Of a stretch of 64,000 nucleotides of DNA, positions 1 to 64,000 are shown piece after piece. The DNA lies in assembly GCA_014360905.1 (NCBI GenBank), contig JACIWW010000012.1, positions 8,011-72,010 on the forward strand. Direction: 5' to 3'. Each line of letters starts with the position of its first letter. Positions within the stretch are counted from its first letter, which is position 1. The notes below the pieces were generated by a model. The model had not been told where the DNA came from, ran no database searches, and saw nothing but the letters and a program-made list of their open reading frames with translations. Source of the stretch: Chloroflexota bacterium (lineage in GTDB: Bacteria > Chloroflexota > Anaerolineae > UBA2200). A program made the translations under genes and the position numbers.

Positions 1-3000
1 GTTCAAATTGGCTGTTTCCGCAGAGCACATTGCCGTGGATTTCGACCCCAGCCAGGCTGCCAGCATAAGTCCCTCCTGGGAAATAGATCCCTGCGTAGTT
101 GCCGGTGATGATGTTGCCGTAGATATCCACGCTGTCGTTCTTCCAGAGCTTCATGGCATCCGCTCGTCCTCCGATGGCGTCACGGCGGGAAACGTGCTGA
201 ATCCTGTTGTTGTACACATTCAGGTCGAGCGCATAGTTCACAATCAACGCTGCCCAGGTGCCAAATGGGACATTGTTGTTGCGGATGTAGGCAAAGCGAT
301 TGCCGTAGATGCTTACCGCTCTGGTCTTGGCTGCAGCACGTCCGCGCAGTGCGACGAGACCATCGCAATTGTGCACATAGTTATCGCCAAAGGTAACGAT
401 GTTCAGAGGCAAATCCCCCTCTTCGCTTGCGCCAAAGCCAAAGTTCACGTCCAGCACAGCCCAACCCAGGAGATTCTTGAACTCGTTGTTGGTGATGGTC
501 AGGTTGTCTCCAAAGCGCCTCCCGGCCAGGCCATGCCGATCGGCCACATTCTCCCCATCAATGACGCAATTGTCCAGAGTAAAGTTGTTGTTGGCGCCAG
601 TGTTGGTGCAGTTGATGACCTTATTGGAGCCGCCATCGCCTTTGAGATAGAGATTTTGCAACGTGAGGCCACTGATGGAGCTGTTCATCGCCATGCGCAC
701 TCCGCCGGTGACAATGGGACGGCTTGTTGCATCGCCGAGGACGGTTACGTTGTTCTTGTCGAACCCAGCGGCGAAAGTGAGCGTTTCGCCATACGTTCCG
801 GGCAACACATACACGATACTGCCCGAGACTAGATTCACGCCCTCTGTGATACGTCCAGTGCCACCGGTTTGCGGACTGTTGTCATCCACGTACAGCACGG
901 AGAAATCTCCCTGAAAGCCAGGCGCAGGGTCTATATCCGTGCCCGAATCCAGCCAGGGTGTATAATCCACGCTGGTGCCTGCCTTGTTTGCCACATCCAT
1001 CTGTTCGTTACTGCCCCACCAGTTGCCGGAGGCATCCGTCAGCGTGCCCAGGAGATGGTTCACTGCCAGCCCGCTGTTGCCTGCCAGGTTGTTCAAATTC
1101 ACGTGGGCTGTGCCCGAATGCAGGAGCACGCCGGCATTGTTGCCCGTGACAAAACTGTTCCTGATGGTGGCCGATCCGTTAGTTATGTCAATTCCTGTGG
1201 TATTGCCTGCGAAGGTGCATTCGCGGGCGTCGAGCGAGGCCTGCGAGCCCTGCACCAAGGCACCATAGGGGCTGCCTTGAACAACTGCCCCACCTCGCAG
1301 GTTCAGCGTAACGTTTTTCGTACCCGAGGCATGATCGTGCACCCGCACTCCCGCAGTGCCCGAATTGCGGATGGTCGTACCGCTCACCAGGAGCTGACTG
1401 GCTGCCGGTGCATCTCCGGAGACTTCGCTCTGGACACTGTAGTTGTGCAACCATACCCCAAAGTTGTTGCCCTCCAGCGTGCCACCGGTGATCGTCACTC
1501 CGCCCGTAGTGGCGATGTACCAAGCTTCGATGCCGGCATAGGCACCGCTGATGTTGTTGTCGAGCGCAGTTATGCTGGCTGTGTCGCGGATGGAAGTCAG
1601 CCACAAACCGGTGTTGTTCGCGGCGCCAAGGACGGTGGTCAGCTCGTTATCGCGCACGGTGAAGGGCGAAGCGCTGCCATAGTGGTCATGGAGCCAGATG
1701 CCAAGGCGATAGGACTGGATGCGGTTGTTGCGGATGAGCGCTGGTGAGCCGGCCACGCTCACATCATCCACCTGAATGCCCACGTAAACGCGGGTCAGCA
1801 CATTGCCGGAGACCTCAGCGTAGAAACTGTCTGGCATGAGGATGGCGCGTCCCAAGGGCGAGGAAGAGGGCATGTTGTCCAATAGGTTGTTCTGGATATA
1901 GTTGCCGGATGACCCGACATCCAAGCCACTGAGACAAATGCCACGGATGAGGTTCTTGAGGATATTGTTGCGTATGGTGATATTGCTCACGAGTGTGGAG
2001 TTGTTCTCGATGCCGGAACGGGCATTGGCATCTATGCCATTCAGGGAAATGCCCCCGCTGAGGTTGGGGTTGTCGCCGTCAATGGTGAATCCGTCTATGG
2101 TGACCGTGCTGCTCACCACATCTACGATAATGCCATTGGCGGTGTTGTTGACCTCCGGGACAAGCACGGCTTCAGGCCCACGGCTGCTCGTGTTGGGGTT
2201 GATGCCGGCGTTCGGCCCGTTCAAGATCACCGCTTTGTTCACCAGGAGGTTCTCGGCATACATGCCTGGCGCTACGTTGACGATGTCCGGGCTAGCGGCG
2301 GCATCTATGGCTGGTTGGATAGCCTCGAAGTGGTCGCGGCTGAGATCCCAAGTAACCTTGAACATGAAGATATTGCCATCGCCTCTGGCACTGCCATTCT
2401 TCTCCGAGCCATAGAAAAGGTACACGGTGGAGCCATCTACCAGGGCATCCGGCCACATGTCCCACCAGACCGTGGACTTGTAGCCCCCACTGGTAATGCG
2501 GCGCGGAACTGACCAAACGCTGCCATCGAGAGAAGTGATGACCCTGATTTGTTGGCGATCTGTTCCTCCAGCCCCTGGATCGCTCCACGGTGCCCAGAAC
2601 AACCCGTAACTTCCGCCCACCTGATAGAGGACAGGATCGTAGTCGAAATTGGGGCTAGCCCCGCCATCTACTATCTGCACGGGCGTGGACCATGTGCCGG
2701 CCATGCCGGTGGAAGAAGTAGTGAGCCAAATCTTGTCGGCGTTGGTATACACCACGTTGAACATGCCATTGCTTGCCTGTATTGCTCTAGGCACTCCACC
2801 GTAAGGCCCTGCCACGTGGATGCGCGAAGACCAGGTCAGACCGCCGTTAGCAGAGTAGATGGCGTCACAGGAAGAATCTGTTGCCTCGAAGAATATCCAG
2901 ATTTTGCCATCACGGGCCACGAGCGCGTCAATATGGTTGGCGAGCATGGTATTGGAAACCAAGGTTGGGCCACTCCAGGTGCCAGCGGAATATTTGTAAT

Positions 3001-3424
3001 AGCGGATCTTTTTGTCCGAACCCCCAAAGCCGCTGACGAACACCCAGATATTGCCTATGCCATCCTGAAAGGCGGCCACACTACGCTGGTTGGTTGAGGC
3101 CCGTGGTATCTTGGTGGGAGTGGACCAGGTATTGCCCTGATCGGTCGAAGTCATGTAGTAAATATCGTAACTATCGCTGTCAGGATCGTACCCTGGCCGC
3201 ACGTGCGGGGTGGCGGAATTCGCCCGTACAAAGAAGAGCCAGAAAGTGCCATCATAGGCTCTGAAGACGCTAGGGTTGCGCTCGTAGTGTGCGTCCATAG
3301 TGAGTTGCTTTGGTGCGCTGACCTCGAGGATGGTCGGTCCCTGGGCCATGACCGGGATACCCACCAGCAAAGAGGCGACGAGCAGCAGAGCGAAGATAAT
3401 GAAGAGCACTATTAGCCTTTTCAT
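1..3424 (-). CDS. Large secreted protein, 5'-partial in window (>1140 aa). Signal peptide, then Asp-box/BNR repeats (S-x-D-x-G-x-T-W), then long right-handed parallel beta-helix (PbH1-like NNxI/GN repeats) region. ORF runs off the left edge, which is why no stop-bounded ORF appears in the track.
   Basis: Reverse complement of 3361-3424 translates to MKRLIVLFIIFALLLVASLLVGIPVMAQ. GGAGG sits 7 nt upstream of the ATG. Asp-box motifs STDQGNTWS, SANGGLTWS and SLDGSVWS follow, then dozens of beta-helix-like repeats. No minus-strand ORF is listed in the track in this frame, consistent with an open frame continuing past position 1. Confidence 0.7.
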   Translation of the reverse strand, partial: MKRLIVLFIIFALLLVASLLVGIPVMAQGPTILEVSAPKQLTMDAHYERNPSVFRAYDGTFWLFFVRANSATPHVRPGYDPDSDSYDIYYMTSTDQGNTWSTPTKIPRASTNQRSVAAFQDGIGNIWVFVSGFGGSDKKIRYYKYSAGTWSGPTLVSNTMLANHIDALVARDGKIWIFFEATDSSCDAIYSANGGLTWSSRIHVAGPYGGVPRAIQASNGMFNVVYTNADKIWLTTSSTGMAGTWSTPVQIVDGGASPNFDYDPVLYQVGGSYGLFWAPWSDPGAGGTDRQQIRVITSLDGSVWSVPRRITSGGYKSTVWWDMWPDALVDGSTVYLFYGSEKNGSARGDGNIFMFKVTWDLSRDHFEAIQPAIDAAASPDIVNVAPGMYAENLLVNKAVILNGPNAGINPNTSSRGPEAVLVPEVNNTANGIIVDVVSSTVTIDGFTIDGDNPNLSGGISLNGIDANARSGIENNSTLVSNITIRNNILKNLIRGICLSGLDVGSSGNYIQNNLLDNMPSSSPLGRAILMPDSFYAEVSGNVLTRVYVGIQVDDVSVAGSPALIRNNRIQSYRLGIWLHDHYGSASPFTVRDNELTTVLGAANNTGLWLTSIRDTASITALDNNISGAYAGIEAWYIATTGGVTITGGTLEGNNFGVWLHNYSVQSEVSGDAPAASQLLVSGTTIRNSGTAGVRVHDHASGTKNVTLNLRGGAVVQGSPYGALVQGSQASLDARECTFAGNTTGIDITNGSATIRNSFVTGNNAGVLLHSGTAHVNLNNLAGNSGLAVNHLLGTLTDASGNWWGSNEQMDVANKAGTSVDYTPWLDSGTDIDPAPGFQGDFSVLYVDDNSPQTGGTGRITEGVNLVSGSIVYVLPGTYGETLTFAAGFDKNNVTVLGDATSRPIVTGGVRMAMNSSISGLTLQNLYLKGDGGSNKVINCTNTGANNNFTLDNCVIDGENVADRHGLAGRRFGDNLTITNNEFKNLLGWAVLDVNFGFGASEEGDLPLNIVTFGDNYVHNCDGLVALRGRAAAKTRAVSIYGNRFAYIRNNNVPFGTWAALIVNYALDLNVYNNRIQHVSRRDAIGGRADAMKLWKNDSVDIYGNIITGNYAGIYFPGGTYAGSLAGVEIHGNVLCGNSQFE

Positions 3425-3654
3425 GGAACTTGCCTCCTTCAGCAATTGAGCAGCACAGGCAATATCTATAGCAACTGTGCCTGCTTCTTATCCCCCCATT
3501 CAGCCACTTTCCTATCCATATCTATAGCATACCAAGATGAAAAGTGCATGAAAAATACATACCAATTAGATGAAAAGAATGCAACAATCTAAATCTGACA
3601 GGCCTGGGAGAACTGTCAGGTTCGCAATGAATGGCGAGAAGCAACCAGGGATTT

Positions 3655-3955
3655 CCAATACCTGGTATTGCTGCTCAGCGTGGGCAACAGCCCACGCAAA
3701 AAGCCCCTCTCCTACAGCGTAGGAGAGGGTGGCCGGGGGTGAGGCAATCCAAGCGCTGAAGCGCTCACTACAAACCCGCCCAGGGGACGGCGGACTGTGT
3801 TGTCCGCCTGAAGCAGGGATTGCAGGGCACGGCCGGGGAATGAATTCCCTGGCTGAAGATGAGAAGCCCCTGCATGGGACTTGTCATTGAGCGCTTCAGC
3901 GCTTACCGCGAACCTAGCGCTGAAGCGCTCGCTACGAATTCGGACCAAAACTGCA
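3655..3955. repeat. Cluster of mosaic palindromic intergenic repeat modules (REP/BIME-like): GTGGGCAACAGCCCACGC, CCCCTCTCCTAC-AGC-GTAGGAGAGGGG, GAGCGCTGAAGCGCTC, GGCGGACTGTTGTCCGCC, CCAGGGAATTCCCTGG
   Basis: The same hairpin modules recur at 4825-4975, 6300-6600 (inverted), 8725-8925, 15445-15600, 29155-29350, 40566-40925 and 41085-41180. Confidence 0.8.
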
Positions 3956-4362
3956 CAATTTTTCTACATTATCTCCATCGCGACTCCACATCTTGGCGGT
4001 ATCCTATATGCGAAAACAGGGGGACAGGTTTCCAAAGATGAAACTGGGAGCTTGTCGCTAGAGTGTAGCCCCCGCCATCAAATGAAAAGAGCAGAAAGGG
4101 AAGGAAAACCCAGTATGCCTTCACCAGCGCTCCCAGTGGCGAGCAGCAAACAGTGTCGCTGGGAACTATATGCACCAGTCTGTAAGGGAGTCTGACCAGC
4201 TACCCTACAGACCCTCCTCCTTACTGAGCTGGGGAGTCCTCAGCTCTAAGGGGCGGTCGAGCGGCACCTTAGCTCGGCTGCCTCTTGGCGTCTTAATCGA
4301 AATGCTCTGGTGTATGCTGTCCCATGCAATGCTCAACGATTACTCATCAAGGGAGATTTGAC

Positions 4363-4752
4363 ATGACAAGCAATGATATGAAGAACAAAACAATTACACG
4401 CAGGGAATTCCTGCGTCTAGGTGGTTTGACCATAGCGGCAGTTGGCGTGCTGCTGACCGGATGTCGTCCAGTGACGAACAACGAAACGCCCTCTGACGCT
4501 AAAGTTCCAGCCGATACACAGTTCACATTGGCCACGGCCACGCCCGCAGTACAGCAGAGCGCCGGCGCAAGCCAGGGTGCTATGCCCACGGCCACTCCAA
4601 CAACGGAGCAGATAGTCTTTGTGGCATGCCCAGTCGGGAGGGTCAACGATCCCTACCCCGGGCGATGCGCGCGCTATCGGGATAGCAATAACAATGGATA
4701 CTGTGACTTCTCCGAGCCTGGCTCAGGGAACGTGCCCGCACGAGAAAGCTGA
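4363..4752 (+). CDS. Small TAT-signal lipoprotein with Cys-rich C-terminus ([28 protein letters not shown]), function unknown
   Basis: AGGGAG RBS before ATG at 4363. Twin-arginine motif [10 protein letters not shown]. Lipobox LLTGC. Confidence 0.5.
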
Positions 4753-4824
4753 GCGTGGCCAAGCCGAAGAGAGTATAGTAGCCTTCCCTTGCTGCGGCAG
4801 TGCGCAATGACAGATGGCTCGGCG

Positions 4825-4975
4825 TGGGCAATAGCCCACGCAAAAAGCCCCTCTCCTACAGCGTAGGAGAGGGGGCCGGGGGTGAGGCAATCCAAGCGCT
4901 GAAGCGCTCACTACAAACCCGCGCCAGGGGACGGCGGACTGTTGTCCGCCTGAAGCAGGTATTACGGGCGGCTTT
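4825..4975. repeat. REP-like palindromic module cluster (same family as 3655-3955)
   Basis: Near-identical to 3690-3830: GTGGGCAATAGCCCACGC...CCCCTCTCCTACAGCGTAGGAGAGGGGG...GCGCTGAAGCGCTCACTACAAACC...GGCGGACTGTTGTCCGCC...GGCGGCTTTGCTAGCCGCC. Confidence 0.8.
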
Positions 4976-4976
4976 G

Positions 4977-6191
4977 CTAGCCGCCTTCCTTTGCTCTGCC
5001 GTGCCTTCCTACTGCCATCATAGTAGCGATGGCTAGTAGGAAGCCAAGCGTCGCTACCCCGAACGGCATGCGCAATCCCCAGGAAGCCGCAGCGGCTGCG
5101 CCCAGAGTTGGGCCAATGGCACTAGCCAGCGATACGACGCTGGATTGTAGCCCAAAGACCGCACCATGGCGTCCATCCGGCGCAGCATCAGCCAAAGCGG
5201 TGCTCAGCGCTACCAGGATGGCTCCAACGGCAAAACCTTCCACAGCTCTCAGCAGCAGCAACTGCATTGGGCTGTTGGAAAAGCCCTGCAGGGCACAACA
5301 AAGGGCATTCGTGACCAGGCAAACCAGCAATAGCCTCCGCGTCCCAATGCGTGTGCCATAGCGCCCCGCAATAACGGAACCGACCGCTGTAGTTGCCATG
5401 TAGATGCTGTTGATCACTCCCACCGTCGAGGCGATCTTTGCCTCTGCGGGCACCAAGGATTGCACGAACAAGGGCAGCATGGGGCTCACCGCACGTAAAG
5501 AGGAAGAAATCAATAGACGCATGCCAAACACAGAGAGCACCCCAGGCGAGCATAACACTTGACGCAGCCCTTCCAGGAACGAATCCCCCTCCTTCTTCAG
5601 GCTCGCTCGTACTTCGCGCACCATCACCGCTACCAGCAGTCCACCTGCCCCCAGTAAGACCCCCGTGATGAGGAAACATGCCCGGTAGCCCCAGATATCT
5701 GCTACAAATCCGCCCACCGCTGGGCCGAGCGATTCTCCCAAGTAAACGCCCATCTGCAGCATGCCCAAAGCGAACGCGCGCATGGCACCTGGCGTGCCGG
5801 CAGCCACCAAGGTGAAGGATGCCGCCACCGTGCCTGTTACCGCACCCTGCAAGACGCGCAGCACGAGAAGCTGGTGGACATTGCGCACAAAAGCCATCGC
5901 CCCAAGGACCAAAGCACCGCCGAACATGGCGCGCTGCAGCATCAGTTTCCGCCCCAGGCGGTCGGACAGCGAACCCCAGATGGGCCCCATGATGCCCATG
6001 GAGATGGCATTCGCCGAATAGAGCAAGCCAGTCCACAGTTCCACCTGCCCAGGCCCTGTGATGCCCAACTCTTGCACATAATAGGGTAAAAAGGGTAGTG
6101 CCGCATCAAAGCCCATGAGTGCCAGTACTTCGGCCAACCACACCACGTACAAGTTGCGTCGCCAATTGAGCTGCGATGACTCTTCTGCCAT
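4977..6191 (-). CDS. MFS transporter (12-TM major facilitator)
   Basis: 404-aa ORF. Hydrophobic helices throughout. Typical MFS motifs GSLSDRLGRK and GRYGTR. Confidence 0.8.
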   Translation of the reverse strand: MAEESSQLNWRRNLYVVWLAEVLALMGFDAALPFLPYYVQELGITGPGQVELWTGLLYSANAISMGIMGPIWGSLSDRLGRKLMLQRAMFGGALVLGAMAFVRNVHQLLVLRVLQGAVTGTVAASFTLVAAGTPGAMRAFALGMLQMGVYLGESLGPAVGGFVADIWGYRACFLITGVLLGAGGLLVAVMVREVRASLKKEGDSFLEGLRQVLCSPGVLSVFGMRLLISSSLRAVSPMLPLFVQSLVPAEAKIASTVGVINSIYMATTAVGSVIAGRYGTRIGTRRLLLVCLVTNALCCALQGFSNSPMQLLLLRAVEGFAVGAILVALSTALADAAPDGRHGAVFGLQSSVVSLASAIGPTLGAAAAASWGLRMPFGVATLGFLLAIATMMAVGRHGRAKEGG

Positions 6192-6299
6192 GTTTTTTCT
6201 TCGTCCTTGTGCCAGCGTGATAACGAGGCTATTCTAGGGCAAAATAGTGCACTTTCCAAACCACGAATCTAACCATCATTGCGAGCCACCACAAACGGC

Positions 6300-6600
6300 A
6301 GGGTTTGCTCTAGGCGGACAACAGTCCGCCGTCCCCTGGCGGGTTTGTAGTGAGCGCTTCAGCGCTTGGATTGCCTCACCCCCAGCCCCTCTCCTACGCT
6401 GTAGGAGAGGGGCTTTTTGCGTGGGCTGTTGCCCACGCCGAGTAGGGGGGCGTAATTCAATTGCGCCCCTACAGCGCTCATCGGCGCCAGGGATTGAAAT
6501 CCCTGGCTAAAAATGACAAGCCCCTTCAGGGGCTTCTCGTGGCGTGGGCTGTTGCCCATGCCGAGCAAGGATGGCTAGCAAAGCCGCCCTACGGACTGCT
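6300..6600. repeat. REP-like palindromic module cluster (inverted orientation relative to 3655-3955), includes CCAGGGATTGAAATCCCTGG and AAGCCCCTTCAGGGGCTT hairpins
   Basis: Reverse-complement copies of the 4825-4975 modules plus two further hairpin modules. Confidence 0.8.
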
Positions 6601-6646
6601 TTGCTTGTTTTGAATCAGCGCTTTATAATCCCCCTGGAGGTGCAAC

Positions 6647-7024
6647 ATGACAAGCCATCGCTGGATCGAGGAATTCCCAGCTGCCATCACCGTTTGCGAT
6701 GACCAAGGCATCATCCTGGAGATGAACGATCGCGCTGCACAGGTTTTTGCCAAAGAAGGCGGCCGGAAATTGATCGGGACCAATTTGCTCGATTGCCATC
6801 CGGAGCCAGCGCGCACCAAACTCAAGCGCTTGATGGAAACGCAATCCACGAACATCTATACCATCGAGAAAGGCGGCGTGCACAAGCTCATCTACCAGTC
6901 CCCCTGGTATGAAAACGGACGGTACCGCGGACTTGTGGAATTGTCCTTTGAGATTCCTGCTCAAGTACCCCATTTCATCCGCGACGTTTCAGCACAGAGG
7001 TCACAGGCAAAGGAGGTTTCATGA
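6647..7024 (+). CDS. Small PAS-domain protein
   Basis: 125 aa. PAS-like core (ITVCDDQGIILEMNDRAAQVF...GTNLLDCHPE). 4-nt overlap (ATGA) with the downstream ABC ATPase. Confidence 0.5.
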   Translation: MTSHRWIEEFPAAITVCDDQGIILEMNDRAAQVFAKEGGRKLIGTNLLDCHPEPARTKLKRLMETQSTNIYTIEKGGVHKLIYQSPWYENGRYRGLVELSFEIPAQVPHFIRDVSAQRSQAKEVS

Positions 7025-7929
7025 ACGACATCGTCATACACACGGAAAACCTGACCAAGTTCTATGGGCGGCGACGTGGCATCATTGATCTCAGTTTTGA
7101 GATTCAGCAAGGAGAAGTGTTTGGCTACCTTGGCCCCAATGGGGCGGGCAAAACGACCACCATCCGCACTCTGCTGGATTTCATCCGCCCGACGCGCGGT
7201 CATGCTACCATCTTCGGACTGGACACACGACGGGGTAGTCGTGAGATCCGCCGCCTTGTGGGCTACCTGCCCGGCGAACTGGCGCTGTACAATAACTTGA
7301 CCGGCGCCGAATTCCTCCGCTATATGGGATACCTGCGTGGCGGTGTGAAATGGCGCTTTGTGGAGGAGTTGTCCGAGCGGCTAGGGTCAGACCTGTCACA
7401 GCCCATCCGCATCCTCTCGCACGGCAATAAGCAAAAGCTCGGTCTTATCCAGGCATTCATGCACAAACCAGAGTTGCTCATCCTGGACGAGCCAACGCTG
7501 GGATTGGACCCGCTGGTGCAACAGGAATTCTACCGCCTAGTAGCGGAAGCCAGAAAGGAAGGGCGAACGGTGTTCCTTTCCTCGCATATCTTGCCTGAAG
7601 TGGAACGCATCTGCGACCGCGTGGGCATCATCCGCAGGGGGAAGCTCATCGCAGTGGAGGAAATTGCCACATTGAAAACACGCGCTCTGCGCCGATTGGA
7701 GATTCACTTTGCCGAACCAGTTGCGTCCTATCATTTCTCCCAATTGAGTGGGGTTCACGATCTGCACGTGACGGACAATGTAGTGCGTTGTACCATTAAA
7801 GGGAGCGTGGATGCGCTCATCAAAGCCGCGGCACAGTTCGAGGTCATCAACGTTATCAGCCAGGAGCCAAGCCTGGAGGAGATCTTCCTGGCGTACTACA
7901 ACACTGGGGAGGGGCGCGATGTTGCGTAA
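7021..7929 (+). CDS. ABC transporter ATP-binding protein (ABC-2 exporter type)
   Basis: Walker A GPNGAGKTT, signature LSHGNKQKL, Walker B LLILDEPT. GGAGG RBS. Confidence 0.9.
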   Translation: MNDIVIHTENLTKFYGRRRGIIDLSFEIQQGEVFGYLGPNGAGKTTTIRTLLDFIRPTRGHATIFGLDTRRGSREIRRLVGYLPGELALYNNLTGAEFLRYMGYLRGGVKWRFVEELSERLGSDLSQPIRILSHGNKQKLGLIQAFMHKPELLILDEPTLGLDPLVQQEFYRLVAEARKEGRTVFLSSHILPEVERICDRVGIIRRGKLIAVEEIATLKTRALRRLEIHFAEPVASYHFSQLSGVHDLHVTDNVVRCTIKGSVDALIKAAAQFEVINVISQEPSLEEIFLAYYNTGEGRDVA

Positions 7930-8722
7930 CGTGTTCGTGAAGAATCTGCGCGATCAGCGTAAGGCCATGTTTTGGTGGGTGCTGGGTCTACTGATCCTGG
8001 TCATGTATCTTATCTGGTTCTACCCTGGCTTCCGCGATCGAGGCGCTTTCGTGAACGAGTACATCCAACAGTTGCCTCCGGCGCTGAGAGCCACTTTCAT
8101 GGGTGAGCTAACCGACTTTACCTCACCAGAGGGCTATCTCAACACAGAAATGTTCTTTTTCACGATGCCCATGTTGCTCCTCATCTTCACCATTGGCTTT
8201 GGCAGTGCGGCCATTGCCGGGGAAGAGGAGCGGGGCACTTTGGATTTGCTGCTGGCCAACCCCATCCCGCGCTGGCGCGTGGTGCTGGAAAAATGGGCTG
8301 CGTTGCTTGTCCTGAGCGGCGCTTTGGTAGGGGTCGTCTGGCTTGGGGTGTTGGCGAGCGTGCAGTTTGTCGAGCTGGAGATCAACTTTGCATACCTGGC
8401 ACAGGCCTTTGTGAGCCTATGGCTCCTGAGCCTGACTTTCGGCACGTTGGCCCTGGCTCTGGGCAGCATTCGTGGTAGGCGTGGGCTGAGCGCAGGCGTG
8501 ACCAGCGCATTGGCAGTGGCAGCTTACTTCCTCAATTCGCTGGCGCCCCTCACGGACACGCTCAAGCCATATCGCAAGCTGTCCCTCTTCTACTACTACA
8601 TCGGCGCTGACCCGCTGAGCAACGGACTCGACGTCGGTCACGCCGCGGTTCTAGTCGGGGTGACGGTCATGCTGGCCGTGGTGGCTCTGGTCGCCTTCCA
8701 TTGGCGGGATGTGGGCGTGTAA
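7919..8722 (+). CDS. ABC-2 family transporter permease
   Basis: ATG at 7919 overlaps the ATPase stop. Six hydrophobic segments. ABC-2 permease-like topology. Confidence 0.7.
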   Translation: MLRNVFVKNLRDQRKAMFWWVLGLLILVMYLIWFYPGFRDRGAFVNEYIQQLPPALRATFMGELTDFTSPEGYLNTEMFFFTMPMLLLIFTIGFGSAAIAGEEERGTLDLLLANPIPRWRVVLEKWAALLVLSGALVGVVWLGVLASVQFVELEINFAYLAQAFVSLWLLSLTFGTLALALGSIRGRRGLSAGVTSALAVAAYFLNSLAPLTDTLKPYRKLSLFYYYIGADPLSNGLDVGHAAVLVGVTVMLAVVALVAFHWRDVGV

Positions 8723-8724
8723 AG

Positions 8725-8925
8725 CCAAGCGAGCGCGCTGAAGCGCACACTACGAACCCAACAGGAAAGGGGCGGCTAGAAAAGCCGTCTCTACCCCTTC
8801 ACGCTCCAGGCGGACAACAGCCCGCCGTTCCCTGGCGTGGGCTGTTGCCCACGTCGAGCAGAAAGAGGCGGCTAGAAAAGCCGCCCTACCCCTTCACGCT
8901 CCAGGCGGACAACATCCTCAGAAAA
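8725..8925. repeat. REP-like module cluster (GCGCTGAAGCGC, GGCGGCTAGAAAAGCCG, GGCGGACAACAGCCCGCC, GTGGGCTGTTGCCCAC)
   Basis: Same hairpin modules as the other clusters. GGCGGCTAGAAAAGCCGCC occurs twice. Confidence 0.8.
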
Positions 8926-9004
8926 TTTGACTTGAACAAAACATTTCACTATAATATTCTGACCCATCCCGTATATCAAGCATGAGGAAAGAGCAGAGGC
9001 AAGA

Positions 9005-10789
9005 TTGAGCACGAGCAGCACTTCGGGCAAACCCATCATCGTGCAGAGCGACAAAACCGTGCTGTTGGAGGTGGACAACCCCCTCTACGAGGAAGCACGC
9101 GATCACTTGGCGCGCTTTGCCGAGCTGGAGAAAAGTCCTGAATACGTCCATACCTATCGCATCACCCCATTGTCACTGTGGAACGCAGCCGCGGCGGGCA
9201 TGACCGCCGACACCATCCTCGACGCATTGAATGCGTACAGCAAGTACCCCGTGCCCGACAATGTGCGCGTGGACATCGTGGACTATATCTCGCGCTATGG
9301 CCGTGTGCGGCTCATCCGCGAGGATACGAAGTTGTTCCTGGAATCGCACGATGCTGCTTTGATGACGGAGTTGGCTCGCCACAAGCGCCTCCAGCCTTAT
9401 ATCCTGAAGCAGGTCAACCCCTTCCGCCTCATGGTGGATCCTCTCCGTCGGGGTCACATTAAGCAGGCACTGGTCTGGATTGGCTACCCTGCCGAGGACC
9501 TGGCTGGCTATGTGGAGGGTGCGCCATTGCATTTCTCCCTGCGCCAGGTTACGCGCAGCGGAGAGCCTTTTGTCCTTCGCCCTTATCAACTGGACGCCGC
9601 AGGCGCCTTCTACGCTGGAGGGGGGCCACAAGGCGGCAGCGGGGTCATTGTGCTACCCTGTGGAGCAGGCAAGACCATGGTTGGCATGGCGGTAATGGAG
9701 AAACTGCAGTGCGCAACCCTCATCCTTACCACCAACACCGTTGCCGCGCGGCAGTGGATCAGCGAACTGCTGGACAAAACAGACCTGCCCGAAGATGCCA
9801 TAGGGGAGTACACAGGACTGCGCAAGCAGGTGCGCCCGGTGACCATCAGCACCTACCAAATCATGACCTACCACCCCCGGCAGCGAGTCAAGGGCAAGAA
9901 AACAGAGGACGAGTTCCCGCACTTTGCCCTGTTCAACGAGGAAGATTGGGGTCTGATCATCTACGACGAGGTGCACCTGCTGCCCGCACCGGTGTTTCGC
10001 ATCACAGCCGAAATCCAGGCACGGCGGCGCCTAGGACTGACCGCGACGCTTGTGCGCGAGGATGGACGCGAGACGGACGTCTTTTCGCTCATTGGCCCAA
10101 AGAAGTACGACGCCCCGTGGAAAGACCTGGAGCGCCAGGGCTGGATCGCCACCGCCGAGTGCCACGAAGTGCGCATCCCGCTCCCAGATGACCAGCGCCT
10201 GCTCTACGCGCTGGCCGATGACCGTGACAAGTACCGCGTGGCGGCAGAGAATCCGCGCAAATTGCTCGTTCTCGACCAGTTGCTATCCAAACATAAGGAT
10301 GACAGCGTACTCATCATCGGCATGTACCTGGAGCAACTGCAGGAGGTAGCCGATCGCTACGGCTATCCGTTGATCACAGGCAAGACCACTGTGCGCGAGC
10401 GAGAGAAACTGTACGACGCCTTCCGGCGGGGCGAGATCAAATGCCTGATTGTCTCCAAGGTGGGCAACTTTGCCATAGACCTGCCCGATGCCAACGTCGC
10501 CATTCAGATTTCCGGCACCTTTGGCTCGCGGCAGGAGGAAGCACAGCGTCTGGGGCGCATCCTGCGTCCCAAGCGCCATGGCCTGCTGGCTCACTTCTAC
10601 GCCTTGGTCACGCGCGATACGCGCGATCAGGACTATGCCGCCAAACGGCAACTGTTCTTGACCGAGCAGGGCTATCGCTATGAGATCCTCTACGAGGACG
10701 AAATACCGCAATGGCAACCAACCGTGCTCGCACTCCAGCCCCGTCCGGCACGTCCCAAAGCTCTGATGGCAGGCCCGGGAGGGAACTAG
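9005..10789 (+). CDS. xpb: XPB/ERCC3(Rad25)-type superfamily-2 DNA helicase
   Basis: Walker A GAGKT (LPCGAGKTMVG), DEVH box, motif III TATL. Helicase C-terminal domain. N-terminal XPB-like damage-recognition region. Probable TTG start at 9005. Confidence 0.85.
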   Translation: MSTSSTSGKPIIVQSDKTVLLEVDNPLYEEARDHLARFAELEKSPEYVHTYRITPLSLWNAAAAGMTADTILDALNAYSKYPVPDNVRVDIVDYISRYGRVRLIREDTKLFLESHDAALMTELARHKRLQPYILKQVNPFRLMVDPLRRGHIKQALVWIGYPAEDLAGYVEGAPLHFSLRQVTRSGEPFVLRPYQLDAAGAFYAGGGPQGGSGVIVLPCGAGKTMVGMAVMEKLQCATLILTTNTVAARQWISELLDKTDLPEDAIGEYTGLRKQVRPVTISTYQIMTYHPRQRVKGKKTEDEFPHFALFNEEDWGLIIYDEVHLLPAPVFRITAEIQARRRLGLTATLVREDGRETDVFSLIGPKKYDAPWKDLERQGWIATAECHEVRIPLPDDQRLLYALADDRDKYRVAAENPRKLLVLDQLLSKHKDDSVLIIGMYLEQLQEVADRYGYPLITGKTTVREREKLYDAFRRGEIKCLIVSKVGNFAIDLPDANVAIQISGTFGSRQEEAQRLGRILRPKRHGLLAHFYALVTRDTRDQDYAAKRQLFLTEQGYRYEILYEDEIPQWQPTVLALQPRPARPKALMAGPGGN

Positions 10790-10823
10790 ACCTGTCAGGT
10801 TTAGATAGAGAAGAAACAGCCAG

Positions 10824-13121
10824 ATGAAGACCTCTGATTTGGATAATCTGTATGCCCTAGATGAAGTTCGGATCGCAGACATGCTCTTTGGCAAGATTTA
10901 CGAGCGTGCCTACGCGTATTATCGCGATCACCGCGTGCTGAATCCCCGGCGCATCGGTGCTGTGTTGGAGGCAGAAGTACAGGGTACGGAACTGTACTCC
11001 GTGCGCGTTGAGGCGCGCGAGGGCATGATTTTGGCGTCTTGCACCTGCCCCTTTGCCGAAACCGCCGTCTGCAAGCACATCGGTGCGGTCTTGCTGCAGT
11101 GGGTCCACCGACCAGAGTCTTTCCAAGTGGTAGAAGAAGAGGAGACAACCGTGTCCCAGCCTGCTGTAGCGCCCGCTCCACCTCAGGAAGCTTCACCCTT
11201 GAGCGAACAGCCTTGGTGGCAGGCTGACGAAGGCGGTGCTGCCCGAGAAACCAAGTCCATCCTGTCAGACCTGATCGAGCAGCTCTCGCTCAACGAACTG
11301 CGCGAGATCGCTCGCCTGCGGGAGTGGCGGATCAAGGGCAGCACCAAGGCGGACTACCGCACGGCACTGGCTCCCTTGCTTGTCAACCCCACCGAGATCG
11401 CTCGCGCCGTGACTTCCTTGCCGGATGCGCTGCGCGAGGCGTTGCGTGCGGCTTTTGTGGTGGAAGAGGGCAACGGCATTGCCCCCACGACCCTGGCACA
11501 AGCCATCACCGCGCTGCGCGGCGCAGCAGGTCCAGTGCTCAAGCCTGTGGAGGCGGCAGGGCTGCTGTCCGATCTGGCGCGCTGGGGGCTATTGCTCCGC
11601 TGGCACAACTCACCTGATGGCTCGCTGCGTTACCTATTTCCATGGGAAGTGCAACGGCATGTACCACCCTTGTTGGGTTGGTGTGCGCAGATAGCGCAAG
11701 CGCCAACCGATCAGATACAGTCTCAAAAGCGCGATGACATCGTGCATCTCCTGTACGCAGTGTGGGAGCGCATCGCTCAGCAGCCACTTACTTTGCCTTC
11801 CCCTCCTAAACCCCCATCCCGCAAGCATCACACGCCGGCTTTGGGGAATTGGCCCTACGAACCAGAGGAAGCGGAGATCAGGCTGGGGAAAAACCGCGAG
11901 TGGATGAACTCCCTGCAGTATGGAATGTCCGTGCCTGCCTCAGTTCGCTTGTTAGACGATGCAGTTCTGTCGGAACTCGCACCCCTGACGGGTGGCGATG
12001 TCGAGGAAGTGGAGTTTTTGTGCCACTTGCTATGCGATTTGGAACTGGTCAGCGGGGAAAAGGGATACCTGCTTGCTCGTCCTGCATTGATGAACGATTT
12101 TCTATCCAACCCCAAGCACCGACAATATGCATGGATCCTGCAGACCTATCTGTCCATGCAGAGATGGAGCGAACTGGACATGCTGCTGCGCGCTGACCGC
12201 CGTCTGACGTTATGGCGCAGGCCTATCCCATTCTTCACCTACGAGCAGTTTCGCTTCCAACTGCTCCGCATGCGCCATATATTGCTACGCTTTCTGGCGA
12301 CGGCAGGAGAAGAAGGCTGGTGCTTGCTGGCGGATATGGAAGCGGCATTGCGCTTGTTGTGGCCCCATTTCTCAGCCATTCTGGACATACAGAGGCAGAC
12401 CTGGCTTCAGAACCTGTGGGGACTGTCCTGGCGTGGGGACAAACGCGAACTGAAGACGGAGAATGAGCAGGATTGGCGCGCAGCCCAAGGCGGCTTCTTG
12501 CGCGCCCTACTGACAGGCCCGCTATTCTGGCTGGGCTTTGTCGAACTGAGCAGAAAAGACGGCGAGTTGGTCGCGGTGCGCATGCACGGACTGGCGGATT
12601 GGATGTGGAACCGTCCCAGCCCCGCCCCAGAGGAATTGCCCTTGGGCGAGCCAGTCACGATAGACGAGGCAAACCTGGCCATCGTGGTGCATCCTGGAAC
12701 TGTACCGCCACAGGCGCACACATTGTTGGGGCGCATCGCGCGTTTGGAAGAGGCAACGCCGACCCGCTTTGTCTATCGGTTGGATATGCGCACAGCATAC
12801 GCCACTTTCGAGCGTGGTGAGTTGCTGGATGACCTGCTTGGTACCTGGGAAAAAGTCATGCCCGTGCCTTTCCCTGCTTCCTTGCGCGAGGCACTGGCTG
12901 AATGGTGGGCGCGGTATGGCCAGGTGCGGCTCTACGAAGGATTTGCACTGCTGGAACTGGGCGACGATATCGCCCTGCTGGAACTGGAGGCAAGCACTCC
13001 GTTGCGGGAATACATCGTGGCCAAGCTGTCACCGCGCCTGGTGCTCGTGGCGGAGGATGCTGTGGATGAACTGCTGCAGGCATTCACCACCAAAGGGTAT
13101 ACGCCGAAAGAGATGAGGTGA
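10824..13121 (+). CDS. Large SWIM zinc-finger protein, function unknown, paralogous in part to the next gene
   Basis: SWIM motif C-x-C-x(n)-C-x-H: CTCPFAETAVCKH. Shares motif GPLFWLGFVELS with the GPLHWLGLVDIS of the next protein. Starts 35 nt after the helicase stop. Confidence 0.6.
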   Translation: MKTSDLDNLYALDEVRIADMLFGKIYERAYAYYRDHRVLNPRRIGAVLEAEVQGTELYSVRVEAREGMILASCTCPFAETAVCKHIGAVLLQWVHRPESFQVVEEEETTVSQPAVAPAPPQEASPLSEQPWWQADEGGAARETKSILSDLIEQLSLNELREIARLREWRIKGSTKADYRTALAPLLVNPTEIARAVTSLPDALREALRAAFVVEEGNGIAPTTLAQAITALRGAAGPVLKPVEAAGLLSDLARWGLLLRWHNSPDGSLRYLFPWEVQRHVPPLLGWCAQIAQAPTDQIQSQKRDDIVHLLYAVWERIAQQPLTLPSPPKPPSRKHHTPALGNWPYEPEEAEIRLGKNREWMNSLQYGMSVPASVRLLDDAVLSELAPLTGGDVEEVEFLCHLLCDLELVSGEKGYLLARPALMNDFLSNPKHRQYAWILQTYLSMQRWSELDMLLRADRRLTLWRRPIPFFTYEQFRFQLLRMRHILLRFLATAGEEGWCLLADMEAALRLLWPHFSAILDIQRQTWLQNLWGLSWRGDKRELKTENEQDWRAAQGGFLRALLTGPLFWLGFVELSRKDGELVAVRMHGLADWMWNRPSPAPEELPLGEPVTIDEANLAIVVHPGTVPPQAHTLLGRIARLEEATPTRFVYRLDMRTAYATFERGELLDDLLGTWEKVMPVPFPASLREALAEWWARYGQVRLYEGFALLELGDDIALLELEASTPLREYIVAKLSPRLVLVAEDAVDELLQAFTTKGYTPKEMR

Positions 13122-13130
13122 GAGCAACGC

Positions 13131-15380
13131 ATGGCTCACATGCTCCACGAAATCTTGGATGGCTATCACTACGAGGCATTGGCACGCATCGCCGAGTTCA
13201 ACCACATTGACACGGTGGATGCGCAAGGGCATAAATTGCGCAAGCGCGAGTTGATTGAGGCACTTTGCAAGTGGCTTTTCACGCCGGAGCGCATCGCGCA
13301 GGTGCTGGCTGCCCTTCGCCCTCTGGAACGGGCTGTCCTGGATCGTTTGCTGCTGCACGGTGGCGAAGCGGACACAGTGTCCTTGCGCGAAGAACTGCAG
13401 CGCGAGGGCATTGTGCAAGCGCAGCCCCTTTCCAAAGGGTGGCAAAAGAGCAACATCAACGATCCCTATGCATGCAACGGGGATTATTTTGAGGATGTCA
13501 TCGCTCGTTTGACCTTACGCGGGCTAGTGTTCAGCAGCAACGCTGAGTTGCTGTGGCCGCTGAACGCCAAACTGGGCTTTGCTCCAGGGCAACGCCTGAT
13601 CGTGCCGAAACCCCTGCGCCAGTATTTGCCCCGTCCCGAATTGCCTTCGCTGGAGTGGGGCCGGGGTAGCCTGCCTGCTCCAGTAGAAGAGACCGACACA
13701 GCGCTCGCACAAAGGGAGTTGTTCCTCTATTGGAGCATCGTGCGCGCCAAACCGTTGCCTCTGACCCAGGCTGGATTGCTCCAAAAACGGGCGTTGCGCA
13801 GCATCAACGAGCAGTTGCTCTTTCCGAACCATGCGCTGGAAAGCGCGAATAACGAGAGCGAAGCGCCCCACCTCTACTTTCTGCGTATGCTGTTGCAGGA
13901 ACTGGGGCTGTTGCTCTGCGAACGGGAGCAAGTGCGTGCCTCCGGTGAGCCAAGCCAGGTGCCCGAATTCTGGGAAAAGCCCATCGAGGAACGCGTGCGC
14001 GCCTGTCTTGAGGCATGGCAGCGCTTGACCCAATGGAGCGAACTGACGCATCTGGGAGTGTCTGCTTTTGACATTGACTTGCCACGCGCACGCGGTCTCT
14101 TGCTGGAGCAACTGCGGCATGTGCCGGTTGAAACCTGGCTCTCTGCGGATCGCTTCCTAAGCCGCTTGGCCATCACTACGCCGCGGCTGCTCTTCAAGTC
14201 GCGGGAGTTGCCTGCCAGAGGACGTTACTACCAGGATGTCAATCACGAGATGGAGCAGGATCGCTGGTTTGCCAAGGTCGAAGCGGCGTTTGTCGGTGGG
14301 GCATTGAGCGGGCCATTGCACTGGCTGGGATTGGTGGACATCTCAGCGGACGGAAACCGCCTGCTGGCTTTTCGCGTGAATGCCAGTGGCGCACGCGTAT
14401 TGGGCATTGCCCCCAAAAAGGCAGCAGAGGCTCCACCAGCTGAGACCAAGGTGATCGTGCAGCCCAATTTCGAGGTCTTTGCCTTGGGGCCAGTCCCGGA
14501 GGTGATTCTGGCCAGATTGGAGATGTTTGCCGACCGCGTGAAGGTGGATCGCAGCGCCTTTGCCTATGTGCTCTCGCGCGAGACGGTCTATCGCGGGCAA
14601 AGGTATGGCCTGTCCGTGCCGCAGATTATCGCCTTCCTCGAGGAGCAAACGCATGCCCCATTGCCGCAGAACGTCCTGCGCACGCTGCAGGAATGGAGCG
14701 AGCAACACGAACGCATTATCTTTCACCACACGGTCGCGCTCTGCCAAACGGCCAACCCGGAAGCGCTCGATGCACTGTGGAACGACTCTGCCGTGCAGAC
14801 GCATCTGGAGCGGCGCCTGACGCCTACCGTAGCATTGGTGAAAAGGGGACGTGCGGTAGCCTTGCGCGAACTGCTCCTTCAGCGCGGAATGCTGCCCGCT
14901 TTGAGCACAGAGCAGGATTCCTGTCTTGGGCGCGTGCAGGCCACTCCCGAAGGGGAGTTGCGCCCTGTCCATGCCGGCCCTGACTTGCTGCTGGAGAAGT
15001 TGTTGCAGGATTTGGCGGAGCAGCGGGATGGACGTTTCTACGTGACCGAGTCATCAGTGACGCGGGCGCTGGCTTCTGGCATGAGCGTGCACGAGTATCT
15101 GAAGCGCTTGGCCGCTCTGCAGCATGGGCCACTGCCGGCACAATTGCAACGGCGCATCAAGGCTTGGGGTCGCTACTATGGCAAAGCGGCGTTGCAAAAG
15201 ACAGTGCTATTAGAGGTGAAGGATGCCGCTACAGCGGAAGAACTGCTCGCCGATGAGGAACTGGCGCCGCTTTTGTCGCGCTTTGCCGCCGACACACGTG
15301 GATGCCTGTTGGAAGTGCGCACCGAAAATCTGGAGCACTTGCACCGTCTGCTGCGCGAGCGCGGGATAGAGGTAGCATAA
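13131..15380 (+). CDS. Large hypothetical protein, paralogue of the SWIM protein without the zinc finger
   Basis: 749 aa. Starts 10 nt after the previous stop. Shares an N-terminal helical segment and the GPLHWLGLVDIS...RLLAFR motif with the upstream gene. Confidence 0.5.
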   Translation: MAHMLHEILDGYHYEALARIAEFNHIDTVDAQGHKLRKRELIEALCKWLFTPERIAQVLAALRPLERAVLDRLLLHGGEADTVSLREELQREGIVQAQPLSKGWQKSNINDPYACNGDYFEDVIARLTLRGLVFSSNAELLWPLNAKLGFAPGQRLIVPKPLRQYLPRPELPSLEWGRGSLPAPVEETDTALAQRELFLYWSIVRAKPLPLTQAGLLQKRALRSINEQLLFPNHALESANNESEAPHLYFLRMLLQELGLLLCEREQVRASGEPSQVPEFWEKPIEERVRACLEAWQRLTQWSELTHLGVSAFDIDLPRARGLLLEQLRHVPVETWLSADRFLSRLAITTPRLLFKSRELPARGRYYQDVNHEMEQDRWFAKVEAAFVGGALSGPLHWLGLVDISADGNRLLAFRVNASGARVLGIAPKKAAEAPPAETKVIVQPNFEVFALGPVPEVILARLEMFADRVKVDRSAFAYVLSRETVYRGQRYGLSVPQIIAFLEEQTHAPLPQNVLRTLQEWSEQHERIIFHHTVALCQTANPEALDALWNDSAVQTHLERRLTPTVALVKRGRAVALRELLLQRGMLPALSTEQDSCLGRVQATPEGELRPVHAGPDLLLEKLLQDLAEQRDGRFYVTESSVTRALASGMSVHEYLKRLAALQHGPLPAQLQRRIKAWGRYYGKAALQKTVLLEVKDAATAEELLADEELAPLLSRFAADTRGCLLEVRTENLEHLHRLLRERGIEVA

Positions 15381-15444
15381 ACCCCGATTTTCACCGCAGA
15401 GCACGCGGAGAAAAACTTATGCGTCTCTGCATCCTCAGCGTGCT

Positions 15445-15600
15445 CTGCGCTGAACCAGGGATGACGGCGGATTGTTGTCCGCCTGGAGCATGAAGAGTTA
15501 GGACGGCTTTTCTAGCCGCCTTTCCTGTTGGGTTCGTAGTGCGCGCTAAAGCGCTCACTACGAACAAAGCCCCTGAAAGGGGCTTGTCATCCCCTAGCAA
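15445..15600. repeat. REP-like module cluster
   Basis: GGCGGATTGTTGTCCGCC, GGCGGCTTTTCTAGCCGCC (inverted), GCGCGCTAAAGCGCTC, AAGCCCCTGAAAGGGGCTTG. Confidence 0.8.
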
Positions 15601-15613
15601 GCGCAGCGGCCTC

Positions 15614-15642
15614 TTGACAAATCAATCGAAATGTGCTATAAT
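15614..15642 (+). promoter_or_regulatory. Consensus sigma70-type promoter TTGACA-N17-TATAAT, followed by a ~380-nt leader before the AOR operon
   Basis: TTGACA at 15614-15619 and TATAAT at 15637-15642, spacer exactly 17 nt. No ORF lies between it and 16028. Confidence 0.55.
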
Positions 15643-16027
15643 TATCTTGCAAATTCAAAAATCATAGTGCAACCGAGTTCGCGCTGAGCGCGCCTGAGGC
15701 ATTCTCCTGACAGTGTACCTGGGAGATGGCTTAAGAGAAGTGCTGTGTCGTAGGGGTCACAGCCTCCGACCTGTCTCCTCCCCCTGGGAGGAACGGGCGT
15801 TAGGGTACGGGGAGCAATTCCTGTGCCTGCCGTGTTTGCGAAGGAGGCGAATTCCAATCGAGTTAGCGATTGGCTATTTGCCTCCTTCTTGAATTTTATG
15901 GAGGGAATTGGGCAGCGTTTGCAGATTCACACTCAGAGAGGAGGTGGTGTGCAGGCAGTAGAACCCTTTGGACGTCCGTACGTAGACGCTACATTTCTTG
16001 ATCAATTTGGAGGAGGAGAGGAAAGAA

Positions 16028-16891
16028 ATGTCACAAAAGATGCAGGACAGAATTTCGGAACTGCAGGAGCAATTGCGGCAGGGCGTGATCAGCCGACGTG
16101 AATTCTTGCGCTATGTGACGTTGCTGGGTGTGTCGCTGGGAGCGGCGGAGGCTTTGGCTGCCTGCGCGCCCAAGCCCACACCGACCGTGGCGCCGCCTAC
16201 AGTGGCACCACCAACGGCACCACCGCCTACAACGGCACCACCACCGCCCACAGTTGCCCCCACGGCTCCACCGCCCGCAGCCGAGAAGCAAGCTTTGGCT
16301 GGGCACATGCTGCGCTTTAACCCCGCCATCTGCACCGGCTGCCTCATCTGCGCGGTAGCCTGCGCTGACAAGTGGGCCACGGAGTACTTCCCGGAGGAAG
16401 CCGCCAAGGGTGTCAACCTGGAATTCTCCCGCATTCGCCCCATGCGCTCGCAGTACGTGGATATCATCAACGTCTGCCAGGACTGCCGCCTGATTGAGTG
16501 GGCGGAAGGCTCAACTAAAGCGCCGTGCGAGCAGGTTTGCCCACAGGGAGCGATTTCAGTGGTGCCCGAAGGGCAGGGCAAGCCCGGCTACACCGGCATG
16601 GGCTACCTGAACGTAGACCGCGACCTGTGCCTTGGCCTTGATCTCTGCGGGCGCTGTCTGGAGGTCTGCGAGGACCAGTTCGGCAGCGGCATCTCCTTTG
16701 ACCCCATCGAGAAGAAGGCGCAAATCTGCACGCGTTGCGGCGGGTTGCCCACCTGCGTCGAGGTCTGCCCAGAGCCTGGCGCGCTGCTGTTCGTACCGTT
16801 GCAGACCAACGGCCGCTATTGGGCACAAACGCCAGAAGAGTACTTTGAACTTACCTATGCCAAGTTGTTCGCGGAGAGGAGGGACGTATAA
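16028..16891 (+). CDS. TAT-exported lipoprotein-type poly-[4Fe-4S] ferredoxin subunit with Pro/Thr-rich linker. Likely electron-transfer partner of the AOR.
   Basis: RBS GGAGGAGGAGAGG before ATG 16028. Twin-arginine SRREFLRY. Lipobox LAACAP. PTVAPP repeats. At least 4 Cys clusters (CTGCLICAVAC, CQDC...C, CLGLDLCGRCLEVC, CTRCGGLPTCVEVCP). Confidence 0.7.
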   Translation: MSQKMQDRISELQEQLRQGVISRREFLRYVTLLGVSLGAAEALAACAPKPTPTVAPPTVAPPTAPPPTTAPPPPTVAPTAPPPAAEKQALAGHMLRFNPAICTGCLICAVACADKWATEYFPEEAAKGVNLEFSRIRPMRSQYVDIINVCQDCRLIEWAEGSTKAPCEQVCPQGAISVVPEGQGKPGYTGMGYLNVDRDLCLGLDLCGRCLEVCEDQFGSGISFDPIEKKAQICTRCGGLPTCVEVCPEPGALLFVPLQTNGRYWAQTPEEYFELTYAKLFAERRDV

Positions 16892-18930
16892 TGGCCGAGT
16901 TAAAGGGTGCTACAGGAAAGATCGCACGTGTGGATCTGACCACAAAGAAAGTAACAGTCGTCGAGCCGCCAGTTGATGTATACAAGAAATTCCTCGGCGG
17001 CGAGGCGCTCGGGCTCTACTTTATGGTCGCGGAAGGCCTTATTGACCCCAAGGTGGAGCCGTTCAGCCCACAGAACATGGTGCAGTTCATGATCGGGCCG
17101 GTGACCGGCATAGGGCCCAATGCTCGGTCCGTGATCGTCACCAAGAGCGCGTACAACTTTATGACCGTCACGACGTCGGGTGGCCGCGCAGCGGCAGAAC
17201 TCAAGTTTGCTGGCTGGGACGGCATCCAGGTTGTGGGTAAGTCGGACAAGCCCGTCTACATCGCGGTGGTAGACGACAACATCGAGATCCGCGATGCCAG
17301 CCATATCTGGGGCATGGGCACCGAAGAGGCGGAATTGGAACTGCTCAAGTCGGTGCTAGCGCCCAACGAGTGGCGTGAGAGTATCCTCACCGACCGGGAT
17401 CTAACTCCAGAGTGGGCAGCGCTGCGCCCGGTCAAGCGCAAGGGCATCGGCGCCAAACGGCTGGCGGCGGCCTGGGTCATCGGCCCCGGCGGCGAAAACG
17501 GCGTCTGGTACGCCAACGTCATCACCGAGGGTGCGCGCGCCCATGGCCGCTACGGCGCTGGGGCGATTGTTGGCTCCAAGAATCTGAAGGGCATCGTCAT
17601 CCGCGGCACCAAGGGACACATGCTGGCTGACAAAGGCAAGTTCCTGCAACTGGCCAAAGAGATTCAGGCTTCCGAAGCCACCAACTACTTCTGGCGCTCC
17701 TTCGGCACAGCCGGCATCGGCGCCCGCTGCGCGAACGCTGAGGATGCCTTCCCCATCCGCAACTGGCAGTGGGGCGCCTGGGCGGATCCGATGGTTGTCA
17801 AAGCACTGGAAGGGCCGTGGATGGATGCCGCTAGCTTTGTCAAGCAGATGGCCTGCCCTGGCTGCACCTTGCACTGCATGTACCTCACTGAAATCACCAG
17901 CAAGGACCCGCTCATGGACGGCGTCATCACCGACATGCCCGACTGGGAGGCCATGGGCATGGTTGGCGGCAACCTGGGTTACTGCGAACTGGAAGGCACC
18001 ACGCCCAGCGATCAGTGGAAGGGTGACCACTGGGATTTGATGGAAGCCCTCGCCAAGACCCAGTATACCACCTTCCTCCATGACAACAATGGACTCGACT
18101 ACATCGAGGGTGGCGCGCTGCTGGCTATGCTGATGGAGCTCATCCAGCGCAACCTCATCACCCCAGCCGATCTGGATGGCATCAACCTCAAATGGGGCGA
18201 TGTCCATGCCGTGGATGCCATTATCAAGAAGATCGCGCACAAGGAAGGCATCGGCGCTGTGCTGGCCAAGGGCACCTACGAGACGGCCAAGTACTTTGCC
18301 GAAAAGAAGGGCAAGCCGGAGATCATGAATTACTCCATGACTGGCCATCGCTATACCCAGCCCGCGCACGACGTCCGCGGCTTTGACAAGGACGCTCTGG
18401 AGTACGTGACGGTGGAGCGGCCCTGCGAACACACCGGAGGCGGCGGCGCCGGGTTCATGAAGAAGGACTATCCCGCCGCCATTGCCGGGCAGAATACCCA
18501 GGCCACGCACAACTCCTTGGTCATATGCTCTTTCGCTGCTGGCAACTGGGCGGGCAAGATCGCGGCCATGGTGCAGGCAGCCACCGGCTGGACCGACTTT
18601 ACTGAGGACGACGTACCCAAGGTCGGCGCCCGCGCCTATGCCCTGGCCAGGATCTTTAACCTCACGACGCAAGGGATCAAGGACCCGAAGAAAGAATGGG
18701 ATAACCTTAACCTCTTCCCGCCTCGCTGGTTCTACGATCCACTGCCCACTGGCATCGGCAAGGGGCGTGTGGCGTACGAGGGCAAGCCAGAGGTGTTATT
18801 CAATGAAGCCCTGCCCGCTTACTGGAAGACCAGAGGCTGGAGCGAGGACAAGGGCGTGCCTCTCGCCGACACGCTCAAAGCCCTTGGCATTGACGACATC
18901 GCCGAACCGTACGCCGCCAAACTGCGCTAG
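16891..18930 (+). CDS. aor: Aldehyde:ferredoxin oxidoreductase family (tungsten/molybdopterin AOR)
   Basis: 679 aa. AOR N-terminal domain (MAELKGATGKIARVDLTTKKV...GGEALGLYF) and AOR C-terminal domains. RBS GGAGAGGAGGG. Overlaps the upstream stop by 1 nt. Confidence 0.9.
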   Translation: MAELKGATGKIARVDLTTKKVTVVEPPVDVYKKFLGGEALGLYFMVAEGLIDPKVEPFSPQNMVQFMIGPVTGIGPNARSVIVTKSAYNFMTVTTSGGRAAAELKFAGWDGIQVVGKSDKPVYIAVVDDNIEIRDASHIWGMGTEEAELELLKSVLAPNEWRESILTDRDLTPEWAALRPVKRKGIGAKRLAAAWVIGPGGENGVWYANVITEGARAHGRYGAGAIVGSKNLKGIVIRGTKGHMLADKGKFLQLAKEIQASEATNYFWRSFGTAGIGARCANAEDAFPIRNWQWGAWADPMVVKALEGPWMDAASFVKQMACPGCTLHCMYLTEITSKDPLMDGVITDMPDWEAMGMVGGNLGYCELEGTTPSDQWKGDHWDLMEALAKTQYTTFLHDNNGLDYIEGGALLAMLMELIQRNLITPADLDGINLKWGDVHAVDAIIKKIAHKEGIGAVLAKGTYETAKYFAEKKGKPEIMNYSMTGHRYTQPAHDVRGFDKDALEYVTVERPCEHTGGGGAGFMKKDYPAAIAGQNTQATHNSLVICSFAAGNWAGKIAAMVQAATGWTDFTEDDVPKVGARAYALARIFNLTTQGIKDPKKEWDNLNLFPPRWFYDPLPTGIGKGRVAYEGKPEVLFNEALPAYWKTRGWSEDKGVPLADTLKALGIDDIAEPYAAKLR

Positions 18931-18957
18931 GTCTGGCTAGTCCCGAGGAAGCACATG

Positions 18958-19002
18958 AGGGCCCCAACCTGTGTACTCCATCGGGTTGGGGCCCTTTGCG
19001 TA
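18958..19002 (+). terminator. Rho-independent terminator after aor
   Basis: GGGCCCCAACC-loop-GGTTGGGGCCC followed by TTTGCGT. Confidence 0.6.
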
Positions 19003-19018
19003 TGTGGTTGTGCGCCGT

Positions 19019-19115
19019 CAACGAATGGGGACACGAATAAACGAATAGCATGTTGTAGTTAGATCCGTCTGTTGCCTGATTCGTTGATGGCCCATTTGTC
19101 ATGCTGAGGCCAGCT
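19019..19115. repeat. Iterated-hexamer hairpin element (ACGAAT x3 ... ATTCGT), second repeat family
   Basis: TCAACGAATGGGGACACGAATAAACGAAT...ATTCGTTGATGG. Related copy at 41003-41080. Confidence 0.6.
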
Positions 19116-19214
19116 GAAGCATCTGACGCAGCCAAACGGTCTCACATAACTCGCGAGGAAAAATCGCAGGCCGGCGTGGGCGACAGTCCATAACTTTAAT
19201 ATGAAACTGCAGGT

Positions 19215-20141
19215 GTGATAATGCAAGAACAAAGGACGTGGAATTATAATGAATTCTTCTACCGCAATTATGGCATCTTCACGGAAGAGGAACAGCGCCG
19301 CATCAGGGATGCCAGAGTAGTAGTTGCTGGCTGTGGCGGTATCGGCGGGGTACTTGCGGTCGCTCTGGCACGCATGGGTATCAGCCACTTGGTGCTTATG
19401 GACCCTGAAAGCTACGAACCTTCGAACATGAACCGGCAGATTGCCTGTTTTTGCGAGAACATTGGCAAGAACAAGGCGCGTTGTATCGAAGAGCAGATAC
19501 GTTGCATTAATCCAGAGGCTGATGTTACGGTCTATGAGCGCGCCTTGGTATACGATGAAATCGAAGAGATTGCCAAACTGGGCGATGTCATCGCCCCGGC
19601 GATGGATGAATGGCCACTAAGCTTGATGGCGCTGGAAATCATTCGCAAATCCAAGCCCGCCGTGATGGCTTATCCCGTGGGCGCATTGGGACGCGTCTCC
19701 GTCTTCACTGCGGACAGCCCCACCGTGGCCGAATGCTTGGTGATGCCCTATGGATTTGGCTATCATGAATTGCAGGAGTATACTACGCGCCCGGACGCGC
19801 GGTGGCTTCTCTTGTATTATGTTACAGAAGGTCAGTGGAGGGAGGACTGGTTCGCGCAATGGGTGGAGGGCAAGCTCCCGCATGCCCAGATTTGTCCCAT
19901 TGTCTGGATTACCGGGACATTGGCGGCGCTGGAAATCATCAAACTGGTTAGTGGTAAATGGAAACCTGTTATTTCTCCCTATTATTGGTATATTACGCCG
20001 TCGCGAGCGCGTATCCGAAAGTTCGGGCTGAGGCGCAAATTGGCTTCGCGGCTATCGCGGCACAAGGCGCTGAGGGAACAGATGATCCGCTTGGCGCGCT
20101 CGAAAGCATTTGTACGCTTTTTCACACGTCTGATTGACTAG
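19215..20141 (+). CDS. ThiF/MoeB/HesA-family E1-like adenylyltransferase
   Basis: Rossmann GxGxxG motif VVVAGCGGIGGVLAVALARMGI. Typical ThiF-family core. GTG at 19215 or ATG at 19221. Confidence 0.7.
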   Translation: MIMQEQRTWNYNEFFYRNYGIFTEEEQRRIRDARVVVAGCGGIGGVLAVALARMGISHLVLMDPESYEPSNMNRQIACFCENIGKNKARCIEEQIRCINPEADVTVYERALVYDEIEEIAKLGDVIAPAMDEWPLSLMALEIIRKSKPAVMAYPVGALGRVSVFTADSPTVAECLVMPYGFGYHELQEYTTRPDARWLLLYYVTEGQWREDWFAQWVEGKLPHAQICPIVWITGTLAALEIIKLVSGKWKPVISPYYWYITPSRARIRKFGLRRKLASRLSRHKALREQMIRLARSKAFVRFFTRLID

Positions 20142-20158
20142 ATCGCAAGGAGTGACGG

Positions 20159-20662
20159 ATGAAACGATGGCTCTCCTTCCCCAATCTTCTGGCTCTCGTG
20201 GCAGTGGTTCTCATGGTCATGGGCATTACCCGCCCTTGGTGGAGCCTGACCTTGTTTGGCAATGAAAGCGATATTTATGTTTATCAGATCGTGGGCCCGC
20301 TCCGTGAACTCTTGGGCTACAAACGCAGTCCGCAGATGCTCCTTCTGACCAGGGTATTGATTGGCGCCGTGGTTCTGGTTGCATTGGGCAGTGTATTGCG
20401 CGGCTGGCCTGGACGGATCCTGATTGCCCTCGGAGGCATTGCTATCCTGCTGGGGGTCTCGCGCTTCCTGGGCAGAATTGCTGAGGTCGCGGAGGGGTTC
20501 AATGTGCCCATCCAGGGCCATGGCATTGGTGACTATGGTGGTTTTGCCAAAGTGGAAGTGAGCACTCGGCTGCGCACAGGGCTGTACCTGACAAGAGCGG
20601 GTGGTATAGTAGCCTTGCTAGCCAGCTTGCTGCACAGTATCATGCAACCGCGCCGGAAGTGA
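20159..20662 (+). CDS. Small integral membrane protein (4 predicted TM helices), unknown function
   Basis: RBS GGAGTGACGG. Hydrophobic segments. Confidence 0.5.
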   Translation: MKRWLSFPNLLALVAVVLMVMGITRPWWSLTLFGNESDIYVYQIVGPLRELLGYKRSPQMLLLTRVLIGAVVLVALGSVLRGWPGRILIALGGIAILLGVSRFLGRIAEVAEGFNVPIQGHGIGDYGGFAKVEVSTRLRTGLYLTRAGGIVALLASLLHSIMQPRRK

Positions 20663-20769
20663 AGATGGGTTTGAGGCTACCAGCCCTGGGCGGAGTGTGG
20701 TCGGCGCAAAGCCAATGGGAGCGCTGTGGTGCAACTCAAAACGACATATCGGAGATAACAGGATAGATT

Positions 20770-22218
20770 ATGCTTCATGAGATCAACCAATTGTTGGCTG
20801 AATGGCGGCAGGGCCGGCTCAGCCGACGTAGCTTTATCCGCTACGCTACGCTTTTGGGCTTGTCTTTGGGAGCAGCCGAAGCACTGGCTGCTTGCGCACC
20901 TTCTCCAACGCCTACAGCGGCCCCTACTCCTGTCCCTACACCTACAGCCACATTCATACCTAGTCAGATCGCCGGTGAAGACGCCGAGGTGCCAACCCCC
21001 GAATGGGTGCCAACACCCCTACCGCCCATGACGCCTACGCCGACCATTACCTGGCCCAAGCCAACTCCCACGCCGGTGATGTGGGAACCAGCCATGTGGG
21101 CTTGCCCTTCTTGTACAGAGCGCTTCTCCACGCAGGAGGAGCTCGTCAAGCACATCCTGGCGAAGCATGCACGCAAGATTCCCGGAGCCCGGCGCGTGGA
21201 CCAACCCACCTATGCCCGTTTCCTGACTGACCAGGTGGCGCGCTTTGACCAGCGCAATACCGTCTTCTCGCGTGTGATGTGGGATAAGGATTACCAGGAA
21301 CAGATTAGCAAAGTAACGTTGCGGCCAAGGCGCGAGACAGTGGAGGAAATGATCAAGGGCAGAGCGCTAGTCGCTGGTGCCATTTATGCGGACGACGTCG
21401 CCGGCAGCCTGGCGCCCAATTACCGCGGCTACAGTGGCCATGTGCACGGATATGGCGGGCTGTATGGGTGGGACGACCCAGTGAGTGCGGAACGCCTACC
21501 CGTGACCGACAAAGCAGAGATGTCGGAGCATATCAAGACCGTGGCACGCTTTTACGGCGCCGACCTGGTGGGGATTTGCGCAATCAACCCGCTATGGGTA
21601 TACTCGCATTACTATGACCGCGAAACCGGCGAATATGGAGAACTGGAAATCCCGTACAAATATGCCATTGTGATGGGGCTGGAGATGGACTTTGCCTGCA
21701 TCAATCAGTCCCCTGGCTTTGAAGCCAGTGCGGCAACGGCGCTGATTTATTCGAAGATGGCGGAAGTAACGGCCAAGCTAGCCAAGTACATCCGTGCTTT
21801 GGGTTACGAAGCGGTGCCCTCTGGAAATGACACGATGCAGAATATTCCACTAGCCATTGATGCCGGCTTGGGCGAAATCGGCCGGCTAGGCTTGCTACTC
21901 ACGCCCGAATTCGGACCACGGCAACGCCTCTGCAAGGTGCTGACAAACTTGCCGCTGGCAACAGACAAACCCATTGACTTTGGCATGCAGCGCTTTTGCG
22001 AGATGTGTCTTTTCTGTGCCCATGCCTGCCCCGCGAAGGCCATCCCCTTTGGCGAGCGTTCGCTGGAGCGGACTTCCATCTCCAACCGGCCAGGCATTTT
22101 GCGCTGGACGGTGAACGTGGGCAACTGCTACCTGTTCTGGCGTGCCAATGGCGGCACAGATTGCTCGAACTGCGTCGCAGCATGCCCATGGGGCCAGCAG
22201 AATCGTCCCTGGCTCTAG
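20770..22218 (+). CDS. TAT-exported RdhA/QueG-superfamily Fe-S (corrinoid-type) reductase, reductive-dehalogenase-like. N-terminal twin-arginine lipoprotein signal, Pro/Thr linker and a C2H2-type zinc-finger motif.
   Basis: Twin-arginine SRRSFIRY. Lipobox LAACAP. Finger CPSCTERFSTQEELVKHILAKH (C-x2-C-x12-H-x4-H). Family motifs RFYGADLVGI and AGLGEIGRLGLLLTPEFGPRQRL. Fe-S motifs FCEMCLFCAHACP (C-x2-C-x2-C-x3-CP) and C-x12-CSNCVAACP. Confidence 0.6.
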   Translation: MLHEINQLLAEWRQGRLSRRSFIRYATLLGLSLGAAEALAACAPSPTPTAAPTPVPTPTATFIPSQIAGEDAEVPTPEWVPTPLPPMTPTPTITWPKPTPTPVMWEPAMWACPSCTERFSTQEELVKHILAKHARKIPGARRVDQPTYARFLTDQVARFDQRNTVFSRVMWDKDYQEQISKVTLRPRRETVEEMIKGRALVAGAIYADDVAGSLAPNYRGYSGHVHGYGGLYGWDDPVSAERLPVTDKAEMSEHIKTVARFYGADLVGICAINPLWVYSHYYDRETGEYGELEIPYKYAIVMGLEMDFACINQSPGFEASAATALIYSKMAEVTAKLAKYIRALGYEAVPSGNDTMQNIPLAIDAGLGEIGRLGLLLTPEFGPRQRLCKVLTNLPLATDKPIDFGMQRFCEMCLFCAHACPAKAIPFGERSLERTSISNRPGILRWTVNVGNCYLFWRANGGTDCSNCVAACPWGQQNRPWL

Positions 22219-22294
22219 TCTGTACCCCAACTGCTTTGCTACAAGTCAATATCTTGAACACGACTATTTACATTGACAAGGAGGAACAAAGAGC

Positions 22295-22774
22295 ATGTTC
22301 GATGTGAACAAAGTGGATGCCATCATCGAGAAGCATGGAGCGGAACAGCGTGCTCTGACTGCTATGCTGCAGGACATCCAGGGCGAGTACAACTATTTGC
22401 CTCGTGAAGCTTTGGAGCATCTAGCGCAGAAGATGAAGTTACCTCTGATACAGGTGTATCAAGTCGCCAGGTTCTACAGAGCTTTCAGCCTGGAGCCGCG
22501 CGGCAAGCATTCCATCACGGTCTGCTTGGGTACTGCCTGCCACGTACGTGGCGGCGTTGCTGTCGCAGACCAGGTGGGGCGCTTGCTCGGCATAAAGCCG
22601 GGGGAAACGACCAAGGACAGGCGCTTCTCCTTTGACACCGTCAATTGCCTGGGCTGCTGCGCCCTGGGCCCCGTGATGGTTGTGGATGGCCAGTACTATG
22701 GCAAGATGGCTGCCAGCAAGGTGGAGCGCGTGCTCGCTAAATACTCGGGAGAGGAGGTTGCTACCAATGCCTAG
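22295..22774 (+). CDS. NuoE/HoxE/HndA-like [2Fe-2S] thioredoxin-fold subunit of an NADH-dependent oxidoreductase
   Basis: Cys motifs C-x4-C...C-x3-C (VCLGTACHV...NCLGCCALGP). RBS AAGGAGGAA. Confidence 0.85.
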   Translation: MFDVNKVDAIIEKHGAEQRALTAMLQDIQGEYNYLPREALEHLAQKMKLPLIQVYQVARFYRAFSLEPRGKHSITVCLGTACHVRGGVAVADQVGRLLGIKPGETTKDRRFSFDTVNCLGCCALGPVMVVDGQYYGKMAASKVERVLAKYSGEEVATNA

Positions 22775-24620
22775 GCTAACATCACGAGCCGAGTTCGAAG
22801 CGTGGCGCCAGTCCATACTTGCGAGCTGGGATCCAAGCAAACCCTGTATTACCGTATGCGGAGGAACAGGCTGTAGCGCCTTGGGTGCGAAAGAAGTCAC
22901 TGCCGCTCTGGGGCGTGAACTGAAAAAGCAAGGCTTACAGGACAAGGTAGATCTCAAGATGACTGGCTGCCATGGCTTCTGTGAACGAGGGCCTTTGGTC
23001 GTCGTCTACCCCCAGCATATCTTTTACCAGAGCGTGACGGCGGATGATGTCCCCGACATCGTCTCTGAGACGCTCATCAAAGGAAACCCCCTCGAGCGCA
23101 AGCTGTACAAAGATCTGGTGACCGGAGAGCCAATCGTCTATGAACCGGATGTCCCTTTCTACCGCGAACAACACCGCATTTTGATGAAGTACAATGGCCT
23201 GATTATCCCTACCAGGATTCAGGACTATATTGCCATCGGTGGGTATCAGGCGTTGTGCAAAGCTCTTTTCGAGATGAGCCCAGAGCAGGTGATTGAGGAA
23301 ATCAAGCGCTCTGGTCTGCGTGGCCGCGGTGGCGCTGGCTTTCCCACGGGTCGCAAGTGGGAAGAATGCCGCCGCGCTGATGGAGATATCAAGTATGTCA
23401 TCTGCAATGCCGACGAGGGCGACCCAGGTGCCTATCAAGACCGTAGCTTGGTCGAAGGCAACCCGCACAGCATCCTGGAGGGCATCATCATCGGCGCGTA
23501 CGCTGTTGGCGCTCACGAAGGCTTTATCTATATCCGTCATGAATACCCTCTGGCGGTCGAACACATCACCCGTGCCGCAGAGCAGGCTGAAGAGTACGGG
23601 CTGCTGGGGAAGAATATCCTTGGCTCAGGTTTCGATTTCACCTTCAAGGTGCATCGCGGGGCAGGCGCCTTCGTTTGTGGCGAGTCCAGTGCTCTGATGC
23701 GCTCCATCGAAGGCTATGCTGGCGAGCCGCGCGCGAAGCGCATTCATGCCACCGAAAAAGGGCTATGGGAGCGCCCCACCGTGCTGAACAACGTCAAGAC
23801 GTGGGCTTCGGTACCCCACATCATCAACAATGGCGCGGATTGGTTCGCTCAAATGGGCACGGAGACGAGCAAAGGGACGATGGTCTTTTCGCTAGTGGGC
23901 AAGGTCAACAACACCGGCCTGGTGGAGGTGCCCATGGGCGCGACTCTGCGCCATCTCGTGTACGACATTGGCGGTGGCATTTCCAGCGGCAAGAGATGTA
24001 AAGCTGTACAGACTGGCGGGCCATCAGGCGGTTGCATCCCGGAGCGCTTGCTCGACCTGCCCGTGGACTATGAAGCGCTGACCGAAGCCGGTTCCATCAT
24101 GGGTTCCGGTGGCCTCATCGTCATGGATGAGGACACTTGCATGGTGGACGTAGCGCGCTACTTCCTGCACTTTACCATGGAGGAATCCTGTGGCAAGTGT
24201 ACTGCCTGCCGCGAAGGAAGCCGACGCATGTACGAAATCCTGGAACGCATCGTGCATGGAAAGGGTCAGGAAGGAGACATTGAACGGTTGCAAGAAATTG
24301 GCACCACGATGATCAATGGCTCACTCTGTGCGTTAGGCCGCATGGCTCCGAACCCGGTTCTGAGCACCATCCGCTATTTCCGGGAGGAATACGAGGCCCA
24401 TATCCGCGACAAGCGCTGCCCAGCGGCGGTCTGCAAGGACCTGATCACCTATTCCATCATCGCCGAGAACTGCACCGGCTGTGGCGTTTGCCTACGCAAT
24501 TGCCCGCAAGGCGCCATCACTGGTGAAAAGAAACAGGTCCATCACATTGACCCAAGCAAGTGCATCCGTTGTGGCATCTGCCGCGAAGTCTGCAGATTCG
24601 ATGCGATCAAGGTAGAATAG
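22767..24620 (+). CDS. NuoF/HoxF/HndC-like NADH-binding FMN/[4Fe-4S] subunit with N-terminal 2Fe-2S domain and C-terminal 2x[4Fe-4S] ferredoxin domain
   Basis: RBS GAGGAGG before ATG 22767 (overlaps upstream gene end). FMN/NADH motifs GRGGAGFPTGRKW. SLBB domain. C-terminal CTGCGVCLRNCP and CIRCGICREVC. Confidence 0.85.
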   Translation: MPRLTSRAEFEAWRQSILASWDPSKPCITVCGGTGCSALGAKEVTAALGRELKKQGLQDKVDLKMTGCHGFCERGPLVVVYPQHIFYQSVTADDVPDIVSETLIKGNPLERKLYKDLVTGEPIVYEPDVPFYREQHRILMKYNGLIIPTRIQDYIAIGGYQALCKALFEMSPEQVIEEIKRSGLRGRGGAGFPTGRKWEECRRADGDIKYVICNADEGDPGAYQDRSLVEGNPHSILEGIIIGAYAVGAHEGFIYIRHEYPLAVEHITRAAEQAEEYGLLGKNILGSGFDFTFKVHRGAGAFVCGESSALMRSIEGYAGEPRAKRIHATEKGLWERPTVLNNVKTWASVPHIINNGADWFAQMGTETSKGTMVFSLVGKVNNTGLVEVPMGATLRHLVYDIGGGISSGKRCKAVQTGGPSGGCIPERLLDLPVDYEALTEAGSIMGSGGLIVMDEDTCMVDVARYFLHFTMEESCGKCTACREGSRRMYEILERIVHGKGQEGDIERLQEIGTTMINGSLCALGRMAPNPVLSTIRYFREEYEAHIRDKRCPAAVCKDLITYSIIAENCTGCGVCLRNCPQGAITGEKKQVHHIDPSKCIRCGICREVCRFDAIKVE

Positions 24621-24632
24621 AGGAGACAACAC

Positions 24633-26627
24633 ATGGTAGAACTCACTATTGATGGACAAAAAGTACAGGTTGAAGAAGGAACAACCATACTAGAAGCGGC
24701 GCGCAAGGTGGGCATCGAAATCCCCACCCTTTGCAGCCATCCCGACCTCAAGCCGTATGGCGCTTGCCGCGTTTGTGTCGTTGAGGTCAACCGCAAAGGA
24801 CGCTCTGTGGTCAGCACTTCCTGTGATTACCCGGTGGAAGAGGGGATGGAGGTCAAGACCAATTCCCCCGAAGCTGTCCGTACGCGCAAGATGATGATTG
24901 ACCTCTTGCTCTCGCGCGCTCCCAACGTGCGGCCATTACAGCTTCTGGCGAAGCAGTATGGCATCGAGAAGGCCAGCTTTCCCACGGATCATCCGGAGGA
25001 AGATTGCATCCTCTGTGGGCTCTGTGTGCGTGCGTGCGACGAAGTTGCGCAGAAGAACGTGATTGGCCTTGTGGATCGCAGCCAAAAGCGCCAAGTGAGC
25101 ACGCCTTTTGGTCAGCCCTCTCCAGAATGTGCCACCTGTGGCAAGTGTATCCCCTATTGTCCGACCGGCGCCATTGCCCATGTGCCCGGCATCGTGGTCA
25201 AGGGCGTGGGCGGGCTGTGGGTACGGCTGCGCCAAGTGGTGCAGTTGGGACTGTTGGCGCTGTTCCTGTACCTCGTGTGGAACACCACCAGAAAGGGAGT
25301 AGAGTCGCTGCCAATCAACCTCTTCAGCCGCTTCGATCCACTGATGGCGCTTGTCTCCATGCTGGGCTCCAAGCGCTTGATTGCCAATATGATCCCCGGC
25401 CTGGTCACCATCGTTGTCACGCTTTTGCTCGGCAGGGTCTGGTGCGGTTGGATCTGCCCTCTGGGGACGGTGCTGAACCTGTATGGTCCCAACAAAAACC
25501 CGCGCATCCCTGACAAACTGCGCCAGGTCAAATATTTCCTGCTCTTTGCCTTCATCGCCGCGGCATTGCTGGGCAGCCTGGCTCTGATGTGGTTAGATCC
25601 CATCACAATTTTTGTCCGTCCATTGGCTGGAGCGGTCTTTCCGGCCATTCTGCAGAAGCAAGCACCCGTGGCTGTTCCCAAGGGACTGGCTGCTGCGCGC
25701 GTAGCGGAGATTCCTTTGCGCCCTGTGGTGCATCCATTGCTGGCAGTGCCTTTGGTGATCGTGCTTGCCCTGAACTTGTTCGCCAAGCGTTTCTGGTGTC
25801 GCTACCTTTGCCCTCTGGGCGCGTGGGTAGCCTTCCTGTCCAAATTCTCCTGGATCAAGCGCTACATAGACAAGAAGATCTGTCTGGAATGGGGACGCTG
25901 CATCCCAGTCTGCCCTATGGATACCATTGCCTATGAGGATCTGAGCAGCGATCCTGGAGAATGCCTGATGTGCCTAGACTGCCTTGGCGTCTGTCCGTCT
26001 GGCGCTACCAAGTTTGGCCCGCAGCCGAAGCCTGGTTTCGGCTACAGTTATGATCCCTCACGCCGGCAGGTGCTGGCCTCGCTGGTGGTTGGTTTAGGTG
26101 GAGCAGCACTGCTCAAGACCGATATGCTCAAGAGCAAGAACCCCTACCAACTCCGACCACCGGGAGCGAAGGAGGAAGAGTTCCTGACCAAGTGTATTCG
26201 CTGTGGCCAGTGTGTCAAGGTCTGTCCGAACAATGCTCTGCATCTAGCCTTGTTTGAGGCTGGGCTGGAATCCATCTGGTCGCCGTTGCTTATCCCGCGC
26301 ATCGGCAACTGTGACTATGACTGCAATGCTTGCGGACAAGTCTGCCCGACCCAAGCCATTCCCAAACTGCCACTGGAAGAGAAACGCAAAGCCAAGATTG
26401 GCACAGCCGTGGTGGATTTCGACAAGTGCATCCGCTGTCTGCTCTGTGTTACGAGGTGTCCCGTGGAGGGGGCATTGGTACAGGGCGCAGTCGAAGGCCG
26501 CAAGGGCAAGTACCCCATCGTCAACCCAGACCTATGCATTGGCTGCGGCACTTGCGAGTTCGTCTGCCCGGTAGAAGGCGAATCAGCAATCCGCGTGCAG
26601 GCTGTAGGCACTGTCCCGCGTACCTAA
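24633..26627 (+). CDS. Fusion protein: NuoG/HydA N-terminal [2Fe-2S]+[4Fe-4S] module :: NapH/MauN-like integral-membrane polyferredoxin (CxxxCP TM motifs) :: C-terminal 4x[4Fe-4S] ferredoxin domains
   Basis: N-terminus [34 protein letters not shown]...C-x-x-C is NuoG-like. TM segments with CGWICPLG and CRYLCPLG are NapH-like. C-terminal clusters [33 protein letters not shown] and [12 protein letters not shown]. Confidence 0.6.
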
Positions 26628-26637
26628 TACGTACAAC

Positions 26638-26680
26638 CTCCCGCTGGTCAGAAACCTACGGGAGGTTGCTTTCTATTGTC
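26638..26680 (+). terminator. Rho-independent terminator
   Basis: CAACCTCCCG-loop-CGGGAGGTTG followed by CTTTCTATTGT. Confidence 0.55.
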
Positions 26681-26767
26681 AGCAAAGCAATTTGGTGGTA
26701 TAATAAAGTAGTAACGCAGCCAACTCATTCCCCATGTCATGAGGTGGTGAGGCTGAGAAAAGGAGGG

Positions 26768-26944
26768 ATGATGCCTCGTCTTGGCGTACCAGAACTGCTG
26801 ATCATACTCGTGATTGTGATCTTAATCTTTGGTGTGGGCAGGCTGACAGAACTCGGCGCTGCCCTGGGTAGAGCAATCCGCGAGTTCCGCGAGGCAACGA
26901 AGCCAGAGGATGATAAGAAGGAAGCAAGAGGGAATAAGCAGTGA
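26768..26944 (+). CDS. tatA: Twin-arginine translocase TatA/E-family protein
   Basis: RBS AAGGAGGG. Sequence [43 protein letters not shown] (TM helix plus amphipathic helix). Embedded in the track ORF 26330..26944. Confidence 0.8.
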
Positions 26945-27348
26945 ATCTTTTTAATATCGGTCCCATGGAATTGCTCTTCATTCTGATCTTGGCTTTGCTT
27001 ATCTTTGGTCCACGCCGTTTGCCACAGATAGCAAGGGACATTGGCAGGGCCATCGCGGAGTTCAGGAAGGCTTCCGAGGAACTGACTACGGAGCTGCGCA
27101 AGGAAATAGAGAGCACCGAGGCCGCGCTGGAAGAAGCCCAGAAAGAAGTCGCGGAATCTGCAAAGGCGGCTTTAGAGGGAACGACTCCGACGAAAGAGAC
27201 GCCTGCTCCACCACAACAGGGCAGGGAGGCAGCAGAGACTACCGTACCTTCCCTAGAGGAGTCCGCAGCAGAAACAAGCCTACCGGAAGAGTCCCCCGCA
27301 TCGTCGGAGCAGGGTGAGGACAAATCACCCGATGAATTGCTCGGCTGA
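26941..27348 (+). CDS. Second TatA/TatB-family protein (longer acidic C-terminal tail)
   Basis: [47 protein letters not shown] start overlaps the tatA stop. Confidence 0.7.
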
Positions 27349-27413
27349 AGAACGAGGCTTCCACTATTCGCAGGGAGCGCCTTAGAACGAATGCGCCATA
27401 GGTGAAAACAGCC

Positions 27414-28304
27414 ATGGAAGAATGGTTCGCGTTGGTGCAGAGCGCTCTTTCTGCTCTGCCCCGTCCGAGCGACACGGCAGAAATGCTTCACAACGCGGGA
27501 CTGCTGCCCGCCGAGTGGGACATGCTGGTAAGCTCTTACTTGTGCGAGCCCCCACCTTCTGTGGATCTATTGGCAGAATGGTTGCCCTATACTGCACCGC
27601 AATTATGTAAGGCGCGTCTGACTGCTTTGCTAGAAAAGGGCTTCCTGCAGGCGTTGAACGAGCAGGAATGTCTCCTGACCGACAGAGCAGTAGAGTTAAT
27701 CGAAACGTGGGTTGAGCGAAAACGGGCACAACTCGCTGCCCAGGCTCCTCTCCCTTGGCGAGACCTGCGTCAACTGGCGCATCTACTGTCGCGCATCGTG
27801 CAGGCAGCCCTTGCTGCGCCTCCTCCACCGCATAAAATTCACTTGCTGGGCAATCAGCGCTTGGCGCCCTCTGCCGATGCAGCACCGATGATGCACATTG
27901 ACCAATCCTTGACGGATTTGCTCTGGTTTCGCGACGATGCTCATATTGCTGCTTGGCGTGAGCATGGCTTCGATGGCCCCTCCATCGAAGTGCTAACCCT
28001 TGTGTGGCGTGGCGAGGCAACAGATCTGGATGGGCTGAGTGCTATGCTCAGCGAGCAGCGTGGCTATTCTCGGCAGGACTATGCCCGTGTTGTGGCGCGC
28101 TTGCAGGCGCGTGACTTTGTGCATGTCTCCGCAGCAGAGTTGAGCGTAACTCCCGCCGGTCGTGCCGTGCGCGAGGAAATCGAAAGCACTACCGATCGTT
28201 ATTTCATGTTCCCCTGGACTGCCTTGTTGCCGATAGAGGTACGACAACTGCGCGATCTACTGCAGTGCTTCGTGCATGCGAGCAGCGCGCCCTTTACGCC
28301 ATGA
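27414..28304 (+). CDS. Hypothetical protein, possibly with tandem winged-helix (MarR-like) domains, low-confidence regulator
   Basis: AGGTGA RBS before ATG 27414. No strong motif, helical. Confidence 0.35.
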   Translation: MEEWFALVQSALSALPRPSDTAEMLHNAGLLPAEWDMLVSSYLCEPPPSVDLLAEWLPYTAPQLCKARLTALLEKGFLQALNEQECLLTDRAVELIETWVERKRAQLAAQAPLPWRDLRQLAHLLSRIVQAALAAPPPPHKIHLLGNQRLAPSADAAPMMHIDQSLTDLLWFRDDAHIAAWREHGFDGPSIEVLTLVWRGEATDLDGLSAMLSEQRGYSRQDYARVVARLQARDFVHVSAAELSVTPAGRAVREEIESTTDRYFMFPWTALLPIEVRQLRDLLQCFVHASSAPFTP

Positions 28305-28355
28305 AGCGTTTGCTATGAACAGATTGGTCAAATCATTTGACGGAGGACGATCATC

Positions 28356-29129
28356 ATGCCCCAATTCCCTTGGCTCGATCCCAATCCCTTCTATTTCCCC
28401 GGTGGCTCAGTGGGTTGCCTGCTCATCCACGGCTTCACCGGTTCGCCGCCCGAGATGCGTCCCATGGGCGAGTACCTGGCCCAACAGGGCCTGACCGTCT
28501 CTGGCCCGCTCCTGGCTGGGCATGGCACGACCCACGAGGACCTAGCCCGCACCACCTGGGAGGACTGGTATGCTTCGGTCGAGGCGGATTATGACCATTT
28601 GCAACAGCATTGTCAGCAAGTGTTCGTAGCTGGGTTTTCCTTGGGTTCGCTCCTGGCCATGCATCTGGCTGTGCAACACAAACTGAGCGGTCTCATCCTG
28701 CTTGCCCCGGCGCTGCAGGTGCGGGACTGGCGGCTGCAATTCGTGCCACTCCTGCGCTTTTTCATCAAAGAAATGCCCAAGGACAACGACCCCAAACATT
28801 CGGATTTGACCGACCCTGAAGCCTACAAGCGCTTCTGGTCGTACGACATTATTCCCATCCCCGCCAGTTACCAGTTATACCGTCTGCAGAAAGTGGTGCG
28901 CGCGGAACTGGGGCACATCCGTGTTCCTACGCTGGTCATCTACTCCACCAGGGATATGTCCATCTCTTCACAGAGCGGACCGCTGACGTACCAGCGCATT
29001 GGCTCGGAGGATAAGGAACTGCTCGTGCTGCACAACTCCGGGCACGGCCTGGTCGTGGACAGCGAACGCCAGTTCGTCTTCCAGAAAGTGTACGAGTGGA
29101 TCACGGCACGCCAGCGCATCAGCGCATAG
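28356..29129 (+). CDS. Alpha/beta-hydrolase carboxylesterase
   Basis: RBS GGAGGA. LLIHGFTGSP oxyanion region. Nucleophile elbow GFSLGS. Confidence 0.8.
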   Translation: MPQFPWLDPNPFYFPGGSVGCLLIHGFTGSPPEMRPMGEYLAQQGLTVSGPLLAGHGTTHEDLARTTWEDWYASVEADYDHLQQHCQQVFVAGFSLGSLLAMHLAVQHKLSGLILLAPALQVRDWRLQFVPLLRFFIKEMPKDNDPKHSDLTDPEAYKRFWSYDIIPIPASYQLYRLQKVVRAELGHIRVPTLVIYSTRDMSISSQSGPLTYQRIGSEDKELLVLHNSGHGLVVDSERQFVFQKVYEWITARQRISA

Positions 29130-29154
29130 GGCAGCTTTTCTAGTCACTTTCTTC

Positions 29155-29350
29155 TGCTGGGCGTGGGCAACAGCCCATGCAAAAAGCCCCTCTCCTACAG
29201 CGTAGGAGAGGGGGCAGGGGGTGAGGCAATCCGAGCGCTGAAGCGCTCACTACAAACCCGCCAAGAGACGGCGGACTGTTGTCCGCCCGGAGCAGGCATT
29301 AAGCATAGCCAGGGATTTCAATCCCTGGCACTTGTGAGCGCTAAGGCGCT
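29155..29350. repeat. REP-like module cluster
   Basis: GTGGGCAACAGCCCATGC, CCCCTCTCCTACAGCGTAGGAGAGGGGG, GAGCGCTGAAGCGCTC, GGCGGACTGTTGTCCGCC, CCAGGGATTTCAATCCCTGG, GAGCGCTAAGGCGCTC. Confidence 0.8.
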
Positions 29351-29368
29351 CACTACAAGCCTCTCTGC

Positions 29369-30061
29369 TCACGCTAATCCTTCTACCCCCACCTCCTCGC
29401 GTCCTTCCCCGTCCATCTCTTCCATCTTGCCCGTGACGGTAAAGACCACACGCTCGCAGATGTTGGTCACACGGTCTGCAGTTCGCTCTAGGTTGTGCCC
29501 AACCCACAGCAGATACGTGGCTTGATCGAGGATGCGTGGGTCAGCGAGGATGAGCGTAATCAGCTCGCGATAAACCTGATTGTACAGCGCGTCCACCTCT
29601 GCGTCTTCTTCAGGAATGGCACGTGCGAGTTCCACATCGCGCTGCACAAAGGCTTCCAACGCCCGATGGAGCATGGAGCGTGCTTTCTCTGCCATGCGCG
29701 GCAAGTCAATCAAGGGCTTGATCAGTGGCTTTTTCCCAATCATCAAGGCAATTTTGGCAATGCCCTTGGCATAATCCCCCATGCGCTCCAACTCGGTCGT
29801 GATCTCCAACACCGCGGCCAAAACGCGCAGATCGCCAGCCATAGGCTGCTGCGTCGCAATCAACATGAGGGCATCTGACTCGATGGCAAAGCGCTTCTCG
29901 TTGATGGCACGATCTTGTGCGATCAACTGCTTGGCTGCTTCCAAATCCTGTCGCTTCAGGATGTCCACCGCCCTGACCAGAGCCTCCTCTACCATGCTGC
30001 CCATGACCAGCAACTCATCCTGCACCCTTTGCAGATGGCGCTCGAATGTCTCTCTTACCAT
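29369..30061 (-). CDS. phoU: Phosphate transport system regulator PhoU
   Basis: 230 aa. Duplicated PhoU repeats. RBS AGAGAGG. Confidence 0.9.
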   Translation of the reverse strand: MVRETFERHLQRVQDELLVMGSMVEEALVRAVDILKRQDLEAAKQLIAQDRAINEKRFAIESDALMLIATQQPMAGDLRVLAAVLEITTELERMGDYAKGIAKIALMIGKKPLIKPLIDLPRMAEKARSMLHRALEAFVQRDVELARAIPEEDAEVDALYNQVYRELITLILADPRILDQATYLLWVGHNLERTADRVTNICERVVFTVTGKMEEMDGEGREEVGVEGLA

Positions 30062-30093
30062 AGTGTTCCTCTCTTTCTAAATCGCGGCTTTCT

Positions 30094-30861
30094 TCATCCA
30101 AAACGTCCCGTGATATAGTCCTCCGTGCGCTGGTCCCGTGGATTGGTGAAAATCTGCGTGGTCAAGCCATATTCCACCAGCATGCCCGAGCGGCGCTCGT
30201 TCATCCAGAAGAAGCCGGTATAGTCCGAAACGCGTGCTGCTTGCTGCATGTTGTGCGTGACGATGACGATGGTGTATTGCTGCTTCAAGACGCGCATCAG
30301 TTCCTCGATGCGCAAAGTAGCAATGGGGTCCAGCGCCGAACAGGGCTCGTCCATCAGAATCACCTCGGGCTTGACCGCAATCACGCGCGCGATGCACAGG
30401 CGTTGCTGCTGTCCCAACGACAGAGAGAGGGCATCTTGGTTCAGGTTGTCCTTGACCTCGTCCCAAAGGTCAGCTCTGCGCAGGCTCTCCTCGACGATGT
30501 CGCGCAGATTGTTACCCTTGTCCAATCCCAGCACGCGCGGTCCGAAGGCAACGTTGTCGAAGACGGACTGGGGGAATGGGTTGGGACGCTGAAACACCAT
30601 CCCCACCCGTTGCCGTAACGCCACTACATCCGTGCCAGGAGCATAGATGTCCTTGCCATCCAGTAGTACCCGTCCCGTCAGCCGCACACCGGGAATCGTA
30701 TCGTTCATGCGGTTGAGACAACGCAAGAAGGTGGATTTGCCGCAGCCCGATGGCCCAATCAGTGCGGTGATATGCCGTTCCTGTATGACGACATCCACGT
30801 TCGACAGCGCTTGAAAACTGCCGTAGTAGAAGTCTAGTCCTTCTACTGCGATCTTGCTCAT
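30094..30861 (-). CDS. pstB: Phosphate ABC transporter ATP-binding protein PstB (copy 1)
   Basis: Walker [10 protein letters not shown], signature LSLGQQQRL, Walker B LMDEP. Confidence 0.9.
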
Positions 30862-30863
30862 GC

Positions 30864-31631
30864 TTATCCAAACCGCCCCGTAATGTAATCCTCAGTCCTC
30901 TTATCCCGCGGAGTTGTGAACAGCGCCTTCCCAGGCTGATGCTCGATCAGTTCGCCCATCAGGAAGAAGGCGGCATAGTCCGCAACCCGCGCTGCTTGTT
31001 GCACACTGTGCGGAACCAGCACGATGGTATAATCGCGCTTCAGTTGGTTAAGCGATTCCTCCACTTTGGCCGTTGAGATGGGGTCTAACCCCGAAGTGGG
31101 CTCATCCAGGAGCAAAACCTCTGGCTGCAGAGCTAGGCTGCGCGCAATGCACAACCGCTGTTGCTGCCCACCCGAGAGGTGGTTAGCCGCGTCATCCAGG
31201 CGGTCTTTGACCTCATCCCACAGCGCGGCCTGGTTGAGGCTACGCACCAGGATTTCCTCCAAACGGTTGCGATCCTTAATGCCAGCCAACTTGGGGCCAT
31301 ACAACACATTTTCGCGCACCGTGCCGGGCAGAGGCAGCGGCAGAGCAAAGACCATCCCTACGCGCCGCCGTAACTCGGGGACATCCGTGCCTGGGGCATA
31401 GATGTCCTGCCCATCGAGCAGAATCCTGCCCGTCATCTGCGTGCCTTCCACTAGGTCGTTCAGGCGGTTGATCAGGCGCAGCAGAGTCGTCTTGCCACCC
31501 CCGGCTGGACCCAGGAAGACCGTGATAGCGCAAGCCGGCACGTCCAGGGTGATATCCTTCAGCGCCGGCACGCCGCTATAGGCATAACTTACGTTCTCAA
31601 CGCGAATTTTGGGATTGAAACTCGCTTCCAT
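30864..31631 (-). CDS. pstB: Phosphate ABC transporter ATP-binding protein PstB (copy 2)
   Basis: Walker [26 protein letters not shown]. Paralogue of the downstream gene. Confidence 0.9.
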
Positions 31632-31674
31632 TACCCCTTACGTTTCCCGTTTTCCGTTTTCCTTCTCCCGTATC

Positions 31675-32520
31675 CTACCACTGCCTCCTCCGCCGGAAAT
31701 AACTGCGGATAAGCGTCGCCACAACGTTCATCGAAAGCACCACTGCCAACAGGACGAGCGCTGTGCCGTATTGGATGTGGGCAGGCATGCCAGGAACCTG
31801 GGTGCTGATGACGTACAAGTGATAGGGCAAAGCCATGGTCTGATCGAAGGGCGAGCGAGGCAGGCGAGGCAGGTAGAAGGCAGCCACTGTGAAGAGGATA
31901 GGTGCCGTCTCGCCCGCCGCGCGCAGCAAGCCCAGGATGATGCCGGTGATGATGCCGGGCAGTGCTTGGGGCAGGACGATGTGACGAATGCCTTGCCAGC
32001 GCGTTCCGCCCAGGCTAAAGCTCACCGTGCGGAACTCCATGGGCACGGCACGCAGCGCCTCCTCCGACGTGCTGATGATCACCGGTAGGGTCATGATGGC
32101 CAACGTCAACGAGCCGGCCAGGATGGATGTGCCGAACTGTAAGAACAGCACGAACAGCCCCAGTCCGAAAAGCCCATACACAATGGAAGGGATGCCGGCA
32201 AGATTGACGATTGCCAGGCGAATCGCGCGGGTAAGCCAGGTATCCTGCGCGTACTCGGACAGGTAAATGGCCCCGCCGACGCCCATTGGGATGCACACCA
32301 CTGCCGTGCCCAGGGTCAATAACACCGTGCCAACGAGTGCGGGGAAAATGCCCCCCGCCTTCATCCCATCCCGAGGCATAGAGGTGAGGAATTCCCAGTT
32401 GATGGCTACGAGTCCGCGCAGGACGATATTACCGATGACCAGCAGAATGGGCAGCACCACGACGATAGCTGCCAGACCGAGCAGGGCAAAGCCCATGCGT
32501 TGAACTTGGTGGCGATTCAT
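31675..32520 (-). CDS. pstA: Phosphate ABC transporter permease PstA
   Basis: 6-TM permease with EAA-like loop, in pst operon context. Confidence 0.85.
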   Translation of the reverse strand: MNRHQVQRMGFALLGLAAIVVVLPILLVIGNIVLRGLVAINWEFLTSMPRDGMKAGGIFPALVGTVLLTLGTAVVCIPMGVGGAIYLSEYAQDTWLTRAIRLAIVNLAGIPSIVYGLFGLGLFVLFLQFGTSILAGSLTLAIMTLPVIISTSEEALRAVPMEFRTVSFSLGGTRWQGIRHIVLPQALPGIITGIILGLLRAAGETAPILFTVAAFYLPRLPRSPFDQTMALPYHLYVISTQVPGMPAHIQYGTALVLLAVVLSMNVVATLIRSYFRRRRQW

Positions 32521-33410
32521 CGCAGCCCTCCTCGTCGTCGCTTGGTGAAAATGGCTCTAGCGGCAGTCAAATTGATGAAAAAGGTCACCACGAAGAGGAT
32601 GATGCCAATAGCGAAGAGCGCCCGGTAGTGCACGCTCCCTTTCGCCACCTCGCCCATCTCCGCTGCGATCGTGGCGGTCATGGTGCGCACCGGGCGGAAG
32701 AAGGAATCGAGGCTCAGCGGCATGCGCGCGGCATTGCCCGTGACCATCATCACCGCCATCGTCTCGCCGATAGCACGTCCCATGCCCAGCATCACTGCCG
32801 TGACGATGCCCGACCGAGCGGCTGGCACCACCACGCGCCAGATAGTCTGCCATTGCGTGGCACCGATGGCCAGCCCAGCATCGCGGTAACTCTTGGGTAC
32901 GGCATCGAGGGCATCTTCTGCCACGCTGATGATCGTGGGTAGTGCCATGTAGGCCAGAATGAGGGCGCCGGTGAAAGCGGTCAGCCCCGTCGGTGCCCCC
33001 AGGATTTCGCGCACATGCGGGGCCACGAACGTCATGCCAAAGAAGCCCAGCACGACCGAAGGGATGCCCGCCAGCACCTCGATGAGCGGTTTCAGAATCT
33101 CGCGTGTCCAGTTCGGCGCTACCTCGCGCACAAATACAGCCGTTGCCACTCCCAGCGGCAGGGCAATGGCAATGGCAGTGATCGTGACGAACGCTGAGCC
33201 CAAAAGCAATGGCAGCACGCCGAACATGCCAAAGGTGGGGTACCAACGCACGTCGAGGAAATTTGCCAGCGGCACCTGGGCAAAGACGGGCAAGCCCTCG
33301 CGCAGCAAAAAGGCGAAAATGAGCACGACCAGCCCAATCGTCGAGATGCCCAGCACTTGTACCAGAGCTTCTATGGCGAATTCAGCCCACCGCGAGCGTC
33401 TATCATGCAT
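32517..33410 (-). CDS. pstC: Phosphate ABC transporter permease PstC
   Basis: Permease, 4-nt overlap with pstA. Confidence 0.85.
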   Translation of the reverse strand: MHDRRSRWAEFAIEALVQVLGISTIGLVVLIFAFLLREGLPVFAQVPLANFLDVRWYPTFGMFGVLPLLLGSAFVTITAIAIALPLGVATAVFVREVAPNWTREILKPLIEVLAGIPSVVLGFFGMTFVAPHVREILGAPTGLTAFTGALILAYMALPTIISVAEDALDAVPKSYRDAGLAIGATQWQTIWRVVVPAARSGIVTAVMLGMGRAIGETMAVMMVTGNAARMPLSLDSFFRPVRTMTATIAAEMGEVAKGSVHYRALFAIGIILFVVTFFINLTAARAIFTKRRRGGLR

Positions 33411-33419
33411 ACTGTGGTC

Positions 33420-34328
33420 TCACCTCATCTTCAACGGCACAAACCCCAATTGACTGACCAGCGCCTGCCCATCGCTCAGGATCCATTCCAAATACGCCTT
33501 GATCTGTCCGCGTGGCTCTCCTGCCGTGTACATGTACAAGGGACGTGCGATGGGGTACGTGCCGTCGTTGACCGTCTCTACCGAGGGCAATACATACGGG
33601 CCACCGTCGTCCTCAGCCACTGCAATCACCTTTTGATCTGGCGTGACATAGCCCAAGCCATCGTAGCCGATGGCATTGGGATTCTGGCGCACTTCGCAGC
33701 TAATCCCTTCCGAGGAAGGCATCAATAGCGTCTCAGGGGAGAAGAGCAAGGTGCTTTCCTTCTTTCCCAGGCGGATGACATTCTCCAGAAAATACACGTA
33801 GGTCCCGGAATTCGACTCGCGTGAGAGCAGGACGATGGGGCGGTTTTCGCCACCGACCTGGCGCCAGTTCGTGATCTTCCCCGTGTAGATGTCGGAGATT
33901 TGCTGTAACGTGAGCTGTTGCACCGGATTGGAGGGGTGCACCACCACGGCGATGGCGTCGCGTGCTACGGTGAACTCAACGGGGTTGATGCCGTTGGCTT
34001 TTGCTGCTGCAATCTCCTCGGGTTTCATCTCCCGTGATGCATTGGCAATGTCCACCATGCCATTGATCATGGCGGCAATGCCCGTGCCCGATCCGCCGCC
34101 GGTGACGGAGATGCGCACTTCGGGATGCAATTGCATGTATGCTTCGGCCCAGGCCAGAGCCAGGTTCACCATCGTGTCCGAGCCCTTGTTCTCGATAGTC
34201 TGGACGGGCATGTTTGCCGGGGTTTGTCCGGGAGATGGCTTGGAACGGCACCCCCACATCAATGCCAAAAAGCCCAGCAACACCATGCTGCGCATTGCAA
34301 CGTCGAAGAGGGACTTGCCAGCCCTCAT
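33420..34328 (-). CDS. pstS: Phosphate-binding lipoprotein PstS
   Basis: Lipobox LMWGC. Type-2 periplasmic-binding fold motifs (SVTGGGSGTGIAA). Start Met at 34328 is more likely than the track's 34394. Confidence 0.8.
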   Translation of the reverse strand: MRAGKSLFDVAMRSMVLLGFLALMWGCRSKPSPGQTPANMPVQTIENKGSDTMVNLALAWAEAYMQLHPEVRISVTGGGSGTGIAAMINGMVDIANASREMKPEEIAAAKANGINPVEFTVARDAIAVVVHPSNPVQQLTLQQISDIYTGKITNWRQVGGENRPIVLLSRESNSGTYVYFLENVIRLGKKESTLLFSPETLLMPSSEGISCEVRQNPNAIGYDGLGYVTPDQKVIAVAEDDGGPYVLPSVETVNDGTYPIARPLYMYTAGEPRGQIKAYLEWILSDGQALVSQLGFVPLKMR

Positions 34329-34679
34329 TGCGCCATTGCCCTGACCCAGTTCGTGTTCCCTCGAACCACTCGCATCAATCATCTCGACTGACAATTGTAC
34401 CCAGTAGTTCCGTGCGCGTCAAAAAGCTGCCTGCTCTTCTTTTGGCACAAGGCTCTCTACAACCATCTCAGCACCGCGGCGGAGAAACTAGCCAGGCTCT
34501 TGGGGAAATAGAGCTTGGCATAGGCACTCTGCGGGAGCAACTTGGCAGCTATGTCCGCCGGCAAAGTCACATCTTTTGACTGATCGCTCCGCTAGCAGTA
34601 CTATTAACCCAATTGGCAGGTGAATACAAAGAGTGCCCTTGTGCGTAACTCCATGCCAAGAAAAGGAGGGTTTGTTGCG

Positions 34680-35246
34680 ATGAAACAGAAACGAGTGCTG
34701 GGCATTGTGGGCAGCCCCAGGCGGGGCGGGAATACCGAGACCCTGGTGGATGAAGCATTGCGTGGTGCAGAGGAAGCGGGTGCGTCAACGGAAAAGATTA
34801 TCCTCAGCACATTGGACATTGCGCCATGCGAGGGCTGTGATGCCTGTGAAGATAGCGGCGTATGCATCCACGCGGATGACATGGAGGGCTTGCTGCGCAA
34901 GATGTCCGACAGCGACGTGTGGGTGCTAGGCACGCCCGTGTACTGGTGGGGGCCGAGCGCGCAGTTCAAGACGTTCGTTGACCGCTGGTATGCCAAGGTC
35001 TTCCGCGACGAGGACAAGGCGATGTTCCAGGGGCGGCGCATCGTTCTGGTTGTTCCTTTTGGCGATAGCGAGGTGAAAACGGCCCGCCATGTGGTGGGCA
35101 TGATGACAGACGCATTGGATTATGTCGAGGCGGAGCTTTTTGCCACCGTGTTGGCGCCAGGCGTGAACGATCCGGGCGAGGTACGCCAATATCCAGACGT
35201 GCTGGCTGCAGCCTACCGCGCAGGGAAAGAGGCAGTAAGCCGATAA
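34680..35246 (+). CDS. NAD(P)H-dependent FMN reductase / iron-sulfur-flavoprotein-like flavodoxin-fold protein
   Basis: RBS AAAGGAGGG. LGIVGSPRRGGNT motif. Cys cluster CEGCDACEDSGVC. Confidence 0.7.
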   Translation: MKQKRVLGIVGSPRRGGNTETLVDEALRGAEEAGASTEKIILSTLDIAPCEGCDACEDSGVCIHADDMEGLLRKMSDSDVWVLGTPVYWWGPSAQFKTFVDRWYAKVFRDEDKAMFQGRRIVLVVPFGDSEVKTARHVVGMMTDALDYVEAELFATVLAPGVNDPGEVRQYPDVLAAAYRAGKEAVSR

Positions 35247-35355
35247 GGGCAAACACAAGGTTTGCCTCTACGGGATAGTCCAAACGGGATTCATTACAGC
35301 ATGTAGGGGCGAATCTCGCATTTGCCCAAAAGAGATTTCGCGAGGAGAAAAAACG

Positions 35356-36342
35356 ATGAAACATAAGATGACCAAACGCGAACGGTTGGAAGCGACGGTG
35401 GCTGGCTATCCGGTGGATCGGCCGGCGATCGCGCTGTGGCGGCATTGGCCTGGCGATGACCAACGCGCTGCCAACCTGGCGCGCGCCACACTCGATTTTC
35501 AACGCATGTACGATTTCGATTTCGTCAAATGCATGCCCGCCAGCAACTATTGCCTTGCCGATTGGGGCGCAGAGTCGCGCTGGCTGGGCAATGAGGAGGG
35601 CACGCGCGAATGGGGACGGCGGGTGATCCAGCATCCGGAAGACTGGACGCGCTTGCCTCTGCTCGATCCCGCTCGGGGCATGCTGCACGAGATGCACCGT
35701 GCCCTGCAACTCATCGGTCAGGGGCTGGGACGGGACGTGCCCTTCATCTGGACCATTTTCAATCCCCTGGCCCAGGCCAAGAACCTGGCAGGCGATCTGC
35801 TGCTGGCGCACATGCGCCAATACCCCGATGCACTCAAGGCAGGGTTGGAAACCATCACCGAGAGCACCATTCGCTTCATCGAGGAGGTGCGCGATACTGG
35901 CGTCTCGGGCATCTTCCTCGCGTTGCAACATGCCACTCACGATCTGCTCACCGAGGCGGAATACCGCGAGTTTGGCCGTCCCTATGACCTGCGCATCCTG
36001 GGGGCAACGGAAGGGATGTGGTTCAACGTCGTACACCTGCACGGCGAGCATGTCATGTTCGACGTAGTGGCTGACTATCCGGTGCAGGCTATCAATTGGC
36101 ACGACCGCGAGACACCACCCTCGCTGTCCGAGGCCAAGACGCGTTTTCGCCGCGCTCTCATTGGCGGATTGCACCGCATAGATACCATGCTGCGCGGCAC
36201 GCCAGAGCAGGTGCGTGCGGAAATCCACACTGCCATCGAGGAGACCGGTGGGCAGCGCCTCATCGTGGGCACAGGCTGTGTCATGCTCCTCACCACGCCG
36301 GTGGGCAACATCCGCGCCGCACGCGAGGCCGTGGGGATCTGA
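35356..36342 (+). CDS. Uroporphyrinogen-decarboxylase (URO-D)-like family protein (may be a corrinoid-methyltransferase-like paralogue)
   Basis: 328 aa. TIM-barrel URO-D-like pattern. RBS GAGGAGAAAAAACG. Confidence 0.6.
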   Translation: MKHKMTKRERLEATVAGYPVDRPAIALWRHWPGDDQRAANLARATLDFQRMYDFDFVKCMPASNYCLADWGAESRWLGNEEGTREWGRRVIQHPEDWTRLPLLDPARGMLHEMHRALQLIGQGLGRDVPFIWTIFNPLAQAKNLAGDLLLAHMRQYPDALKAGLETITESTIRFIEEVRDTGVSGIFLALQHATHDLLTEAEYREFGRPYDLRILGATEGMWFNVVHLHGEHVMFDVVADYPVQAINWHDRETPPSLSEAKTRFRRALIGGLHRIDTMLRGTPEQVRAEIHTAIEETGGQRLIVGTGCVMLLTTPVGNIRAAREAVGI

Positions 36343-36374
36343 CGCCCCTCACTGATTGCTCGTCACTCCTCATC

Positions 36375-39300
36375 CTATGGCGTCGGGAACAGGCTAGGCG
36401 TGGGTGCGGGAGTAGGCGGTGGGGGCAGCGTGGCTATGGGCGTCTGCACAGGTGCAGGTTGCCACATGAGATGGGTGGGATCCAACGGCGCGACACGCCC
36501 GTAAATGTCCCCCGCCCACATCTGCCCATCTGGAGCCAAAGCCAAGATGCAGATGCGCTCATCCAAATTGGTGGCCTCTTGCCAGTTCTGCCCGTTATCG
36601 GTAGAGCGGAGCAGCACTCTGGCTTCGCTTCCTCCATACAGCCCTTGCACCACCAGCACGTAAACCATCTGCTGCTCGGCGGTGCCTGGCGGGAAGAGGA
36701 AATGACAGGCCAAGATAGTGTAGTTCAACGCTGGGCCAACCTGTCTCCAACTCCGTCCGCCATCGGTAGAGCGCAGCAAGCCGTACTGTTCCGCGGCAAT
36801 GAACGCGGTTGTGTCTTGGCCAAAGCGTGGCGATAAAGCTAGCCCCTTGATGAGGTAGGTAGGAATGGGAAGCACGCCGATGCGCAGGATATTGCCTGTT
36901 CGCTCCGATGGGGCATAGAGAAGCGTTTGCCTGGCATATTGCTTGTCCTCGGCCAGGGCAATGAATGTAGGCTTCCCGACGCCGGTGAGTGCCATGGCGA
37001 TGTGCGTGGCCACAATGGGCGAGAGACGTGTCCAGCTCTGTCCAGCATCCTGAGTGTGGAAGATGCCGCTGTCGCCGGCGAGGAGCAGCGCAGTCCCATC
37101 CTGGCGGAAATTGGGGGATAAGGCCATGCCCCGCACGTGCAAGTCGGTTAGCCCAGTCATAGCAGGTTGCCAACTTCGGCCCCCATCTTGCGAACGGAAC
37201 AGTCCGTAAGGTTGCCAGAATTCACTGGAGAAGGCAAAGAACATACTGCTATCACCTGGCGCCGCCAGGATAGCAGGCTTGCCTGGAGTAGGTAATGCCC
37301 CTTTCACCAATAGCCAACCCCTGCCATCCCGCCGCAGCAGGCCAAGCACGCTGCCGGAATCCGCCTGGCTCACTGCCAGAACCGTCCCATCGGCGCTGAT
37401 GGCCAGTTGCTGCACTGGATGGAGAGGCAGCACATCCACCTCCTCCATTTCGGGCACAGAGAGTTGCCCGGGAATGAAGGTCAGCACGTCAGAGCTATTC
37501 GCAGCGGCTGTGTACAGACGGTGCCGTGCCGCGCTGAAAAGCGCGAACGGGGCATAGGCAAGGTTCAGCGACTGGTAGCCAATCACGTTGGCCGCGCTGG
37601 CATCTACCGTGACCAGCCCACCCCAATCCACTACGTACAGCAAGCCCCTTTCTGCATCGAGGAACAGTGGGCCGCCCAGCCCCTGCAAATGTGCCACCAG
37701 GTCGCCATTGCTCGTGTAGGCGGCTAGATCGGTGCTCGGAAAAGCGCTTGCCACCCAGATGCGATCGGGTCTCTCATGCACAGCCAGTCCGCGCACGAAT
37801 TGCTGGTATGCTTTGATGGGGCGTTCTATCCTCTGCAGGGTCGCTCCATCGTAAATCTGCAGCCAGGTGCTGGCGCTGGAGCCTGGGGAATTGTTGCTCA
37901 TGATGACGAACAACAAGTCATGTACCTGGTCGTAGTGGGCTTCGATGGCCCCAGGTACCACAAGCAAGGGATCCGTGCGCACCGTATCCTGGATCGCTCC
38001 ACTTATCTGATACGTGGTGCTGTCCACGACATAAACGCCTTGCTGGGTGATGAAGATGCGGTTGCGCGGCAAATCCGCGGCGATCTGTCCCGCTTTGGGG
38101 ATGGATGCCACGAGCGCGCCGGTGGCAGCATCCAGCACCAGCGTGACATCCTGTGCGAAATCCGCCACATAGAGCCGGCCATTGGCCACAGCCATGGGGG
38201 CGCGGAGCATGGCGTCGAAACCAGGGATCAGAATGTTGGACCATGTGCTGAGCAAATTCAGCATGGATGCATCCAAGACGTGCACAGCGCCGCTGGAATC
38301 GAGCACGAACAGACGACCCGAAGTGTCATCCAGTGCTGCACTCACCAGACGGATGCCCAGATGAATGGGCGCAGCGGCTTCGCCGGTTTGCATGCGAATG
38401 GCAGTCAGCATTTCGCTGGCCACTCCGCTTTGGCGCCAACTATAGAGCACACCCCGGTGAGCGAAAACTAAGCGGGGGTATCCAACATAGGTCCAATTCA
38501 TATAGGGAGTGTTCACGCTTCTCACCACTTGCCCGGACCCTGTGTCCACTGTACGTATCCTGGATTGAGGTTCCTCCGCTTTGCTGTCCTCCAGGAGCAG
38601 GAGATTGCCGCTATCGCGATCCAGCACGATTTGTCCGATCTCCCAGCCTGGGTCAGGTTCCCAGTAACTTGTGGACAGGCGTGTGCCCTGTATGAGGACC
38701 ACGCGCTTGGGGATGGTAGGCTGGGATGGCTCGGTCAGCACATAGGTTTGATCGCGATGCGGGGCAGAGAGGATGGTTACGATGCGCCCACCAGGGGCGA
38801 TGCCGGCTTCGTGGCGCAGGTCCTCCAGATGATAGACCGCGATGGCTTCACTGCCCGGCCCGGTGGCATAGAGCAGGCCAGCGTGGTGGTTCACGGTCAA
38901 CCAGGCAATGGAGAAGCCCGGGCCAGATTCTGGGAGGGTGACCTGTGCTTCCTCGGCCAAGGTCCGGGCATGTAGGCGACGCAATACCCCTTCGCCAGCA
39001 ACGTACAGCCGCTCTGCACTTGCATCGAGAGCCATCATACTCACATCATCCACTCTGCCTAGAATGGTGCCTAGTGGCTCAGTGCCAGCGCCCGTGCTCA
39101 CTACGAGCAGTCTATTGCCTGCGTTGCTGCCCCGGTCTACGATGTACAGGCGCGTGCCATCGCTGGACAGCGCTACCTGCGGAATCTCGATGAAGGCAGC
39201 GGGCATTGGCACAGAGGTACGCACCTGAGCACGATTCAGGTCCACCATCGTCAAGACGCCCTGGCCGATGCTGGCATCACCACCCGACGCCAGCACGTAG

Positions 39301-39587
39301 AGCAGCCCACGCGCATTATCCACAGCAGTGGCGCGGATGTCGTAGGTATCTCCAGCCGGCACACCCAAATCAGTGCTACCGGTCGCTTCCGGGGTAGGAG
39401 ACGGGGAAGGCGAAGGCGTGTACGTGGCGAATGGATAGGGCGTTGCAGTAGCGGCAGCAGGCGTCGCAGTAGGGCTAGCCAGCACCGTGGGGGTAGAAGT
39501 GGGCGTGGGCGTCCTGAAGATGAGTTGGCAGCCAGTGGTCAATAACAGGGCCAGGCACAGACCTGCAATTAGGCATATGCGACGCAT
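36375..39587 (-). CDS. Large lipoprotein (1070 aa) with beta-propeller repeats and C-terminal Asp-box/BNR repeats (Ycf48/sialidase-like)
   Basis: RBS GGAGGGG. Lipobox LLLTTGC. Asp-boxes RSQDGGRSW, TQDAGQSW, RSTDGGRSW, RSTDNGQNW. Confidence 0.7.
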   Translation of the reverse strand: MRRICLIAGLCLALLLTTGCQLIFRTPTPTSTPTVLASPTATPAAATATPYPFATYTPSPSPSPTPEATGSTDLGVPAGDTYDIRATAVDNARGLLYVLASGGDASIGQGVLTMVDLNRAQVRTSVPMPAAFIEIPQVALSSDGTRLYIVDRGSNAGNRLLVVSTGAGTEPLGTILGRVDDVSMMALDASAERLYVAGEGVLRRLHARTLAEEAQVTLPESGPGFSIAWLTVNHHAGLLYATGPGSEAIAVYHLEDLRHEAGIAPGGRIVTILSAPHRDQTYVLTEPSQPTIPKRVVLIQGTRLSTSYWEPDPGWEIGQIVLDRDSGNLLLLEDSKAEEPQSRIRTVDTGSGQVVRSVNTPYMNWTYVGYPRLVFAHRGVLYSWRQSGVASEMLTAIRMQTGEAAAPIHLGIRLVSAALDDTSGRLFVLDSSGAVHVLDASMLNLLSTWSNILIPGFDAMLRAPMAVANGRLYVADFAQDVTLVLDAATGALVASIPKAGQIAADLPRNRIFITQQGVYVVDSTTYQISGAIQDTVRTDPLLVVPGAIEAHYDQVHDLLFVIMSNNSPGSSASTWLQIYDGATLQRIERPIKAYQQFVRGLAVHERPDRIWVASAFPSTDLAAYTSNGDLVAHLQGLGGPLFLDAERGLLYVVDWGGLVTVDASAANVIGYQSLNLAYAPFALFSAARHRLYTAAANSSDVLTFIPGQLSVPEMEEVDVLPLHPVQQLAISADGTVLAVSQADSGSVLGLLRRDGRGWLLVKGALPTPGKPAILAAPGDSSMFFAFSSEFWQPYGLFRSQDGGRSWQPAMTGLTDLHVRGMALSPNFRQDGTALLLAGDSGIFHTQDAGQSWTRLSPIVATHIAMALTGVGKPTFIALAEDKQYARQTLLYAPSERTGNILRIGVLPIPTYLIKGLALSPRFGQDTTAFIAAEQYGLLRSTDGGRSWRQVGPALNYTILACHFLFPPGTAEQQMVYVLVVQGLYGGSEARVLLRSTDNGQNWQEATNLDERICILALAPDGQMWAGDIYGRVAPLDPTHLMWQPAPVQTPIATLPPPPTPAPTPSLFPTP

Positions 39588-39624
39588 GTTCCCCTCCGCT
39601 TCCGTTTTTACACATTACGTTTTT

Positions 39625-40455
39625 CTATACGTGCTTTCCCAGCCACTCCACCATCATGTCAAAGACCTGTTGCTGTTCGGGTTCGTTGTGCATCTCGTGG
39701 TACAGGCCATCCCACAGTCTGAAAGTGCAATCGCCCGGGACACGTGCGGCAAATTCACGGCTGGCCTGCGCGGAACAGATAGGGTCGTCTGCACCGTGCA
39801 TGAGCAGGAGCGGCAGTGGGAATTCCGCTGCGTGCTCCAGGGCCCATTCGCCGGCCGTGAGCATATCCATAGCCAAGCGTGCCGAGACGCGGTTGTGCAC
39901 GAGTGGGTCCTGGATATAGGCGTCCACCACCTTTTGGTCGTGGGCAAGTCCCCGTGGGTCCAGTTCATTGCTCAGAGAGAAGGCGGGCAACAGGCTGTAC
40001 AGCGTCTTGCCCAGCCAGAGCTTCCATGCGGGCGGCTGGAAGGCTGTGCGCAGCAAGGGTGAAGTGACGATGGTGCCAGAGAGTTGTGGCTTGCGGCGCA
40101 GGGCATAGCTCAGCACCAGGATGCCGCCCATGCTGTGGCCGTACAGGAAGAGCGGATGGTCTGGGAAACGCTGCTTCGCTTCCTGTAGGAATTGGCCGAT
40201 GTCATCTAGCAGAGCATCCCAGGAGGGAGCGTGCCCGCGCTGTCCCTGCGATTTTCCGTGTCCGCGCAGGTCAAAGCCCAGCAAGACGTAGCCAGCACGG
40301 TTCAGCGCCGCCGCGACGTGATGGTAGCGACTACTGTGTTCTCCCAGGCCATGCACCAGGCAGACCACAGCACGAGGCGTGTCCTCTGGAAGCCAATCCC
40401 GGGCAAAGAGCTGCAAGCCATCAGAAGTCTGGAATGTGCGTTCAGAGCTTGGCAC
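39625..40455 (-). CDS. Alpha/beta hydrolase (lysophospholipase / monoacylglycerol-lipase-like)
   Basis: GTG start at 40455 with GGAGGTG RBS 5 nt upstream. The track ORF's 28-aa N-extension has no RBS. Motifs HGLGEHS and GHSMGG. Confidence 0.8.
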   Translation of the reverse strand: MPSSERTFQTSDGLQLFARDWLPEDTPRAVVCLVHGLGEHSSRYHHVAAALNRAGYVLLGFDLRGHGKSQGQRGHAPSWDALLDDIGQFLQEAKQRFPDHPLFLYGHSMGGILVLSYALRRKPQLSGTIVTSPLLRTAFQPPAWKLWLGKTLYSLLPAFSLSNELDPRGLAHDQKVVDAYIQDPLVHNRVSARLAMDMLTAGEWALEHAAEFPLPLLLMHGADDPICSAQASREFAARVPGDCTFRLWDGLYHEMHNEPEQQQVFDMMVEWLGKHV

Positions 40456-40565
40456 TTGGCACCTCCATTGGTGTGAGATTGTCGTGCAGTTATATGATAC
40501 TGTCAAATGAACCAGAGGGCAAGTGGGGGAGTGAGGCATGTTGCGTGAGGTTTTATCGCCTGGCG

Positions 40566-40925
40566 TGGAGTTCGTAGTGAGCGCTTCAGCGCTTATTGGT
40601 GCCAGGGAGTGAAATCCCTGGCTAAAAATGACAAGCCCCTTTCAGGGGCTTGCTCACGTTCAGCCGAGGAATTCACTCCCCGACCAAGGAATGCTGGGCA
40701 TGGGAGCCCAGCCTGCTGCGCCTTTGCAGAGGCGGCTCCCCCTGGGTGAGTTTGTAGTGAGCGCTTCAGCGCTTATTGGTGCCAGGGATTGAAATCCCTG
40801 GCTAAAAATGACAAGCCCCTTTCAGGGGCTTGCTCACGTTCAGCCGGGGAATTCACTCCCCGACCAAGGAATGCTGGGCATGGGAGCCCAGCCTGCTGCG
40901 CCTTTGCAGAGGCGGCTCCCATGCC
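40566..40925. repeat. ~180-bp tandem duplication (2 copies, ~98% identical) composed of REP-like hairpin modules
   Basis: 40566-40745 and 40746-40925 align with about 4 mismatches. Contains GAGCGCTTCAGCGCTT, CCAGGGATTGAAATCCCTGG, AAGCCCCTTTCAGGGGCTT and GGGAGCC...GGCTCCC. Confidence 0.85.
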
Positions 40926-40989
40926 GCCATCGTCCGGGCACTCTGTCATCGCGAGCCGCCGCAGGCGGACCACAGGCCGTCACGAGCAG

Positions 40990-41180
40990 TTGAGTGGCAG
41001 CCATCAACGAATAGGGGAACGAATAAACGAATGGGTAGTGATTCGTTCATTCGTTTTGGCGCAGCCATTCGTTGACGGCATCCCTGCTCCAGGCGGACAA
41101 CAGGTCGCCGTCTCTTGGCGTGGACTGTTGTCCACGCCGAGCAGAAGAAGGCGGCTAGAAAAGCCGCCCTACCTATTCAA
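40990..41180. repeat. ACGAAT-iteron hairpin element (41003-41080) followed by REP-like modules (GGCGGACAACAGGTCGCC, GTGGACTGTTGTCCAC, GGCGGCTAGAAAAGCCGCC)
   Basis: TCAACGAATAGGGGAACGAATAAACGAATGGG...ATTCGTTCATTCGTTTTGGCGCAGCCATTCGTTGA. Confidence 0.7.
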
Positions 41181-41699
41181 GGCTTGGTAGCGGGTCCGAA
41201 AATGCTCCAACAACCTCAGATGTAATGTAAATAGTTGCCAATTTTACTGGTTCATGGTAAAATGATGTTGGTTGCTGACAGCTAACCCCTGAACTAGGGA
41301 AGTACGGATAGGATATGGTGATCTGGAAGTTGCCTTAGGACCTCTATCCAATTCACCTGGCCCAGCGCTTGCTGAAAGCGAAGAACAGCCGTGAAACCAA
41401 GAGGCCGAAGTTGCTTGCCTAAATACAACATTGGTGCGCACTTGCTCATGGCCAAGGCTTTGAACCATGTTCCCTTTTTGCGCAACCCGCTATGTATGCA
41501 CAGGTTGTGCGAGCAATGGCGGACCCTGCACGCCCGATATGACTCCCGCACTCTGGGCTTTGCTCCCCGATCACACGAGATTCTAGGAACCTCTTATTTC
41601 CCGACGTTTGGACCAAATGCGCCTAGCGCGGGAACCGCTTGGTTCTCACGGTCATGCTATACTTGAGGTAGTGAAAGCATTGAGCAAAGGAGGGGCAGC

Positions 41700-42707
41700 A
41701 TGGACTATGAGCAATGGCTGCCGGGTCAAGGACGTGACAACACAATCCGTCGTACGGCGCGCGTCCTGGAGATCATCCAGCAGATTGCTGTAGCACCGCA
41801 TCGCTGGAGCCGACGGGCCCTGGCCGAACGCCATGAAGTCTCCGAGCGGATGATCCAGAAGGATTTAGAACTCATTCGTTACCGCTTGGGCTTGTCTCTG
41901 GTGCACGAGAACGGCACCTATTACTTCGAACGGCTTCCCCATCTGCCAACTACAACCTATTCTTTGCCCGAGGCTTTGGCACTGCTGGCGGCAGCACGGG
42001 CAGCGCAGGCTATCCCCGGCATCAATTCAGCGGAACTGGCGGCAGCAATCGCTAGGCTAGAGTCCATCTTTCCGCCGGAATTCGGGCGCTTGGTGCGTGA
42101 AGCCACGGAGAAACTGCCTCGCCAAGCGATCAAAGCACACCGTCAGATCATGCTTTCCCTATTGCACAGAGCCTTGGCCGAACGGAGACGGGTTAGGATG
42201 ATTTATGCCACCGGCTCCCGTGCAGGCGAAGTGAGCGAACGAGTGGTGGAGCCATATCACATCATGGCTTATGGCCGTTCCTGGCACCTCATTGCCTACG
42301 ACCATTGTCGTGGGGAGGTGCTCCAGTTCAAGGTGGACCGTGTGCAGGAGGCCGAGATACTGGATACGACCTACACTGTGCCCCGGGATTTTGACGTGGA
42401 TGCTTATCTGGGTGATACGTGGGGACTGATGCGTGGGGCGGCGGGGGAGCCGGAGCGGGTGGTGCTCCAGTTTGAGCCACAAGCTGGGCGATGGGTGGCA
42501 GAGGAATCGTGGCACAAAAGCCAGGAATGTGAGGTGCTGCCCGACGGCTGCGTGCAGGTAACCTTCCACGTCGGCGTGACACCGGAGATGATCAACTGGC
42601 TGCTCTACTACGGCAGTCGAGTGCAAGTTCTGGAGCCGGCCTGGCTGCGGGAGCGCGTGGCAGAGGAGCATCAGAGAGCGGCGGAGATGAACCAAGTTGG
42701 CGCTTGA
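41700..42707 (+). CDS. WYL-domain transcriptional regulator (HTH-WYL-WCX), probable regulator of the adjacent cas operon
   Basis: RBS AAAGGAGGGG. N-terminal HTH. WYL core GRSWHLIAYDHCRGEVLQFKVDRV. Confidence 0.8.
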   Translation: MDYEQWLPGQGRDNTIRRTARVLEIIQQIAVAPHRWSRRALAERHEVSERMIQKDLELIRYRLGLSLVHENGTYYFERLPHLPTTTYSLPEALALLAAARAAQAIPGINSAELAAAIARLESIFPPEFGRLVREATEKLPRQAIKAHRQIMLSLLHRALAERRRVRMIYATGSRAGEVSERVVEPYHIMAYGRSWHLIAYDHCRGEVLQFKVDRVQEAEILDTTYTVPRDFDVDAYLGDTWGLMRGAAGEPERVVLQFEPQAGRWVAEESWHKSQECEVLPDGCVQVTFHVGVTPEMINWLLYYGSRVQVLEPAWLRERVAEEHQRAAEMNQVGA

Positions 42708-42894
42708 CCAACACGGTGATACAAGCCAGTAGAGCTGTGGCTCAACGTGTGAACAGCGATTCAGGCACTGTTGTGAGGGAGTTTGTGGCTGGAGATCGCA
42801 TAGGAGATAAGCCAGAGGTGACAAAAATGGCTGGATAAACGCTGAATCCATGCGTGTATCACTACTATCCGATCCAAATATGGGGGTGCAAGTC

Positions 42895-45576
42895 ATGGAA
42901 TATAACGTTATCTATAAAGCAATTGAATGGATGTTGAATCGTGGTTGGAAGCAGCTGACAGCTAAAAGCCGCTACTTCGAGCAGAGCTTGTTTGAACATG
43001 CATTGGTAGAACTAGATGCTTTGCTTCAAATTCTGCCGATCCTCAGGTTACCTAACCATTTCAACTTATCCGAGGAAGAAGAAAGGGTGCTCATCATGTC
43101 GCTTGTCGCCCATGATGTAGGAAAGGAGCGACCTGAGTGGCAAGAATATATTTTGGGGCGGCGAGGTTTTGTGCCAGACATTGACCCTGCCTTGACCAAA
43201 AAGGTTGTGCCCGATCTTGCCCAAGCACTTGGCTTTGAGGGGCTCAATGAACAAGTGATAGCGGTTATCGAGAACTGCGTGAACCTGCATATGAGCGGTG
43301 CGCGGGGTGATGCCAATGTTGTCCAGGCTATATTACAGGGCACAAATCGGTGGTATACCCTGGCGAACATCGTGTACCATATTGACAATATCTGCTCGGC
43401 CAAAGGGGTGTTCGAGGCTATGAATGCTCTGGAGCGAAGCCCCCTGCGAAAGCACCTTGAGCCAGCATACCACCAAGTGGTTATTCGGGGCGTCTCCACG
43501 ACGATGTTACATCGGGCTGCTTTGGAAAGCTTCGTAGAAGCTGGCTGGCGACCTCTATTGCACTTCAGCAATGCCAGTTTGTACGTTTGCTCGGCTGCAC
43601 AACGCGTGCTGGAGCCTTCTGCCAGCAATATCAAGTATAAATTGTCAAATATCCTCGAAGAAGCTACAGGGCGTGAGGTAATAGAATTCATGGTCGGCAG
43701 CCCCGTTGCTAGCATCATGCCCAAGCCCGAGCTATTCGACTATCGCGAGGTACGGCAATATTTAGAAAACGCAGCGAAGAAAATCGGGCGTGTTGCTTTT
43801 GCAAAGAAGGAAGAGAATGCGCGAAAAAGTACTGTCACCACATACTTGACCTTCAAACGTTTATCCGAAGAGGGCTATGAACTTAGCAAACTAACGATTA
43901 AGCAGGCCAAAGGCTCATCGCTTTGGGATGAGATCGCCACAGCACTAAGCCCGTCCGAGCTTGCATTGCAAACGGAAAGGATCAGTGCTGCCTATCCGGA
44001 AATGATGGTCTTCAAGTTCTTCAAGGCGATGATGGAAAAGGAGATAGTCGGCAATGAAGGTGCAGAGATTGCCCGAAAGGAGTACGAAGCGGTGTTCGGG
44101 CCAGGTTCATGGGCCGCACTGCTCAGCACCTCGACTCTCATGCCTGCACAGGATATGGCCAAGACAGTAGATCTTTTTTGGAAGCTTCCAGGCCGGCGAT
44201 TTGAATTATCAGTGACCAAGGTAGAAGAACTCGAGCCGAAGGAGCGCACTGAGTTGTTGATCGATACCCTTACGAACATCGCTAATCAAGTCTATGCTGC
44301 AATAGAACAGCCACCTACCCGGGCCACGCTGGCAGGGGAGATGGCGGCAGGTTTTGTCCAAGACTTGGTGCATCCGGTGGAGAAAGTAGATCTGGCTGAG
44401 CTGGCGCGTCATCAATTGGAATTCTATGCTGCCTCCAAGCCCGTTGCTGGCAAGGAACTCAAAAACGCCCAATTCCTCTGTCCTATCTGTAACTCACCCT
44501 TTGAATCGGGCACCAAAGCGAAGGCAGATTTCATCAACAAGCCCGAGTCCCACACCAACCGCGCCATCTCTCACGGACCCTTTGGCTACGTAATGATCTG
44601 CGATACTTGCAAGTACGAGCGCATCCTACGCCAGCTTCTCTTGGGAGAAAGAGCCAAGGAGTTAATCGTGATCTTTCCCCGCATGAACATCGGACCGGGA
44701 GCAGGTGAACTACTGGTTCGCAAGGCTCAAGCCCTCTACGATAAAGCCTATGCTATCATGACAGGCGAAACTACAGACCCCGATCAGCGAATTTGGCTAG
44801 CATTCACGCCTATTATCGCCAGCAACATTCTGGATCGTGACATCTATCGCCTGACACCCGAGCAACTTGTCGATCTGCTTTCGTATCGCACAGGAGAGCA
44901 AGACCGCCGCAAGAACTGGCGTGAACTAAGCAAGGCCATCAAGGAAGCGTACGGTGAGGATTTGGAAGGAGCTAACCTGGAATGGGGTACCGAGTTCGCC
45001 ACATGGGAAGAGGCTATTGACGAGGTCATTGCTAATCGGGTTGACGATCCCACGGTCCGCCAGATTCGGGCCGAGGTTTATGGGCTCCGCCCGCAGATGA
45101 AACTGGTTTGCCAAACACCACATATGATTATGCTGCCGATGACCTATTCCATTGTCCTGGGTGATGACTCCGAGACTAACGCGGCGTTGCGGCGGGTCTT
45201 TGTAGCCCTCTTGTTGGGCCTGGCCTTGGATGCTTCAGTGGCCATCGTCCGAGACAGTGAAGAGATTGACTTCCAAGGTGGGGAAGGCGTGGCCTATGTG
45301 CCCCCGGTGGCGGCGGCAAGAGCACTCATCGGTACCAACTGGGTCCCCATTCACCAGGCCGAGCGCTGGCTTCGAGCCATTGGGCTGGCTAGCATTCTGG
45401 CTAGTGCTGGGCAGTACTCTGAGCGCTCTGGCCTTTTCGAGGTACTGACAGCACCAACCCTAGGTCACATTCTGAGACGGATCGAACAACAGAGGGAGAA
45501 GGATCAAAGAAAATTTAGCTACCAAGATATTGCTTACCTTAAAGCCTTTGGGGAGGTGATGCCTATGGTGCATTAG
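42895..45576 (+). CDS. cas10d: Cas10d (type I-D large subunit) with N-terminal HD nuclease domain and Zn-finger
   Basis: HD motifs (FEHALV..., LVAHDVGK). Cys-rich treble clef CPICNSPF...CDTCKYE. ~900 aa. Confidence 0.8.
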   Translation: MEYNVIYKAIEWMLNRGWKQLTAKSRYFEQSLFEHALVELDALLQILPILRLPNHFNLSEEEERVLIMSLVAHDVGKERPEWQEYILGRRGFVPDIDPALTKKVVPDLAQALGFEGLNEQVIAVIENCVNLHMSGARGDANVVQAILQGTNRWYTLANIVYHIDNICSAKGVFEAMNALERSPLRKHLEPAYHQVVIRGVSTTMLHRAALESFVEAGWRPLLHFSNASLYVCSAAQRVLEPSASNIKYKLSNILEEATGREVIEFMVGSPVASIMPKPELFDYREVRQYLENAAKKIGRVAFAKKEENARKSTVTTYLTFKRLSEEGYELSKLTIKQAKGSSLWDEIATALSPSELALQTERISAAYPEMMVFKFFKAMMEKEIVGNEGAEIARKEYEAVFGPGSWAALLSTSTLMPAQDMAKTVDLFWKLPGRRFELSVTKVEELEPKERTELLIDTLTNIANQVYAAIEQPPTRATLAGEMAAGFVQDLVHPVEKVDLAELARHQLEFYAASKPVAGKELKNAQFLCPICNSPFESGTKAKADFINKPESHTNRAISHGPFGYVMICDTCKYERILRQLLLGERAKELIVIFPRMNIGPGAGELLVRKAQALYDKAYAIMTGETTDPDQRIWLAFTPIIASNILDRDIYRLTPEQLVDLLSYRTGEQDRRKNWRELSKAIKEAYGEDLEGANLEWGTEFATWEEAIDEVIANRVDDPTVRQIRAEVYGLRPQMKLVCQTPHMIMLPMTYSIVLGDDSETNAALRRVFVALLLGLALDASVAIVRDSEEIDFQGGEGVAYVPPVAAARALIGTNWVPIHQAERWLRAIGLASILASAGQYSERSGLFEVLTAPTLGHILRRIEQQREKDQRKFSYQDIAYLKAFGEVMPMVH

Positions 45577-45630
45577 TGAAATTCCAGCCAATATTGACAC
45601 CGATTCAATTAGACGAGAGGAGGTCTATTC

Positions 45631-46281
45631 ATGAGAACACCGATTTTTGTGCGGGTCGAACGATTTGACTTGGAAAGTGTGGCACCCCGGATTGAAGCTA
45701 TCCGGAACGACTTCGAGCGCTACCTAGACAGCTATCCGGTAAGGGCGGCACGCAGCAAACACAGCCTCATGGGGCCAGTGGGTAAGCTCTTGCAGGAGGC
45801 CAAGACCGGCAAATGGGACGCCGAAGCCCTAACTGGCTATGCCCTCAATATCCACCTCTCCAACCCGAGGGCCAAAGGGTTCATCAGTCAGGAAGCCAGG
45901 GAGGCTCTAAAGGATGGCGTCAGCAAGTTAATGACTCTGCTGCACGAAGTCCCGCCCACCGCCCAGGACAAGATCCTGGATCGTATTGACTACGGTCTGT
46001 ACTTCATCCGCCGGGCCAAAGGGCTGGAATGGCTGGAGGACGTGCGTCGAGAATTTGTCCAATTCCTGCGGAAGCGCTACAACTCTGCTGAGGAACTGGC
46101 AAAGGCGTGGGGGGAGAAACTGGAGAACATAGGGCAGGATTTTGAGAGAATCCCCTACCCCAGCCGTCGGCTGTTTGAGGAAGCCAAGGATCAGAAGAAG
46201 AAGGACATTGCCGAGTTTGCTGAAAAAATCGCCAAACTGAAAGGCTACGAACTCGTCGAAGAAGAGGAGGAGGAACTCTAA
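45631..46281 (+). CDS. Uncharacterised 216-aa alpha-helical protein embedded between cas10d and cas7d. Possible stand-alone small-subunit (Cas11-like) or accessory protein. Acidic C-terminus EEEEEEL.
   Basis: Strong RBS GAGGAGG. 1-nt overlap (TAATG) with the cas7d start, so translationally coupled. No recognisable motif. Confidence 0.5.
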   Translation: MRTPIFVRVERFDLESVAPRIEAIRNDFERYLDSYPVRAARSKHSLMGPVGKLLQEAKTGKWDAEALTGYALNIHLSNPRAKGFISQEAREALKDGVSKLMTLLHEVPPTAQDKILDRIDYGLYFIRRAKGLEWLEDVRREFVQFLRKRYNSAEELAKAWGEKLENIGQDFERIPYPSRRLFEEAKDQKKKDIAEFAEKIAKLKGYELVEEEEEEL

Positions 46282-47219
46282 TGGATGCTTTCGCGAAAGT
46301 ACAACCATACCTGGTTGAGCGGCCACGCCCGCTCATCGGTGCTGAGACAGTGCAACTCATCGTGATGCGCGAGATCCTTGATTACACAGTTCTGCGCACC
46401 GAGGAGACACGAGAGCTTAACGTTGTGCACACACCTCTCTCAGCCAAAAACAGCAGCGAACCAGTCCGCAGAGTGGCTTTTCTGGCCACAAAGCAAAAAG
46501 CAGCTGAGTCGCGGGAATTGGAGCATCTCTTGCGCACAGCACGTAGGGCTGTGGGCTTGCCCGAGCAGGAATGCTATCTCAAGGATAACCTCTGCATGCG
46601 GTGCCCTCGCTGTGGGCTTTTCGGCGGGACCAGCGTCGTCCCAGGGCAGGAGGAACGCGCGAACATTAAACACCGCATTGAATACTCTACTGCTTTCTCG
46701 CTGATGCCCTTCGAGGACATTGCCACCCGACTCACCTTCAACGCTATCAATGATCGCAACCTCACCACTGGACAGGCACTCGGTGACCGCCACGCTGTTC
46801 TGCCAGCCACTCTATTCCCCTCAGTTGTGACCCTGAAGAGCGTAACCCAACGGGAGCTGATCCTGACGATCAAGACCCTTCTGGCCTGCAAGAGCTATGG
46901 GGCGGAAAGCCGTATCGGTGGAGACGTACGCAACAGCATCTGGGGCATGGTGGCTGGCTGGGAGGAAGTCATCACCTCACTTGAGCTGACCCTTGAACTG
47001 TTCGATGAGATGGAAAACCTCTCTCCAGCCAAAGTGCTCGAGATTATCGCGCAAAAGTACGTGCCGCTAGCGGGTAATCCTGACAAGGTAGTGGTTCTGA
47101 CGCTGGAAGAGGTTGACGCCCTGGTCACAGCCTGCGCCAGCACTGAGCTAGATCGTCCATTTATCGAGGAAGCCTATAAGGATATCGAAAAGTATCGCAG
47201 CGAGCAACTGGCTCGCTAA
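46281..47219 (+). CDS. cas7: Cas7d (Csc2) RAMP backbone subunit with zinc finger
   Basis: CMRCPRCGLFGG zinc knuckle. Gly-rich loop GAESRIGGDVRNSIWGMVAG. RBS GAGGAGGAGG. Confidence 0.8.
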   Translation: MDAFAKVQPYLVERPRPLIGAETVQLIVMREILDYTVLRTEETRELNVVHTPLSAKNSSEPVRRVAFLATKQKAAESRELEHLLRTARRAVGLPEQECYLKDNLCMRCPRCGLFGGTSVVPGQEERANIKHRIEYSTAFSLMPFEDIATRLTFNAINDRNLTTGQALGDRHAVLPATLFPSVVTLKSVTQRELILTIKTLLACKSYGAESRIGGDVRNSIWGMVAGWEEVITSLELTLELFDEMENLSPAKVLEIIAQKYVPLAGNPDKVVVLTLEEVDALVTACASTELDRPFIEEAYKDIEKYRSEQLAR

Positions 47220-47232
47220 GGAGGCCACGACT

Positions 47233-47952
47233 ATGCTTGAAGCCATCCGCTTGCAGGAGCATGGCATCCGGCTCTTTGTCTGCCGGTTATACAATCACGA
47301 CTACCTGTGGTTTTCCTCGTACGAGATCAGCAAGCTATCGGTAGCATGGCCCATCATCCACAATTACGCCCTGACCTACTCTCTGGGGGATTTCTCTTAT
47401 GGTATCTCCACCGAGACGGCGCCCCAGTACGAAGAGAACTTGGCTCACATTCCCTTGTACGCGACCCCAGCTGTAGCAACACAATGGAGTCGTACACGCA
47501 TCACCTACAACGCTGTTAACGCTCGGTCGCTGCGTACAGATGATGCGCCACGGGGGATCAACAGTCCCGACTTGGGCTGGCGTCACTACATTGACCCGGT
47601 GTTTGCTGGTGGTGATGCCCTGAAAAGCAACCTGGGATTCAGTTGTTACCTATTCACCTTTGATGGAAGCAGGCCTAAGGGCGTGACCCGGCTGGGTAAG
47701 AAGGGGGCAGCCATGCGCATTCACTGGGAGGAGATACATAACCCGCTGGCACTTTTCAAGGACGAGCCAATACGACCTACCCATCCTGTGAACCCGCTGG
47801 ATATCAGTGGGAACGCTGAGGTATACGATCCAGTACGTATCCCACCCCACTTGATCCTGCGTACAGCAGCCATTCGTGACGATTGGTTCGTCTTCGCTGG
47901 CTTTCACCGAGTACATGTGCCTAAGAGGGTGTTGGACCGATGCCGAGGGTAA
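47233..47952 (+). CDS. cas5: Cas5d (Csc1) RAMP subunit
   Basis: RBS AAGGAGG. RAMP Gly-rich loop RLGKKGAAMRI. Position after cas7d. Confidence 0.75.
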   Translation: MLEAIRLQEHGIRLFVCRLYNHDYLWFSSYEISKLSVAWPIIHNYALTYSLGDFSYGISTETAPQYEENLAHIPLYATPAVATQWSRTRITYNAVNARSLRTDDAPRGINSPDLGWRHYIDPVFAGGDALKSNLGFSCYLFTFDGSRPKGVTRLGKKGAAMRIHWEEIHNPLALFKDEPIRPTHPVNPLDISGNAEVYDPVRIPPHLILRTAAIRDDWFVFAGFHRVHVPKRVLDRCRG

Positions 47953-49961
47953 AGACCAAACCGCTAACTCTGTCTCTGGTGAAGCATCCAGAGACTCAAC
48001 ACACTCTCTATCCTCACCAAGCAGTAATGTTGGATGCTTGGGAAAAGCATGACTCTTTTCTGCTGGTCACGAAGACGGGCACGGGCAAGACCATTGGTGC
48101 ACTCCTGCCCGTGCTCAAACATCGCCAACGGGCTATCTGCGTTTACCCGACCAATGAACTGATCCGCGACCAGGTATGGAACATTGCCAAAATCGCAAAG
48201 CGGGAAGGCCTCAGCGTTTGCATTCAAATCCCAGATACCCCACCTGCGCAGTATGCTGCAGCCGACATTATCCTTGTCCACATCGACGCTGCTATGTTGG
48301 AGGCCTGGCGCAAGAAAAAGCACTTTAGCGCCAAATGGCAAGCGCTCAGGGAATTGCTAGAGGCAGACAAGCCCAAGATCATACTTACCAACCCAGACAT
48401 CCTGTTTCTCATCTTTGCCTTGCGTTACCATGCCGAGCCTTTGGCAGCTCTCCAGGCGTATGATGCCTTAATCATTGATGAGTTTCACCTCTACTCCGGT
48501 GTCGAGTTGGCTCATGCCCTATTTATGGTGCACCTCGGCCGCAACTTGGGGACATTCCGCAAGGTCGTGCTGCTCAGCGCCACCCCTGCACGAGAGGTAG
48601 ACGAGTATCTGGAGAAACTTCTTAACCCCTTCCGCATAGATGAAACCTCAACTTGCACTTATCCCGTAGTGGGTGAGCGCATAGCCGTAGAAACTGTTGA
48701 AGTCATCCCTAAGCTCGTGGGGACTGATGTAGTGGAGACGGCGGTGTCCATCATCAATGAACTACGAGAAGAGATCGTAAGCCTAAGGCAAAGCAACAAC
48801 GCCACCGACTATATTCCGGCCGTCATTGTGCTTGATTCGGTGGTGAATGCGATCCGCTTAGAAGACAGGTTAGTTGAAGAAGGCTTTGAACGGGATGCCT
48901 TGGCCATTATCCGAGGGTTGTCGACACGAGAGGTACGCGACACGAGTGGGAAGCTCCTGGCTATTGGCACCTCAGCCATTGAAGTAGGGATTGACTTTAA
49001 GTGTGACTACCTGATCTTTGAGGCAAGTGAAGCTGCTTCTTTTATGCAACGTTTTGGCCGAGTGGGTCGGCACACTCCTGGCGCGGCTTATGTGCTTTGC
49101 AGGGCCAACGTTCTGGCCGGCATTGAAAATCTACCACCTCAGGTTGAGCGTGGCGCCCTGGAGGCACGTGTCTATGATTGGTATCCTAGCCCCGAACCCA
49201 GGGCATGGTTTGTCACGACATTCTCGGGGTTGCTGACAGCTTTCACTTTGGCAGAAAACATCGTCAGCAAGGTACGTGATGACTTCCGAGCCAGCCCTGG
49301 GCAAGTAGCTATCGTGGAAGCGCACATGGAACAGATCTGTGCCAATTATGCGACTATTATCGGGGCATCCGAAAAAATCTTCAAAAGAGCCAAGTCCTAC
49401 ATACGGAAGACGCATCAAGGGGATCAGGAAAAGCGTTGGTTGCAAGTTTACCGTGACCTCAATACATTCCGCACATCGTTGCCCAGCGAATGGGTATTAG
49501 ATTTCGCTGAGCTGCAACGGCGTGGGGGTAACTGGGACAGAGCCAAATATACAGCAGATATAGCAACTCTGTTACGTCGAGCCGATGGCTTACGCTTTAA
49601 CGAAAAGATCCCACATCCAGATGGTGGAATGGGAATGCTGACGGTGAAGGGATATGGGCGGTATAAGAAAGTCTGGGTCACCCCGAGCTTCACTGATGAC
49701 CAGTGTGGAATCCCGTTCTGCACCAGCGACTTCCGAGAATTGCGCTTCATCCAGGAAGGGCACAAAACGTCAATTTCGCACGTGATGACCTTGCGTGATC
49801 ACGTCTTCGTGGTTGTACCAAAAACCACTTGGCCCGACCTGGATTGGCGCTTACCAGTCTTCGAATGTGGCCAGCATTTGATAGCCTTCGATGGGACAGC
49901 ATTGATGCTTTTGGAAATCTACAATCAGAAGTTAGCAAGATGGGGTCGGTCGAGCTCTTGA
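47940..49961 (+). CDS. cas3: Cas3' helicase (SF2, no HD domain), type I-D
   Basis: Motif I TGTGKT. DEFH box (LIIDEFH). SAT (LLSATP). Helicase C-terminal motifs FGRVGR. Confidence 0.85.
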   Translation: MPRVKTKPLTLSLVKHPETQHTLYPHQAVMLDAWEKHDSFLLVTKTGTGKTIGALLPVLKHRQRAICVYPTNELIRDQVWNIAKIAKREGLSVCIQIPDTPPAQYAAADIILVHIDAAMLEAWRKKKHFSAKWQALRELLEADKPKIILTNPDILFLIFALRYHAEPLAALQAYDALIIDEFHLYSGVELAHALFMVHLGRNLGTFRKVVLLSATPAREVDEYLEKLLNPFRIDETSTCTYPVVGERIAVETVEVIPKLVGTDVVETAVSIINELREEIVSLRQSNNATDYIPAVIVLDSVVNAIRLEDRLVEEGFERDALAIIRGLSTREVRDTSGKLLAIGTSAIEVGIDFKCDYLIFEASEAASFMQRFGRVGRHTPGAAYVLCRANVLAGIENLPPQVERGALEARVYDWYPSPEPRAWFVTTFSGLLTAFTLAENIVSKVRDDFRASPGQVAIVEAHMEQICANYATIIGASEKIFKRAKSYIRKTHQGDQEKRWLQVYRDLNTFRTSLPSEWVLDFAELQRRGGNWDRAKYTADIATLLRRADGLRFNEKIPHPDGGMGMLTVKGYGRYKKVWVTPSFTDDQCGIPFCTSDFRELRFIQEGHKTSISHVMTLRDHVFVVVPKTTWPDLDWRLPVFECGQHLIAFDGTALMLLEIYNQKLARWGRSSS

Positions 49962-50083
49962 GCCCAAAGAGTACGATTCACTTTGAGGATGCTGGGAACA
50001 AACGCTCATCCATGCACTACCTTACTGCCTATCGCTTGCACGGGATTAGAACATTGTTGAAACAAGAGTGTACTGGAGGCCCT

Positions 50084-50812
50084 ATGACCAACGATGACCA
50101 TGCACCGGCCCTATTCCAGGGCAAATATCGCGTCCCGTCTGCACGCCTAAAGGGGTGGGATTATACCTCATCCGGCCTGTATTTCGTTACCATCTGTACC
50201 AAGGAGCGCATTCCGTTCCTGGGGGACATCGTGAACGGCGAAATGCACCTTTCCTCCATCGGTGAAATCGTGGCCGAAGAATGGCGGAAAACCGAACAAA
50301 TCCGTCCCAACGTGATCCTGGATGCCTGGGTCATCATGCCCAATCACATGCACGCCATTATCGGCATTACCGCCGTTACGGTAGAGACGCCCCAACGGGA
50401 TTTGGTTTCCGTAGAGACGCCCCAACGGGATCTGGTTTCCGTAGAGACGCCCCAACGGGATCTGGTTTCCGTAGAGACGCCCCAACGGGATCTGGTTTCC
50501 GTAGAGACGCCCCAACGGGATTTGGTTTCCGTAGAGACGCCCCAACGGGGCGTCTCTACGGCGACAACGACGACAACCACGTCTGTGCCACGGTTGCCAC
50601 CCAATTCGCTGGGATCTATCATTGGGCAATTCAAATCGGTATGCACCAAACGCATCTGGGCCATGGGTTGGCACGATTTCGCCTGGCAGGCACGGTTCTA
50701 TGACCACATTATTCGCCATGAGGTCTCCCTGCAGCGCATCCGACAGTACATCGTGGAGAATCCATCCCAATGGGAACAGGACCAAAACAATCCGACAAAT
50801 CTATATATGTAA
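50084..50812 (+). CDS. REP-associated tyrosine transposase (RAYT; IS200/IS605 TnpA-like HUH Y1 enzyme) embedded in the cas operon. Contains an in-frame 5.5x 30-bp tandem repeat (VETPQRDLVS)n insertion.
   Basis: GGAGG RBS before ATG 50084. The upstream part of the 49829 ORF overlaps cas3' and has no homology. HUH motif MPNHMHAII. C-terminal FAWQARFYDHIIRHE Tyr motif. Tandem repeats at 50381-50559. Confidence 0.75.
   Translation: MTNDDHAPALFQGKYRVPSARLKGWDYTSSGLYFVTICTKERIPFLGDIVNGEMHLSSIGEIVAEEWRKTEQIRPNVILDAWVIMPNHMHAIIGITAVTVETPQRDLVSVETPQRDLVSVETPQRDLVSVETPQRDLVSVETPQRDLVSVETPQRGVSTATTTTTTSVPRLPPNSLGSIIGQFKSVCTKRIWAMGWHDFAWQARFYDHIIRHEVSLQRIRQYIVENPSQWEQDQNNPTNLYM
50381..50559 (+). repeat. 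Tandem repeat 5 x 30 bp (GTAGAGACGCCCCAACGGGAT[T/C]TGGTTTCC) ending in a perfect 13-bp-stem hairpin GTAGAGACGCCCC-AACG-GGGGCGTCTCTAC, inside the RAYT coding sequence
   Basis: Direct reading of 50381-50559. Units 1 and 5 carry T and units 2-4 carry C at position 22. Confidence 0.9.
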
Positions 50813-50898
50813 AATGGCGCTTGTGTTCCTGCGCCCTGCACAGCCATTGGATGAGGGAAAGGCACACGGCCTAATTATGAGAGAGTGGGAGTTGATGT

Positions 50899-51882
50899 AT
50901 GCACCATTTCGCGGCTCATCGCCTGCGCTTCGTGGCCGAAGTGCAGACGCCCATTGAATTGAATGAGCACCAGGGCTCGGCCATTCGCGGAGCACTGTTC
51001 AAGGTCCTGCGGCGCAATTTTTGCCTGCAGCAGCACTTGGACTCCTGCCAGCCTTGCCCTCTGCACGCTTCCTGTCCGGTCAGTTTTCTGCTGGCCACCG
51101 TAGAGAATGAAGGATGGCGCGGTGCTGACTTGCCCCGCCCCTACACCATCGAGCCGCCGCTAGGAGCCACGCCATCCTATGCCCCTGGCGAGCGCCTGGA
51201 GTTCGGCCTGACCATGTTCTCACGCGCCCTCAACCTTTTCCCCTACGTGGTGGTTGGCGTCAATGCCCTGCAACGCGAGGGAATCGGGCGCAAGGTCAAA
51301 GCCAATGGCTGGCGTCGCGGCACTTTCCTCCTGCGTGAAATCTGGGCCGAAAACCCGCTCACTGGCTATCGCCAGCCGGTCATGCGTGCGGATGACCCTC
51401 TGGTCAACGTCCCCGACATACCGATCACGCACGAACAGATTATGGACTCATGCGCCGCTCTGGAAGGGAATGGGCCCGGGGGTGAGGTCACCTTGTTCTT
51501 CCTAACTCCCACGCGTCTCATCGAACAGGGGCGCCTTTTGCACACTCCGCTTTTCCGCCCGCTGCTGCAACGCCTGTTCGAACGGCTCTCCGCCCTCGCC
51601 CGGGCGTACTCGGATACGCCGCTGGAATTGGACTTTCGCGCCTTGCTGCAAGAGGCAGAGCAGATACGCTTGGCAGCAGATCACACCTACTGGGTGGAAT
51701 GGGATAGTTACTCCACACGCCGCCAAACCCGCACGCCCATGAGCGGCTTCATGGGACGGGTTACCTATGCCGGACCTATTGAGCCATTCCTGCCCTGGTT
51801 GCTGTGGGGACAGTTCACTCACGTGGGCAAGGACGCGGTCAAAGGCAACGGCTGGTACCAACTGCTGGAGAAAGCGCTGTGA
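50899..51882 (+). CDS. cas6: Cas6 crRNA endoribonuclease
   Basis: C-terminal glycine-rich loop GKDAVKGNGWY. RAMP fold. Position before cas1. Confidence 0.8.
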   Translation: MHHFAAHRLRFVAEVQTPIELNEHQGSAIRGALFKVLRRNFCLQQHLDSCQPCPLHASCPVSFLLATVENEGWRGADLPRPYTIEPPLGATPSYAPGERLEFGLTMFSRALNLFPYVVVGVNALQREGIGRKVKANGWRRGTFLLREIWAENPLTGYRQPVMRADDPLVNVPDIPITHEQIMDSCAALEGNGPGGEVTLFFLTPTRLIEQGRLLHTPLFRPLLQRLFERLSALARAYSDTPLELDFRALLQEAEQIRLAADHTYWVEWDSYSTRRQTRTPMSGFMGRVTYAGPIEPFLPWLLWGQFTHVGKDAVKGNGWYQLLEKAL

Positions 51883-51904
51883 ACAGTCCAAAAGGAGCAC
51901 CGCA

Positions 51905-52927
51905 GTGGAGACGCAATACCTTATTGTAGATGAATTCGGCGTCTTTGTAGGCAAACACTCCGAGAGATTGCAGGTACGCAAAGGAGAGGAACTCCTGCAG
52001 GAAGCGCCGCTGTTCAACCTGGAAGGAGTCATTATCACCGGACGTGGTGTGGCTCTCTCTGCTGACGCCGTTACTGCCTGTGCCGATGCCGGCATCCCTG
52101 TGCACTTTGTCCATGTTTCGGGACGCATCAGCGCCAGCATCTTCTCTGCGGGGCTGACCGGCACCATCCAAACGCGTCGCTCACAACTGGAAGCTGCCCA
52201 CAGCCGCCATGGCGTTGCCCTAGCCAAAGCTTTTGCCCTGGGCAAAATATCGAATCAGGCTGTCTTGATCCGCTATCTGGCCAAGTACCGCAAGGGCATC
52301 AAGCCCGACCTGCACCGTGAATTAGAGCAGCGCGCCGCCGAAATCATGGCTTGTGCCGCAGAATTGCGCGCTCTGCCCGGCCGCACCGCCGAAGAAATAC
52401 GGCTCTCACTCCTGTCTATCGAGGGACATGCCGCAGAAAAATACTGGGAGGCCATACGCCTGGTTGTCCGTGTGCCCTCCGATTGGAAAGGGCGCAGCGG
52501 ACGAGGCGCGACCGACCCAGTGAACGCCGCGCTGAACTATGGCTATGGCATCTTATACAGCCAAGTGGAACGGGCCATCGTTCTGGCCGGGCTCGACCCC
52601 TACGCTGGCTTCATCCACGCCGACCGGCCAGGCAAGCCAAGCCTGGTCTTGGACTTGGTGGAAGAATTTCGCGTCCCTGTGGTTGACCGCACGGTCTTTG
52701 CTATGATCAACCGTGGCACTCAGTTGGAATTGGATGCCGACAACCTCCTGGTGCAAAAGACACGCCGCACTATTGCGGAGAATGTCCTGGCACGGCTGGA
52801 CAAAGCGGAGCGCTATGAACGTAAGAAACTGTCCTTGCGCCATATCATCCAATACCAAGCGCGGCATATCGCCACTTTCGTGCGCGGAGAGCGCGCCACG
52901 TACAAACCCTTTGTGGTCAGGTGGTGA
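51905..52927 (+). CDS. cas1: Cas1 integrase
   Basis: GTG start at 51905 with AAAGGAG RBS. N-terminus VETQYLIVDEFGVFVGKHSERLQV. Conserved ...NAALNYGYG... and E/H/D catalytic residues. Confidence 0.85.
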   Translation: METQYLIVDEFGVFVGKHSERLQVRKGEELLQEAPLFNLEGVIITGRGVALSADAVTACADAGIPVHFVHVSGRISASIFSAGLTGTIQTRRSQLEAAHSRHGVALAKAFALGKISNQAVLIRYLAKYRKGIKPDLHRELEQRAAEIMACAAELRALPGRTAEEIRLSLLSIEGHAAEKYWEAIRLVVRVPSDWKGRSGRGATDPVNAALNYGYGILYSQVERAIVLAGLDPYAGFIHADRPGKPSLVLDLVEEFRVPVVDRTVFAMINRGTQLELDADNLLVQKTRRTIAENVLARLDKAERYERKKLSLRHIIQYQARHIATFVRGERATYKPFVVRW

Positions 52928-52931
52928 GATC

Positions 52932-53195
52932 ATGCGCTGCGTTGTCGTCTATGACATCCCAGATGATCGCGTTCGCACCCGAGTGGCAGACGTGTGCCTT
53001 GATTATGGCCTGGAACGCATCCAGTTTTCTGCCTTCCAGGGTTCGTTGGAACCATTCTATCAGGAGGAACTATTGCTCAAGGCAAAAAAGAAGGTGGGCA
53101 ACAAGGAAGCCAACATCCAAGTCTTTCCCATTTGCGAAAGGGATTGGGAGAAGAGGCTAGTATGGATTCAGAAGGCAAAACAGGACAAGAAGTAG
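52932..53195 (+). CDS. cas2: Cas2
   Basis: MRCVVVYDIPDDRVRTRVADVCLDYGLERIQFSAFQ. 87 aa. Confidence 0.85.
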   Translation: MRCVVVYDIPDDRVRTRVADVCLDYGLERIQFSAFQGSLEPFYQEELLLKAKKKVGNKEANIQVFPICERDWEKRLVWIQKAKQDKK

Positions 53196-53788
53196 AAGCG
53201 GTCTCTTTTCGCGTCAGCGACCTGAAACAATATTTCTTCTGCCCACGGATCGTCTATTACCACTACTGCCTGCCCGCTGTGCGCCCGGTCATCTTCAAAA
53301 TGCTCGTGGGTCGTGAACAGGGCGAGGAGGAGCACCTACGGGAGGAGCGACGTTCGCTGAAGGCATACGGGCTGCGGCAAGGGGAACGCTTCTTCAACCT
53401 GATGCTCTCCTCTCTACGGCTTGGACTGCATGGGCGGCTTGACTTGGCGATCAAAACAGATGATAATATCAGTAGGACCCTGGAAGCGATCCCGGTGGAC
53501 TATAAACTGACGCCTGGGCGGACGGTGACGCATTTCATCCTCCAGGTGGTGGCCTACGGGATGCTGTTGGAAGAAGCGTGGAACATGCCGGTGCAGCGAG
53601 GATTTCTGTACCTGATTCCGGCACGCAGGGCGCGGGAGGTAGCGCTTACGCCCGAGTTACGTCGGCAAGTGCAGGCAGCGGTGGAGGCGATGCGGTATAT
53701 CGTGACACGCGAAGCGATGCCTGCGCCGCCCCGCCAGCAGGCGAAATGCCGCATTTGTGAGTTTCGGCGCTTTTGCAACGACGTGTGA
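53162..53788 (+). CDS. cas4: Cas4 (RecB-like nuclease with 4Cys Fe-S cluster)
   Basis: N-terminal CPRIVYY. QVVAYGMLL (QxxxY). C-terminal CRICEFRRFC. Start uncertain (ATG 53162 overlapping cas2, or track start 53132). Confidence 0.8.
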   Translation: MDSEGKTGQEVEAVSFRVSDLKQYFFCPRIVYYHYCLPAVRPVIFKMLVGREQGEEEHLREERRSLKAYGLRQGERFFNLMLSSLRLGLHGRLDLAIKTDDNISRTLEAIPVDYKLTPGRTVTHFILQVVAYGMLLEEAWNMPVQRGFLYLIPARRAREVALTPELRRQVQAAVEAMRYIVTREAMPAPPRQQAKCRICEFRRFCNDV

Positions 53789-54017
53789 TTTTTGGGCTCG
53801 CGACTGTCGCAAATGGAGCCTTTTTTGGCGCAAAAAGCGCTTTGCGCAGCCCGTGCACCTTAACAATTGCATCAGGACAAGCAAAGAGCAGTTATGGCAG
53901 GCAATCAGCTCTCGATCCGGGCATAGGATACGTGGAAATGCGGGGATAAGCGCATCAAACAGGGTTGATGACACGGCGTAGTGCTATCTGGCCTTTTAAA
54001 GCGGGGCGAATGAGTGA
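53789..54017 (+). promoter_or_regulatory. CRISPR leader. Contains a degenerate repeat-like segment CTCGATCCGGGCATAGGATAC at ~53907-53927.
   Basis: Non-coding, A/T-richer than its surroundings, lies between cas4 and the first repeat. Partial match to the repeat core CTCGATCCGAGGATAGGATAC. Confidence 0.6.
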
Positions 54018-57000
54018 GTTGCAGACACTCGATCCGAGGATAGGATACTGAAAGATGGGCAACAGTGCTGCAAACCTGGGGCACTGACAGAGTTGCAGAC
54101 ACTCGATCCGAGGATAGGATACTGAAAGACCATTCCGTCCACCAATGCACCTTCCACACAATCAAGTTGCAGACACTCGATCCGAGGATAGGATACTGAA
54201 AGCACCAAAGCCCTAAATGGTCTTTTATCGGCACAGTCGTTGCAGACACTCGATCCGAGGATAGGATACTGAAAGTCGCTGCCCTTGACGCCGCCCGTTG
54301 GTCTGTGCCTTGTTGCAGACACTCGATCCGAGGATAGGATACTGAAAGATACAACCTGGTCTCCACGTGCCGCCGACAAAAACCAGTTGCAGACACTCGA
54401 TCCGAGGATAGGATACTGAAAGAAAAAGTAACCGATTTATTGCGAAACGTTTTAGAGAAGTTGCAGACACTCGATCCGAGGATAGGATACTGAAAGAATG
54501 ATGCTTTTGCTGTTTCGACAACGGATACTAGCAGTTGCAGACACTCGATCCGAGGATAGGATACTGAAAGGTTTTTAACTATTGCTTTACTATAAATGGC
54601 TGAGATTGTTGCAGACACTCGATCCGAGGATAGGATACTGAAAGTTCTTACCCACAGGCGGGGGGCGGCAAGGGATTAGTGTTGCAGACACTCGATCCGA
54701 GGATAGGATACTGAAAGCGTGGCTGAGCCTAATGAGCATGGCGGTAGTGACCAGTTGCAGACACTCGATCCGAGGATAGGATACTGAAAGGCTACTGTGC
54801 CAGAAGCCTACGTTCGGGTCAGGGCCGTTGCAGACACTCGATCCGAGGATAGGATACTGAAAGGTATAAATTGTGCCCCCAGATACGCGCTTTGTATAGT
54901 GGTTGCAGACACTCGATCCGAGGATAGGATACTGAAAGTGTTGCGATGCGCTTGATTCCACAGGGCTGGCAAAAAGTTGCAGACACTCGATCCGAGGATA
55001 GGATACTGAAAGAGTCGCCAATCATGGCGTATACAATACCGCCCGTGTAGGTTGCAGACACTCGATCCGAGGATAGGATACTGAAAGGCTGAAAATTGAA
55101 GGCGACGCCGCCATCATCGTTTCAGTTGCAGACACTCGATCCGAGGATAGGATACTGAAAGCAATGCACAAAACGAAGGCCAATGGCAAAATAAACTAGT
55201 TGCAGACACTCGATCCGAGGATAGGATACTGAAAGTGAGATATCCGCCAAACTACACGCCTTGCATGAGGAAGTTGCAGACACTCGATCCGAGGATAGGA
55301 TACTGAAAGTATGTGGAAACGGCCATTGAGCATGTAGTGCCAGTAGGTTGCAGACACTCGATCCGAGGATAGGATACTGAAAGTTCGCTGAAACGCGAGT
55401 TGTACCCATTTCAGCGTGAGTTGCAGACACTCGATCCGAGGATAGGATACTGAAAGCTCGCCCTGTCCACATATGCGCATTTCTATGTATGCGTTGCAGA
55501 CACTCGATCCGAGGATAGGATACTGAAAGGAGTTGACGTTAGGCGCATGTATCAAATGGGCGTGCTAGTTGCAGACACTCGATCCGAGGATAGGATACTG
55601 AAAGAGGAGCCTCAGTGGTCGCTTCAACACCCCTGCGGTTGCAGACACTCGATCCGAGGATAGGATACTGAAAGATGCCGAACGAGCCCGCGATCTGCAG
55701 GAATGGCACATGTTGCAGACACTCGATCCGAGGATAGGATACTGAAAGTTGTGGCTGAGCCTAATGAGCATGGCGGTAGTGACCAGTTGCAGACACTCGA
55801 TCCGAGGATAGGATACTGAAAGAGTGCAGCGCGATAAGGTAATCGAGTATCTGTCCCCGAGTTGCAGACACTCGATCCGAGGATAGGATACTGAAAGTGC
55901 AAGTTCAAATGGTGCCAGTCAGGGTAAGCGCCGGTTGCAGACACTCGATCCGAGGATAGGATACTGAAAGTCATCAAAGAGATCACAAGCGACGCGGTAT
56001 ACCGCGTTGCAGACACTCGATCCGAGGATAGGATACTGAAAGTCAGCGACTGAATAAGCACGCTCTGTCCTAGGAGTTCGTTGCAGACACTCGATCCGAG
56101 GATAGGATACTGAAAGGTCGGTACTCACCCTGGAGTGGGATGAGGCTATTTATGTTGCAGACACTCGATCCGAGGATAGGATACTGAAAGCTTTTGGAGT
56201 GGTGTACCCAGGGATAGTTATCCGAGAAGTTGCAGACACTCGATCCGAGGATAGGATACTGAAAGAAACGTCCGCCACCAACTTGGCCAACGAATGGAAC
56301 ATGTTGCAGACACTCGATCCGAGGATAGGATACTGAAAGCTTGTCCAGGAATCGTTTTTGTGCAAATTTGCATCGTGTTGCAGACACTCGATCCGAGGAT
56401 AGGATACTGAAAGGTGTGCCGCCCAATAGCGTTCAGCCCACTCTCTCGATAGTTGCAGACACTCGATCCGAGGATAGGATACTGAAAGCAGGTGAAGAAG
56501 AAAAGGGCATTGCCAGGTTAGCAGCAGGTTGCAGACACTCGATCCGAGGATAGGATACTGAAAGCATCTTTCGTCCCTCCTTACCGCAATCCATCCGCTG
56601 GTTGCAGACACTCGATCCGAGGATAGGATACTGAAAGACTACTATGACTACGACGTTGGTGTAAGCGCTATACAGAGTTGCAGACACTCGATCCGAGGAT
56701 AGGATACTGAAAGGCCACGTCGCGGATTACGTTTGGCAAGTCACGCTCCCGGTTGCAGACACTCGATCCGAGGATAGGATACTGAAAGCTCAGCAAGTTC
56801 GGGAGTAAATGCCTCACGGACAGCCAGTTGCAGACACTCGATCCGAGGATAGGATACTGAAAGGCACCCGTTCAATTGTGTCCAGGACTGGTGCGTGGCG
56901 TTGCAGACACTCGATCCGAGGATAGGATACTGAAAGTTATGCGCATATGCAGTAATGCGTGGCAGATTATCCAGTTGCAGACACTCGATCCGAGGATAGG

Positions 57001-60000
57001 ATACTGAAAGAGGTAGGCTTGCAGAGGGCGCAAGTTCCCGCTGTAAAGTTGCAGACACTCGATCCGAGGATAGGATACTGAAAGGCGTTTGTAAACGATC
57101 TCATGATAACTCCACCCAAACAGTTGCAGACACTCGATCCGAGGATAGGATACTGAAAGAATAAATTTGACAAATGGCGTCTACGACCTCGATAGGTTGC
57201 AGACACTCGATCCGAGGATAGGATACTGAAAGGTCGCTGACACTTCAGAGGGTTTCTGGCGCAGGATACGTGTTGCAGACACTCGATCCGAGGATAGGAT
57301 ACTGAAAGTCCAAGTTCAGACAAAACATTCACATCCCACTCTGCCAGGTTGCAGACACTCGATCCGAGGATAGGATACTGAAAGCATGAGCGCAAAAACG
57401 TTCCAGTGATAGCCATCACGAGTTGCAGACACTCGATCCGAGGATAGGATACTGAAAGCAAATGGCATCAGCCGCTGTACATCAACTGGCAAATTGTTGC
57501 AGACACTCGATCCGAGGATAGGATACTGAAAGCAAATAACAATGTAAACCCAGGGCGTTTGTTGGCTCAGTTGCAGACACTCGATCCGAGGATAGGATAC
57601 TGAAAGATTGTGGCTGAGCCTAACGAGCACGGCGGTAGTGACCAGTTGCAGACACTCGATCCGAGGATAGGATACTGAAAGTGCAGCAATAACAACTGCA
57701 ACGCCATATCCTACTTAGTTGCAGACACTCGATCCGAGGATAGGATACTGAAAGTGAGGGTAAGCGAGGGACACACGAAAAGCCATTGGATGTTGCAGAC
57801 ACTCGATCCGAGGATAGGATACTGAAAGCCGAAGGATGCGCAATGGCTACAGTTACGTCAACTAAGTTGCAGACACTCGATCCGAGGATAGGATACTGAA
57901 AGGCCTTGCGGGTCGGCTATGTCTTGTCTGCATCGCAGGTTGCAGACACTCGATCCGAGGATAGGATACTGAAAGTGATTGGTATGATGAGCTTGAGAAG
58001 CGGGCGCTTATAGGTTGCAGACACTCGATCCGAGGATAGGATACTGAAAGTGAGACGCTGGACAGCCCTGCCTGCGTCCGTTATATGTTGCAGACACTCG
58101 ATCCGAGGATAGGATACTGAAAGGTAATTTCCACGGGCCCTCGGCGCAAGCAATGAAAAGTTGCAGACACTCGATCCGAGGATAGGATACTGAAAGGTTT
58201 ATGCCCTGGCGGTTTTGTTCCGCCTTGAGTAGCGTTGCAGACACTCGATCCGAGGATAGGATACTGAAAGCGTGACGCACTTCAGATCCTGGGTCAAGTT
58301 CTGCCAGTGTTGCAGACACTCGATCCGAGGATAGGATACTGAAAGAGCAATTGTAAAAGCCGGATTTCATCACGCAGTGAGCGTTGCAGACACTCGATCC
58401 GAGGATAGGATACTGAAAGTGAATCGTACCGATCGTCCGCCAACCCAGATATATGTTGCAGACACTCGATCCGAGGATAGGATACTGAAAGGCGGCTACT
58501 GGTGCAAAGAATGCACAGCGTGCAAATGGGTTGCAGACACTCGATCCGAGGATAGGATACTGAAAGTTTCACGCTTGAAGCTGCGAATGCTCTGTATCTT
58601 GAGTTGCAGACACTCGATCCGAGGATAGGATACTGAAAGTTCCTTTTCCATCTTTAGCACTCTCCTTCAAGATTTGTTGCAGACACTCGATCCGAGGATA
58701 GGATACTGAAAGAAACACTTGCCGCATATGGGCCGCCATCACCAGTTCCGTTGCAGACACTCGATCCGAGGATAGGATACTGAAAGTTCGTCGGCGCCAA
58801 ACTTGTCGCACAAACTCTGCAGCAGTTGCAGACACTCGATCCGAGGATAGGATACTGAAAGTGCGTCTCGATTTGTGTGTCACGGGTCACTCATGTTTAG
58901 TTGCAGACACTCGATCCGAGGATAGGATACTGAAAGACTGGATTGGCATGGGCGACTATGCAGAATTGATTAGGTTGCAGACACTCGATCCGAGGATAGG
59001 ATACTGAAAGATTGATGCTGACCTAATCCACTTGCCAGCCCACAGCAGGTTGCAGACACTCGATCCGAGGATAGGATACTGAAAGTCGTTTCATCAATTT
59101 CTTGTTTCGTCAGGCCAAGATTGGTTGCAGACACTCGATCCGAGGATAGGATACTGAAAGCAAACTAAATATTTAGCATCGCGGTCATCAGTCCAGGTTG
59201 CAGACACTCGATCCGAGGATAGGATACTGAAAGTGCGTGACTTGATGCGGCGTAAAACGCACTGCGATACGTTGCAGACACTCGATCCGAGGATAGGATA
59301 CTGAAAGTGATAGCAGCAATAATTTTCAGGTTTTCCTTAGTCCAAGTTGCAGACACTCGATCCGAGGATAGGATACTGAAAGACTGCTTGAGGAGTTTTT
59401 CGTCTGCTAATGCGTTGCGTTGCAGACACTCGATCCGAGGATAGGATACTGAAAGGCCACAGCCAAAACAATGCGCGTGGCCATCAGGATAAGTTGCAGA
59501 CACTCGATCCGAGGATAGGATACTGAAAGCGACGAGGAGGCCGCGGCACAACTGCGCCAGGATTGGTTGCAGACACTCGATCCGAGGATAGGATACTGAA
59601 AGACCGATTAAGGGACCACCCCCGACCGCATCATCAATGGTTGCAGACACTCGATCCGAGGATAGGATACTGAAAGCATGGTTGCCGCGCAGTAGTGCCA
59701 AACACTTTGGCGGTTGCAGACACTCGATCCGAGGATAGGATACTGAAAGTCAATTTGCGTTAACGAGGGTGCTCCCCCTCCCTCGGTGTTGCAGACACTC
59801 GATCCGAGGATAGGATACTGAAAGCGTTCTCGCAAAAACCGGTTTCGTGTTGTCGGGCCGTGAGTTGCAGACACTCGATCCGAGGATAGGATACTGAAAG
59901 CAAATGCTGGCATAATGGCTGCCACATGGGCGCCGACCAGTTGCAGACACTCGATCCGAGGATAGGATACTGAAAGCAGGTCTTCAAGTTCTCCTCCTGG

Positions 60001-63000
60001 CTGTAGGTCCCTAGTTGCAGACACTCGATCCGAGGATAGGATACTGAAAGAATCGGCAAAAATGTCGCTCGTCAGTCACGGTTATAAGTTGCAGACACTC
60101 GATCCGAGGATAGGATACTGAAAGCGAGGTAAATTCGTGGTGCCGTGGGCTTTATCTCGAGTTGCAGACACTCGATCCGAGGATAGGATACTGAAAGGAA
60201 TACTGTGAATATTATGCACATTGCAGGAGGTAAAGTTGCAGACACTCGATCCGAGGATAGGATACTGAAAGTTTCATAACTGCCAGTGGTAGTTGTAAGC
60301 CGCGTCAGAGTTGCAGACACTCGATCCGAGGATAGGATACTGAAAGCCCGAGTTGCCTTTCGTGAACGTACTACCTTGCGCTAGTTGCAGACACTCGATC
60401 CGAGGATAGGATACTGAAAGAGACAACAAGCCTGGCGAGACATGGACCACGCTGAAGTTGCAGACACTCGATCCGAGGATAGGATACTGAAAGAGTCTTT
60501 GATGTGGTTTTCCACTAGCATCTTGACATCGTTGCAGACACTCGATCCGAGGATAGGATACTGAAAGCTCTGGCTATGCAGGTAGCCACTCACACAGCGT
60601 GGCAGTTGCAGACACTCGATCCGAGGATAGGATACTGAAAGCTGAGTTTTCCGATAACGCCCGCACATAATCATCGGTTGCAGACACTCGATCCGAGGAT
60701 AGGATACTGAAAGTCTTGCAACAATGCGCGCCAATGTGGTCTTGCCGCAGTTGCAGACACTCGATCCGAGGATAGGATACTGAAAGTCGTAAGCAGGCTG
60801 TAGTGCTTTTTCTCATCCTACAGTTGCAGACACTCGATCCGAGGATAGGATACTGAAAGCGTTGTCACCTAAGGGCATGATGGCATTAATTCAGCGTTGC
60901 AGACACTCGATCCGAGGATAGGATACTGAAAGCGAATCTGGCGCACTTGCATTGTATCGCCACTAATTGTTGCAGACACTCGATCCGAGGATAGGATACT
61001 GAAAGGTTCAGCGTCTGCAATTTGGACTAAGAGTTCAGCGTCGTTGCAGACACTCGATCCGAGGATAGGATACTGAAAGTTCCCCAGGCGGAGGCGATTG
61101 GCGCGGCTGAGGAAGTGTTGCAGACACTCGATCCGAGGATAGGATACTGAAAGCTGTGCGATCGCCGAACTAGAACACAACAGCCAGGTTATGTTGCAGA
61201 CACTCGATCCGAGGATAGGATACTGAAAGGTGAAATCCCAAAGCATTTTGTTTATCGCATCCGCAAGTTGCAGACACTCGATCCGAGGATAGGATACTGA
61301 AAGGCACTTGCGCGGTGCAGATCCGCACTCATTGAATGGGAGTTGCAGACACTCGATCCGAGGATAGGATACTGAAAGTGTCTGGGTGACGCTCGTCTTT
61401 CACCATGTACGGCAAGTTGCAGACACTCGATCCGAGGATAGGATACTGAAAGCTTGCCCCCGCAAATCTTCACTGTTTTCTTTCACGTGTTGCAGACACT
61501 CGATCCGAGGATAGGATACTGAAAGCAAAGAACCGTCGCGCCTATCGCGCACCCAGCCGTTGAGTTGCAGACACTCGATCCGAGGATAGGATACTGAAAG
61601 GCCGTAAATCTATGATTGCATCCATGATTTCACGATTGTTGCAGACACTCGATCCGAGGATAGGATACTGAAAGCGGCAAAAAAGCAGCGGAAATCAATC
61701 CCCTACGCGAGAGTTGCAGACACTCGATCCGAGGATAGGATACTGAAAGACCGTCTCCACGCCAGCGACTAAAAAGTCAACGCTAAGTTGCAGACACTCG
61801 ATCCGAGGATAGGATACTGAAAGTTGATGATGCGCCAAAGTGGGAGTGCAACATTAGATGTTGCAGACACTCGATCCGAGGATAGGATACTGAAAGACAA
61901 TGCGCAACTTCAGTGGCTCATCGGTACTGCGGAGTTGCAGACACTCGATCCGAGGATAGGATACTGAAAGGTTCATTCACTCGGCGCGAGTAGCCAAGCG
62001 ACAAGAGTTGCAGACACTCGATCCGAGGATAGGATACTGAAAGGTGAGCTTCCGGTAGTAGCTCAATAGCCGACAGCCACAGTTGCAGACACTCGATCCG
62101 AGGATAGGATACTGAAAGGCGATGTTGCAAATCCCTAGTGCAGGGTCATCAAAGTAAGTTGCAGACACTCGATCCGAGGATAGGATACTGAAAGCCTGAT
62201 TCCATGGGACTTCAGCAGCTTCACTGTATCTGTTGCAGACACTCGATCCGAGGATAGGATACTGAAAGGTCGGGGGAGTGTGAACGGTCGGACCGTGAGA
62301 AACTTGTTGCAGACACTCGATCCGAGGATAGGATACTGAAAGAAAGCAAACAGGTTTTTCACCACCCAGTCGTTCATGTGGTTGCAGACACTCGATCCGA
62401 GGATAGGATACTGAAAGAATGACACCCTCCACTCGCTGGAAATTGAACTGGGCGAGTTGCAGACACTCGATCCGAGGATAGGATACTGAAAGATCACTTT
62501 AAGTCTCTGCTGGCCAAAGGTATTGTTCAAGTTGCAGACACTCGATCCGAGGATAGGATACTGAAAGTTCTCTTGGCTACCTCCAATCGCTGTTCGGCGG
62601 GGAGTTGCAGACACTCGATCCGAGGATAGGATACTGAAAGGACTACGATGGGGGAGCGAGGACAGTATCCACTGGTTCCAGTTGCAGACACTCGATCCGA
62701 GGATAGGATACTGAAAGGCTGCTGAAAATCCTGCAGGTACAACAATTACAATCGTTGCAGACACTCGATCCGAGGATAGGATACTGAAAGCTTTCCACGG
62801 TCAAATTGATGTCCAGGCATACAGAAGTTGCAGACACTCGATCCGAGGATAGGATACTGAAAGCTCTGCAGTGCCGCCCTAAATTGGGCTTCGGTCGGTT
62901 GTTGCAGACACTCGATCCGAGGATAGGATACTGAAAGAATATGGCTCGCCTGCAAATGCCTCAAAACCTCCCAGTTGCAGACACTCGATCCGAGGATAGG

Positions 63001-64000
63001 ATACTGAAAGCCTTTCTCCATTGCCTATGCCTGGTTGGGGCGGCGAGGGTTGCAGACACTCGATCCGAGGATAGGATACTGAAAGCTTGCTAAACTTCTA
63101 GAAGCCCAAATACTTGCAGAGAAGTTGCAGACACTCGATCCGAGGATAGGATACTGAAAGTCATCAGAGAAGCCCGCCTTGGCTAGTTCAGTTCGCAAAG
63201 TTGCAGACACTCGATCCGAGGATAGGATACTGAAAGTACTTGCTGTACCTAAACTTTGCCATGATGTCAAACCAGGTTGCAGACACTCGATCCGAGGATA
63301 GGATACTGAAAGTTTCGTCTGGGCTGGGCTTTGTTTTACCGTGTCAGAAATAGTTGCAGACACTCGATCCGAGGATAGGATACTGAAAGGCGTTTTGAGA
63401 CGAACCAGGCGCACACAATCTGATGCGTTGCAGACATTCGATCCGAGGATAGGATACTGAAAGCACGCCATTTTGCATACACGCCGTAGTCTTGGGCATA
63501 GAGTTGCAGACACTCGATCCGAGGATAGGATACTGAAAGCCGCCAGGTCATTTGGCTCCCCTCCCAGCAAGATTGGTTGCAGACACTCGATCCGAGGATA
63601 GGATACTGAAAGACGACTGCGCCATACTTGACCAAGGGCGAGGATGGGGTTGCAGACACTCGATCCGAGGATAGGATACTGAAAGGCAGAGAGGAACACA
63701 AGCGGCAATTAGCATGCCCAAAGTTGCAGACACTCGATCCGAGGATAGGATACTGAAAGTAACTTTGTAAATGACCTTGCAGACCCTTCACCAAGGTTGC
63801 AGACACTCGATCCGAGGATAGGATACTGAAAGCCTCTTCTGTAGTGTCTGCAACTTTGGCTAGGAAGTCAAGTTGCAGACACTCGATCCGAGGATAGGAT
63901 ACTGAAAGGCATATCCGAAGCCCGTGCACGTGCACTTCTGGAGCAGTTGCAGACACTCGATCCGAGGATAGGATACTGAAAGGTGATCTCCAGGGCCGGG
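54018..64000 (+). CRISPR. CRISPR array, 135 repeats in window, continuing past the window end. Repeat GTTGCAGACACTCGATCCGAGGATAGGATACTGAAAG (37 nt). Spacers 35-39 nt. Transcribed on + strand (repeat ends in 8-nt 5'-handle ACUGAAAG).
   Basis: 135 repeat starts counted by hand (54018, 54092, ... 63944), period ~73-76 bp. Leader and cas genes are immediately upstream. One variant repeat (C to T, CAGACATTCG) at ~63427. Confidence 0.97.

Follow-up and report, generated by a model that had tools for sequence, protein, structure and literature searches.

A conserved BfuA-NapH-NapG fusion polyferredoxin from uncultured Anaerolineales as a candidate membrane-spanning A subunit of a Wor-Bfu-type complex

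The reading frame at 24,633..26,627 (+) of the window, by which we mean the whole 64,000-nucleotide stretch of DNA analysed here, raises the question of whether an Fe-S adaptor module and a membrane polyferredoxin are truly joined in one gene and, if so, which redox partners such a protein would connect on the two sides of the membrane. It is a single frame from ATG to stop, encodes 664 residues and has a triple architecture: a WorA/BfuA-type module, a NapH-like module and a NapG-like domain. The first-pass annotation had proposed one real and unusual fusion gene, and both parts of that proposal are upheld: the frame is uninterrupted, relatives of full length exist and the junction is conserved; the fusion is unusual and at the same time conserved. 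The competing explanation, that a frameshift or a chimeric contig has joined two or three genes, had been named beforehand as the point to check. Among the 120 best 90%-identity clusters, drawn from independent NCBI, JGI, ENA and Logan assemblies, 99 are full-length, covering 97-100% of the query at 46-75% identity. Furthermore, the fusion is found in 12 species-representative genomes, 11 times at whole length and once (L056) cut by the contig end, and the junction residues W196, R200 and Q204 are invariant or nearly so in the fusion alignment. The AF2 monomer model is confident for the single chain (mean pLDDT 88.5, pTM 0.82), with pLDDT dropping to 64-80 around residues 420-500. No evidence in favour of an artefact was found; the cluster matches, the conserved junction and the species-representative genomes rule it out, and we assign it practically no probability. 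In a search of 1.84 billion representatives, the BfuA-NapH junction is spanned by only five 50%-identity representatives; the other long BfuA-containing proteins found there are fused to MvhD/FlpD, AOR or other soluble domains, and none carries a Fer4_5/NapH module. All members of the fusion family come from uncultured MAGs.

Three modules in one polypeptide

The N-terminal module (residues 1-183; 24,633..25,181, +), delimited by Pfam, profile and fold matches and predicted to be cytoplasmic, carries the ligands of one [2Fe-2S] cluster (C34, C45, C48, C64) and two [4Fe-4S] clusters (C125-C135 and C166-C176), and all 12 cysteines are conserved. Residues 1-78 match Pfam Fer2_4 (E 5e-22), residues 123-181 match Fer4_Nqo3 and dicluster models, and residues 2-183 match the N-terminus of the NADH-dependent [FeFe] hydrogenase (NF040763, E 5e-44), as well as HoxU and NuoG. 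An initial reading of residues 1 to about 180 as a 2Fe-2S plus [4Fe-4S] N-terminus of the NuoG/HndD type was correct as to cluster content and extent, but the identity has to be revised to Type 2 BfuA/WorA. Complex-I NuoG, HoxU and hydrogenase were each rejected as identities: the scores fall below the curated cut-offs (106 bits vs 470 for NuoG TIGR01973, 122.7 vs 333 for HoxU NF005745 and 150.7 vs 765 for the [FeFe] hydrogenase A6 model NF040763), only the N-terminal ~180 residues are matched in all three cases, and the His-ligated cluster is missing. Among solved structures, the best match of residues 2-183 is WorA (9mqx_A), both by sequence (E 2e-42) and by fold (rmsd 1.6 Å, 44% identity); the similarity stops at fusion residue 183, equivalent to residue 185 of the 247 in WorA, and TM1 comes next. 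No cysteine occurs between C64 and C125, and the WorA alignment crosses the 'LLLSRAP' region with a single-residue gap. The module thus contains at least the 2Fe-2S and 4Fe-4S ferredoxin-type domains that define BfuA in the Bfu family (Schut 2022), lacks the His-ligated A3 and the A5 clusters and keeps A1, A2 and A4, as Type 2 BfuA/WorA proteins do. Judged by these signatures, it is a Type-2 BfuA/WorA without the His-ligated cluster.

The central module (residues 196-461; 25,218..26,015, +), recognised by profiles, hydropathy and the AF2 model, comprises four TM helices and a cytoplasmic ferredoxin domain. The NapH/CcoG/NosR-type motifs CGWICPLG (C271/C275) and CRYLCPLG (C389/C393), which had been pointed out at the outset, are both present, each directly after a hydrophobic helix, and are accompanied by two Fer4_5 matches and by matches to NapH models (TIGR02163, E 3e-33; PRK09477, E 6e-29). 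The corresponding scores lie below the curated cut-offs (115.4 bits vs 213 and 101.2 vs 234, respectively), and by sequence the module is NapH-like, not a NapH orthologue. Invariant Arg residues flank the CxxxCP motifs, which makes a location of these motifs at the cytoplasmic interface probable. Like other NapH-like proteins, the module spans the membrane with four TM helices and has two CxxxCP motifs, followed by two Cys-cluster motifs at its C-terminus; the first of the latter is a three-Cys motif, W420 in the window's subclade replacing a Cys that is at least 90% conserved. The cysteines of the module are invariant across 112 sequences, and invariant motifs also lie in the two outer loops (N229/F231/S232 and P323/I324/T325/R329). 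For the whole protein, five TM helices follow from hydropathy and from the AF2 model (about 193-221, 251-266, 296-312, 368-380 and 477-495), within the previously estimated range of four to six. The PDB sequence search retrieved no solved structure of a NapH-type membrane module and only weak matches to the ferredoxin subdomain; in a fold search with the fusion model, the top 50 matches all fall on the N-terminal module and none on the membrane module. The two motifs of the ferredoxin domain (C417/C423/C427 and C444-C454) come on top of those listed in the first-pass annotation.

The segment linking the membrane module to the C-terminal domain (residues 477-498; 26,061..26,126, +) is defined by the alignment and holds an internal twin-arginine motif (DPSRRQVL) together with the weakly hydrophobic TM5. 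The arginine pair at 477-478, directly before TM5, is kept in 111 of the 112 sequences. In 76/112 of them TM5 ranks lowest of the helices in hydrophobicity; it has the highest crude deltaG(app) among the helices of the window protein (6.1) and is followed, in 112/112 sequences, by at least two K/R within ~19 residues. The arrangement described by Tooke 2017, namely five TMDs with a twin-arginine directly before TMD5, low hydrophobicity of that helix and positive charges after it, is therefore found here in full, and by sequence the NapH-NapG part ranks among the "polytopic polyferredoxins" that are dual-targeted by Sec and Tat.

The remainder of the chain (residues 499-664, with homology over about 499-655; 26,127..26,627, +) is, according to profiles, a NapG-like domain predicted to be extracytoplasmic, and it is probably exported because the invariant internal Tat motif precedes it. 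It carries four [4Fe-4S] motifs, starting at C521, C560, C599 and C635, with invariant cluster cysteines, and an invariant RPPG motif. The number of four C-terminal clusters given earlier stands, while the pattern CxxCxxCxxxCP assigned to all of them applies to three, the other being CxxxCxxCxxxCP. Matches to NapG models (PRK09476, E 1e-30; TIGR00397, E 1e-27) again stay below the curated cut-offs (106.8 bits vs 269 and 97 vs 178.85). In addition to its five TM helices, the whole polyferredoxin contains, as read from its motifs, at most about ten Fe-S clusters. Downstream, a promoter-like site (11/12; 26,676-26,704) precedes genes for TatA (26,768..26,944, +; PF02416, E 7e-18) and a TatA/TatB-family protein (26,941..27,348, +; PF02416, E 1e-15). 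Tat genes also follow the polyferredoxin gene in five other loci (L004, L007, L089, L092, L093), with tatA/tatB(/tatC) adjacent.

The gene string and its variants

The same-strand string that contains the fusion gene is headed by a sigma-70-like promoter, identified by consensus match only (TTGACA-17-TATAAT, 12/12, with TG; 15,614..15,642, +), and, ~110 nt further on, by a molybdenum/tungsten cofactor (Moco/Tuco) riboswitch aptamer in the leader (15,752..15,862, +; Rfam RF01055, 46.6 bits against a gathering threshold of 36, E 6e-8), which together tie the string to a pterin enzyme. The riboswitch occurs a second time upstream of the WorS-like gene in L007, the closest relative of the window; at the gathering threshold it was not found in L004, L013, L015, L016, L018 and L020. 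The first gene (15,998..16,891, +) encodes a WorS-like Fe-S protein with 16 Cys and four clusters, for which a sequence search of the PDB gave no match; the protein has a Tat signal (SRREFLRY...LAAC) and a linker rich in Pro and Thr. Its Tat motif is kept in the orthologues of six further loci examined, with RK instead of RR in L056. The stop codon of this gene overlaps the start codon of the next, which encodes an AOR-family (WorL) pterin oxidoreductase (16,891..18,930, +; Pfam AFOR_N and AFOR_C) with PDB matches to 1aor (E 8e-76) and WorL (9mqx_D, E 4e-71). This AOR has no signal of its own and is presumably co-exported with the WorS-like protein; in L004 the AOR is itself equipped with a Tat signal, a lipobox and a PT linker. 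There follow a ThiF/MoeB-like protein (19,215..20,141, +; Pfam ThiF, E 1e-37), which by its family probably acts in pterin cofactor maturation and is syntenic in L001, L007, L016-L020, L056 and L087, and a 167-aa multi-helix membrane protein of unknown family (20,159..20,662, +; no Pfam match), a candidate anchor whose gene is kept between those for the ThiF and RdhA-like proteins in L007, L010, L016-L020, L056 and L087.

The RdhA-like corrinoid/Fe-S protein itself (20,770..22,218, +) has a Tat signal, a lipobox, a PT linker and a C2H2-like motif. It scores above the cut-off of the reductive dehalogenase model TIGR02486 (200.6 bits vs 160.35), contains the two Fe-S motifs and matches PceA (4uqu, E 9e-55) over the corrinoid and Fe-S core. 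The Tat motif is kept in all orthologues examined, and the gene is present in most loci but missing from the fusion loci L006 and L015. Directly before the fusion gene lie those for BfuC (22,295..22,774, +; PF01257, E 6e-49, with HoxE and NuoE models), the NuoE/HoxE-like thioredoxin-like 2Fe-2S subunit as delimited by Schut 2022, and BfuB (22,767..24,620, +), a NuoF-like FMN/NADH subunit that has a 2Fe-2S domain at its N-terminus and a 2x[4Fe-4S] domain at its C-terminus. The Pfam set of the latter (PF01512, PF10531, PF10589, Fer4 dicluster models and an N-terminal PF01257-like 2Fe-2S domain) includes the Nuo51 FMN, SLBB, Nuo51 4Fe-4S and 4Fe-4S ferredoxin-type domains of BfuB (Schut 2022). 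Near-full-length matches at E ~1e-230 are obtained with bifurcating HydB, NiFe-BfuB and WorB (7t2r_B, 7q4v_B, 8a6t_B, 9mqx_B), and on sequence the partner "NuoF" is a bifurcating-type BfuB. Homologues of WorL, WorS, WorA, WorB and WorC are thus all encoded in one same-strand string, which is conserved across loci. What defines the system is the predicted exported AOR/Fe-S pair, the RdhA-like protein, the tat genes and the Moco riboswitch, all of them absent from the first-pass annotation.

The comparison of loci shows how strict this linkage is. NuoE (BfuC) and NuoF (BfuB) lie directly upstream of the fusion gene in every fusion locus, and an AOR predicted to be Tat-exported, either with a Tat-signal Fe-S subunit or through its own signal, occurs in all fusion loci whose contig covers the region. 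In 65 distant NapH-NapG loci, neither NuoE nor NuoF nor AOR was found within 10 kb; the plain NapH-NapG proteins there are paired instead with a predicted Tat-exported DUF362 protein, and these loci were discarded as a functional guide, since little can be learned from them on the AOR/RdhA system. In a sister variant (P0018), which shares the AOR/RdhA neighbourhood, an NfnB/NfnA-type NADP(H)-FAD domain is inserted on the cytoplasmic side and replaces BfuA and NuoEF. This independent 'Rosetta stone' speaks for the split-complex reading set out below. Close relatives (L089) have a plain NapH-NapG in the same AOR/RdhA/Tat context without any NAD(P)H module; therefore, the membrane module works without a Bfu head, its normal partner being perhaps a quinone or ferredoxin. 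Three natural variants at one conserved locus (plain, NfnB-inserted and BfuA-fused with BfuBC) constitute a ready comparative test system.

Electron transfer between the two faces of the membrane

Taking into account the domain architecture, the invariant cluster ligands, the strict linkage and the Tat motifs, we consider it rather probable that the fusion is the membrane-spanning 'A subunit' of a Wor-Bfu-type complex split across the membrane, coupling extracytoplasmic redox chemistry to cytoplasmic NAD(H) and ferredoxin. In such a complex, the N-terminal WorA-like domain would dock BfuB and BfuC in the cytoplasm, where NAD(H), FMN and ferredoxin would be handled, and the membrane part would consist of the four helices of the NapH-like module together with its ferredoxin domain and its Cys motifs on the cytoplasmic side. 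Insertion of the fifth helix by the Tat system would place the four-cluster NapG-like domain on the outer face, where it could exchange electrons with the Tat-exported, lipid-anchored WorS-like/AOR pair and, in most loci, with the RdhA-like reductase as well. A series of Fe-S clusters leading from the FMN in the direction of the outer face, as suggested in the first-pass annotation, is in keeping with the gene neighbourhood; a continuous wire is conjectural. Electrons from AOR oxidation outside would flow inward to NAD+ and ferredoxin, presumably through a bifurcating core of the kind found in soluble WorABCSL, and/or laterally to the RdhA-like enzyme, which NADH and reduced ferredoxin could also feed; the bilayer would be crossed by Fe-S hopping or by means of a bound quinone. 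By our own estimate, bifurcating transfer in the inward direction, which would bring electrons from aldehyde to NAD+ and ferredoxin and work against the membrane potential, is thermodynamically tight. This point apart, the bilayer gap, with the CxxxCP motifs probably on its cytoplasmic side, the plain NapH-NapG relatives (L089) and the absence of RdhA-like genes from L006 and L015 count against the split complex.

In one rival reading, the C-terminal domain is not exported. If the twin-arginine were vestigial, a cytoplasm-facing polyferredoxin could tether BfuBC or feed another membrane partner. Export is here a prediction, the model is less confident around residues 420-500 and TM5 is weakly hydrophobic, all of which would suit a domain retained inside; however, the near-invariant RR and the charges after TM5 are the very features that drive Tat-dependent insertion in the MLMS-1 homologue, tat genes are adjacent at many loci and all candidate partner enzymes bear Tat signals, and we regard retention in the cytoplasm as improbable. 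Slightly less probable still, by analogy with NapF-NapH, is a role of the cytoplasmic domains in assembly or maturation, for example reductive activation or cofactor loading before Tat transport. The precedent is Wolinella succinogenes NapF, which needs the first CxxxCP of NapH for its membrane attachment and helps NapA maturation. A complete, strictly linked bifurcating-type BfuBC with FMN and about six clusters would nevertheless be costly for maturation alone, and the sister variant has a catalytic NfnB-type domain.

A more serious competitor, although we consider it unlikely, places a menaquinone/menaquinol site in the NapH-like module, so that BfuABC would be the head of a non-pumping NADH(/Fd):quinone reductase on the inside, electrons would cross as quinol, and the NapG-like domain would, as in NapGH, mediate on the outside between quinol and the AOR and RdhA-like enzymes exported there. 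NapGH is the textbook case of a quinol dehydrogenase, a NapGH-like protein has been proposed as the bridge that joins the quinone pool with PceA, and Nuo-Bfu is a predicted quinone-linked Bfu complex. The plain NapH-NapG of L089, which serves the same neighbourhood with no cytoplasmic NAD(P)H module, points in the same direction, and the invariant outer-loop motifs described above could make a quinol pocket. To our knowledge, however, NapH-type proteins have no defined quinone-binding site; the NapH and NapG equivalog scores are well under their cut-offs, and the cytoplasmic Fe-S chain and two independent gains of an NAD(P)H module suit direct transfer equally. We likewise know of no cofactor that bridges the ~30 Å bilayer in NapH-type proteins, and a quinone-independent conduit of Fe-S clusters only, coupling the bifurcating flavin/Fe-S core to catalysis outside, is a tentative idea to which we give no more than a modest chance. 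If it were true, it could act in two modes: (a) electrogenic import of electrons from extracellular aldehyde oxidation, yielding NADH and reduced ferredoxin, a form of energy conservation that would be new and need no pump; or (b) export of low-potential electrons, with the membrane potential as an aid, from NADH and reduced ferredoxin to an exported reductive dehalogenase, whose Co(II)/Co(I) step they would drive. Mode (b) would provide one answer to the old question of where RdhA obtains a sufficiently reducing electron source.

Returning to the split Wor-Bfu-type complex, its significance would lie partly in the cytosolic side. For NapH/NosR/RdhC-type modules, it is a standing question of the field what the cytoplasmic Fe-S clusters do and which cytosolic partners they have; here, the polypeptide itself names the partner, in the form of BfuA and, in the sister variant, of an inserted NfnB-type NADP(H) domain. 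AOR-family pterin and corrinoid enzymes are predicted on the outer face of uncultured Anaerolineales, tied to the NAD(H)/ferredoxin pool, which bears on how aldehydes and organohalides are turned over in sediments and digesters.

Comparison with known systems

No earlier literature account specific to this cluster was found for Anaerolineae or Chloroflexi, the nearest being one sentence on 'U-type' WORs. The closest characterized system is WorABCSL of Acetomicrobium mobile (PDB 9MQX), an electron-bifurcating tungsten aldehyde oxidoreductase (Class IV WOR, Wor-Bfu, Type 2 Bfu), in which electrons leave WorS and reach the BC core by way of the WorA clusters A4, A2 and A1. The two share the gene set (WorS-like, WorL/AOR, BfuA-type, BfuB and BfuC), the loss of the His-ligated A3 cluster, from WorA as from the 183 N-terminal residues of the fusion, and a full-length bifurcating BfuB. 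They part in one respect that defines Class IV: WorA ends in a C-terminal Zn finger and helix adaptor that binds WorS, whereas in the fusion the similarity to WorA gives way to TM1 and NapH-NapG, and the WorS-like protein, or the AOR itself, bears a Tat signal, so that the catalytic pair is predicted outside. Moreover, RdhA-like and tat genes are embedded in the window cluster, and the lineages differ (Anaerolineales/Chloroflexota here; Synergistetes or Firmicutes for WorABCSL). Class V WORs (E. coli YdhV/YdhY, Cetobacterium CsWOR41) are membrane-associated, periplasm-facing AOR-family enzymes; the window cluster resembles them in the Tat signal of WorS, which together with and/or in place of a TM domain marks that class, in the predicted outward-facing enzyme and in the nearby tat genes. 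In contrast to the window, with its complete WorABC-type set, they are described without WorABC and are confined to WOR clade 41. The best PDB matches of the window AOR, P. furiosus AOR and A. mobile WorL, belong to clade 87 according to the authors of the WOR classification. Because a complete WorABC-type set stands beside a Tat-signal WorS, the cluster appears, from its sequences, to join features of Classes IV and V, which the 2026 classification keeps separate.

Regarding the membrane part, the nearest relative is the polytopic polyferredoxin PFD of the delta-proteobacterium MLMS-1 (Q1NSB0), a NapH-NapG fusion whose Sec and Tat integration was established experimentally, with homologues noted in Chloroflexi and no physiological partner or function reported (Tooke et al. 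2017, eLife, PMC5449189). PFD and the window protein share five TM helices, the RR before a weakly hydrophobic TMD5 with positive charges after it, and three cytoplasmic and four outer-face cluster sites, the outer placement being predicted for the window protein. The window protein differs in its additional ~190-residue N-terminal cytoplasmic BfuA module, genetically locked to BfuBC; the NapH-NapG fusion itself was already known. NapGH of E. coli and Wolinella succinogenes and the NapGH-like Qdh of Sulfurospirillum multivorans resemble it in the membrane module, which comprises four TM helices, a pair of CxxxCP motifs and Cys clusters on the cytoplasmic side, and their NapG partner, with four clusters, reaches the outside through Tat, as is predicted here. 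In the organohalide-respiration region of S. multivorans, NapGH-like proteins are co-induced with the reductive dehalogenase PceA. Unlike the fusion, the NapGH systems consist of separate polypeptides, use menaquinol as donor and have no NADH/ferredoxin module.

NapH-like proteins have been proposed to be modular transmembrane electron-transfer units (Meheust et al. 2021). RdhC/PceC and NosR share the Fer4_5 membrane module, for which transfer between the inside or the membrane and extracytosolic oxidoreductases, dehalogenases included, has been suggested (Meheust et al. 2021; Buttet et al. 2018). Their extracytosolic part is a flavinylated FMN-binding domain, and no donor on the cytosolic side has been identified for them, whereas the window protein has an outer NapG-like polyferredoxin and an explicit cytosolic partner, BfuABC. 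Finally, the predicted Mbh-Bfu and Nuo-Bfu complexes (Schut et al. 2022) likewise embed a BfuABC core in a membrane complex, but through Mbh-type or complex-I-type ion-pumping arms instead of a NapH-type polyferredoxin fused to BfuA with a domain predicted to be exported. If the split-complex reading is right, the fusion would represent a third kind of membrane-bound Bfu complex beside these two, and the first in which the BfuA adaptor is itself the membrane-crossing element.

Architecture and distribution of the fusion protein

The gene at 24633..26627 (+) is a single unbroken ORF of 664 residues, found at exactly the coordinates claimed in the first-pass annotation. In profile searches, residues 1-183 resemble the N-terminal Fe-S module common to NuoG, HoxU and the [FeFe]-hydrogenase HydA (Fer2_4, E 5e-22; NF040763, E 5e-44), residues ~196-461 match NapH (TIGR02163, E 3e-33; Fer4_5 twice) and residues ~475-655 match NapG (PRK09476, E 1e-30). 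Every one of these scores lies far under the curated equivalog cut-off; the parts are therefore relatives rather than orthologues. The cysteine inventory comprises a [2Fe-2S] site (C34, C45, C48, C64), two four-cysteine motifs (C125-C135, C166-C176), the expected NapH-type CxxxCP pair (C271/C275, C389/C393), a three-cysteine motif (C417/C423/C427), a four-cysteine motif (C444-C454) and, likewise as annotated, four cluster motifs in the C-terminal domain (C521, C560, C599, C635). The stretch from C64 to C125 has no further cysteine, which means that the fusion lacks the His-ligated cluster found in NuoG and HydA.

Hydropathy and a confident AlphaFold2 model (mean pLDDT 88.5, pTM 0.82) give five transmembrane helices, within the four to six originally suggested. 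In the window family, a twin-arginine RR precedes TM5 in 111 of 112 sequences, TM5 is the least hydrophobic helix in 76, and at least two K/R residues lie past it in all 112; an RPPG motif after TM5 is invariant in the homologue alignment, and the loops follow the positive-inside pattern. Taken together, these features give a predicted topology with the N-terminus, the CxxxCP motifs and the NapH ferredoxin domain inside and the NapG-like domain outside.

In the window subclade, the first cysteine motif of the NapH cytoplasmic ferredoxin domain reads C-x-[E/D]-W-G-x-C-x3-CP (residues 417-427; window 25881-25913). W420 stands where the family has a cysteine (at least 90% conserved), leaving a three-cysteine site that could hold a [3Fe-4S] or a carboxylate-ligated cluster. 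The close homologues P0002 (777 aa) and P0009 (762 aa) carry, beyond the presumably exported NapG-like domain, a Pro/Thr-rich linker and an extra 2x[4Fe-4S] ferredoxin domain (alignment columns ~715-830).

Searched against 5.8 billion proteins, the fusion aligns over 97-100% of its length with 99 of the 120 best clusters (90% identity); these are 46-75% identical to it and 650-690 aa long, and two have C-terminal extensions. Assemblies from NCBI, JGI, ENA and Logan all contribute, and existing annotation goes no further than "4Fe-4S binding protein" or "polyferredoxin"; all cluster cysteines and the junction residues are conserved among homologues. Such near-full-length matches, with conserved junction and cysteines, rule out a frameshift or artefact joining two genes. 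A search of other genomes recovered the fusion in twelve species-representative genomes, all MAGs of Anaerolineales or other Chloroflexota, whole in eleven and truncated by the contig end in the twelfth (L056). The clade is narrow, with just five proteins crossing the BfuA-NapH junction among 1.84 billion representatives at 50% identity. The remaining strong matches listed are stand-alone BfuA/WorA-like proteins of ~250 aa or BfuA joined to soluble domains, and none of ten long BfuA-containing proteins examined has a NapH module. A further fusion joining BfuA to AOR enzymes is P0256 (667 aa), in which a BfuA-like N-terminal module leads straight into an AOR catalytic domain (AFOR_C).

Gene string and variants at related loci

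Within a same-strand string whose genes overlap or stand a short distance apart, the fusion comes ninth. A perfect-consensus sigma-70 promoter (15614-15642, +) precedes a Moco/Tuco riboswitch (15752-15862, +; RF01055, 46.6 bits) that heads the AOR/RdhA/Bfu genes; the riboswitch is also present in the closest relative, L007 (2227-2338), but a search of six more remote loci did not detect it. The string continues with a WorS-like Fe-S protein (15998-16891, +) having 16 cysteines, a Tat signal, a lipobox-like LAAC and a Pro/Thr-rich linker, and with AOR/WorL (16891-18930, +; PDB matches 1aor and WorL, E ~1e-71 to 1e-76), whose start codon overlaps the WorS-like stop codon. After a ThiF-like protein and a 167-aa membrane protein (both +) comes an RdhA-like protein (20770-22218, +), which scores over the TIGR02486 cut-off (200.6 vs 160 bits), matches PceA (E 9e-55) and has the same Tat signal, lipobox and PT linker as the WorS-like protein. 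NuoE (BfuC) and NuoF (BfuB) lie between it and the fusion, and TatA and a TatA/B-family protein follow downstream (all +).

After the tat genes stand a putative HTH_67-family regulator and an alpha/beta hydrolase (27402-29129, +), which may be part of the system, since their synteny with the polyferredoxin extends to L007, L089, L092 and L093. The exported RdhA-like proteins share, after the Pro/Thr-rich linker, a C2H2 zinc-finger-like motif, W-x-C-x2-C-x-x-R-F...H-x3-4-H (residues ~110-134 in the window protein; also at the N-termini in L004, L009, L016 and L018), which matches Pfam zf-C2H2 weakly and is unusual for a reductive dehalogenase. Elsewhere in the window, a very large CRISPR array (54090-64000, +; 37-nt repeat GTTGCAGACACTCGATCCGAGGATAGGATACTGAAAG, period ~73-75 nt, ~130 units) continues past the window end; it is why this region has no long ORFs, a GC of 0.50 and a purine skew. 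The + strand ORFs upstream of it, at ~41.7-53.8 kb, may be cas genes.

Window proteins were compared by tblastn with 88 related loci. NuoE and NuoF lie directly upstream in every fusion locus, AOR is present wherever the contig is long enough, and an RdhA-like gene adjoins the fusion in most loci, excluding L006 and L015; in L013 the only copy is far downstream. Tat motifs are kept on the WorS-like and RdhA-like orthologues, and in L004 AOR itself has a Tat signal, lipobox and PT linker, with tatA, tatA and tatC directly downstream. The linkage survey and the conserved Tat motifs together define a conserved core of a predicted exported WorS/AOR pair, BfuC, BfuB and the BfuA-NapH-NapG fusion. 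Across 65 more distant plain NapH-NapG loci, NuoE, NuoF, AOR and RdhA-like genes are all absent within 10 kb.

In 56 of these 65 loci (Anaerolineae; L021-L086, L088), a DUF362 lipoprotein with Tat signal and lipobox is encoded directly upstream (e.g., L055 1826-2845; PF04015, E 2e-47), pointing to a partnership of its own, as yet uncharacterized, between an exported DUF362 protein and the polyferredoxin. In L091 (1945-10515), a close plain NapH-NapG gene (P0014) is followed by an Mbh/Mrp-type set (MbhD, three Proton_antipo_M, NiFe large-subunit-like, NuoH-like) resembling an energy-converting hydrogenase or complex I.

The close relatives, with 61-77% identity over NapH-NapG, have in common a downstream backbone of TatA, TatA/B, HTH_67 and alpha/beta hydrolase (the last wherever the contig is long enough) and diverge at the cytoplasmic face. 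L089 has WorS, AOR, the membrane protein and the RdhA-like gene, then a plain 494-aa NapH-NapG protein, and lacks NuoEF; the plain variant, with the backbone, recurs in L092 and L093. L007, L008 and L087 (P0018), also without NuoEF, have the same cargo and an NfnB/NfnA-type NADP(H)-FAD domain inserted after TM4 (E ~1e-118 to NfnA of Nfn-Bfu, ~1e-98 to NfnB). The third variant is the window type, with BfuA fusion and BfuBC. To judge from these variants, the cytoplasmic face has gained a pyridine-nucleotide module on two occasions and in two different ways, and the two acquisitions are independent evidence for a predicted exchange of electrons between that face and the cytoplasm. Since the plain form exists, the membrane module would work also without such a head.

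Proposed electron transfer across the membrane

We lean towards a Wor-Bfu complex in which the catalytic WorSL pair has moved outside and the fusion serves as the A subunit that spans the membrane; the direction of transfer, bifurcation and subunit contacts are those we infer. The A1, A2 and A4 clusters would dock on BfuBC, and the NapH ferredoxin domain and CxxxCP site would carry the chain on to the inner membrane face. Tat insertion of TM5 would place the NapG-like four-cluster domain outside, where it would touch the RdhA-like enzyme as well as the lipid-anchored WorS/AOR pair. On the model of WorABCSL, the electrons that AOR takes from its substrate would pass to NAD+ and ferredoxin; the RdhA-like enzyme, an obligate electron acceptor, could receive them from AOR or from NADH plus reduced ferredoxin. 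By our own estimate, inward transfer would be electrogenic and build membrane potential, and would be tight if bifurcating; outward transfer would dissipate the potential and give the corrinoid more reducing electrons.

The CxxxCP motifs, flanked by invariant Arg residues, are for that reason probably at the cytoplasmic interface. To our knowledge, no cofactor bridges the bilayer in NapH-type modules, and a PDB sequence search found no solved structure of one. From these points arises the chief rival, in our judgement rather unlikely, in which the two faces are linked by a menaquinone site in the NapH module; it fits NapGH biology, the plain NapH-NapG variant of L089 and the invariant motifs in the outer loops.

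Comparison with known systems

The fusion and its gene cluster are real and conserved, and they combine known modules in a way that is of interest to specialists in bioenergetics and in organohalide or tungsten enzymology; no description of either the BfuA-NapH-NapG fusion or the cluster was found in the literature. The NapH-NapG part belongs to an already described class. In the MLMS-1 "polytopic polyferredoxin", helices 1-4 are Sec-inserted and helix 5, which is weakly hydrophobic, preceded by a twin-arginine motif and followed by positive charges, is Tat-inserted, placing the four-cluster domain outside (Tooke et al. 2017, PMC5449189); the window family shows the same signature of RR, weak TM5 and K/R. 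A role as modular units that carry electrons across the membrane, mostly from unknown donors, has been proposed for NapH-like proteins (Meheust et al. 2021).

The best solved match to residues 2-183 is WorA of WorABCSL, the electron-bifurcating tungsten aldehyde oxidoreductase from Acetomicrobium mobile, both by sequence (E 2e-42) and by fold (rmsd 1.6 A, 181 columns, 44% identity). WorA is a "Type 2" BfuA without clusters A3 and A5, and electrons in WorABCSL (PDB 9MQX) pass from WorS through A4, A2 and A1 to the BfuBC core (PMC12318220). WorS is recruited there by the C-terminal Zn finger and helix of WorA; in contrast, the likeness of the fusion ends at residue 183, and TM1 comes next. The window NuoF homologue, with an N-terminal 2Fe-2S and C-terminal 2x[4Fe-4S] domains, aligns near-full-length (E ~1e-230) with bifurcating HydB, NiFe-BfuB and WorB, and much worse with complex-I NuoF; it falls within the Bfu family as defined by Schut et al. 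2022, who predicted membrane-bound Bfu enzymes only as Mbh and Nuo types and mention neither NapH, transmembrane helices nor dehalogenases. The WORs in Feng et al. may be the window system or a related one. The 2026 WOR classification, in which Chloroflexi are unmentioned, sets Class IV (cytoplasmic, bifurcating) apart from Class V (Tat-exported); the window cluster has features of both.

What the first reader, a model, noticed from the sequence alone, without database searches (positions are those of the whole stretch)
50084..50812. RAYT (REP-associated HUH tyrosine transposase) embedded co-directionally inside the type I-D cas operon
The gene encodes an IS200/IS605-TnpA-like Y1 enzyme with intact HUH (HMH) and Tyr (FYDHII) motifs. 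It sits between cas3' and cas6 with 123-nt and 86-nt gaps, same strand, with its own GGAGG RBS. It is not flanked by REP modules itself, although the window is full of REP-like hairpin clusters that would be its natural substrates. It is either a recent insertion into the operon (which then must be read through to express cas6-cas1-cas2-cas4) or a recruited component. HUH enzymes act on ssDNA hairpins, which is mechanistically adjacent to spacer-integration biology. Both readings deserve a look.
Basis: partly seen in the sequence, partly recalled or inferred. Interest (0 to 1): 0.66.

Follow-up and report, generated by a model that had tools for sequence, protein, structure and literature searches.

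The report
CRISPR-linked RAYT gene beside cas6
A transposase-like gene of the REP-associated tyrosine transposase (RAYT) family sits inside this CRISPR operon, and it is not a recent insertion: it belongs to a small clade found at the same spot, just upstream of cas6, in every one of 11 related cas loci examined, which makes it a candidate new CRISPR accessory gene.

Summary
Window 50084-50812 (+) is an intact 242-aa HUH/Y1 gene between cas3' and cas6 of a genuine type I-D operon. One correction: the catalytic Tyr is Y222 (RQYIVENP), not the FYDHII tyrosine.

It belongs to TnpA_REP/RAYT subclass 2.4 (Bertels Group 4). Its two odd internal features are already published for that subclass: a perfect in-frame "double-foot" REP hairpin, and a 5.6x 30-bp tandem expansion.

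What seems unreported is the context.
- All 11 loci I could inspect from the gene's closest clade (about 20 clusters among at least 2008 family members) place it co-directionally at the end of the effector module, before cas6 in 10 and before cas1 in one. Several have start/stop overlaps.
- None of 82 non-clade loci has cas genes (p=1.6e-14).
- The effector modules differ (I-D, I-A-like, I-B-like), yet RAYT identity tracks Cas6 identity (r=0.85, Mantel p=1e-4).
- dN/dS is 0.12-0.42, and one sister locus carries a deletion scar.

So "recent insertion" is rejected and "long-term, cas6-linked resident" is supported. Whether the protein contributes to CRISPR function is inferred, not shown. The window's REP clusters are a different REP family and are probably not its cognate substrates.

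The parts
41700..42707 (+). WYL/WCX-domain regulator at the head of the cas locus
   Evidence: Pfam WYL 4e-20, WCX 5e-19. WYL genes also head the related loci L025, L026, L107 and L118.
42850..45576 (+). Cas10d, the type I-D large subunit
   Evidence: PADLOC PDLC01192 Cas10d, 1272.8 bits. Weak TIGR03174 match.
45631..46281 (+). Cas11d small subunit, encoded as a separate gene
   Evidence: PADLOC PDLC01194 Cas11d, 1.9e-80.
46281..47219 (+). Csc2 / Cas7d
   Evidence: PF18320 7.6e-40; TIGR03157 3e-30.
47233..47952 (+). Csc1 / Cas5d
   Evidence: TIGR03159 1e-18.
47940..49961 (+). Cas3' helicase (type I-D)
   Evidence: TIGR03158 cas3_cyano 3.4e-45; DEAD and Cas3-like_C_2 domains.
50071..50075 (+). 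GGAGG ribosome-binding site of the RAYT gene
   Evidence: Read directly from the sequence. The homologous AGGAGG + start is conserved in L001 and L024 and survives as a scar in L002.
50084..50812 (+). RAYT / TnpA_REP subclass 2.4 gene (242 aa; MBC7245035.1), a member of the cas6-linked clade
   Evidence: clade and genomic context.
50345..50353 (+). HUH motif codons (H88-M-H90)
   Evidence: H88 and H90 are invariant in 68 homologues. They align to the HMH of 4er8.
50381..50549 (+). In-frame tandem array, 30 bp x 5.6 (VETPQRDLVS repeats): the 5' arm of the REP duplicated
   Evidence: TRF score 324, 98% matches. It lies in the low-pLDDT insertion between strand beta3 and helix alphaC.
50529..50561 (+). 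In-frame 'double-foot' REP hairpin: GTAG...CTAC feet, 15-bp perfect stem, AAC loop; encodes VETPQRGVST
   Evidence: Compensatory base changes across 25 homologues. Feature described in PMC6006769.
50747..50749 (+). Codon of the predicted catalytic Tyr222 (RQYIVENP)
   Evidence: Aligns with the Y motif of 4er8. Invariant in the family.
50899..51882 (+). Cas6 (MBC7245036.1), the gene that the RAYT clade is linked to
   Evidence: PF10040 1e-16. 80% identical to L001 Cas6.
51767..52927 (+). Cas1 (longest ORF; the true start is probably near 51900)
   Evidence: PF01867 1.6e-72; TIGR00287 1e-73. Homologues align from about residue 40-52.
52921..53160 (+). Cas2
   Evidence: tblastn 61% identity to the L001 gene at the same position. 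The corresponding genes in L111, L112 and L120 carry PF09827.
53132..53788 (+). Cas4
   Evidence: TIGR00372 3.5e-34.
54019..64000 (+). CRISPR array (37-nt repeat GTTGCAGACACTCGATCCGAGGATAGGATACTGAAAG); runs off the end of the window
   Evidence: The same repeat type occurs in loci with and without the RAYT gene.

Best explanation
**What it is.** The ORF is an intact REP-associated tyrosine transposase (TnpA_REP subclass 2.4, Bertels Group 4): a single-domain HUH/Y1 enzyme. Enzymes of this type bind GTAG-footed single-stranded DNA (ssDNA) hairpins. They cut and rejoin them through a metal held by the two His residues (H88, H90) and a 5'-phosphotyrosine link (Y222).

[quoted passage not shown] Here the 5' arm of that hairpin is expanded 5.6-fold.

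**How it got there.** It is not a fresh insertion. It belongs to a small clade, about 20 clusters at 90% identity, from Chloroflexota or unnamed metagenome assemblies. This clade has lived for a long time at one operon position: after the last effector-module gene (cas5 or cas3) and immediately 5' of cas6. In one locus it lies 5' of cas1 instead.

The clade travels and diverges with the cas6/adaptation block while effector modules are exchanged (I-D, I-A-like, I-B-like). It is kept under purifying selection and is occasionally deleted.

**Shown here**
- identity and fold
- recurrence at the same junction
- co-divergence with Cas6
- selective constraint
- loss by deletion in one locus

**Inferred**
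- It is co-transcribed, and in several loci translationally coupled, with Cascade and Cas6.
- It acts as a CRISPR accessory hairpin-specific ssDNA nuclease/strand-transferase. I think it most likely serves the cas6/adaptation side, for example by processing structured ssDNA. The molecular role is unknown.
For: **Identity**
- HUH and Y motifs align to TnpA_REP 4er8.
- The AF2 core has pLDDT above 90, and its best PDB match is 4er8, E=1e-5.
- The motifs NH(M)H, WQ and YIxxNP, the variable insertion and the in-frame double-foot REP match subclass 2.4 as described in PMC6006769.

**Recurrence at the same junction**
- Cas-embedded loci: window, L001, L024, L025, L026, L107-110, L111, L112, L116, L118/119, L120/121.
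- All 11 fall in one NJ clade.
- None of 82 non-clade loci has Cas6, Cas1 or Cas5 profile hits. Fisher p=1.6e-14.
- A profile built from the clade separates 20 clusters (327-388 bits) from the rest of a family of at least 2008 members.

**Operon integration**
- ATGA/TGATG start-stop overlaps or gaps of 4 nt or less in L025, L026, L107, L112, L116, L118 and L120.
- No terminator-like site flanks the gene in the window.

**Co-inheritance with cas6**
- RAYT identity against Cas6 identity: r=0.85, Mantel p=1e-4.
- RAYT stays 61-83% identical while Cas6 falls to 32%.
- Window and L001 share RAYT-Cas6-Cas1-Cas2-Cas4 at 61-82% identity, but their effector proteins barely align.
- Three kinds of effector module are involved.

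**Selection**
- dN/dS is 0.12-0.42.
- HUH and Tyr are invariant in the clade.

**Loss, not absence**
- L002 retains the RAYT ribosome-binding site and start codon fused to the region upstream of cas6.

**Decoupled from a local REP population**
- The internal REP recurs outside the gene in 1 of 10 cas-linked loci, against 22 of 40 non-cas loci (p=0.014).
Against: **No functional evidence.** There is no expression, interaction or phenotype data. RAYTs in general are single-copy, vertically inherited and constrained (PMC5581495). Purifying selection therefore does not prove a CRISPR role.

**The gene is dispensable.**
- It is deleted in L002.
- It is absent from at least 12 loci with the same Cas5|Cas6 or Cas3|Cas6 architecture.

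**Sampling is biased.** Cas6 clade A loci were found through the RAYT gene, so RAYT-less members of that clade would not have been seen.

**Host phylogeny is uncontrolled.** All sequences are MAG or metagenome contigs. Co-divergence with Cas6 could simply reflect shared vertical descent with the host.

**One subclade breaks the pattern.** The long-branch subclade P0039/66/79/99 sits inside the clade in the NJ tree, and its one inspected member, P0079, is not cas-linked.

**The REP may still matter in its own right.** The internal hairpin is still maintained, with compensatory changes, inside the cas-linked clade. That fits a RAYT doing ordinary RAYT/REP business.

**The trees are weak.** They are distance-based (NJ) and have no bootstrap support.
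Confidence: 0.68

Rival explanations
1. Frozen accident, or passenger. A RAYT gene landed once in an ancestral cas operon and has been carried along ever since. It is constrained because it performs ordinary RAYT/REP housekeeping for the genome, for example on GTAG-footed REPs like those in the window. It contributes nothing to CRISPR.
For: - RAYTs are typically single-copy, vertically inherited and slowly evolving (PMC5581495).
- The window holds 12 GTAG-footed REP-like hairpins.
- The gene's internal REP is still kept as a hairpin, with compensatory changes, in the cas-linked clade.
- The gene is dispensable: L002 carries a deletion, and many loci lack it.
Against: - The gene stays with cas6 across three different effector modules and down to 32% Cas6 identity.
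- Tight start/stop overlaps with cas5 and cas6 have evolved.
- Its own REP type is absent from about 147 kb of flanks, apart from one copy next to a CRISPR leader in L120.
- The window's REPs have a different stem from the internal REP.
- No clade member was found outside a cas locus, except the one inspected member (P0079) of the divergent P0079 subclade.
Confidence: 0.3
2. Recent insertion of a mobile IS200/RAYT-type element into this particular operon.
For: - In the window the gene has its own ribosome-binding site and larger gaps (122 and 86 nt) than in other loci.
- A closely related locus, L002, lacks it.
Against: - The gene occupies the same position in 11 loci whose RAYT proteins are only 61-83% identical and track Cas6 divergence.
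- L002 is a deletion scar.
- There is no second copy in the window.
- No flanking hairpin ends or REPs were found.
- There is no compositional break.
Confidence: 0.02
3. Repeated independent, site-specific insertions upstream of cas6. In this reading the clade has a target preference for that junction, rather than descending from a single ancient capture.
For: - Loci with the RAYT gene fall in two separate Cas6 clades, with RAYT-less lineages between them.
- The upstream neighbour differs between loci: cas3', cas5d, cas5a or cas3b.
Against: - The RAYT and Cas6 groupings are congruent.
- No conserved target or hairpin sequence was seen at the junctions.
- No transposon-end structures were found.
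- A loss was observed directly.
Confidence: 0.05
4. The selected feature is mainly the cis-acting REP hairpin in the polycistronic mRNA or DNA. It would act as an mRNA stabiliser or attenuator that sets the expression ratio between the effector genes and cas6/adaptation genes. The protein would be secondary.
For: - A very stable hairpin (dG -19.7 kcal/mol as DNA, z -7.3) sits exactly at the module boundary.
- The hairpin is maintained by compensatory changes within the clade: L118 GGGAC/GTCCC and L120 GTTCC/GGAAC.
- From my knowledge of E. coli operons such as malEFG, REPs are known to modulate mRNA decay.
Against: - The protein itself is strongly constrained, with HUH and Y invariant.
- The hairpin is degenerate or lost in L116 and weakened in L107 and L024.
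- A hairpin inside a translated ORF is unwound by ribosomes.
- The same in-frame hairpin exists in non-cas family members (PMC6006769).
Confidence: 0.08

Closest known systems
TnpA_REP / RAYT subclass 2.4 (Quentin et al. 2018, PMC6006769), equal to RAYT Group 4 (Bertels et al. 2017, PMC5581495)
   Same: - HUH NHxH, WQ and YIxxNP motifs.
- Core of about 190 aa.
- Variable insertion between strand beta3 and helix alphaC, containing short DNA repeats.
- In-frame 'double-foot' REP (5' GTAG ... CTAC 3') inside the gene.
- Taxonomic spread over Chloroflexota (Bertels lists Caldilineae), Cyanobacteria, Bacteroidota and others.
   Different: - This clade sits inside cas operons rather than among flanking REPs.
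- The internal REP has almost no copies nearby.
- The papers do not mention CRISPR (0 occurrences in PMC6006769).
- Clade-specific residues: P18, P44, L46, G94.
E. coli TnpA_REP (YafM; PDB 4er8)
   Same: - Best structural match.
- Same catalytic layout.
- The GTAG tetranucleotide and hairpin are the recognition element of its REPs.
   Different: - Only about 17% identity.
- It belongs to another subclass, 2.2.
- It has no in-frame REP and no cas linkage.
- Sequence-only search gives E=0.13.
[quoted passage not shown] 2023 (PMC10910872, Fig. 6D and supplement)
   Same: A Y1 transposase-like gene flagged as statistically CRISPR-associated, with 6 loci. It is the only precedent I found for a Y1 enzyme as a CRISPR accessory candidate.
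   Different: - The representative is about 342 aa (JAFYDR010000170 27158-28184) and is linked to type III.
- The paper gives no description.
- I could not obtain its sequence, so its relationship to this clade is untested.
IS200/IS605 TnpA (IS608, ISDra2)
   Same: Same HUH/Y1 fold; these are the next-best structural matches.
   Different: - Those are true insertion sequences with subterminal hairpins, multiple copies and often tnpB.
- None of these features is seen here.

Membership tests
HUH / Y1 (IS200-type) endonuclease superfamily | His-hydrophobic-His metal-binding motif on a beta strand | tested here: met
   H88-M-H90 is invariant in 68 homologues and aligns to the HMH of 4er8.
HUH / Y1 (IS200-type) endonuclease superfamily | Single catalytic Tyr on the C-terminal helix | tested here: met
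   Y222 is invariant and aligns to the Y motif of 4er8. This is not the FYDHII tyrosine.
HUH / Y1 (IS200-type) endonuclease superfamily | Fold (RRM-like beta sheet with helices) matching solved TnpA structures | tested here: met
   AF2 core pLDDT above 90. The Foldseek top 30 hits are all TnpA_REP, ISDra2, IS608 or IS200.
HUH / Y1 (IS200-type) endonuclease superfamily | Pfam PF01797 gathering score | tested here: not met
   20.4 bits against a cut-off of 23. The domain is split by the repeat insertion.
RAYT / TnpA_REP subclass 2.4 (Group 4) | Motifs NH[IFV]H, WQ and YIxNNP | tested here: inconclusive
   The window protein has NHMH, W201-Q202 and YIVENP: M and E replace listed residues. Other members of this homologue set also show M (e.g. 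P0056, P0084) and E (e.g. P0002, P0054) at these positions.
RAYT / TnpA_REP subclass 2.4 (Group 4) | Variable insertion between strand beta3 and helix alphaC, carrying an in-frame double-foot REP | tested here: met
   Hairpin at 50529-50561 plus the tandem array. Covariation: 92.9% of cells paired against 85.5% in shuffles (0 of 500 shuffles reach it), and 24 cells changed on both sides.
RAYT / TnpA_REP subclass 2.4 (Group 4) | Cognate REPs flanking the gene or dispersed in the genome | tested here: not met
   No further copy of the internal REP in the 64-kb window. 1 of 10 cas-linked loci has a copy, against 22 of 40 non-cas loci. A whole genome was not available.
RAYT / TnpA_REP subclass 2.4 (Group 4) | NCBIfam NF047646 equivalog score | tested here: not met
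   64.4 bits against a cut-off of 80. L001's repeat-free orthologue scores 67.2.
Autonomous IS200/IS605 insertion sequence | Subterminal left and right hairpins, multiple near-identical copies, often tnpB | tested here: not met
   One copy in the window. No flanking hairpins of its type. No tnpB in the neighbourhood.
CRISPR-associated (cas/accessory) gene family | Recurrent co-directional location inside cas operons across divergent loci, specific to the clade | tested here: met
   11 of 11 clade loci against 0 of 82 non-clade loci, p=1.6e-14. Co-divergence with Cas6.
CRISPR-associated (cas/accessory) gene family | Demonstrated contribution to adaptation, crRNA processing, interference or regulation | not testable with these tools
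   This needs genetics or biochemistry.
CRISPR-associated (cas/accessory) gene family | Already catalogued as a cas or defence component | tested here: not met
   No PADLOC model hit. Not mentioned in PMC12669027, PMC10212523 or bioRxiv 10.1101/270033.
Type I-D CRISPR-Cas (host locus) | Cas10d, Cas11d, Cas7d/Csc2, Cas5d/Csc1, Cas3', Cas6, an adaptation module and an array | tested here: met

The most novel reading that the evidence does not exclude
The cas6-linked RAYT clade is a genuine functional CRISPR accessory protein: a hairpin-specific ssDNA HUH nuclease/strand-transferase co-opted by Chloroflexota type I systems. Possible roles include prespacer or structured-ssDNA processing, array maintenance, and defence against ssDNA or rolling-circle elements. 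This would be the first mechanistic bridge between REP/RAYT biology and CRISPR immunity.
Probability: 0.35. Interest if true: 0.8.

Novelty: new variant of a known kind. Interest (0 to 1): 0.62.

Why it matters
**For RAYT biology.** RAYTs are widespread "domesticated transposases" whose cellular function is still unknown. Bertels et al. (2017) even speculated that RAYTs and REPINs might act "in a CRISPR-like way". A RAYT clade physically and evolutionarily locked to cas6 gives a concrete, testable context for what a RAYT can do.

**For CRISPR biology.** It adds a candidate accessory enzyme with a chemistry not yet used by any characterised Cas protein: covalent HUH-type ssDNA cleavage and joining. 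It sits at the boundary where effector modules are swapped against the cas6/adaptation block. HUH enzymes are also useful tools as sequence-specific protein-ssDNA tags, so a CRISPR-coupled one could have practical interest.

**If it is only a passenger.** It would still be a clear example of a transposase-derived gene persisting inside an immune operon through deep divergence.

Tried and rejected
- **Source contig.** An exact-sequence look-up for the window's protein found nothing on record. Only nr accession MBC7245035.1 turned up.
- **Broad family context.** A metagenome scan with a family-wide alignment returned 80 loci, all non-clade, so it served only as a negative control.
- **RAYT remnants in RAYT-less loci.** I searched the Cas5|Cas6 gaps of L003, L004, L005, L008, L010 and L011. 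There were only chance-level tblastn hits and no GTAG-type feet.
- **Link between the CRISPR repeat (GTTGCAGAC...) and the REP arm (GTAGAGAC...).** Rejected: the same repeat type occurs in RAYT-less loci.
- **Window REP clusters as cognate substrates.** They share the GTAG foot but have a different stem. My strict double-foot search found only one other hairpin, at 15536.
- **First global alignment of L001 against L002.** It scattered the left flank and was replaced by local alignments with shuffle controls.
- **Promoter and terminator scan around the gene.** Counts were not above the shuffled background. One promoter-like site lies inside the ORF (50594-50622) and is not interpretable.
- **Literature.** I searched for RAYT, TnpAREP, COG1943 and Y1 transposase together with CRISPR. 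Only UAS-28 in Altae-Tran 2023 is a partial precedent.
- **Exhausted tools.** The context of clade members P0005, P0009, P0012, P0015-17, P0019, P0021 and P0122 therefore remains unchecked.
Full report
**1. The observation**

Window 50084-50812 (+) is a 242-codon ORF. A GGAGG lies 8 nt upstream of its ATG. The gene sits 122 nt after the stop of a Cas3' helicase gene and 86 nt before cas6.

The surrounding genes are all on the + strand and form a genuine type I-D locus:
- a WYL regulator
- Cas10d (PADLOC 1272 bits)
- a separately encoded Cas11d
- Csc2/Cas7d
- Csc1/Cas5d
- Cas3'
- the ORF
- Cas6, Cas1, Cas2, Cas4
- a CRISPR array from 54019 to the end of the window

The ORF is annotated in nr as "transposase [Chloroflexota bacterium]", MBC7245035.1.

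The tyrosine motif is not. Alignment with E. coli TnpA_REP (4er8) places the catalytic Tyr at Y222 in RIRQYIVENP. Y222 is invariant in the family, whereas the FYDHII tyrosine is replaced by His in several homologues.

**2. What the gene is**

Curated profiles match only below their cut-offs: PF01797 at 20.4 bits against 23, and NF047646 at 64.4 against 80. This is partly because the domain is split by an insertion.

An AlphaFold2 model built on 68 homologues has a confident core (pLDDT above 90) and a disordered insertion at residues 96-170. Its best PDB match is the REP-bound TnpA_REP 4er8, followed by ISDra2, IS608 and IS200 TnpA.

The family is large: more than 1286 hits at E<=1e-5, and at least 2008 at E<=1e-40 with a profile.

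Its motifs are NHxH, WQ and YIxxNP. Its length is about 190 aa. It is found in Chloroflexota, Cyanobacteria and Bacteroidota. These features identify it as TnpA_Y1 subclass 2.4 of Quentin et al. 2018, which equals RAYT Group 4 of Bertels et al. 2017.

**3. The internal repeat**

Positions 50381-50549 are 5.6 copies of a 30-bp unit. The last unit completes a perfect palindrome, CCGTAGAGACGCCCC-AAC-GGGGCGTCTCTACGG (50529-50561). Its DNA dG is -19.7 kcal/mol, z -7.3.

The palindrome encodes VETPQRGVST. Across the family the peptide VET-X-RR-Z-VST shows the residue pairs P-G, F-N, S-D, T-V, A-A and G-P. These pairs are what base-pair covariation in a DNA palindrome would produce.

On 25 sequences extracted by the peptide motif:
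- 92.9% of cells are paired, against 85.5% in shuffles (0 of 500 shuffles reach the observed value).
- 24 cells changed on both sides, against 4.7 expected.
- Shifted registers pair at 55% or less.

This is the "double-foot" REP (5' GTAG ... CTAC 3') inserted in frame. Quentin et al. describe it as a unique feature of subclass 2.4, along with short repeats that make the insertion variable. So this part of the finding is real but already known.

**4. The context is not a one-off**

I fetched loci encoding relatives of the window's Cas6.
- The closest with upstream sequence, L001 (Chloroflexota MAG-37; Cas6 80%, Cas1 82%, Cas4 81% identical), has an orthologous RAYT gene (73% core identity) immediately 5' of cas6.
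- L001's effector genes are a different I-D variant with no adjacent cas3'. They barely align with those of the window.

I then looked up the contigs of the closest protein homologues. P0002, P0003, P0004, P0010, P0011, P0018, P0041, P0042 and P0102 all lie inside cas operons, on the same strand, after cas5 or cas3. All precede cas6 directly, except in L111, where the gene precedes cas1-cas2-cas4.

With the window and L001, that makes 11 of 11.

Gaps to the neighbouring genes:
- L107, L116, L118: the start overlaps the cas5 stop (ATGA), and the stop overlaps the cas6 start.
- L025, L026, L112, L120: 3' gaps of 3-4 nt.
- Window and L001: larger gaps (122/86 nt and 117/108 nt), each gene with its own ribosome-binding site.

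By PADLOC models the effector modules are of three kinds:
- I-D: window, L001
- I-A-like (Cas8a/Cas7/Cas5a): L026 and L107 scanned across several proteins, L120 on its Cas5 only; L025 and L118 assigned by similarity of gene order and proteins
- I-B-like (Cas5b/Cas3b): L112

**5. Specificity to a clade**

In an NJ tree of the 120 best homologues, all cas-embedded genes fall in one clade of 19 sequences. A long-branch subclade (P0039/66/79/99) sits inside it. Its inspected member, P0079, lies next to a DNA polymerase B gene and not in a cas locus.

A profile built from the clade scores 20 clusters at 327-388 bits before the rest of the family begins at 320 bits. The clade is therefore about 1% of the family. 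All members come from MAGs or metagenomes, labelled Chloroflexota or Anaerolineales where named.

As controls I used 80 metagenome loci of non-clade relatives plus L113 and L117. None gave a hit with Cas6, Cas1 or Cas5 HMMs built from my loci, while every positive control was hit by the Cas5 model and by the Cas6 or Cas1 models wherever those genes had been called. Fisher's test gives 11/11 against 0/82, p=1.6e-14. It remains 2e-12 if only the about 50 controls with at least 1 kb downstream are counted.

**6. Old resident or repeated insertion?**

Across the 10 loci that have both genes, RAYT core identity correlates with Cas6 identity (r=0.85, Mantel p=1e-4). The same three groups appear in both matrices. 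RAYT stays 61-83% identical while Cas6 drops to 32%.

dN/dS for RAYT is 0.12-0.42, against 0.08-0.22 for Cas6. HUH and Tyr are invariant in the clade.

On the Cas6 tree, loci with the RAYT gene form two clades, with RAYT-less lineages between them. At least 12 related loci have Cas5|Cas6 or Cas3|Cas6 directly adjacent.

L002 is the sister of L001 and L024 (Cas6 85% and Cas1 90% identical to L001). It lacks the gene, but its 88-nt cas5d-cas6 spacer is a deletion scar:
- Positions 442-467 match the RAYT ribosome-binding site and start codon of L001 (21 of 26; 1 of 2000 shuffles reach the score).
- Positions 470-510 match the region just upstream of L001 cas6 (0 of 2000).

This is direct evidence of loss. 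Together with the congruent divergence, it argues for ancient residence with occasional deletion. It argues against a recent insertion and against repeated targeted insertions.

**7. Relation to REPs**

Non-cas relatives often carry copies of their internal REP just outside the gene: 22 of 40 loci with a well-formed hairpin. Cas-linked genes almost never do: 1 of 10, p=0.014. The exception is L120, where one copy lies between cas4 and the CRISPR leader.

The window contains no other copy of its internal REP. It does contain 12 copies of a different GTAG-footed hairpin, GTAGTGAGCGCTTCAGCGC, embedded in composite hairpin clusters. These share only the GTAG foot with the gene's REP.

By the criterion used for this subclass, where the cognate REP is the one in or next to the gene, these clusters are not its obvious substrates.

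The internal hairpin is nevertheless maintained in most clade members, including by compensatory changes in L118 and L120. It is lost in L116.

**8. Interpretation**

Shown here:
- The gene is an intact subclass 2.4 RAYT.
- A distinct clade of such genes is a stable, constrained, co-directional resident of Chloroflexota type I cas operons at the effector|cas6 boundary.
- It is inherited with the cas6/adaptation block.
- It is sometimes deleted.

Inferred:
- It is co-expressed with the operon. No terminator-like site flanks it, and several loci show start/stop overlaps.
- It has the enzymatic activity typical of TnpA_REP: GTAG-hairpin-specific ssDNA cleavage and joining.
- It plays an accessory role in CRISPR. 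I favour a role tied to the cas6/adaptation side, because that is the block it travels with.

No result here tests the last point. The main rival is that the gene is a constrained passenger doing ordinary RAYT business.

**9. Prior knowledge and novelty**

The subclass, its in-frame REP and its variable repeats are published (PMC6006769). That paper does not mention CRISPR.

I found no mention of a RAYT, HUH or IS200-type component in three places:
- the 2025 CRISPR classification
- a type I-D review
- the 2018 survey of CRISPR-linked genes

PADLOC has no model for it.

The only precedent is an undescribed "Y1 TPase type III" auxiliary candidate (UAS-28; 6 loci; about 342 aa) in the supplement of Altae-Tran et al. 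2023. I could not test its relationship to this clade.

I therefore rate the finding as a new variant of a known kind. The gene family is known. The cas6-linked clade appears to be unreported within the literature I could search.

**10. Limits**
- All sequences are metagenomic.
- Host phylogeny is not controlled.
- Trees are NJ without bootstrap support.
- Cas6 clade A was sampled through the RAYT gene.

Noticed in passing
window 3670-3950, 4817-5000, 6300-6570, 8730-8917, 15455-15580, 29127-29360, 40559-41180: Composite intergenic clusters of several distinct hairpins. One is a GTAG-footed REP-like unit, GTAGTGAGCGCTTCAGCGC (12 copies against 0.03 expected). Others include GCCAGGGATTGAAATCCCTGGC, CCCCTCTCCTAC-AGC-GTAGGAGAGGGG and GGCGGACAACAGTCCGCC. 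One cluster is a 180-bp tandem duplication (40559-40920). No RAYT gene for them lies in the window.
   Followed up: partly
L120 5170-5215: A full copy plus a half copy of that locus's RAYT-internal REP (GTAGAGACGTTCCGGCGGAACGTCTCTAC) lies between the cas4 stop and the CRISPR leader. It is the only external copy found in about 147 kb of cas-linked flanks.
   Followed up: partly
L001 100-4248; L026 12811-19178; L107 9571-11585: Type III-B (Cmr) modules lie directly next to the type I module in several RAYT-containing loci. The cas6 that follows the RAYT gene therefore probably serves two effector systems.
   Followed up: no
L116 2962-3333; L118 9777-10148: A bAvd-like gene (PF22296 / 23S_rRNA_IVP), normally an accessory protein of diversity-generating retroelements, sits directly after cas6 in two RAYT-containing loci.
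   Followed up: no
window 45631-46281; L001 6812-7438: Cas11d is encoded as a separate gene between cas10d and csc2. L001 has a short (680 aa) Cas10d variant and no adjacent cas3'.
   Followed up: partly
RAYT and Cas6 codon alignments: Synonymous divergence of the RAYT gene is lower than that of the adjacent cas6 in eight of the nine pairs where both were measured (e.g. L026-L112: 0.53 against 1.13). Possible causes are nucleotide-level constraint, codon bias or gene conversion.
   Followed up: no
P0020 (L117 8001-8690), P0040: The annotated N-terminal extensions of some non-cas family members translate a second copy of the REP (VETFRRNVST). This means a REP lies immediately 5' of the real start and has been swallowed by the gene call.
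   Followed up: partly
L113 933-4150: The one inspected non-cas member (P0079) of the subclade that sits inside the cas-linked clade in the NJ tree lies directly after a family-B DNA polymerase gene.
   Followed up: no
L013 (JBNGCX010000123.1): A 3.2-kb contig binned as Paracoccaceae carries a Cas6-Cas1-Cas4 block about 51-54% identical to the Chloroflexota ones. This could be a mis-binned contig or a horizontal transfer.
   Followed up: no
window 53895-53935: A degenerate CRISPR repeat-like stretch (ctctcgatccgggcataggatac) lies in the leader, about 100 nt before the first repeat.
   Followed up: no

What the first reader, a model, noticed from the sequence alone, without database searches (positions are those of the whole stretch)
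50381..50559. In-frame 30-bp tandem repeat ending in a perfect hairpin inside the RAYT gene (encodes (VETPQRDLVS)5 plus a poly-Thr tract)
Five head-to-tail 30-bp units are followed by a 29-bp palindrome GTAGAGACGCCCC-AACG-GGGGCGTCTCTAC. They lie exactly between the HUH motif and the catalytic-Tyr helix and keep the reading frame (30 bp = 10 codons). Two unit variants (T/C) alternate in the pattern 1,2,2,2,1. This looks like a hairpin-primed slippage or REP-like minisatellite that has invaded the very gene whose product processes hairpins. It extends the protein by ~70 aa relative to typical ~165-aa RAYTs and adds TATTTTTT.
Basis: seen in the sequence. Interest (0 to 1): 0.6.

Follow-up and report, generated by a model that had tools for sequence, protein, structure and literature searches.

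The report
Half-REP minisatellite inside a RAYT gene
The repeat is real, but it is a lineage-specific expansion of a hairpin (REP) that this whole family of domesticated transposase genes is already known to carry inside its coding sequence; the less expected point is that the gene sits inside a CRISPR-Cas operon.

Summary
Window 50381-50530 holds five in-frame 30-bp units. They are followed by a perfect palindrome: 13-bp stem at 50531-50559, extendable to 15 bp at 50529-50561, with a 3-nt loop AAC. It lies in a 242-aa HUH/Y1 gene (50084-50812).

The gene belongs to TnpA_REP/RAYT subclass 2.4 (Bertels group 4). Quentin et al. [quoted passage not shown]

I found a hairpin at the same place in 59 of 67 homologous genes, with strong compensatory covariation. 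31 of the 120 closest homologous proteins have tandem repeats there. Each unit here is REP left arm + loop + GGG + an 11-nt spacer. Syntenic relatives carry one REP and no array, so the array is a 150-bp lineage-specific insertion. Slippage at the hairpin apex is the likely cause (inferred). It encodes a low-confidence (probably disordered) surface loop. The feature is a new member of a known kind.

One unexpected point emerged. This RAYT and all 8 closest relatives whose neighbourhoods I inspected lie inside type I cas operons. In every case where the downstream gene is visible (8 of the 9 loci) it is cas6. I found no paper reporting this.

The parts
50084..50812 (+). RAYT / TnpA_REP-like HUH-Y1 gene (242 aa), subclass 2.4 / group 4
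   Evidence: The ORF and its homology-supported start MTNDDH...LFQGKYR come. NCBIfam REP_Tyr_transpos scores 64 bits and Pfam Y1_Tnp 20 bits, both below their cut-offs. There are 1286 homologues. The AlphaFold core has pLDDT above 90 and the best PDB match is 4er8_A.
50345..50353 (+). HUH motif codons (H88-M89-H90 in PNHMHAII)
   Evidence: Read from the sequence. H88 and H90 are invariant in alignment A2.
50381..50530 (+). Five in-frame 30-bp units. Each is REP left arm GTAGAGACGCCCC + loop AAC + GGG + spacer ATYTGGTTTCC, and together they encode (VETPQRDLVS)x5.
   Evidence: The array is absent from the syntenic relatives L050 and L201, which have a single REP.
50529..50561 (.). Complete 'double-foot' REP palindrome CCGTAGAGACGCCCC-AAC-GGGGCGTCTCTACGG. 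The core GTAG...CTAC is at 50531-50559. It encodes VETPQRGVST.
   Evidence: Covariation across 46 distinct homologous hairpins is shown.
50558..50581 (+). Imperfect 9-bp repeat (ACGACGACA x2.7) that encodes the Thr-rich tract TATTTTTT
50609..50662 (+). Helix alphaC (residues 176-193, SLGSIIGQFKSVCTKRIW). This is the first conserved element after the variable loop.
50747..50749 (+). Codon of the putative catalytic Tyr (Y222 in IRQYIVENP). It aligns with the YIxNNP motif of subclass 2.4 and with Y115 of E. coli TnpA_REP.
   Evidence: The sequence, alignment A2, Table 1 of PMC6006769, and the E. coli sequence recalled from my own knowledge.
41700..53788 (+). Surrounding type I-D cas operon: WYL/WCX regulator 41700-42707, cas10d 42850-45576, cas11d 45631-46281, csc2 46281-47219, csc1 47233-47952, cas3' 47940-49961, [RAYT], cas6 50899-51882, cas1 about 51920-52927, cas2 about 52930-53195, cas4 53132-53788
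54018..64000 (+). CRISPR array with 135 copies of the 37-nt repeat GTTGCAGACACTCGATCCGAGGATAGGATACTGAAAG. It runs off the end of the window.

Best explanation
The flagged stretch codes for the variable beta3-alphaC surface loop of a subclass 2.4 (group 4) RAYT/TnpA_REP gene.

Like most members of that subclass, the gene carries an in-frame copy of its cognate 'double-foot' REP inside this loop. The REP is GTAG...CTAC with a 13-15-bp stem and a 3-nt loop. By homology with E. coli TnpA_REP, this is the kind of single-strand hairpin with a 5' GTAG guide that the encoded HUH/Y1 nuclease binds (inferred). The palindrome is kept as a nucleic-acid structure rather than as a peptide (shown by covariation).

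In this lineage the REP has grown a minisatellite on its 5' side. Five 30-bp units have been inserted exactly after loop+GGG, and each unit is left arm + loop + GGG + an 11-nt spacer. Relative to relatives with a single REP this is a 150-bp in-frame insertion. The most likely origin is slipped-strand mispairing or unequal exchange between REP half-sites at the hairpin apex (inferred). Only multiples of 3 survive selection.

The 50 extra residues form a low-confidence, probably disordered peripheral loop and leave the HUH, WQ and Tyr motifs intact. The protein is therefore probably still functional.
For: Gene identity: the fold matches 4er8_A, followed by the ISDra2 and IS608 TnpA structures. 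The motifs NHMH, WQ and YIVENP compare with NH[IFV]H, WQ and YIxNNP for subclass 2.4. There is no C-terminal tail, and the loop is variable.

Family-wide hairpin: 59 of 67 genes have a perfect stem of at least 8 bp, and 40 of 67 have at least 12 bp.

Covariation: 95.1% of cells are paired versus 76.2% in shuffles. 102 cells changed on both sides versus 25 (0 of 500 shuffles reach this). The covariation score is 0.551, versus at most 0.22 for slid controls (table).

Constraint on the arms: identical 26-nt arms occur in RAYT genes whose flanking protein parts are only 48-67% identical.

Recurrent tandem repeats: 31 of 120 homologues have at least 2 copies and 12 have at least 3.

Same geometry elsewhere: repeat units begin or end at the hairpin apex in left-arm arrays (L169, L174, L127) and in right-arm arrays (L156, L159, L173).

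Array-free relatives: L050 and L201 lie in the same cas context and have a single REP.

Loop and core: the loop has pLDDT 43-58 and is coil, while the core is above 90.
Against: The 11-nt spacer ATYTGGTTTCC is not explained by simple slippage on the present flanks. It matches the 5' flank only weakly (about 9 of 14 positions plus a 4-nt gap, by my inspection).

No other copy of this REP exists in the 64-kb window. Its status as a repeated element in this genome is therefore unproven.

The hairpins used for the covariation test were chosen by requiring at least 8 perfect inner pairs, which inflates the percentage paired.

The copy number comes from a metagenome assembly and could not be checked against reads.

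No biochemical data exist for any subclass 2.4 enzyme.
Confidence: 0.8

Rival explanations
1. The internal REP, and perhaps the extra left arms, is a functional cis element rather than a passenger. It could be a binding site through which the RAYT regulates or marks its own gene. Alternatively it could be an mRNA hairpin that sets stability or processing between the effector genes and the cas6-cas1-cas2-cas4 part of the operon. This is compatible with the best explanation for how the array arose.
For: The arms are perfectly conserved while the flanking coding sequence and the loop diverge. In the cas-embedded clade the intragenic REP is the only copy within +-5-8 kb, yet it stays perfect in 8 of 9 loci. 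The RNA hairpin is very stable at -29 kcal/mol.
Against: There is no direct evidence. There is no T-run, so it is not an intrinsic terminator, and there is no Rfam match. Homogenisation with a genomic REP pool could also keep the arms perfect.
Confidence: 0.25
2. One reading: a REP-like minisatellite recently invaded this particular RAYT gene.
For: The same palindrome is a dispersed element elsewhere: 118 of 125 copies lie outside RAYT genes. The array itself is lineage-specific.
Against: The hairpin is at the same loop in 59 of 67 homologues across phyla. 50 of those 59 are in one reading frame although two frames are open. All inspected syntenic relatives already have it.
Confidence: 0.08
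3. The copy number, or the array itself, is an assembly artefact of a short-read metagenome bin.
For: The source is a MAG; the identical protein in nr is labelled 'Chloroflexota bacterium'. The internal identical stretch is about 89 bp long, which small k-mers cannot resolve (my arithmetic). The protein's 90% cluster has only one member sequence.
Against: The two T-variant units bracket three C-variant units within 120 bp, a span that 150-nt reads can cover. Analogous arrays occur in many independent assemblies. The frame and both flanks are intact.
Confidence: 0.1
4. The repeat is selected at the protein level, for example as a flexible, charged spacer or interaction module, and the DNA repetition is incidental.
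For: The repeat is always in frame. The loops of the cas-embedded clade are rich in D/R/T repeats, for example in P0003, P0009 and P0021.
Against: The repeat units track the DNA half-palindrome, using the left arm in some homologues and the right arm in others, and not any common peptide. Loop length ranges from 23 to 104 aa. pLDDT is low. The closest relatives lack the array.
Confidence: 0.07

Closest known systems
TnpA_REP / RAYT subclass 2.4 (Quentin, Siguier, Chandler & Fichant 2018, PMC6006769), equal to RAYT group 4 (Bertels et al. 2017, PMC5581495)
   Same: The HUH, WQ and YIxNNP-type motifs match, and homologue lengths are close to the subclass median of 194 aa. The beta3-alphaC insertion is variable and there is no tail domain. 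A 'double-foot' GTAG...CTAC REP is inserted in frame between HuH and Y, with short repeats in the loop. The subclass is scattered over many phyla, including the Chloroflexi class Caldilineae.
   Different: This copy has an unusually regular array of five units of a 30-bp half-REP. It has no flanking REPs. It sits inside a cas operon, a context not mentioned in either paper. The u residue of HuH is Met, and the Y motif has E in place of the first N.
E. coli TnpA_REP (RayT/YafM) with its REP, PDB 4ER8 (Messing et al. 2012, PMC3479197)
   Same: It is the best structural match. It is an HUH/Y1 enzyme that recognises a hairpin with a 5' GTAG guide.
   Different: Sequence identity is only 17%. It belongs to subclass 2.2, where the REPs are extragenic and bulged and flank the gene. 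It has no loop insertion and no intragenic REP.
Rickettsia palindromic elements and other REPs inserted in frame in protein-coding genes (own knowledge: Ogata et al. 2000; also 'REPs located inside genes' in Di Nocera et al. 2013, PMC3733652)
   Same: A palindromic repeat is tolerated in frame within a surface loop of a protein.
   Different: Those elements sit in unrelated host genes and appear to be sporadic insertions. Here the host gene encodes the enzyme presumed to process that palindrome, and the site is conserved across the family.
Transposase-derived components of CRISPR-Cas, such as Cas1 from casposases, Cas9/Cas12 from IscB/TnpB, and CAST systems (own knowledge). This is a resemblance only.
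   Same: A transposon-type nuclease gene is stably embedded in and co-inherited with cas genes.
   Different: No functional link is shown here. The RAYT is a Y1 HUH enzyme, which is not known as a Cas component. PADLOC has no matching model.

Membership tests
RAYT/TnpA_REP subclass 2.4 (group 4) | HUH/Y1 fold | tested here: met
   The AlphaFold core has pLDDT above 90. Foldseek's best hit is 4er8_A with E = 1.2e-5 and probability 1.0, followed by the ISDra2, IS608 and IS200 TnpA structures.
RAYT/TnpA_REP subclass 2.4 (group 4) | Key motifs NH[IFV]H, WQ and YIxNNP (Table 1 of PMC6006769) | tested here: met
   The window has NHMH, WQ (W201-Q202) and YIVENP. Homologues mostly have NHLH/NHIH and YIxNNP. 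There are two conservative deviations: M as the u residue, and E for N.
RAYT/TnpA_REP subclass 2.4 (group 4) | An insertion of variable length and sequence between beta3 and alphaC, containing short repeats | tested here: met
   Loop length is 23-104 aa in 120 homologues, and 85 aa here. 31 of the 120 have tandem repeats.
RAYT/TnpA_REP subclass 2.4 (group 4) | A REP inserted in frame within the gene, between HuH and Y | tested here: met
   The REP is at 50529-50561. 59 of 67 homologous genes have a hairpin there.
RAYT/TnpA_REP subclass 2.4 (group 4) | REP of 'long' or 'double-foot' type (5' GT[AG]G ... C[TC]AC 3') | tested here: met
   The REP reads GTAG-AGACGCCCC-AAC-GGGGCGTCT-CTAC. The foot is GTAG/CTAC in most homologues.
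RAYT/TnpA_REP subclass 2.4 (group 4) | No conserved C-terminal tail domain after the core | tested here: met
   The protein ends 20 residues after Y222. Alignment A2 ends together with it.
RAYT/TnpA_REP subclass 2.4 (group 4) | REPs flanking the gene within about 1 kb (typical of the subclass, not strictly defining) | tested here: not met
   There is no other copy of the arm in the 64-kb window. 21 of 48 homologous loci do have outside copies. The cas-embedded relatives have none.
RAYT/TnpA_REP subclass 2.4 (group 4) | Curated profile thresholds (NCBIfam NF047646 REP_Tyr_transpos; Pfam PF01797 Y1_Tnp) | tested here: not met
   Scores are 64.4 bits against a cut-off of 80, and 20.4 against 23. 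The long insert splits the match, and most of the 120 best homologues also have no precomputed PF01797 hit.
RAYT/TnpA_REP subclass 2.4 (group 4) | Sequence-specific binding and cleavage of single-stranded REP DNA | not testable with these tools
   This needs biochemistry. It has been shown only for the E. coli subclass 2.2 enzyme (PMC3479197).
REP (repetitive extragenic palindrome) family | GTAG foot, fully paired G+C-rich stem of 7-20 bp, loop of 2-5 nt | tested here: met
   The criteria are quoted from the methods of PMC6006769.
REP (repetitive extragenic palindrome) family | Many dispersed copies in the same genome | not testable with these tools
   Only 64 kb of the source genome is available. 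In other genomes the identical palindrome is multi-copy, for example on at least 10 contigs in Longimicrobium and at least 7 sites in UASB14.
Cas protein / CRISPR-associated gene | Recurrent, conserved placement inside cas operons across divergent loci | tested here: met
   9 of the 9 closest RAYT loci inspected are in type I cas operons. RAYT-cas6 gaps are -4 to +108 nt where cas6 is visible. Cas6 identity falls to 30% while the RAYT core stays at 65% or more. The sample is small and comes from one clade.
Cas protein / CRISPR-associated gene | A demonstrated or predicted role in adaptation, crRNA processing or interference | not tested
   No experiment or model exists. PADLOC has no matching profile.

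The most novel reading that the evidence does not exclude
This RAYT, with its internal REP as the only local copy, may be a co-inherited functional part of type I CRISPR-Cas operons in Chloroflexota, in effect a 'Cas-associated RAYT', rather than a passenger. It always sits just upstream of cas6 and the adaptation genes. One possible role is as a single-strand DNA nuclease feeding or editing spacer acquisition. Another is control of the operon through its own hairpin, with the half-REP array tuning that interaction. The association itself is shown for 9 of 9 close relatives. Any function is conjecture.
Probability: 0.3. Interest if true: 0.75.

Novelty: new member of a known kind. Interest (0 to 1): 0.35.

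Why it matters
For the flagged feature itself the value is modest. It is a very clean example of how a REP hairpin inside a coding loop seeds in-frame minisatellites. The apex-anchored unit boundaries seen here and in homologues give a concrete, testable picture of how the 'highly variable' subclass 2.4 loop is generated.

The covariation analysis adds something to the published view. The internal REP is maintained as a structure across phyla, and its arms are conserved more strongly than the protein around it. That argues it is more than a tolerated insertion.

The potentially important by-product is the conserved RAYT-cas6 linkage. If it is functional, it would give a long-sought cellular role to at least one clade of domesticated Y1 transposases and add a new accessory nuclease to CRISPR-Cas.

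Tried and rejected
1. The look-up of encoding contigs for the window protein returned nothing on record. I therefore got no extra flanks, no sample identity and no read-level check.

None of the 200 loci held at that point matches the window by blastn. The source genome was not recovered, so its REP copy number remains unknown.

3. L035 has the same AAC loop, but it is an unrelated AT-rich context.

4. I looked for strain variants with another copy number. The 90% cluster has one member sequence and the next hit is 61% identical, so copy-number variation cannot be assessed.

5. I considered an intrinsic terminator or a known RNA family. No terminator-like site and no Rfam match were found.

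6. Folding the whole array gave z = -1.36. Only the terminal hairpin is significant, and a single unit does not fold.

7. I tried to explain the 11-nt spacer by microhomology slippage. An ACGG...ACGG event would give 17-nt units, not 30. Similarity of the spacer to the 5' flank is weak. I left its origin unexplained.

8. A sequence search of PDB chains found no hit by sequence. The relationship shows only at the fold level.

9. I searched the literature for a RAYT-CRISPR link and found nothing relevant. Shmakov et al. 2018 (CRISPR-linked genes) is not in the held library, so prior mention cannot be excluded.

Full report
**1. Observation**

Tandem Repeats Finder reports 50381-50549 with period 30, 5.6 copies, 98% matches and score 324. 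The repeat finder shows six in-register copies at 30-nt spacing. It also shows that every left arm (CC)GTAGAGACGCCCC is complementary to the single right arm GGGGCGTCTCTAC(GG) at 50547-50561.

The terminal copy forms a perfect 15-bp stem with a 3-nt loop AAC at 50529-50561. Alone, the hairpin folds at -19 kcal/mol as DNA and -29.3 kcal/mol as RNA, and no shuffle out of 200 is as stable. A single 30-bp unit has no significant structure. The T,C,C,C,T pattern of the one variable base is correct.

The array is in frame in the ORF 50084-50812, which reads ...PNHMHAIIGITAVT-(VETPQRDLVS)5-VETPQRGVST-ATTTTTTS-VPRLPPNSLGSIIGQFKS....

**2. The gene**

The 242-aa product scores below the curated cut-offs of NCBIfam REP_Tyr_transpos (64 bits against 80) and Pfam Y1_Tnp (20.4 against 23). 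It nevertheless has 1286 homologues with E of 1e-5 or better, many labelled 'REP element-mobilizing transposase RayT'.

An AlphaFold model built from a 49-sequence alignment has a confident core (pLDDT above 90). Its best PDB match is 4er8_A, E. coli TnpA_REP bound to a REP hairpin, followed by the ISDra2, IS608 and IS200 TnpA structures. H88, H90, W201 and Q202 are invariant in the alignment, Y222 is nearly invariant (at least 90%), and all are present in the window protein.

The array lies after the HUH strand and before helix alphaC (residues 176-193). The catalytic Tyr is on a later helix. The inserted region (residues 96-175) is modelled as coil with pLDDT 43-58.

**3. This is a known family trait**

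Quentin, Siguier, Chandler and Fichant (2018, PMC6006769) defined TnpA_Y1 subclass 2.4, which equals RAYT group 4 of Bertels et al. 2017. Its features are:
- motifs NH[IFV]H, WQ and YIxNNP;
- a median length of 194 aa and no tail domain;
[quoted passage not shown] S6);
- 'double foot' REPs (5' GT[AG]G ... C[TC]AC 3');
[quoted passage not shown] S10).

The authors regarded the loop as peripheral and probably harmless. Group 4 is reported as common in Cyanobacteria, Chlorobia and Caldilineae. The window gene meets every one of these features, so the finding is a new member of a known kind.

**4. What my comparisons add**

*Hairpin frequency.* In 120 close homologous proteins the loop almost always encodes VETPRRGVST, VETFRRNVST, VETSRRDVST or VETARRAVST (95 of 120 match the motif). 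These peptides are translations of GTAGAGACGnnnn-loop-nnnnCGTCTCTAC. At the DNA level, 59 of 67 RAYT genes recovered from metagenome and genome loci have a perfect stem of at least 8 bp in the HUH-alphaC segment. 40 of the 67 have at least 12 bp.

*Covariation.* On 46 distinct hairpins aligned from the foot, 95.1% of cells are paired, against 76.2% after shuffling. 102 cells carry a change on both sides, against 25 (0 of 500 shuffles reach this). The covariation score is 0.551, against at most 0.22 for slid controls. Pairs 10-12 each use four pair types. One caveat applies: the hairpins were located by requiring at least 8 perfect inner pairs, which biases the percentage paired. It does not bias the diversity of compensated pairs.

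*Arms versus protein.* The arms are more conserved than the protein. Seven RAYT genes whose N- and C-terminal parts are only 48-67% identical to the window protein carry the identical 26 arm nucleotides. The syntenic relative L050 shares the whole stem but not the loop.

*Reading frame.* A GTAG-footed palindrome leaves two frames open. 50 of the 59 hairpins use one frame (GTA GAG...) and 8 use the other (xGT AGA GAC...). Apart from one miscentred call (L181, foot not GTAG), none uses the frame in which TAG is a stop. The strong bias argues for inheritance from a common ancestor rather than repeated fresh invasions.

The phyla include Chloroflexota, Patescibacteria, Acidobacteriota, Cyanobacteria and Gemmatimonadota. 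118 sites lie outside RAYT genes and 7 lie inside one, at the same N|C junction.

**5. The minisatellite**

Each unit is left arm (13 nt) + loop AAC + GGG (the first three bases of the right arm) + an 11-nt spacer ATYTGGTTTCC. Relative to the array-free relatives L050 (...ITASTI-VETPRRGVST-MTTK...) and L201 (...IAP-VETPRRGVST-SRRGV...), the window has 150 extra bp inserted between VETPQR and GVST. That position is at the loop/right-arm boundary of the REP.

The same geometry recurs in other assemblies:
- Left-arm arrays ending in a complete REP: L169 (21 bp x5), L174 (18 bp x4) and L127 (15 bp x3).
- Mirror-image right-arm arrays: L156, L159 and L173.
- At the protein level: P0006, P0039, P0063, P0050, P0033, P0114 and P0102.

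Overall, 31 of 120 homologues have at least 2 tandem copies in the loop and 12 have at least 3. The window's array is among the longest and most regular.

In L174 and L127 a 3-nt microhomology (TTG or GGG) between the 5' flank of the left arm and the start of the right arm explains the unit precisely. This is what slipped-strand mispairing at a stalled hairpin would produce. For the window the 11-nt spacer does not fit such a one-step event, and its origin is unexplained. An older, diverged duplication followed by recent expansion of the C-variant unit is possible. That slippage produced the array is an inference, not a demonstration.

**6. How it most likely works**

Shown:
- The gene is intact and conserved.
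- The palindrome is a conserved nucleic-acid structure.
- The array is lineage-specific, in frame, and encodes a low-confidence loop.

Inferred from the E. coli paradigm (PDB 4ER8, PMC3479197): the encoded HUH/Y1 enzyme recognises this hairpin with its GTAG foot on single-stranded DNA.

I consider the array a tolerated by-product of hairpin-driven slippage in a permissive loop. The REP itself may be functional in cis, but this is unproven. It is not an intrinsic terminator and matches no Rfam family.

**7. Context: the unexpected part**

The RAYT gene sits, co-oriented, inside a type I-D cas operon. The order is WYL/WCX regulator, cas10d, cas11d, csc2, csc1, cas3', RAYT, cas6, cas1, cas2, cas4. 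A 135-repeat CRISPR array follows.

Every one of the closest homologues whose neighbourhood I could inspect is also in a type I cas operon. These are P0003, P0005, P0007, P0010, P0011, P0016, P0018 and P0042, which with the window make 9 of 9. In every case where the downstream gene is visible, it is cas6. Gaps run from -4 to +108 nt. The upstream gene differs (cas5-like or cas3), as does the subtype.

Three somewhat more distant homologues (P0020, P0024, P0035) are not near cas genes. They do have REP hairpins flanking the gene, whereas the cas-embedded copies have none within +-5-8 kb.

Between the same pairs of loci the RAYT core is 65-94% identical, while Cas6 is 30-92% identical. The two measures are correlated (Spearman 0.75 over 28 non-independent pairs). 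The RAYT-cas6 pair therefore co-diverges, and the RAYT is the more constrained partner.

I found no paper describing this, and PADLOC has no matching profile. The association is shown for a small, related sample. Any function in CRISPR immunity is conjecture.

**8. Verdict**

The flagged feature is an especially regular example of a published property of subclass 2.4 RAYTs, so I rate it a new member of a known kind with modest interest. The most novel reading not excluded is that this clade of RAYTs, with its internal REP, is a functional accessory of type I CRISPR-Cas. I give that a probability of about 0.3, and it would be of high interest if true.

Noticed in passing
window 41700-53788 (RAYT at 50084-50812); loci L050, L201, L202, L203, L204/L205, L208, L209, L210: The RAYT gene is embedded in a type I-D cas operon between cas3' and cas6. 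All 8 closest homologues whose neighbourhoods I inspected are likewise inside type I cas operons, directly upstream of cas6 wherever the downstream gene is visible. Gaps are -4 to +108 nt. The RAYT core (65-94% identity) is more conserved than Cas6 (30-92%), and the two identities are correlated. Three more distant homologues are not near cas genes.
   Followed up: partly
window 3705-3729, 4848-4874, 6384-6414, 29187-29213: A second, unrelated hairpin family, CCCCTCTCCTAC-AGC-GTAGGAGAGGGG, has GTAG next to the loop rather than at the foot. It lies inside a longer composite repeat with further hairpins on both sides (GCGTGGGCAACAGCCCACGC ... GAGCGCTGAAGCGCT). There are four copies in the window, and it looks like a MITE/BIME-like element.
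   Followed up: no
window 40559-40920: A 180-bp unit is repeated twice (97% identical) just upstream of the WYL/WCX regulator gene that heads the cas operon. It contains motifs (GAGCGCTTCAGCGCT and a GGGGCTT hairpin) that resemble the composite repeat noted above.
   Followed up: no
window 54018-64000: A very large CRISPR array has 135 copies of a 37-nt repeat with 33-40-nt spacers and runs off the end of the window. No spacer or repeat resembles the REP (13-mer, up to 2 mismatches).
   Followed up: partly
loci L001-L120 (genome-contig scan): The identical 26-nt REP arms GTAGAGACGCCCC/GGGGCGTCTCTAC occur in genomes of very distant phyla, including Patescibacteria, Cyanobacteria, Acidobacteriota, Gemmatimonadota and Chloroflexota. 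They are multi-copy in some, for example Longimicrobium SMAG_U2535, UASB14 and Chloroflexales ZM16-3. Loops are mostly GGC or GCC. This suggests either horizontal spread of RAYT-REP pairs or very strong constraint on the arms.
   Followed up: partly
loci L206 (5955, 7185), L207 (6784, 6856), L211 (5685); proteins P0020, P0040: RAYT genes not embedded in cas operons are flanked by REPs of more than one inner-stem variant, for example ...ACGCCCC..., ...ACGTGCC..., ...ACGACCC... and ...ACGTTCC.... Some gene calls run through an upstream REP and so give spurious N-terminal VETFRRNVST extensions.
   Followed up: no
window 51767-51882: The longest cas1 ORF begins at 51767 and so overlaps the end of cas6 (51882) by 116 nt. 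Homology to Cas1 begins near residue 52, so the true start is probably about 51920.
   Followed up: no
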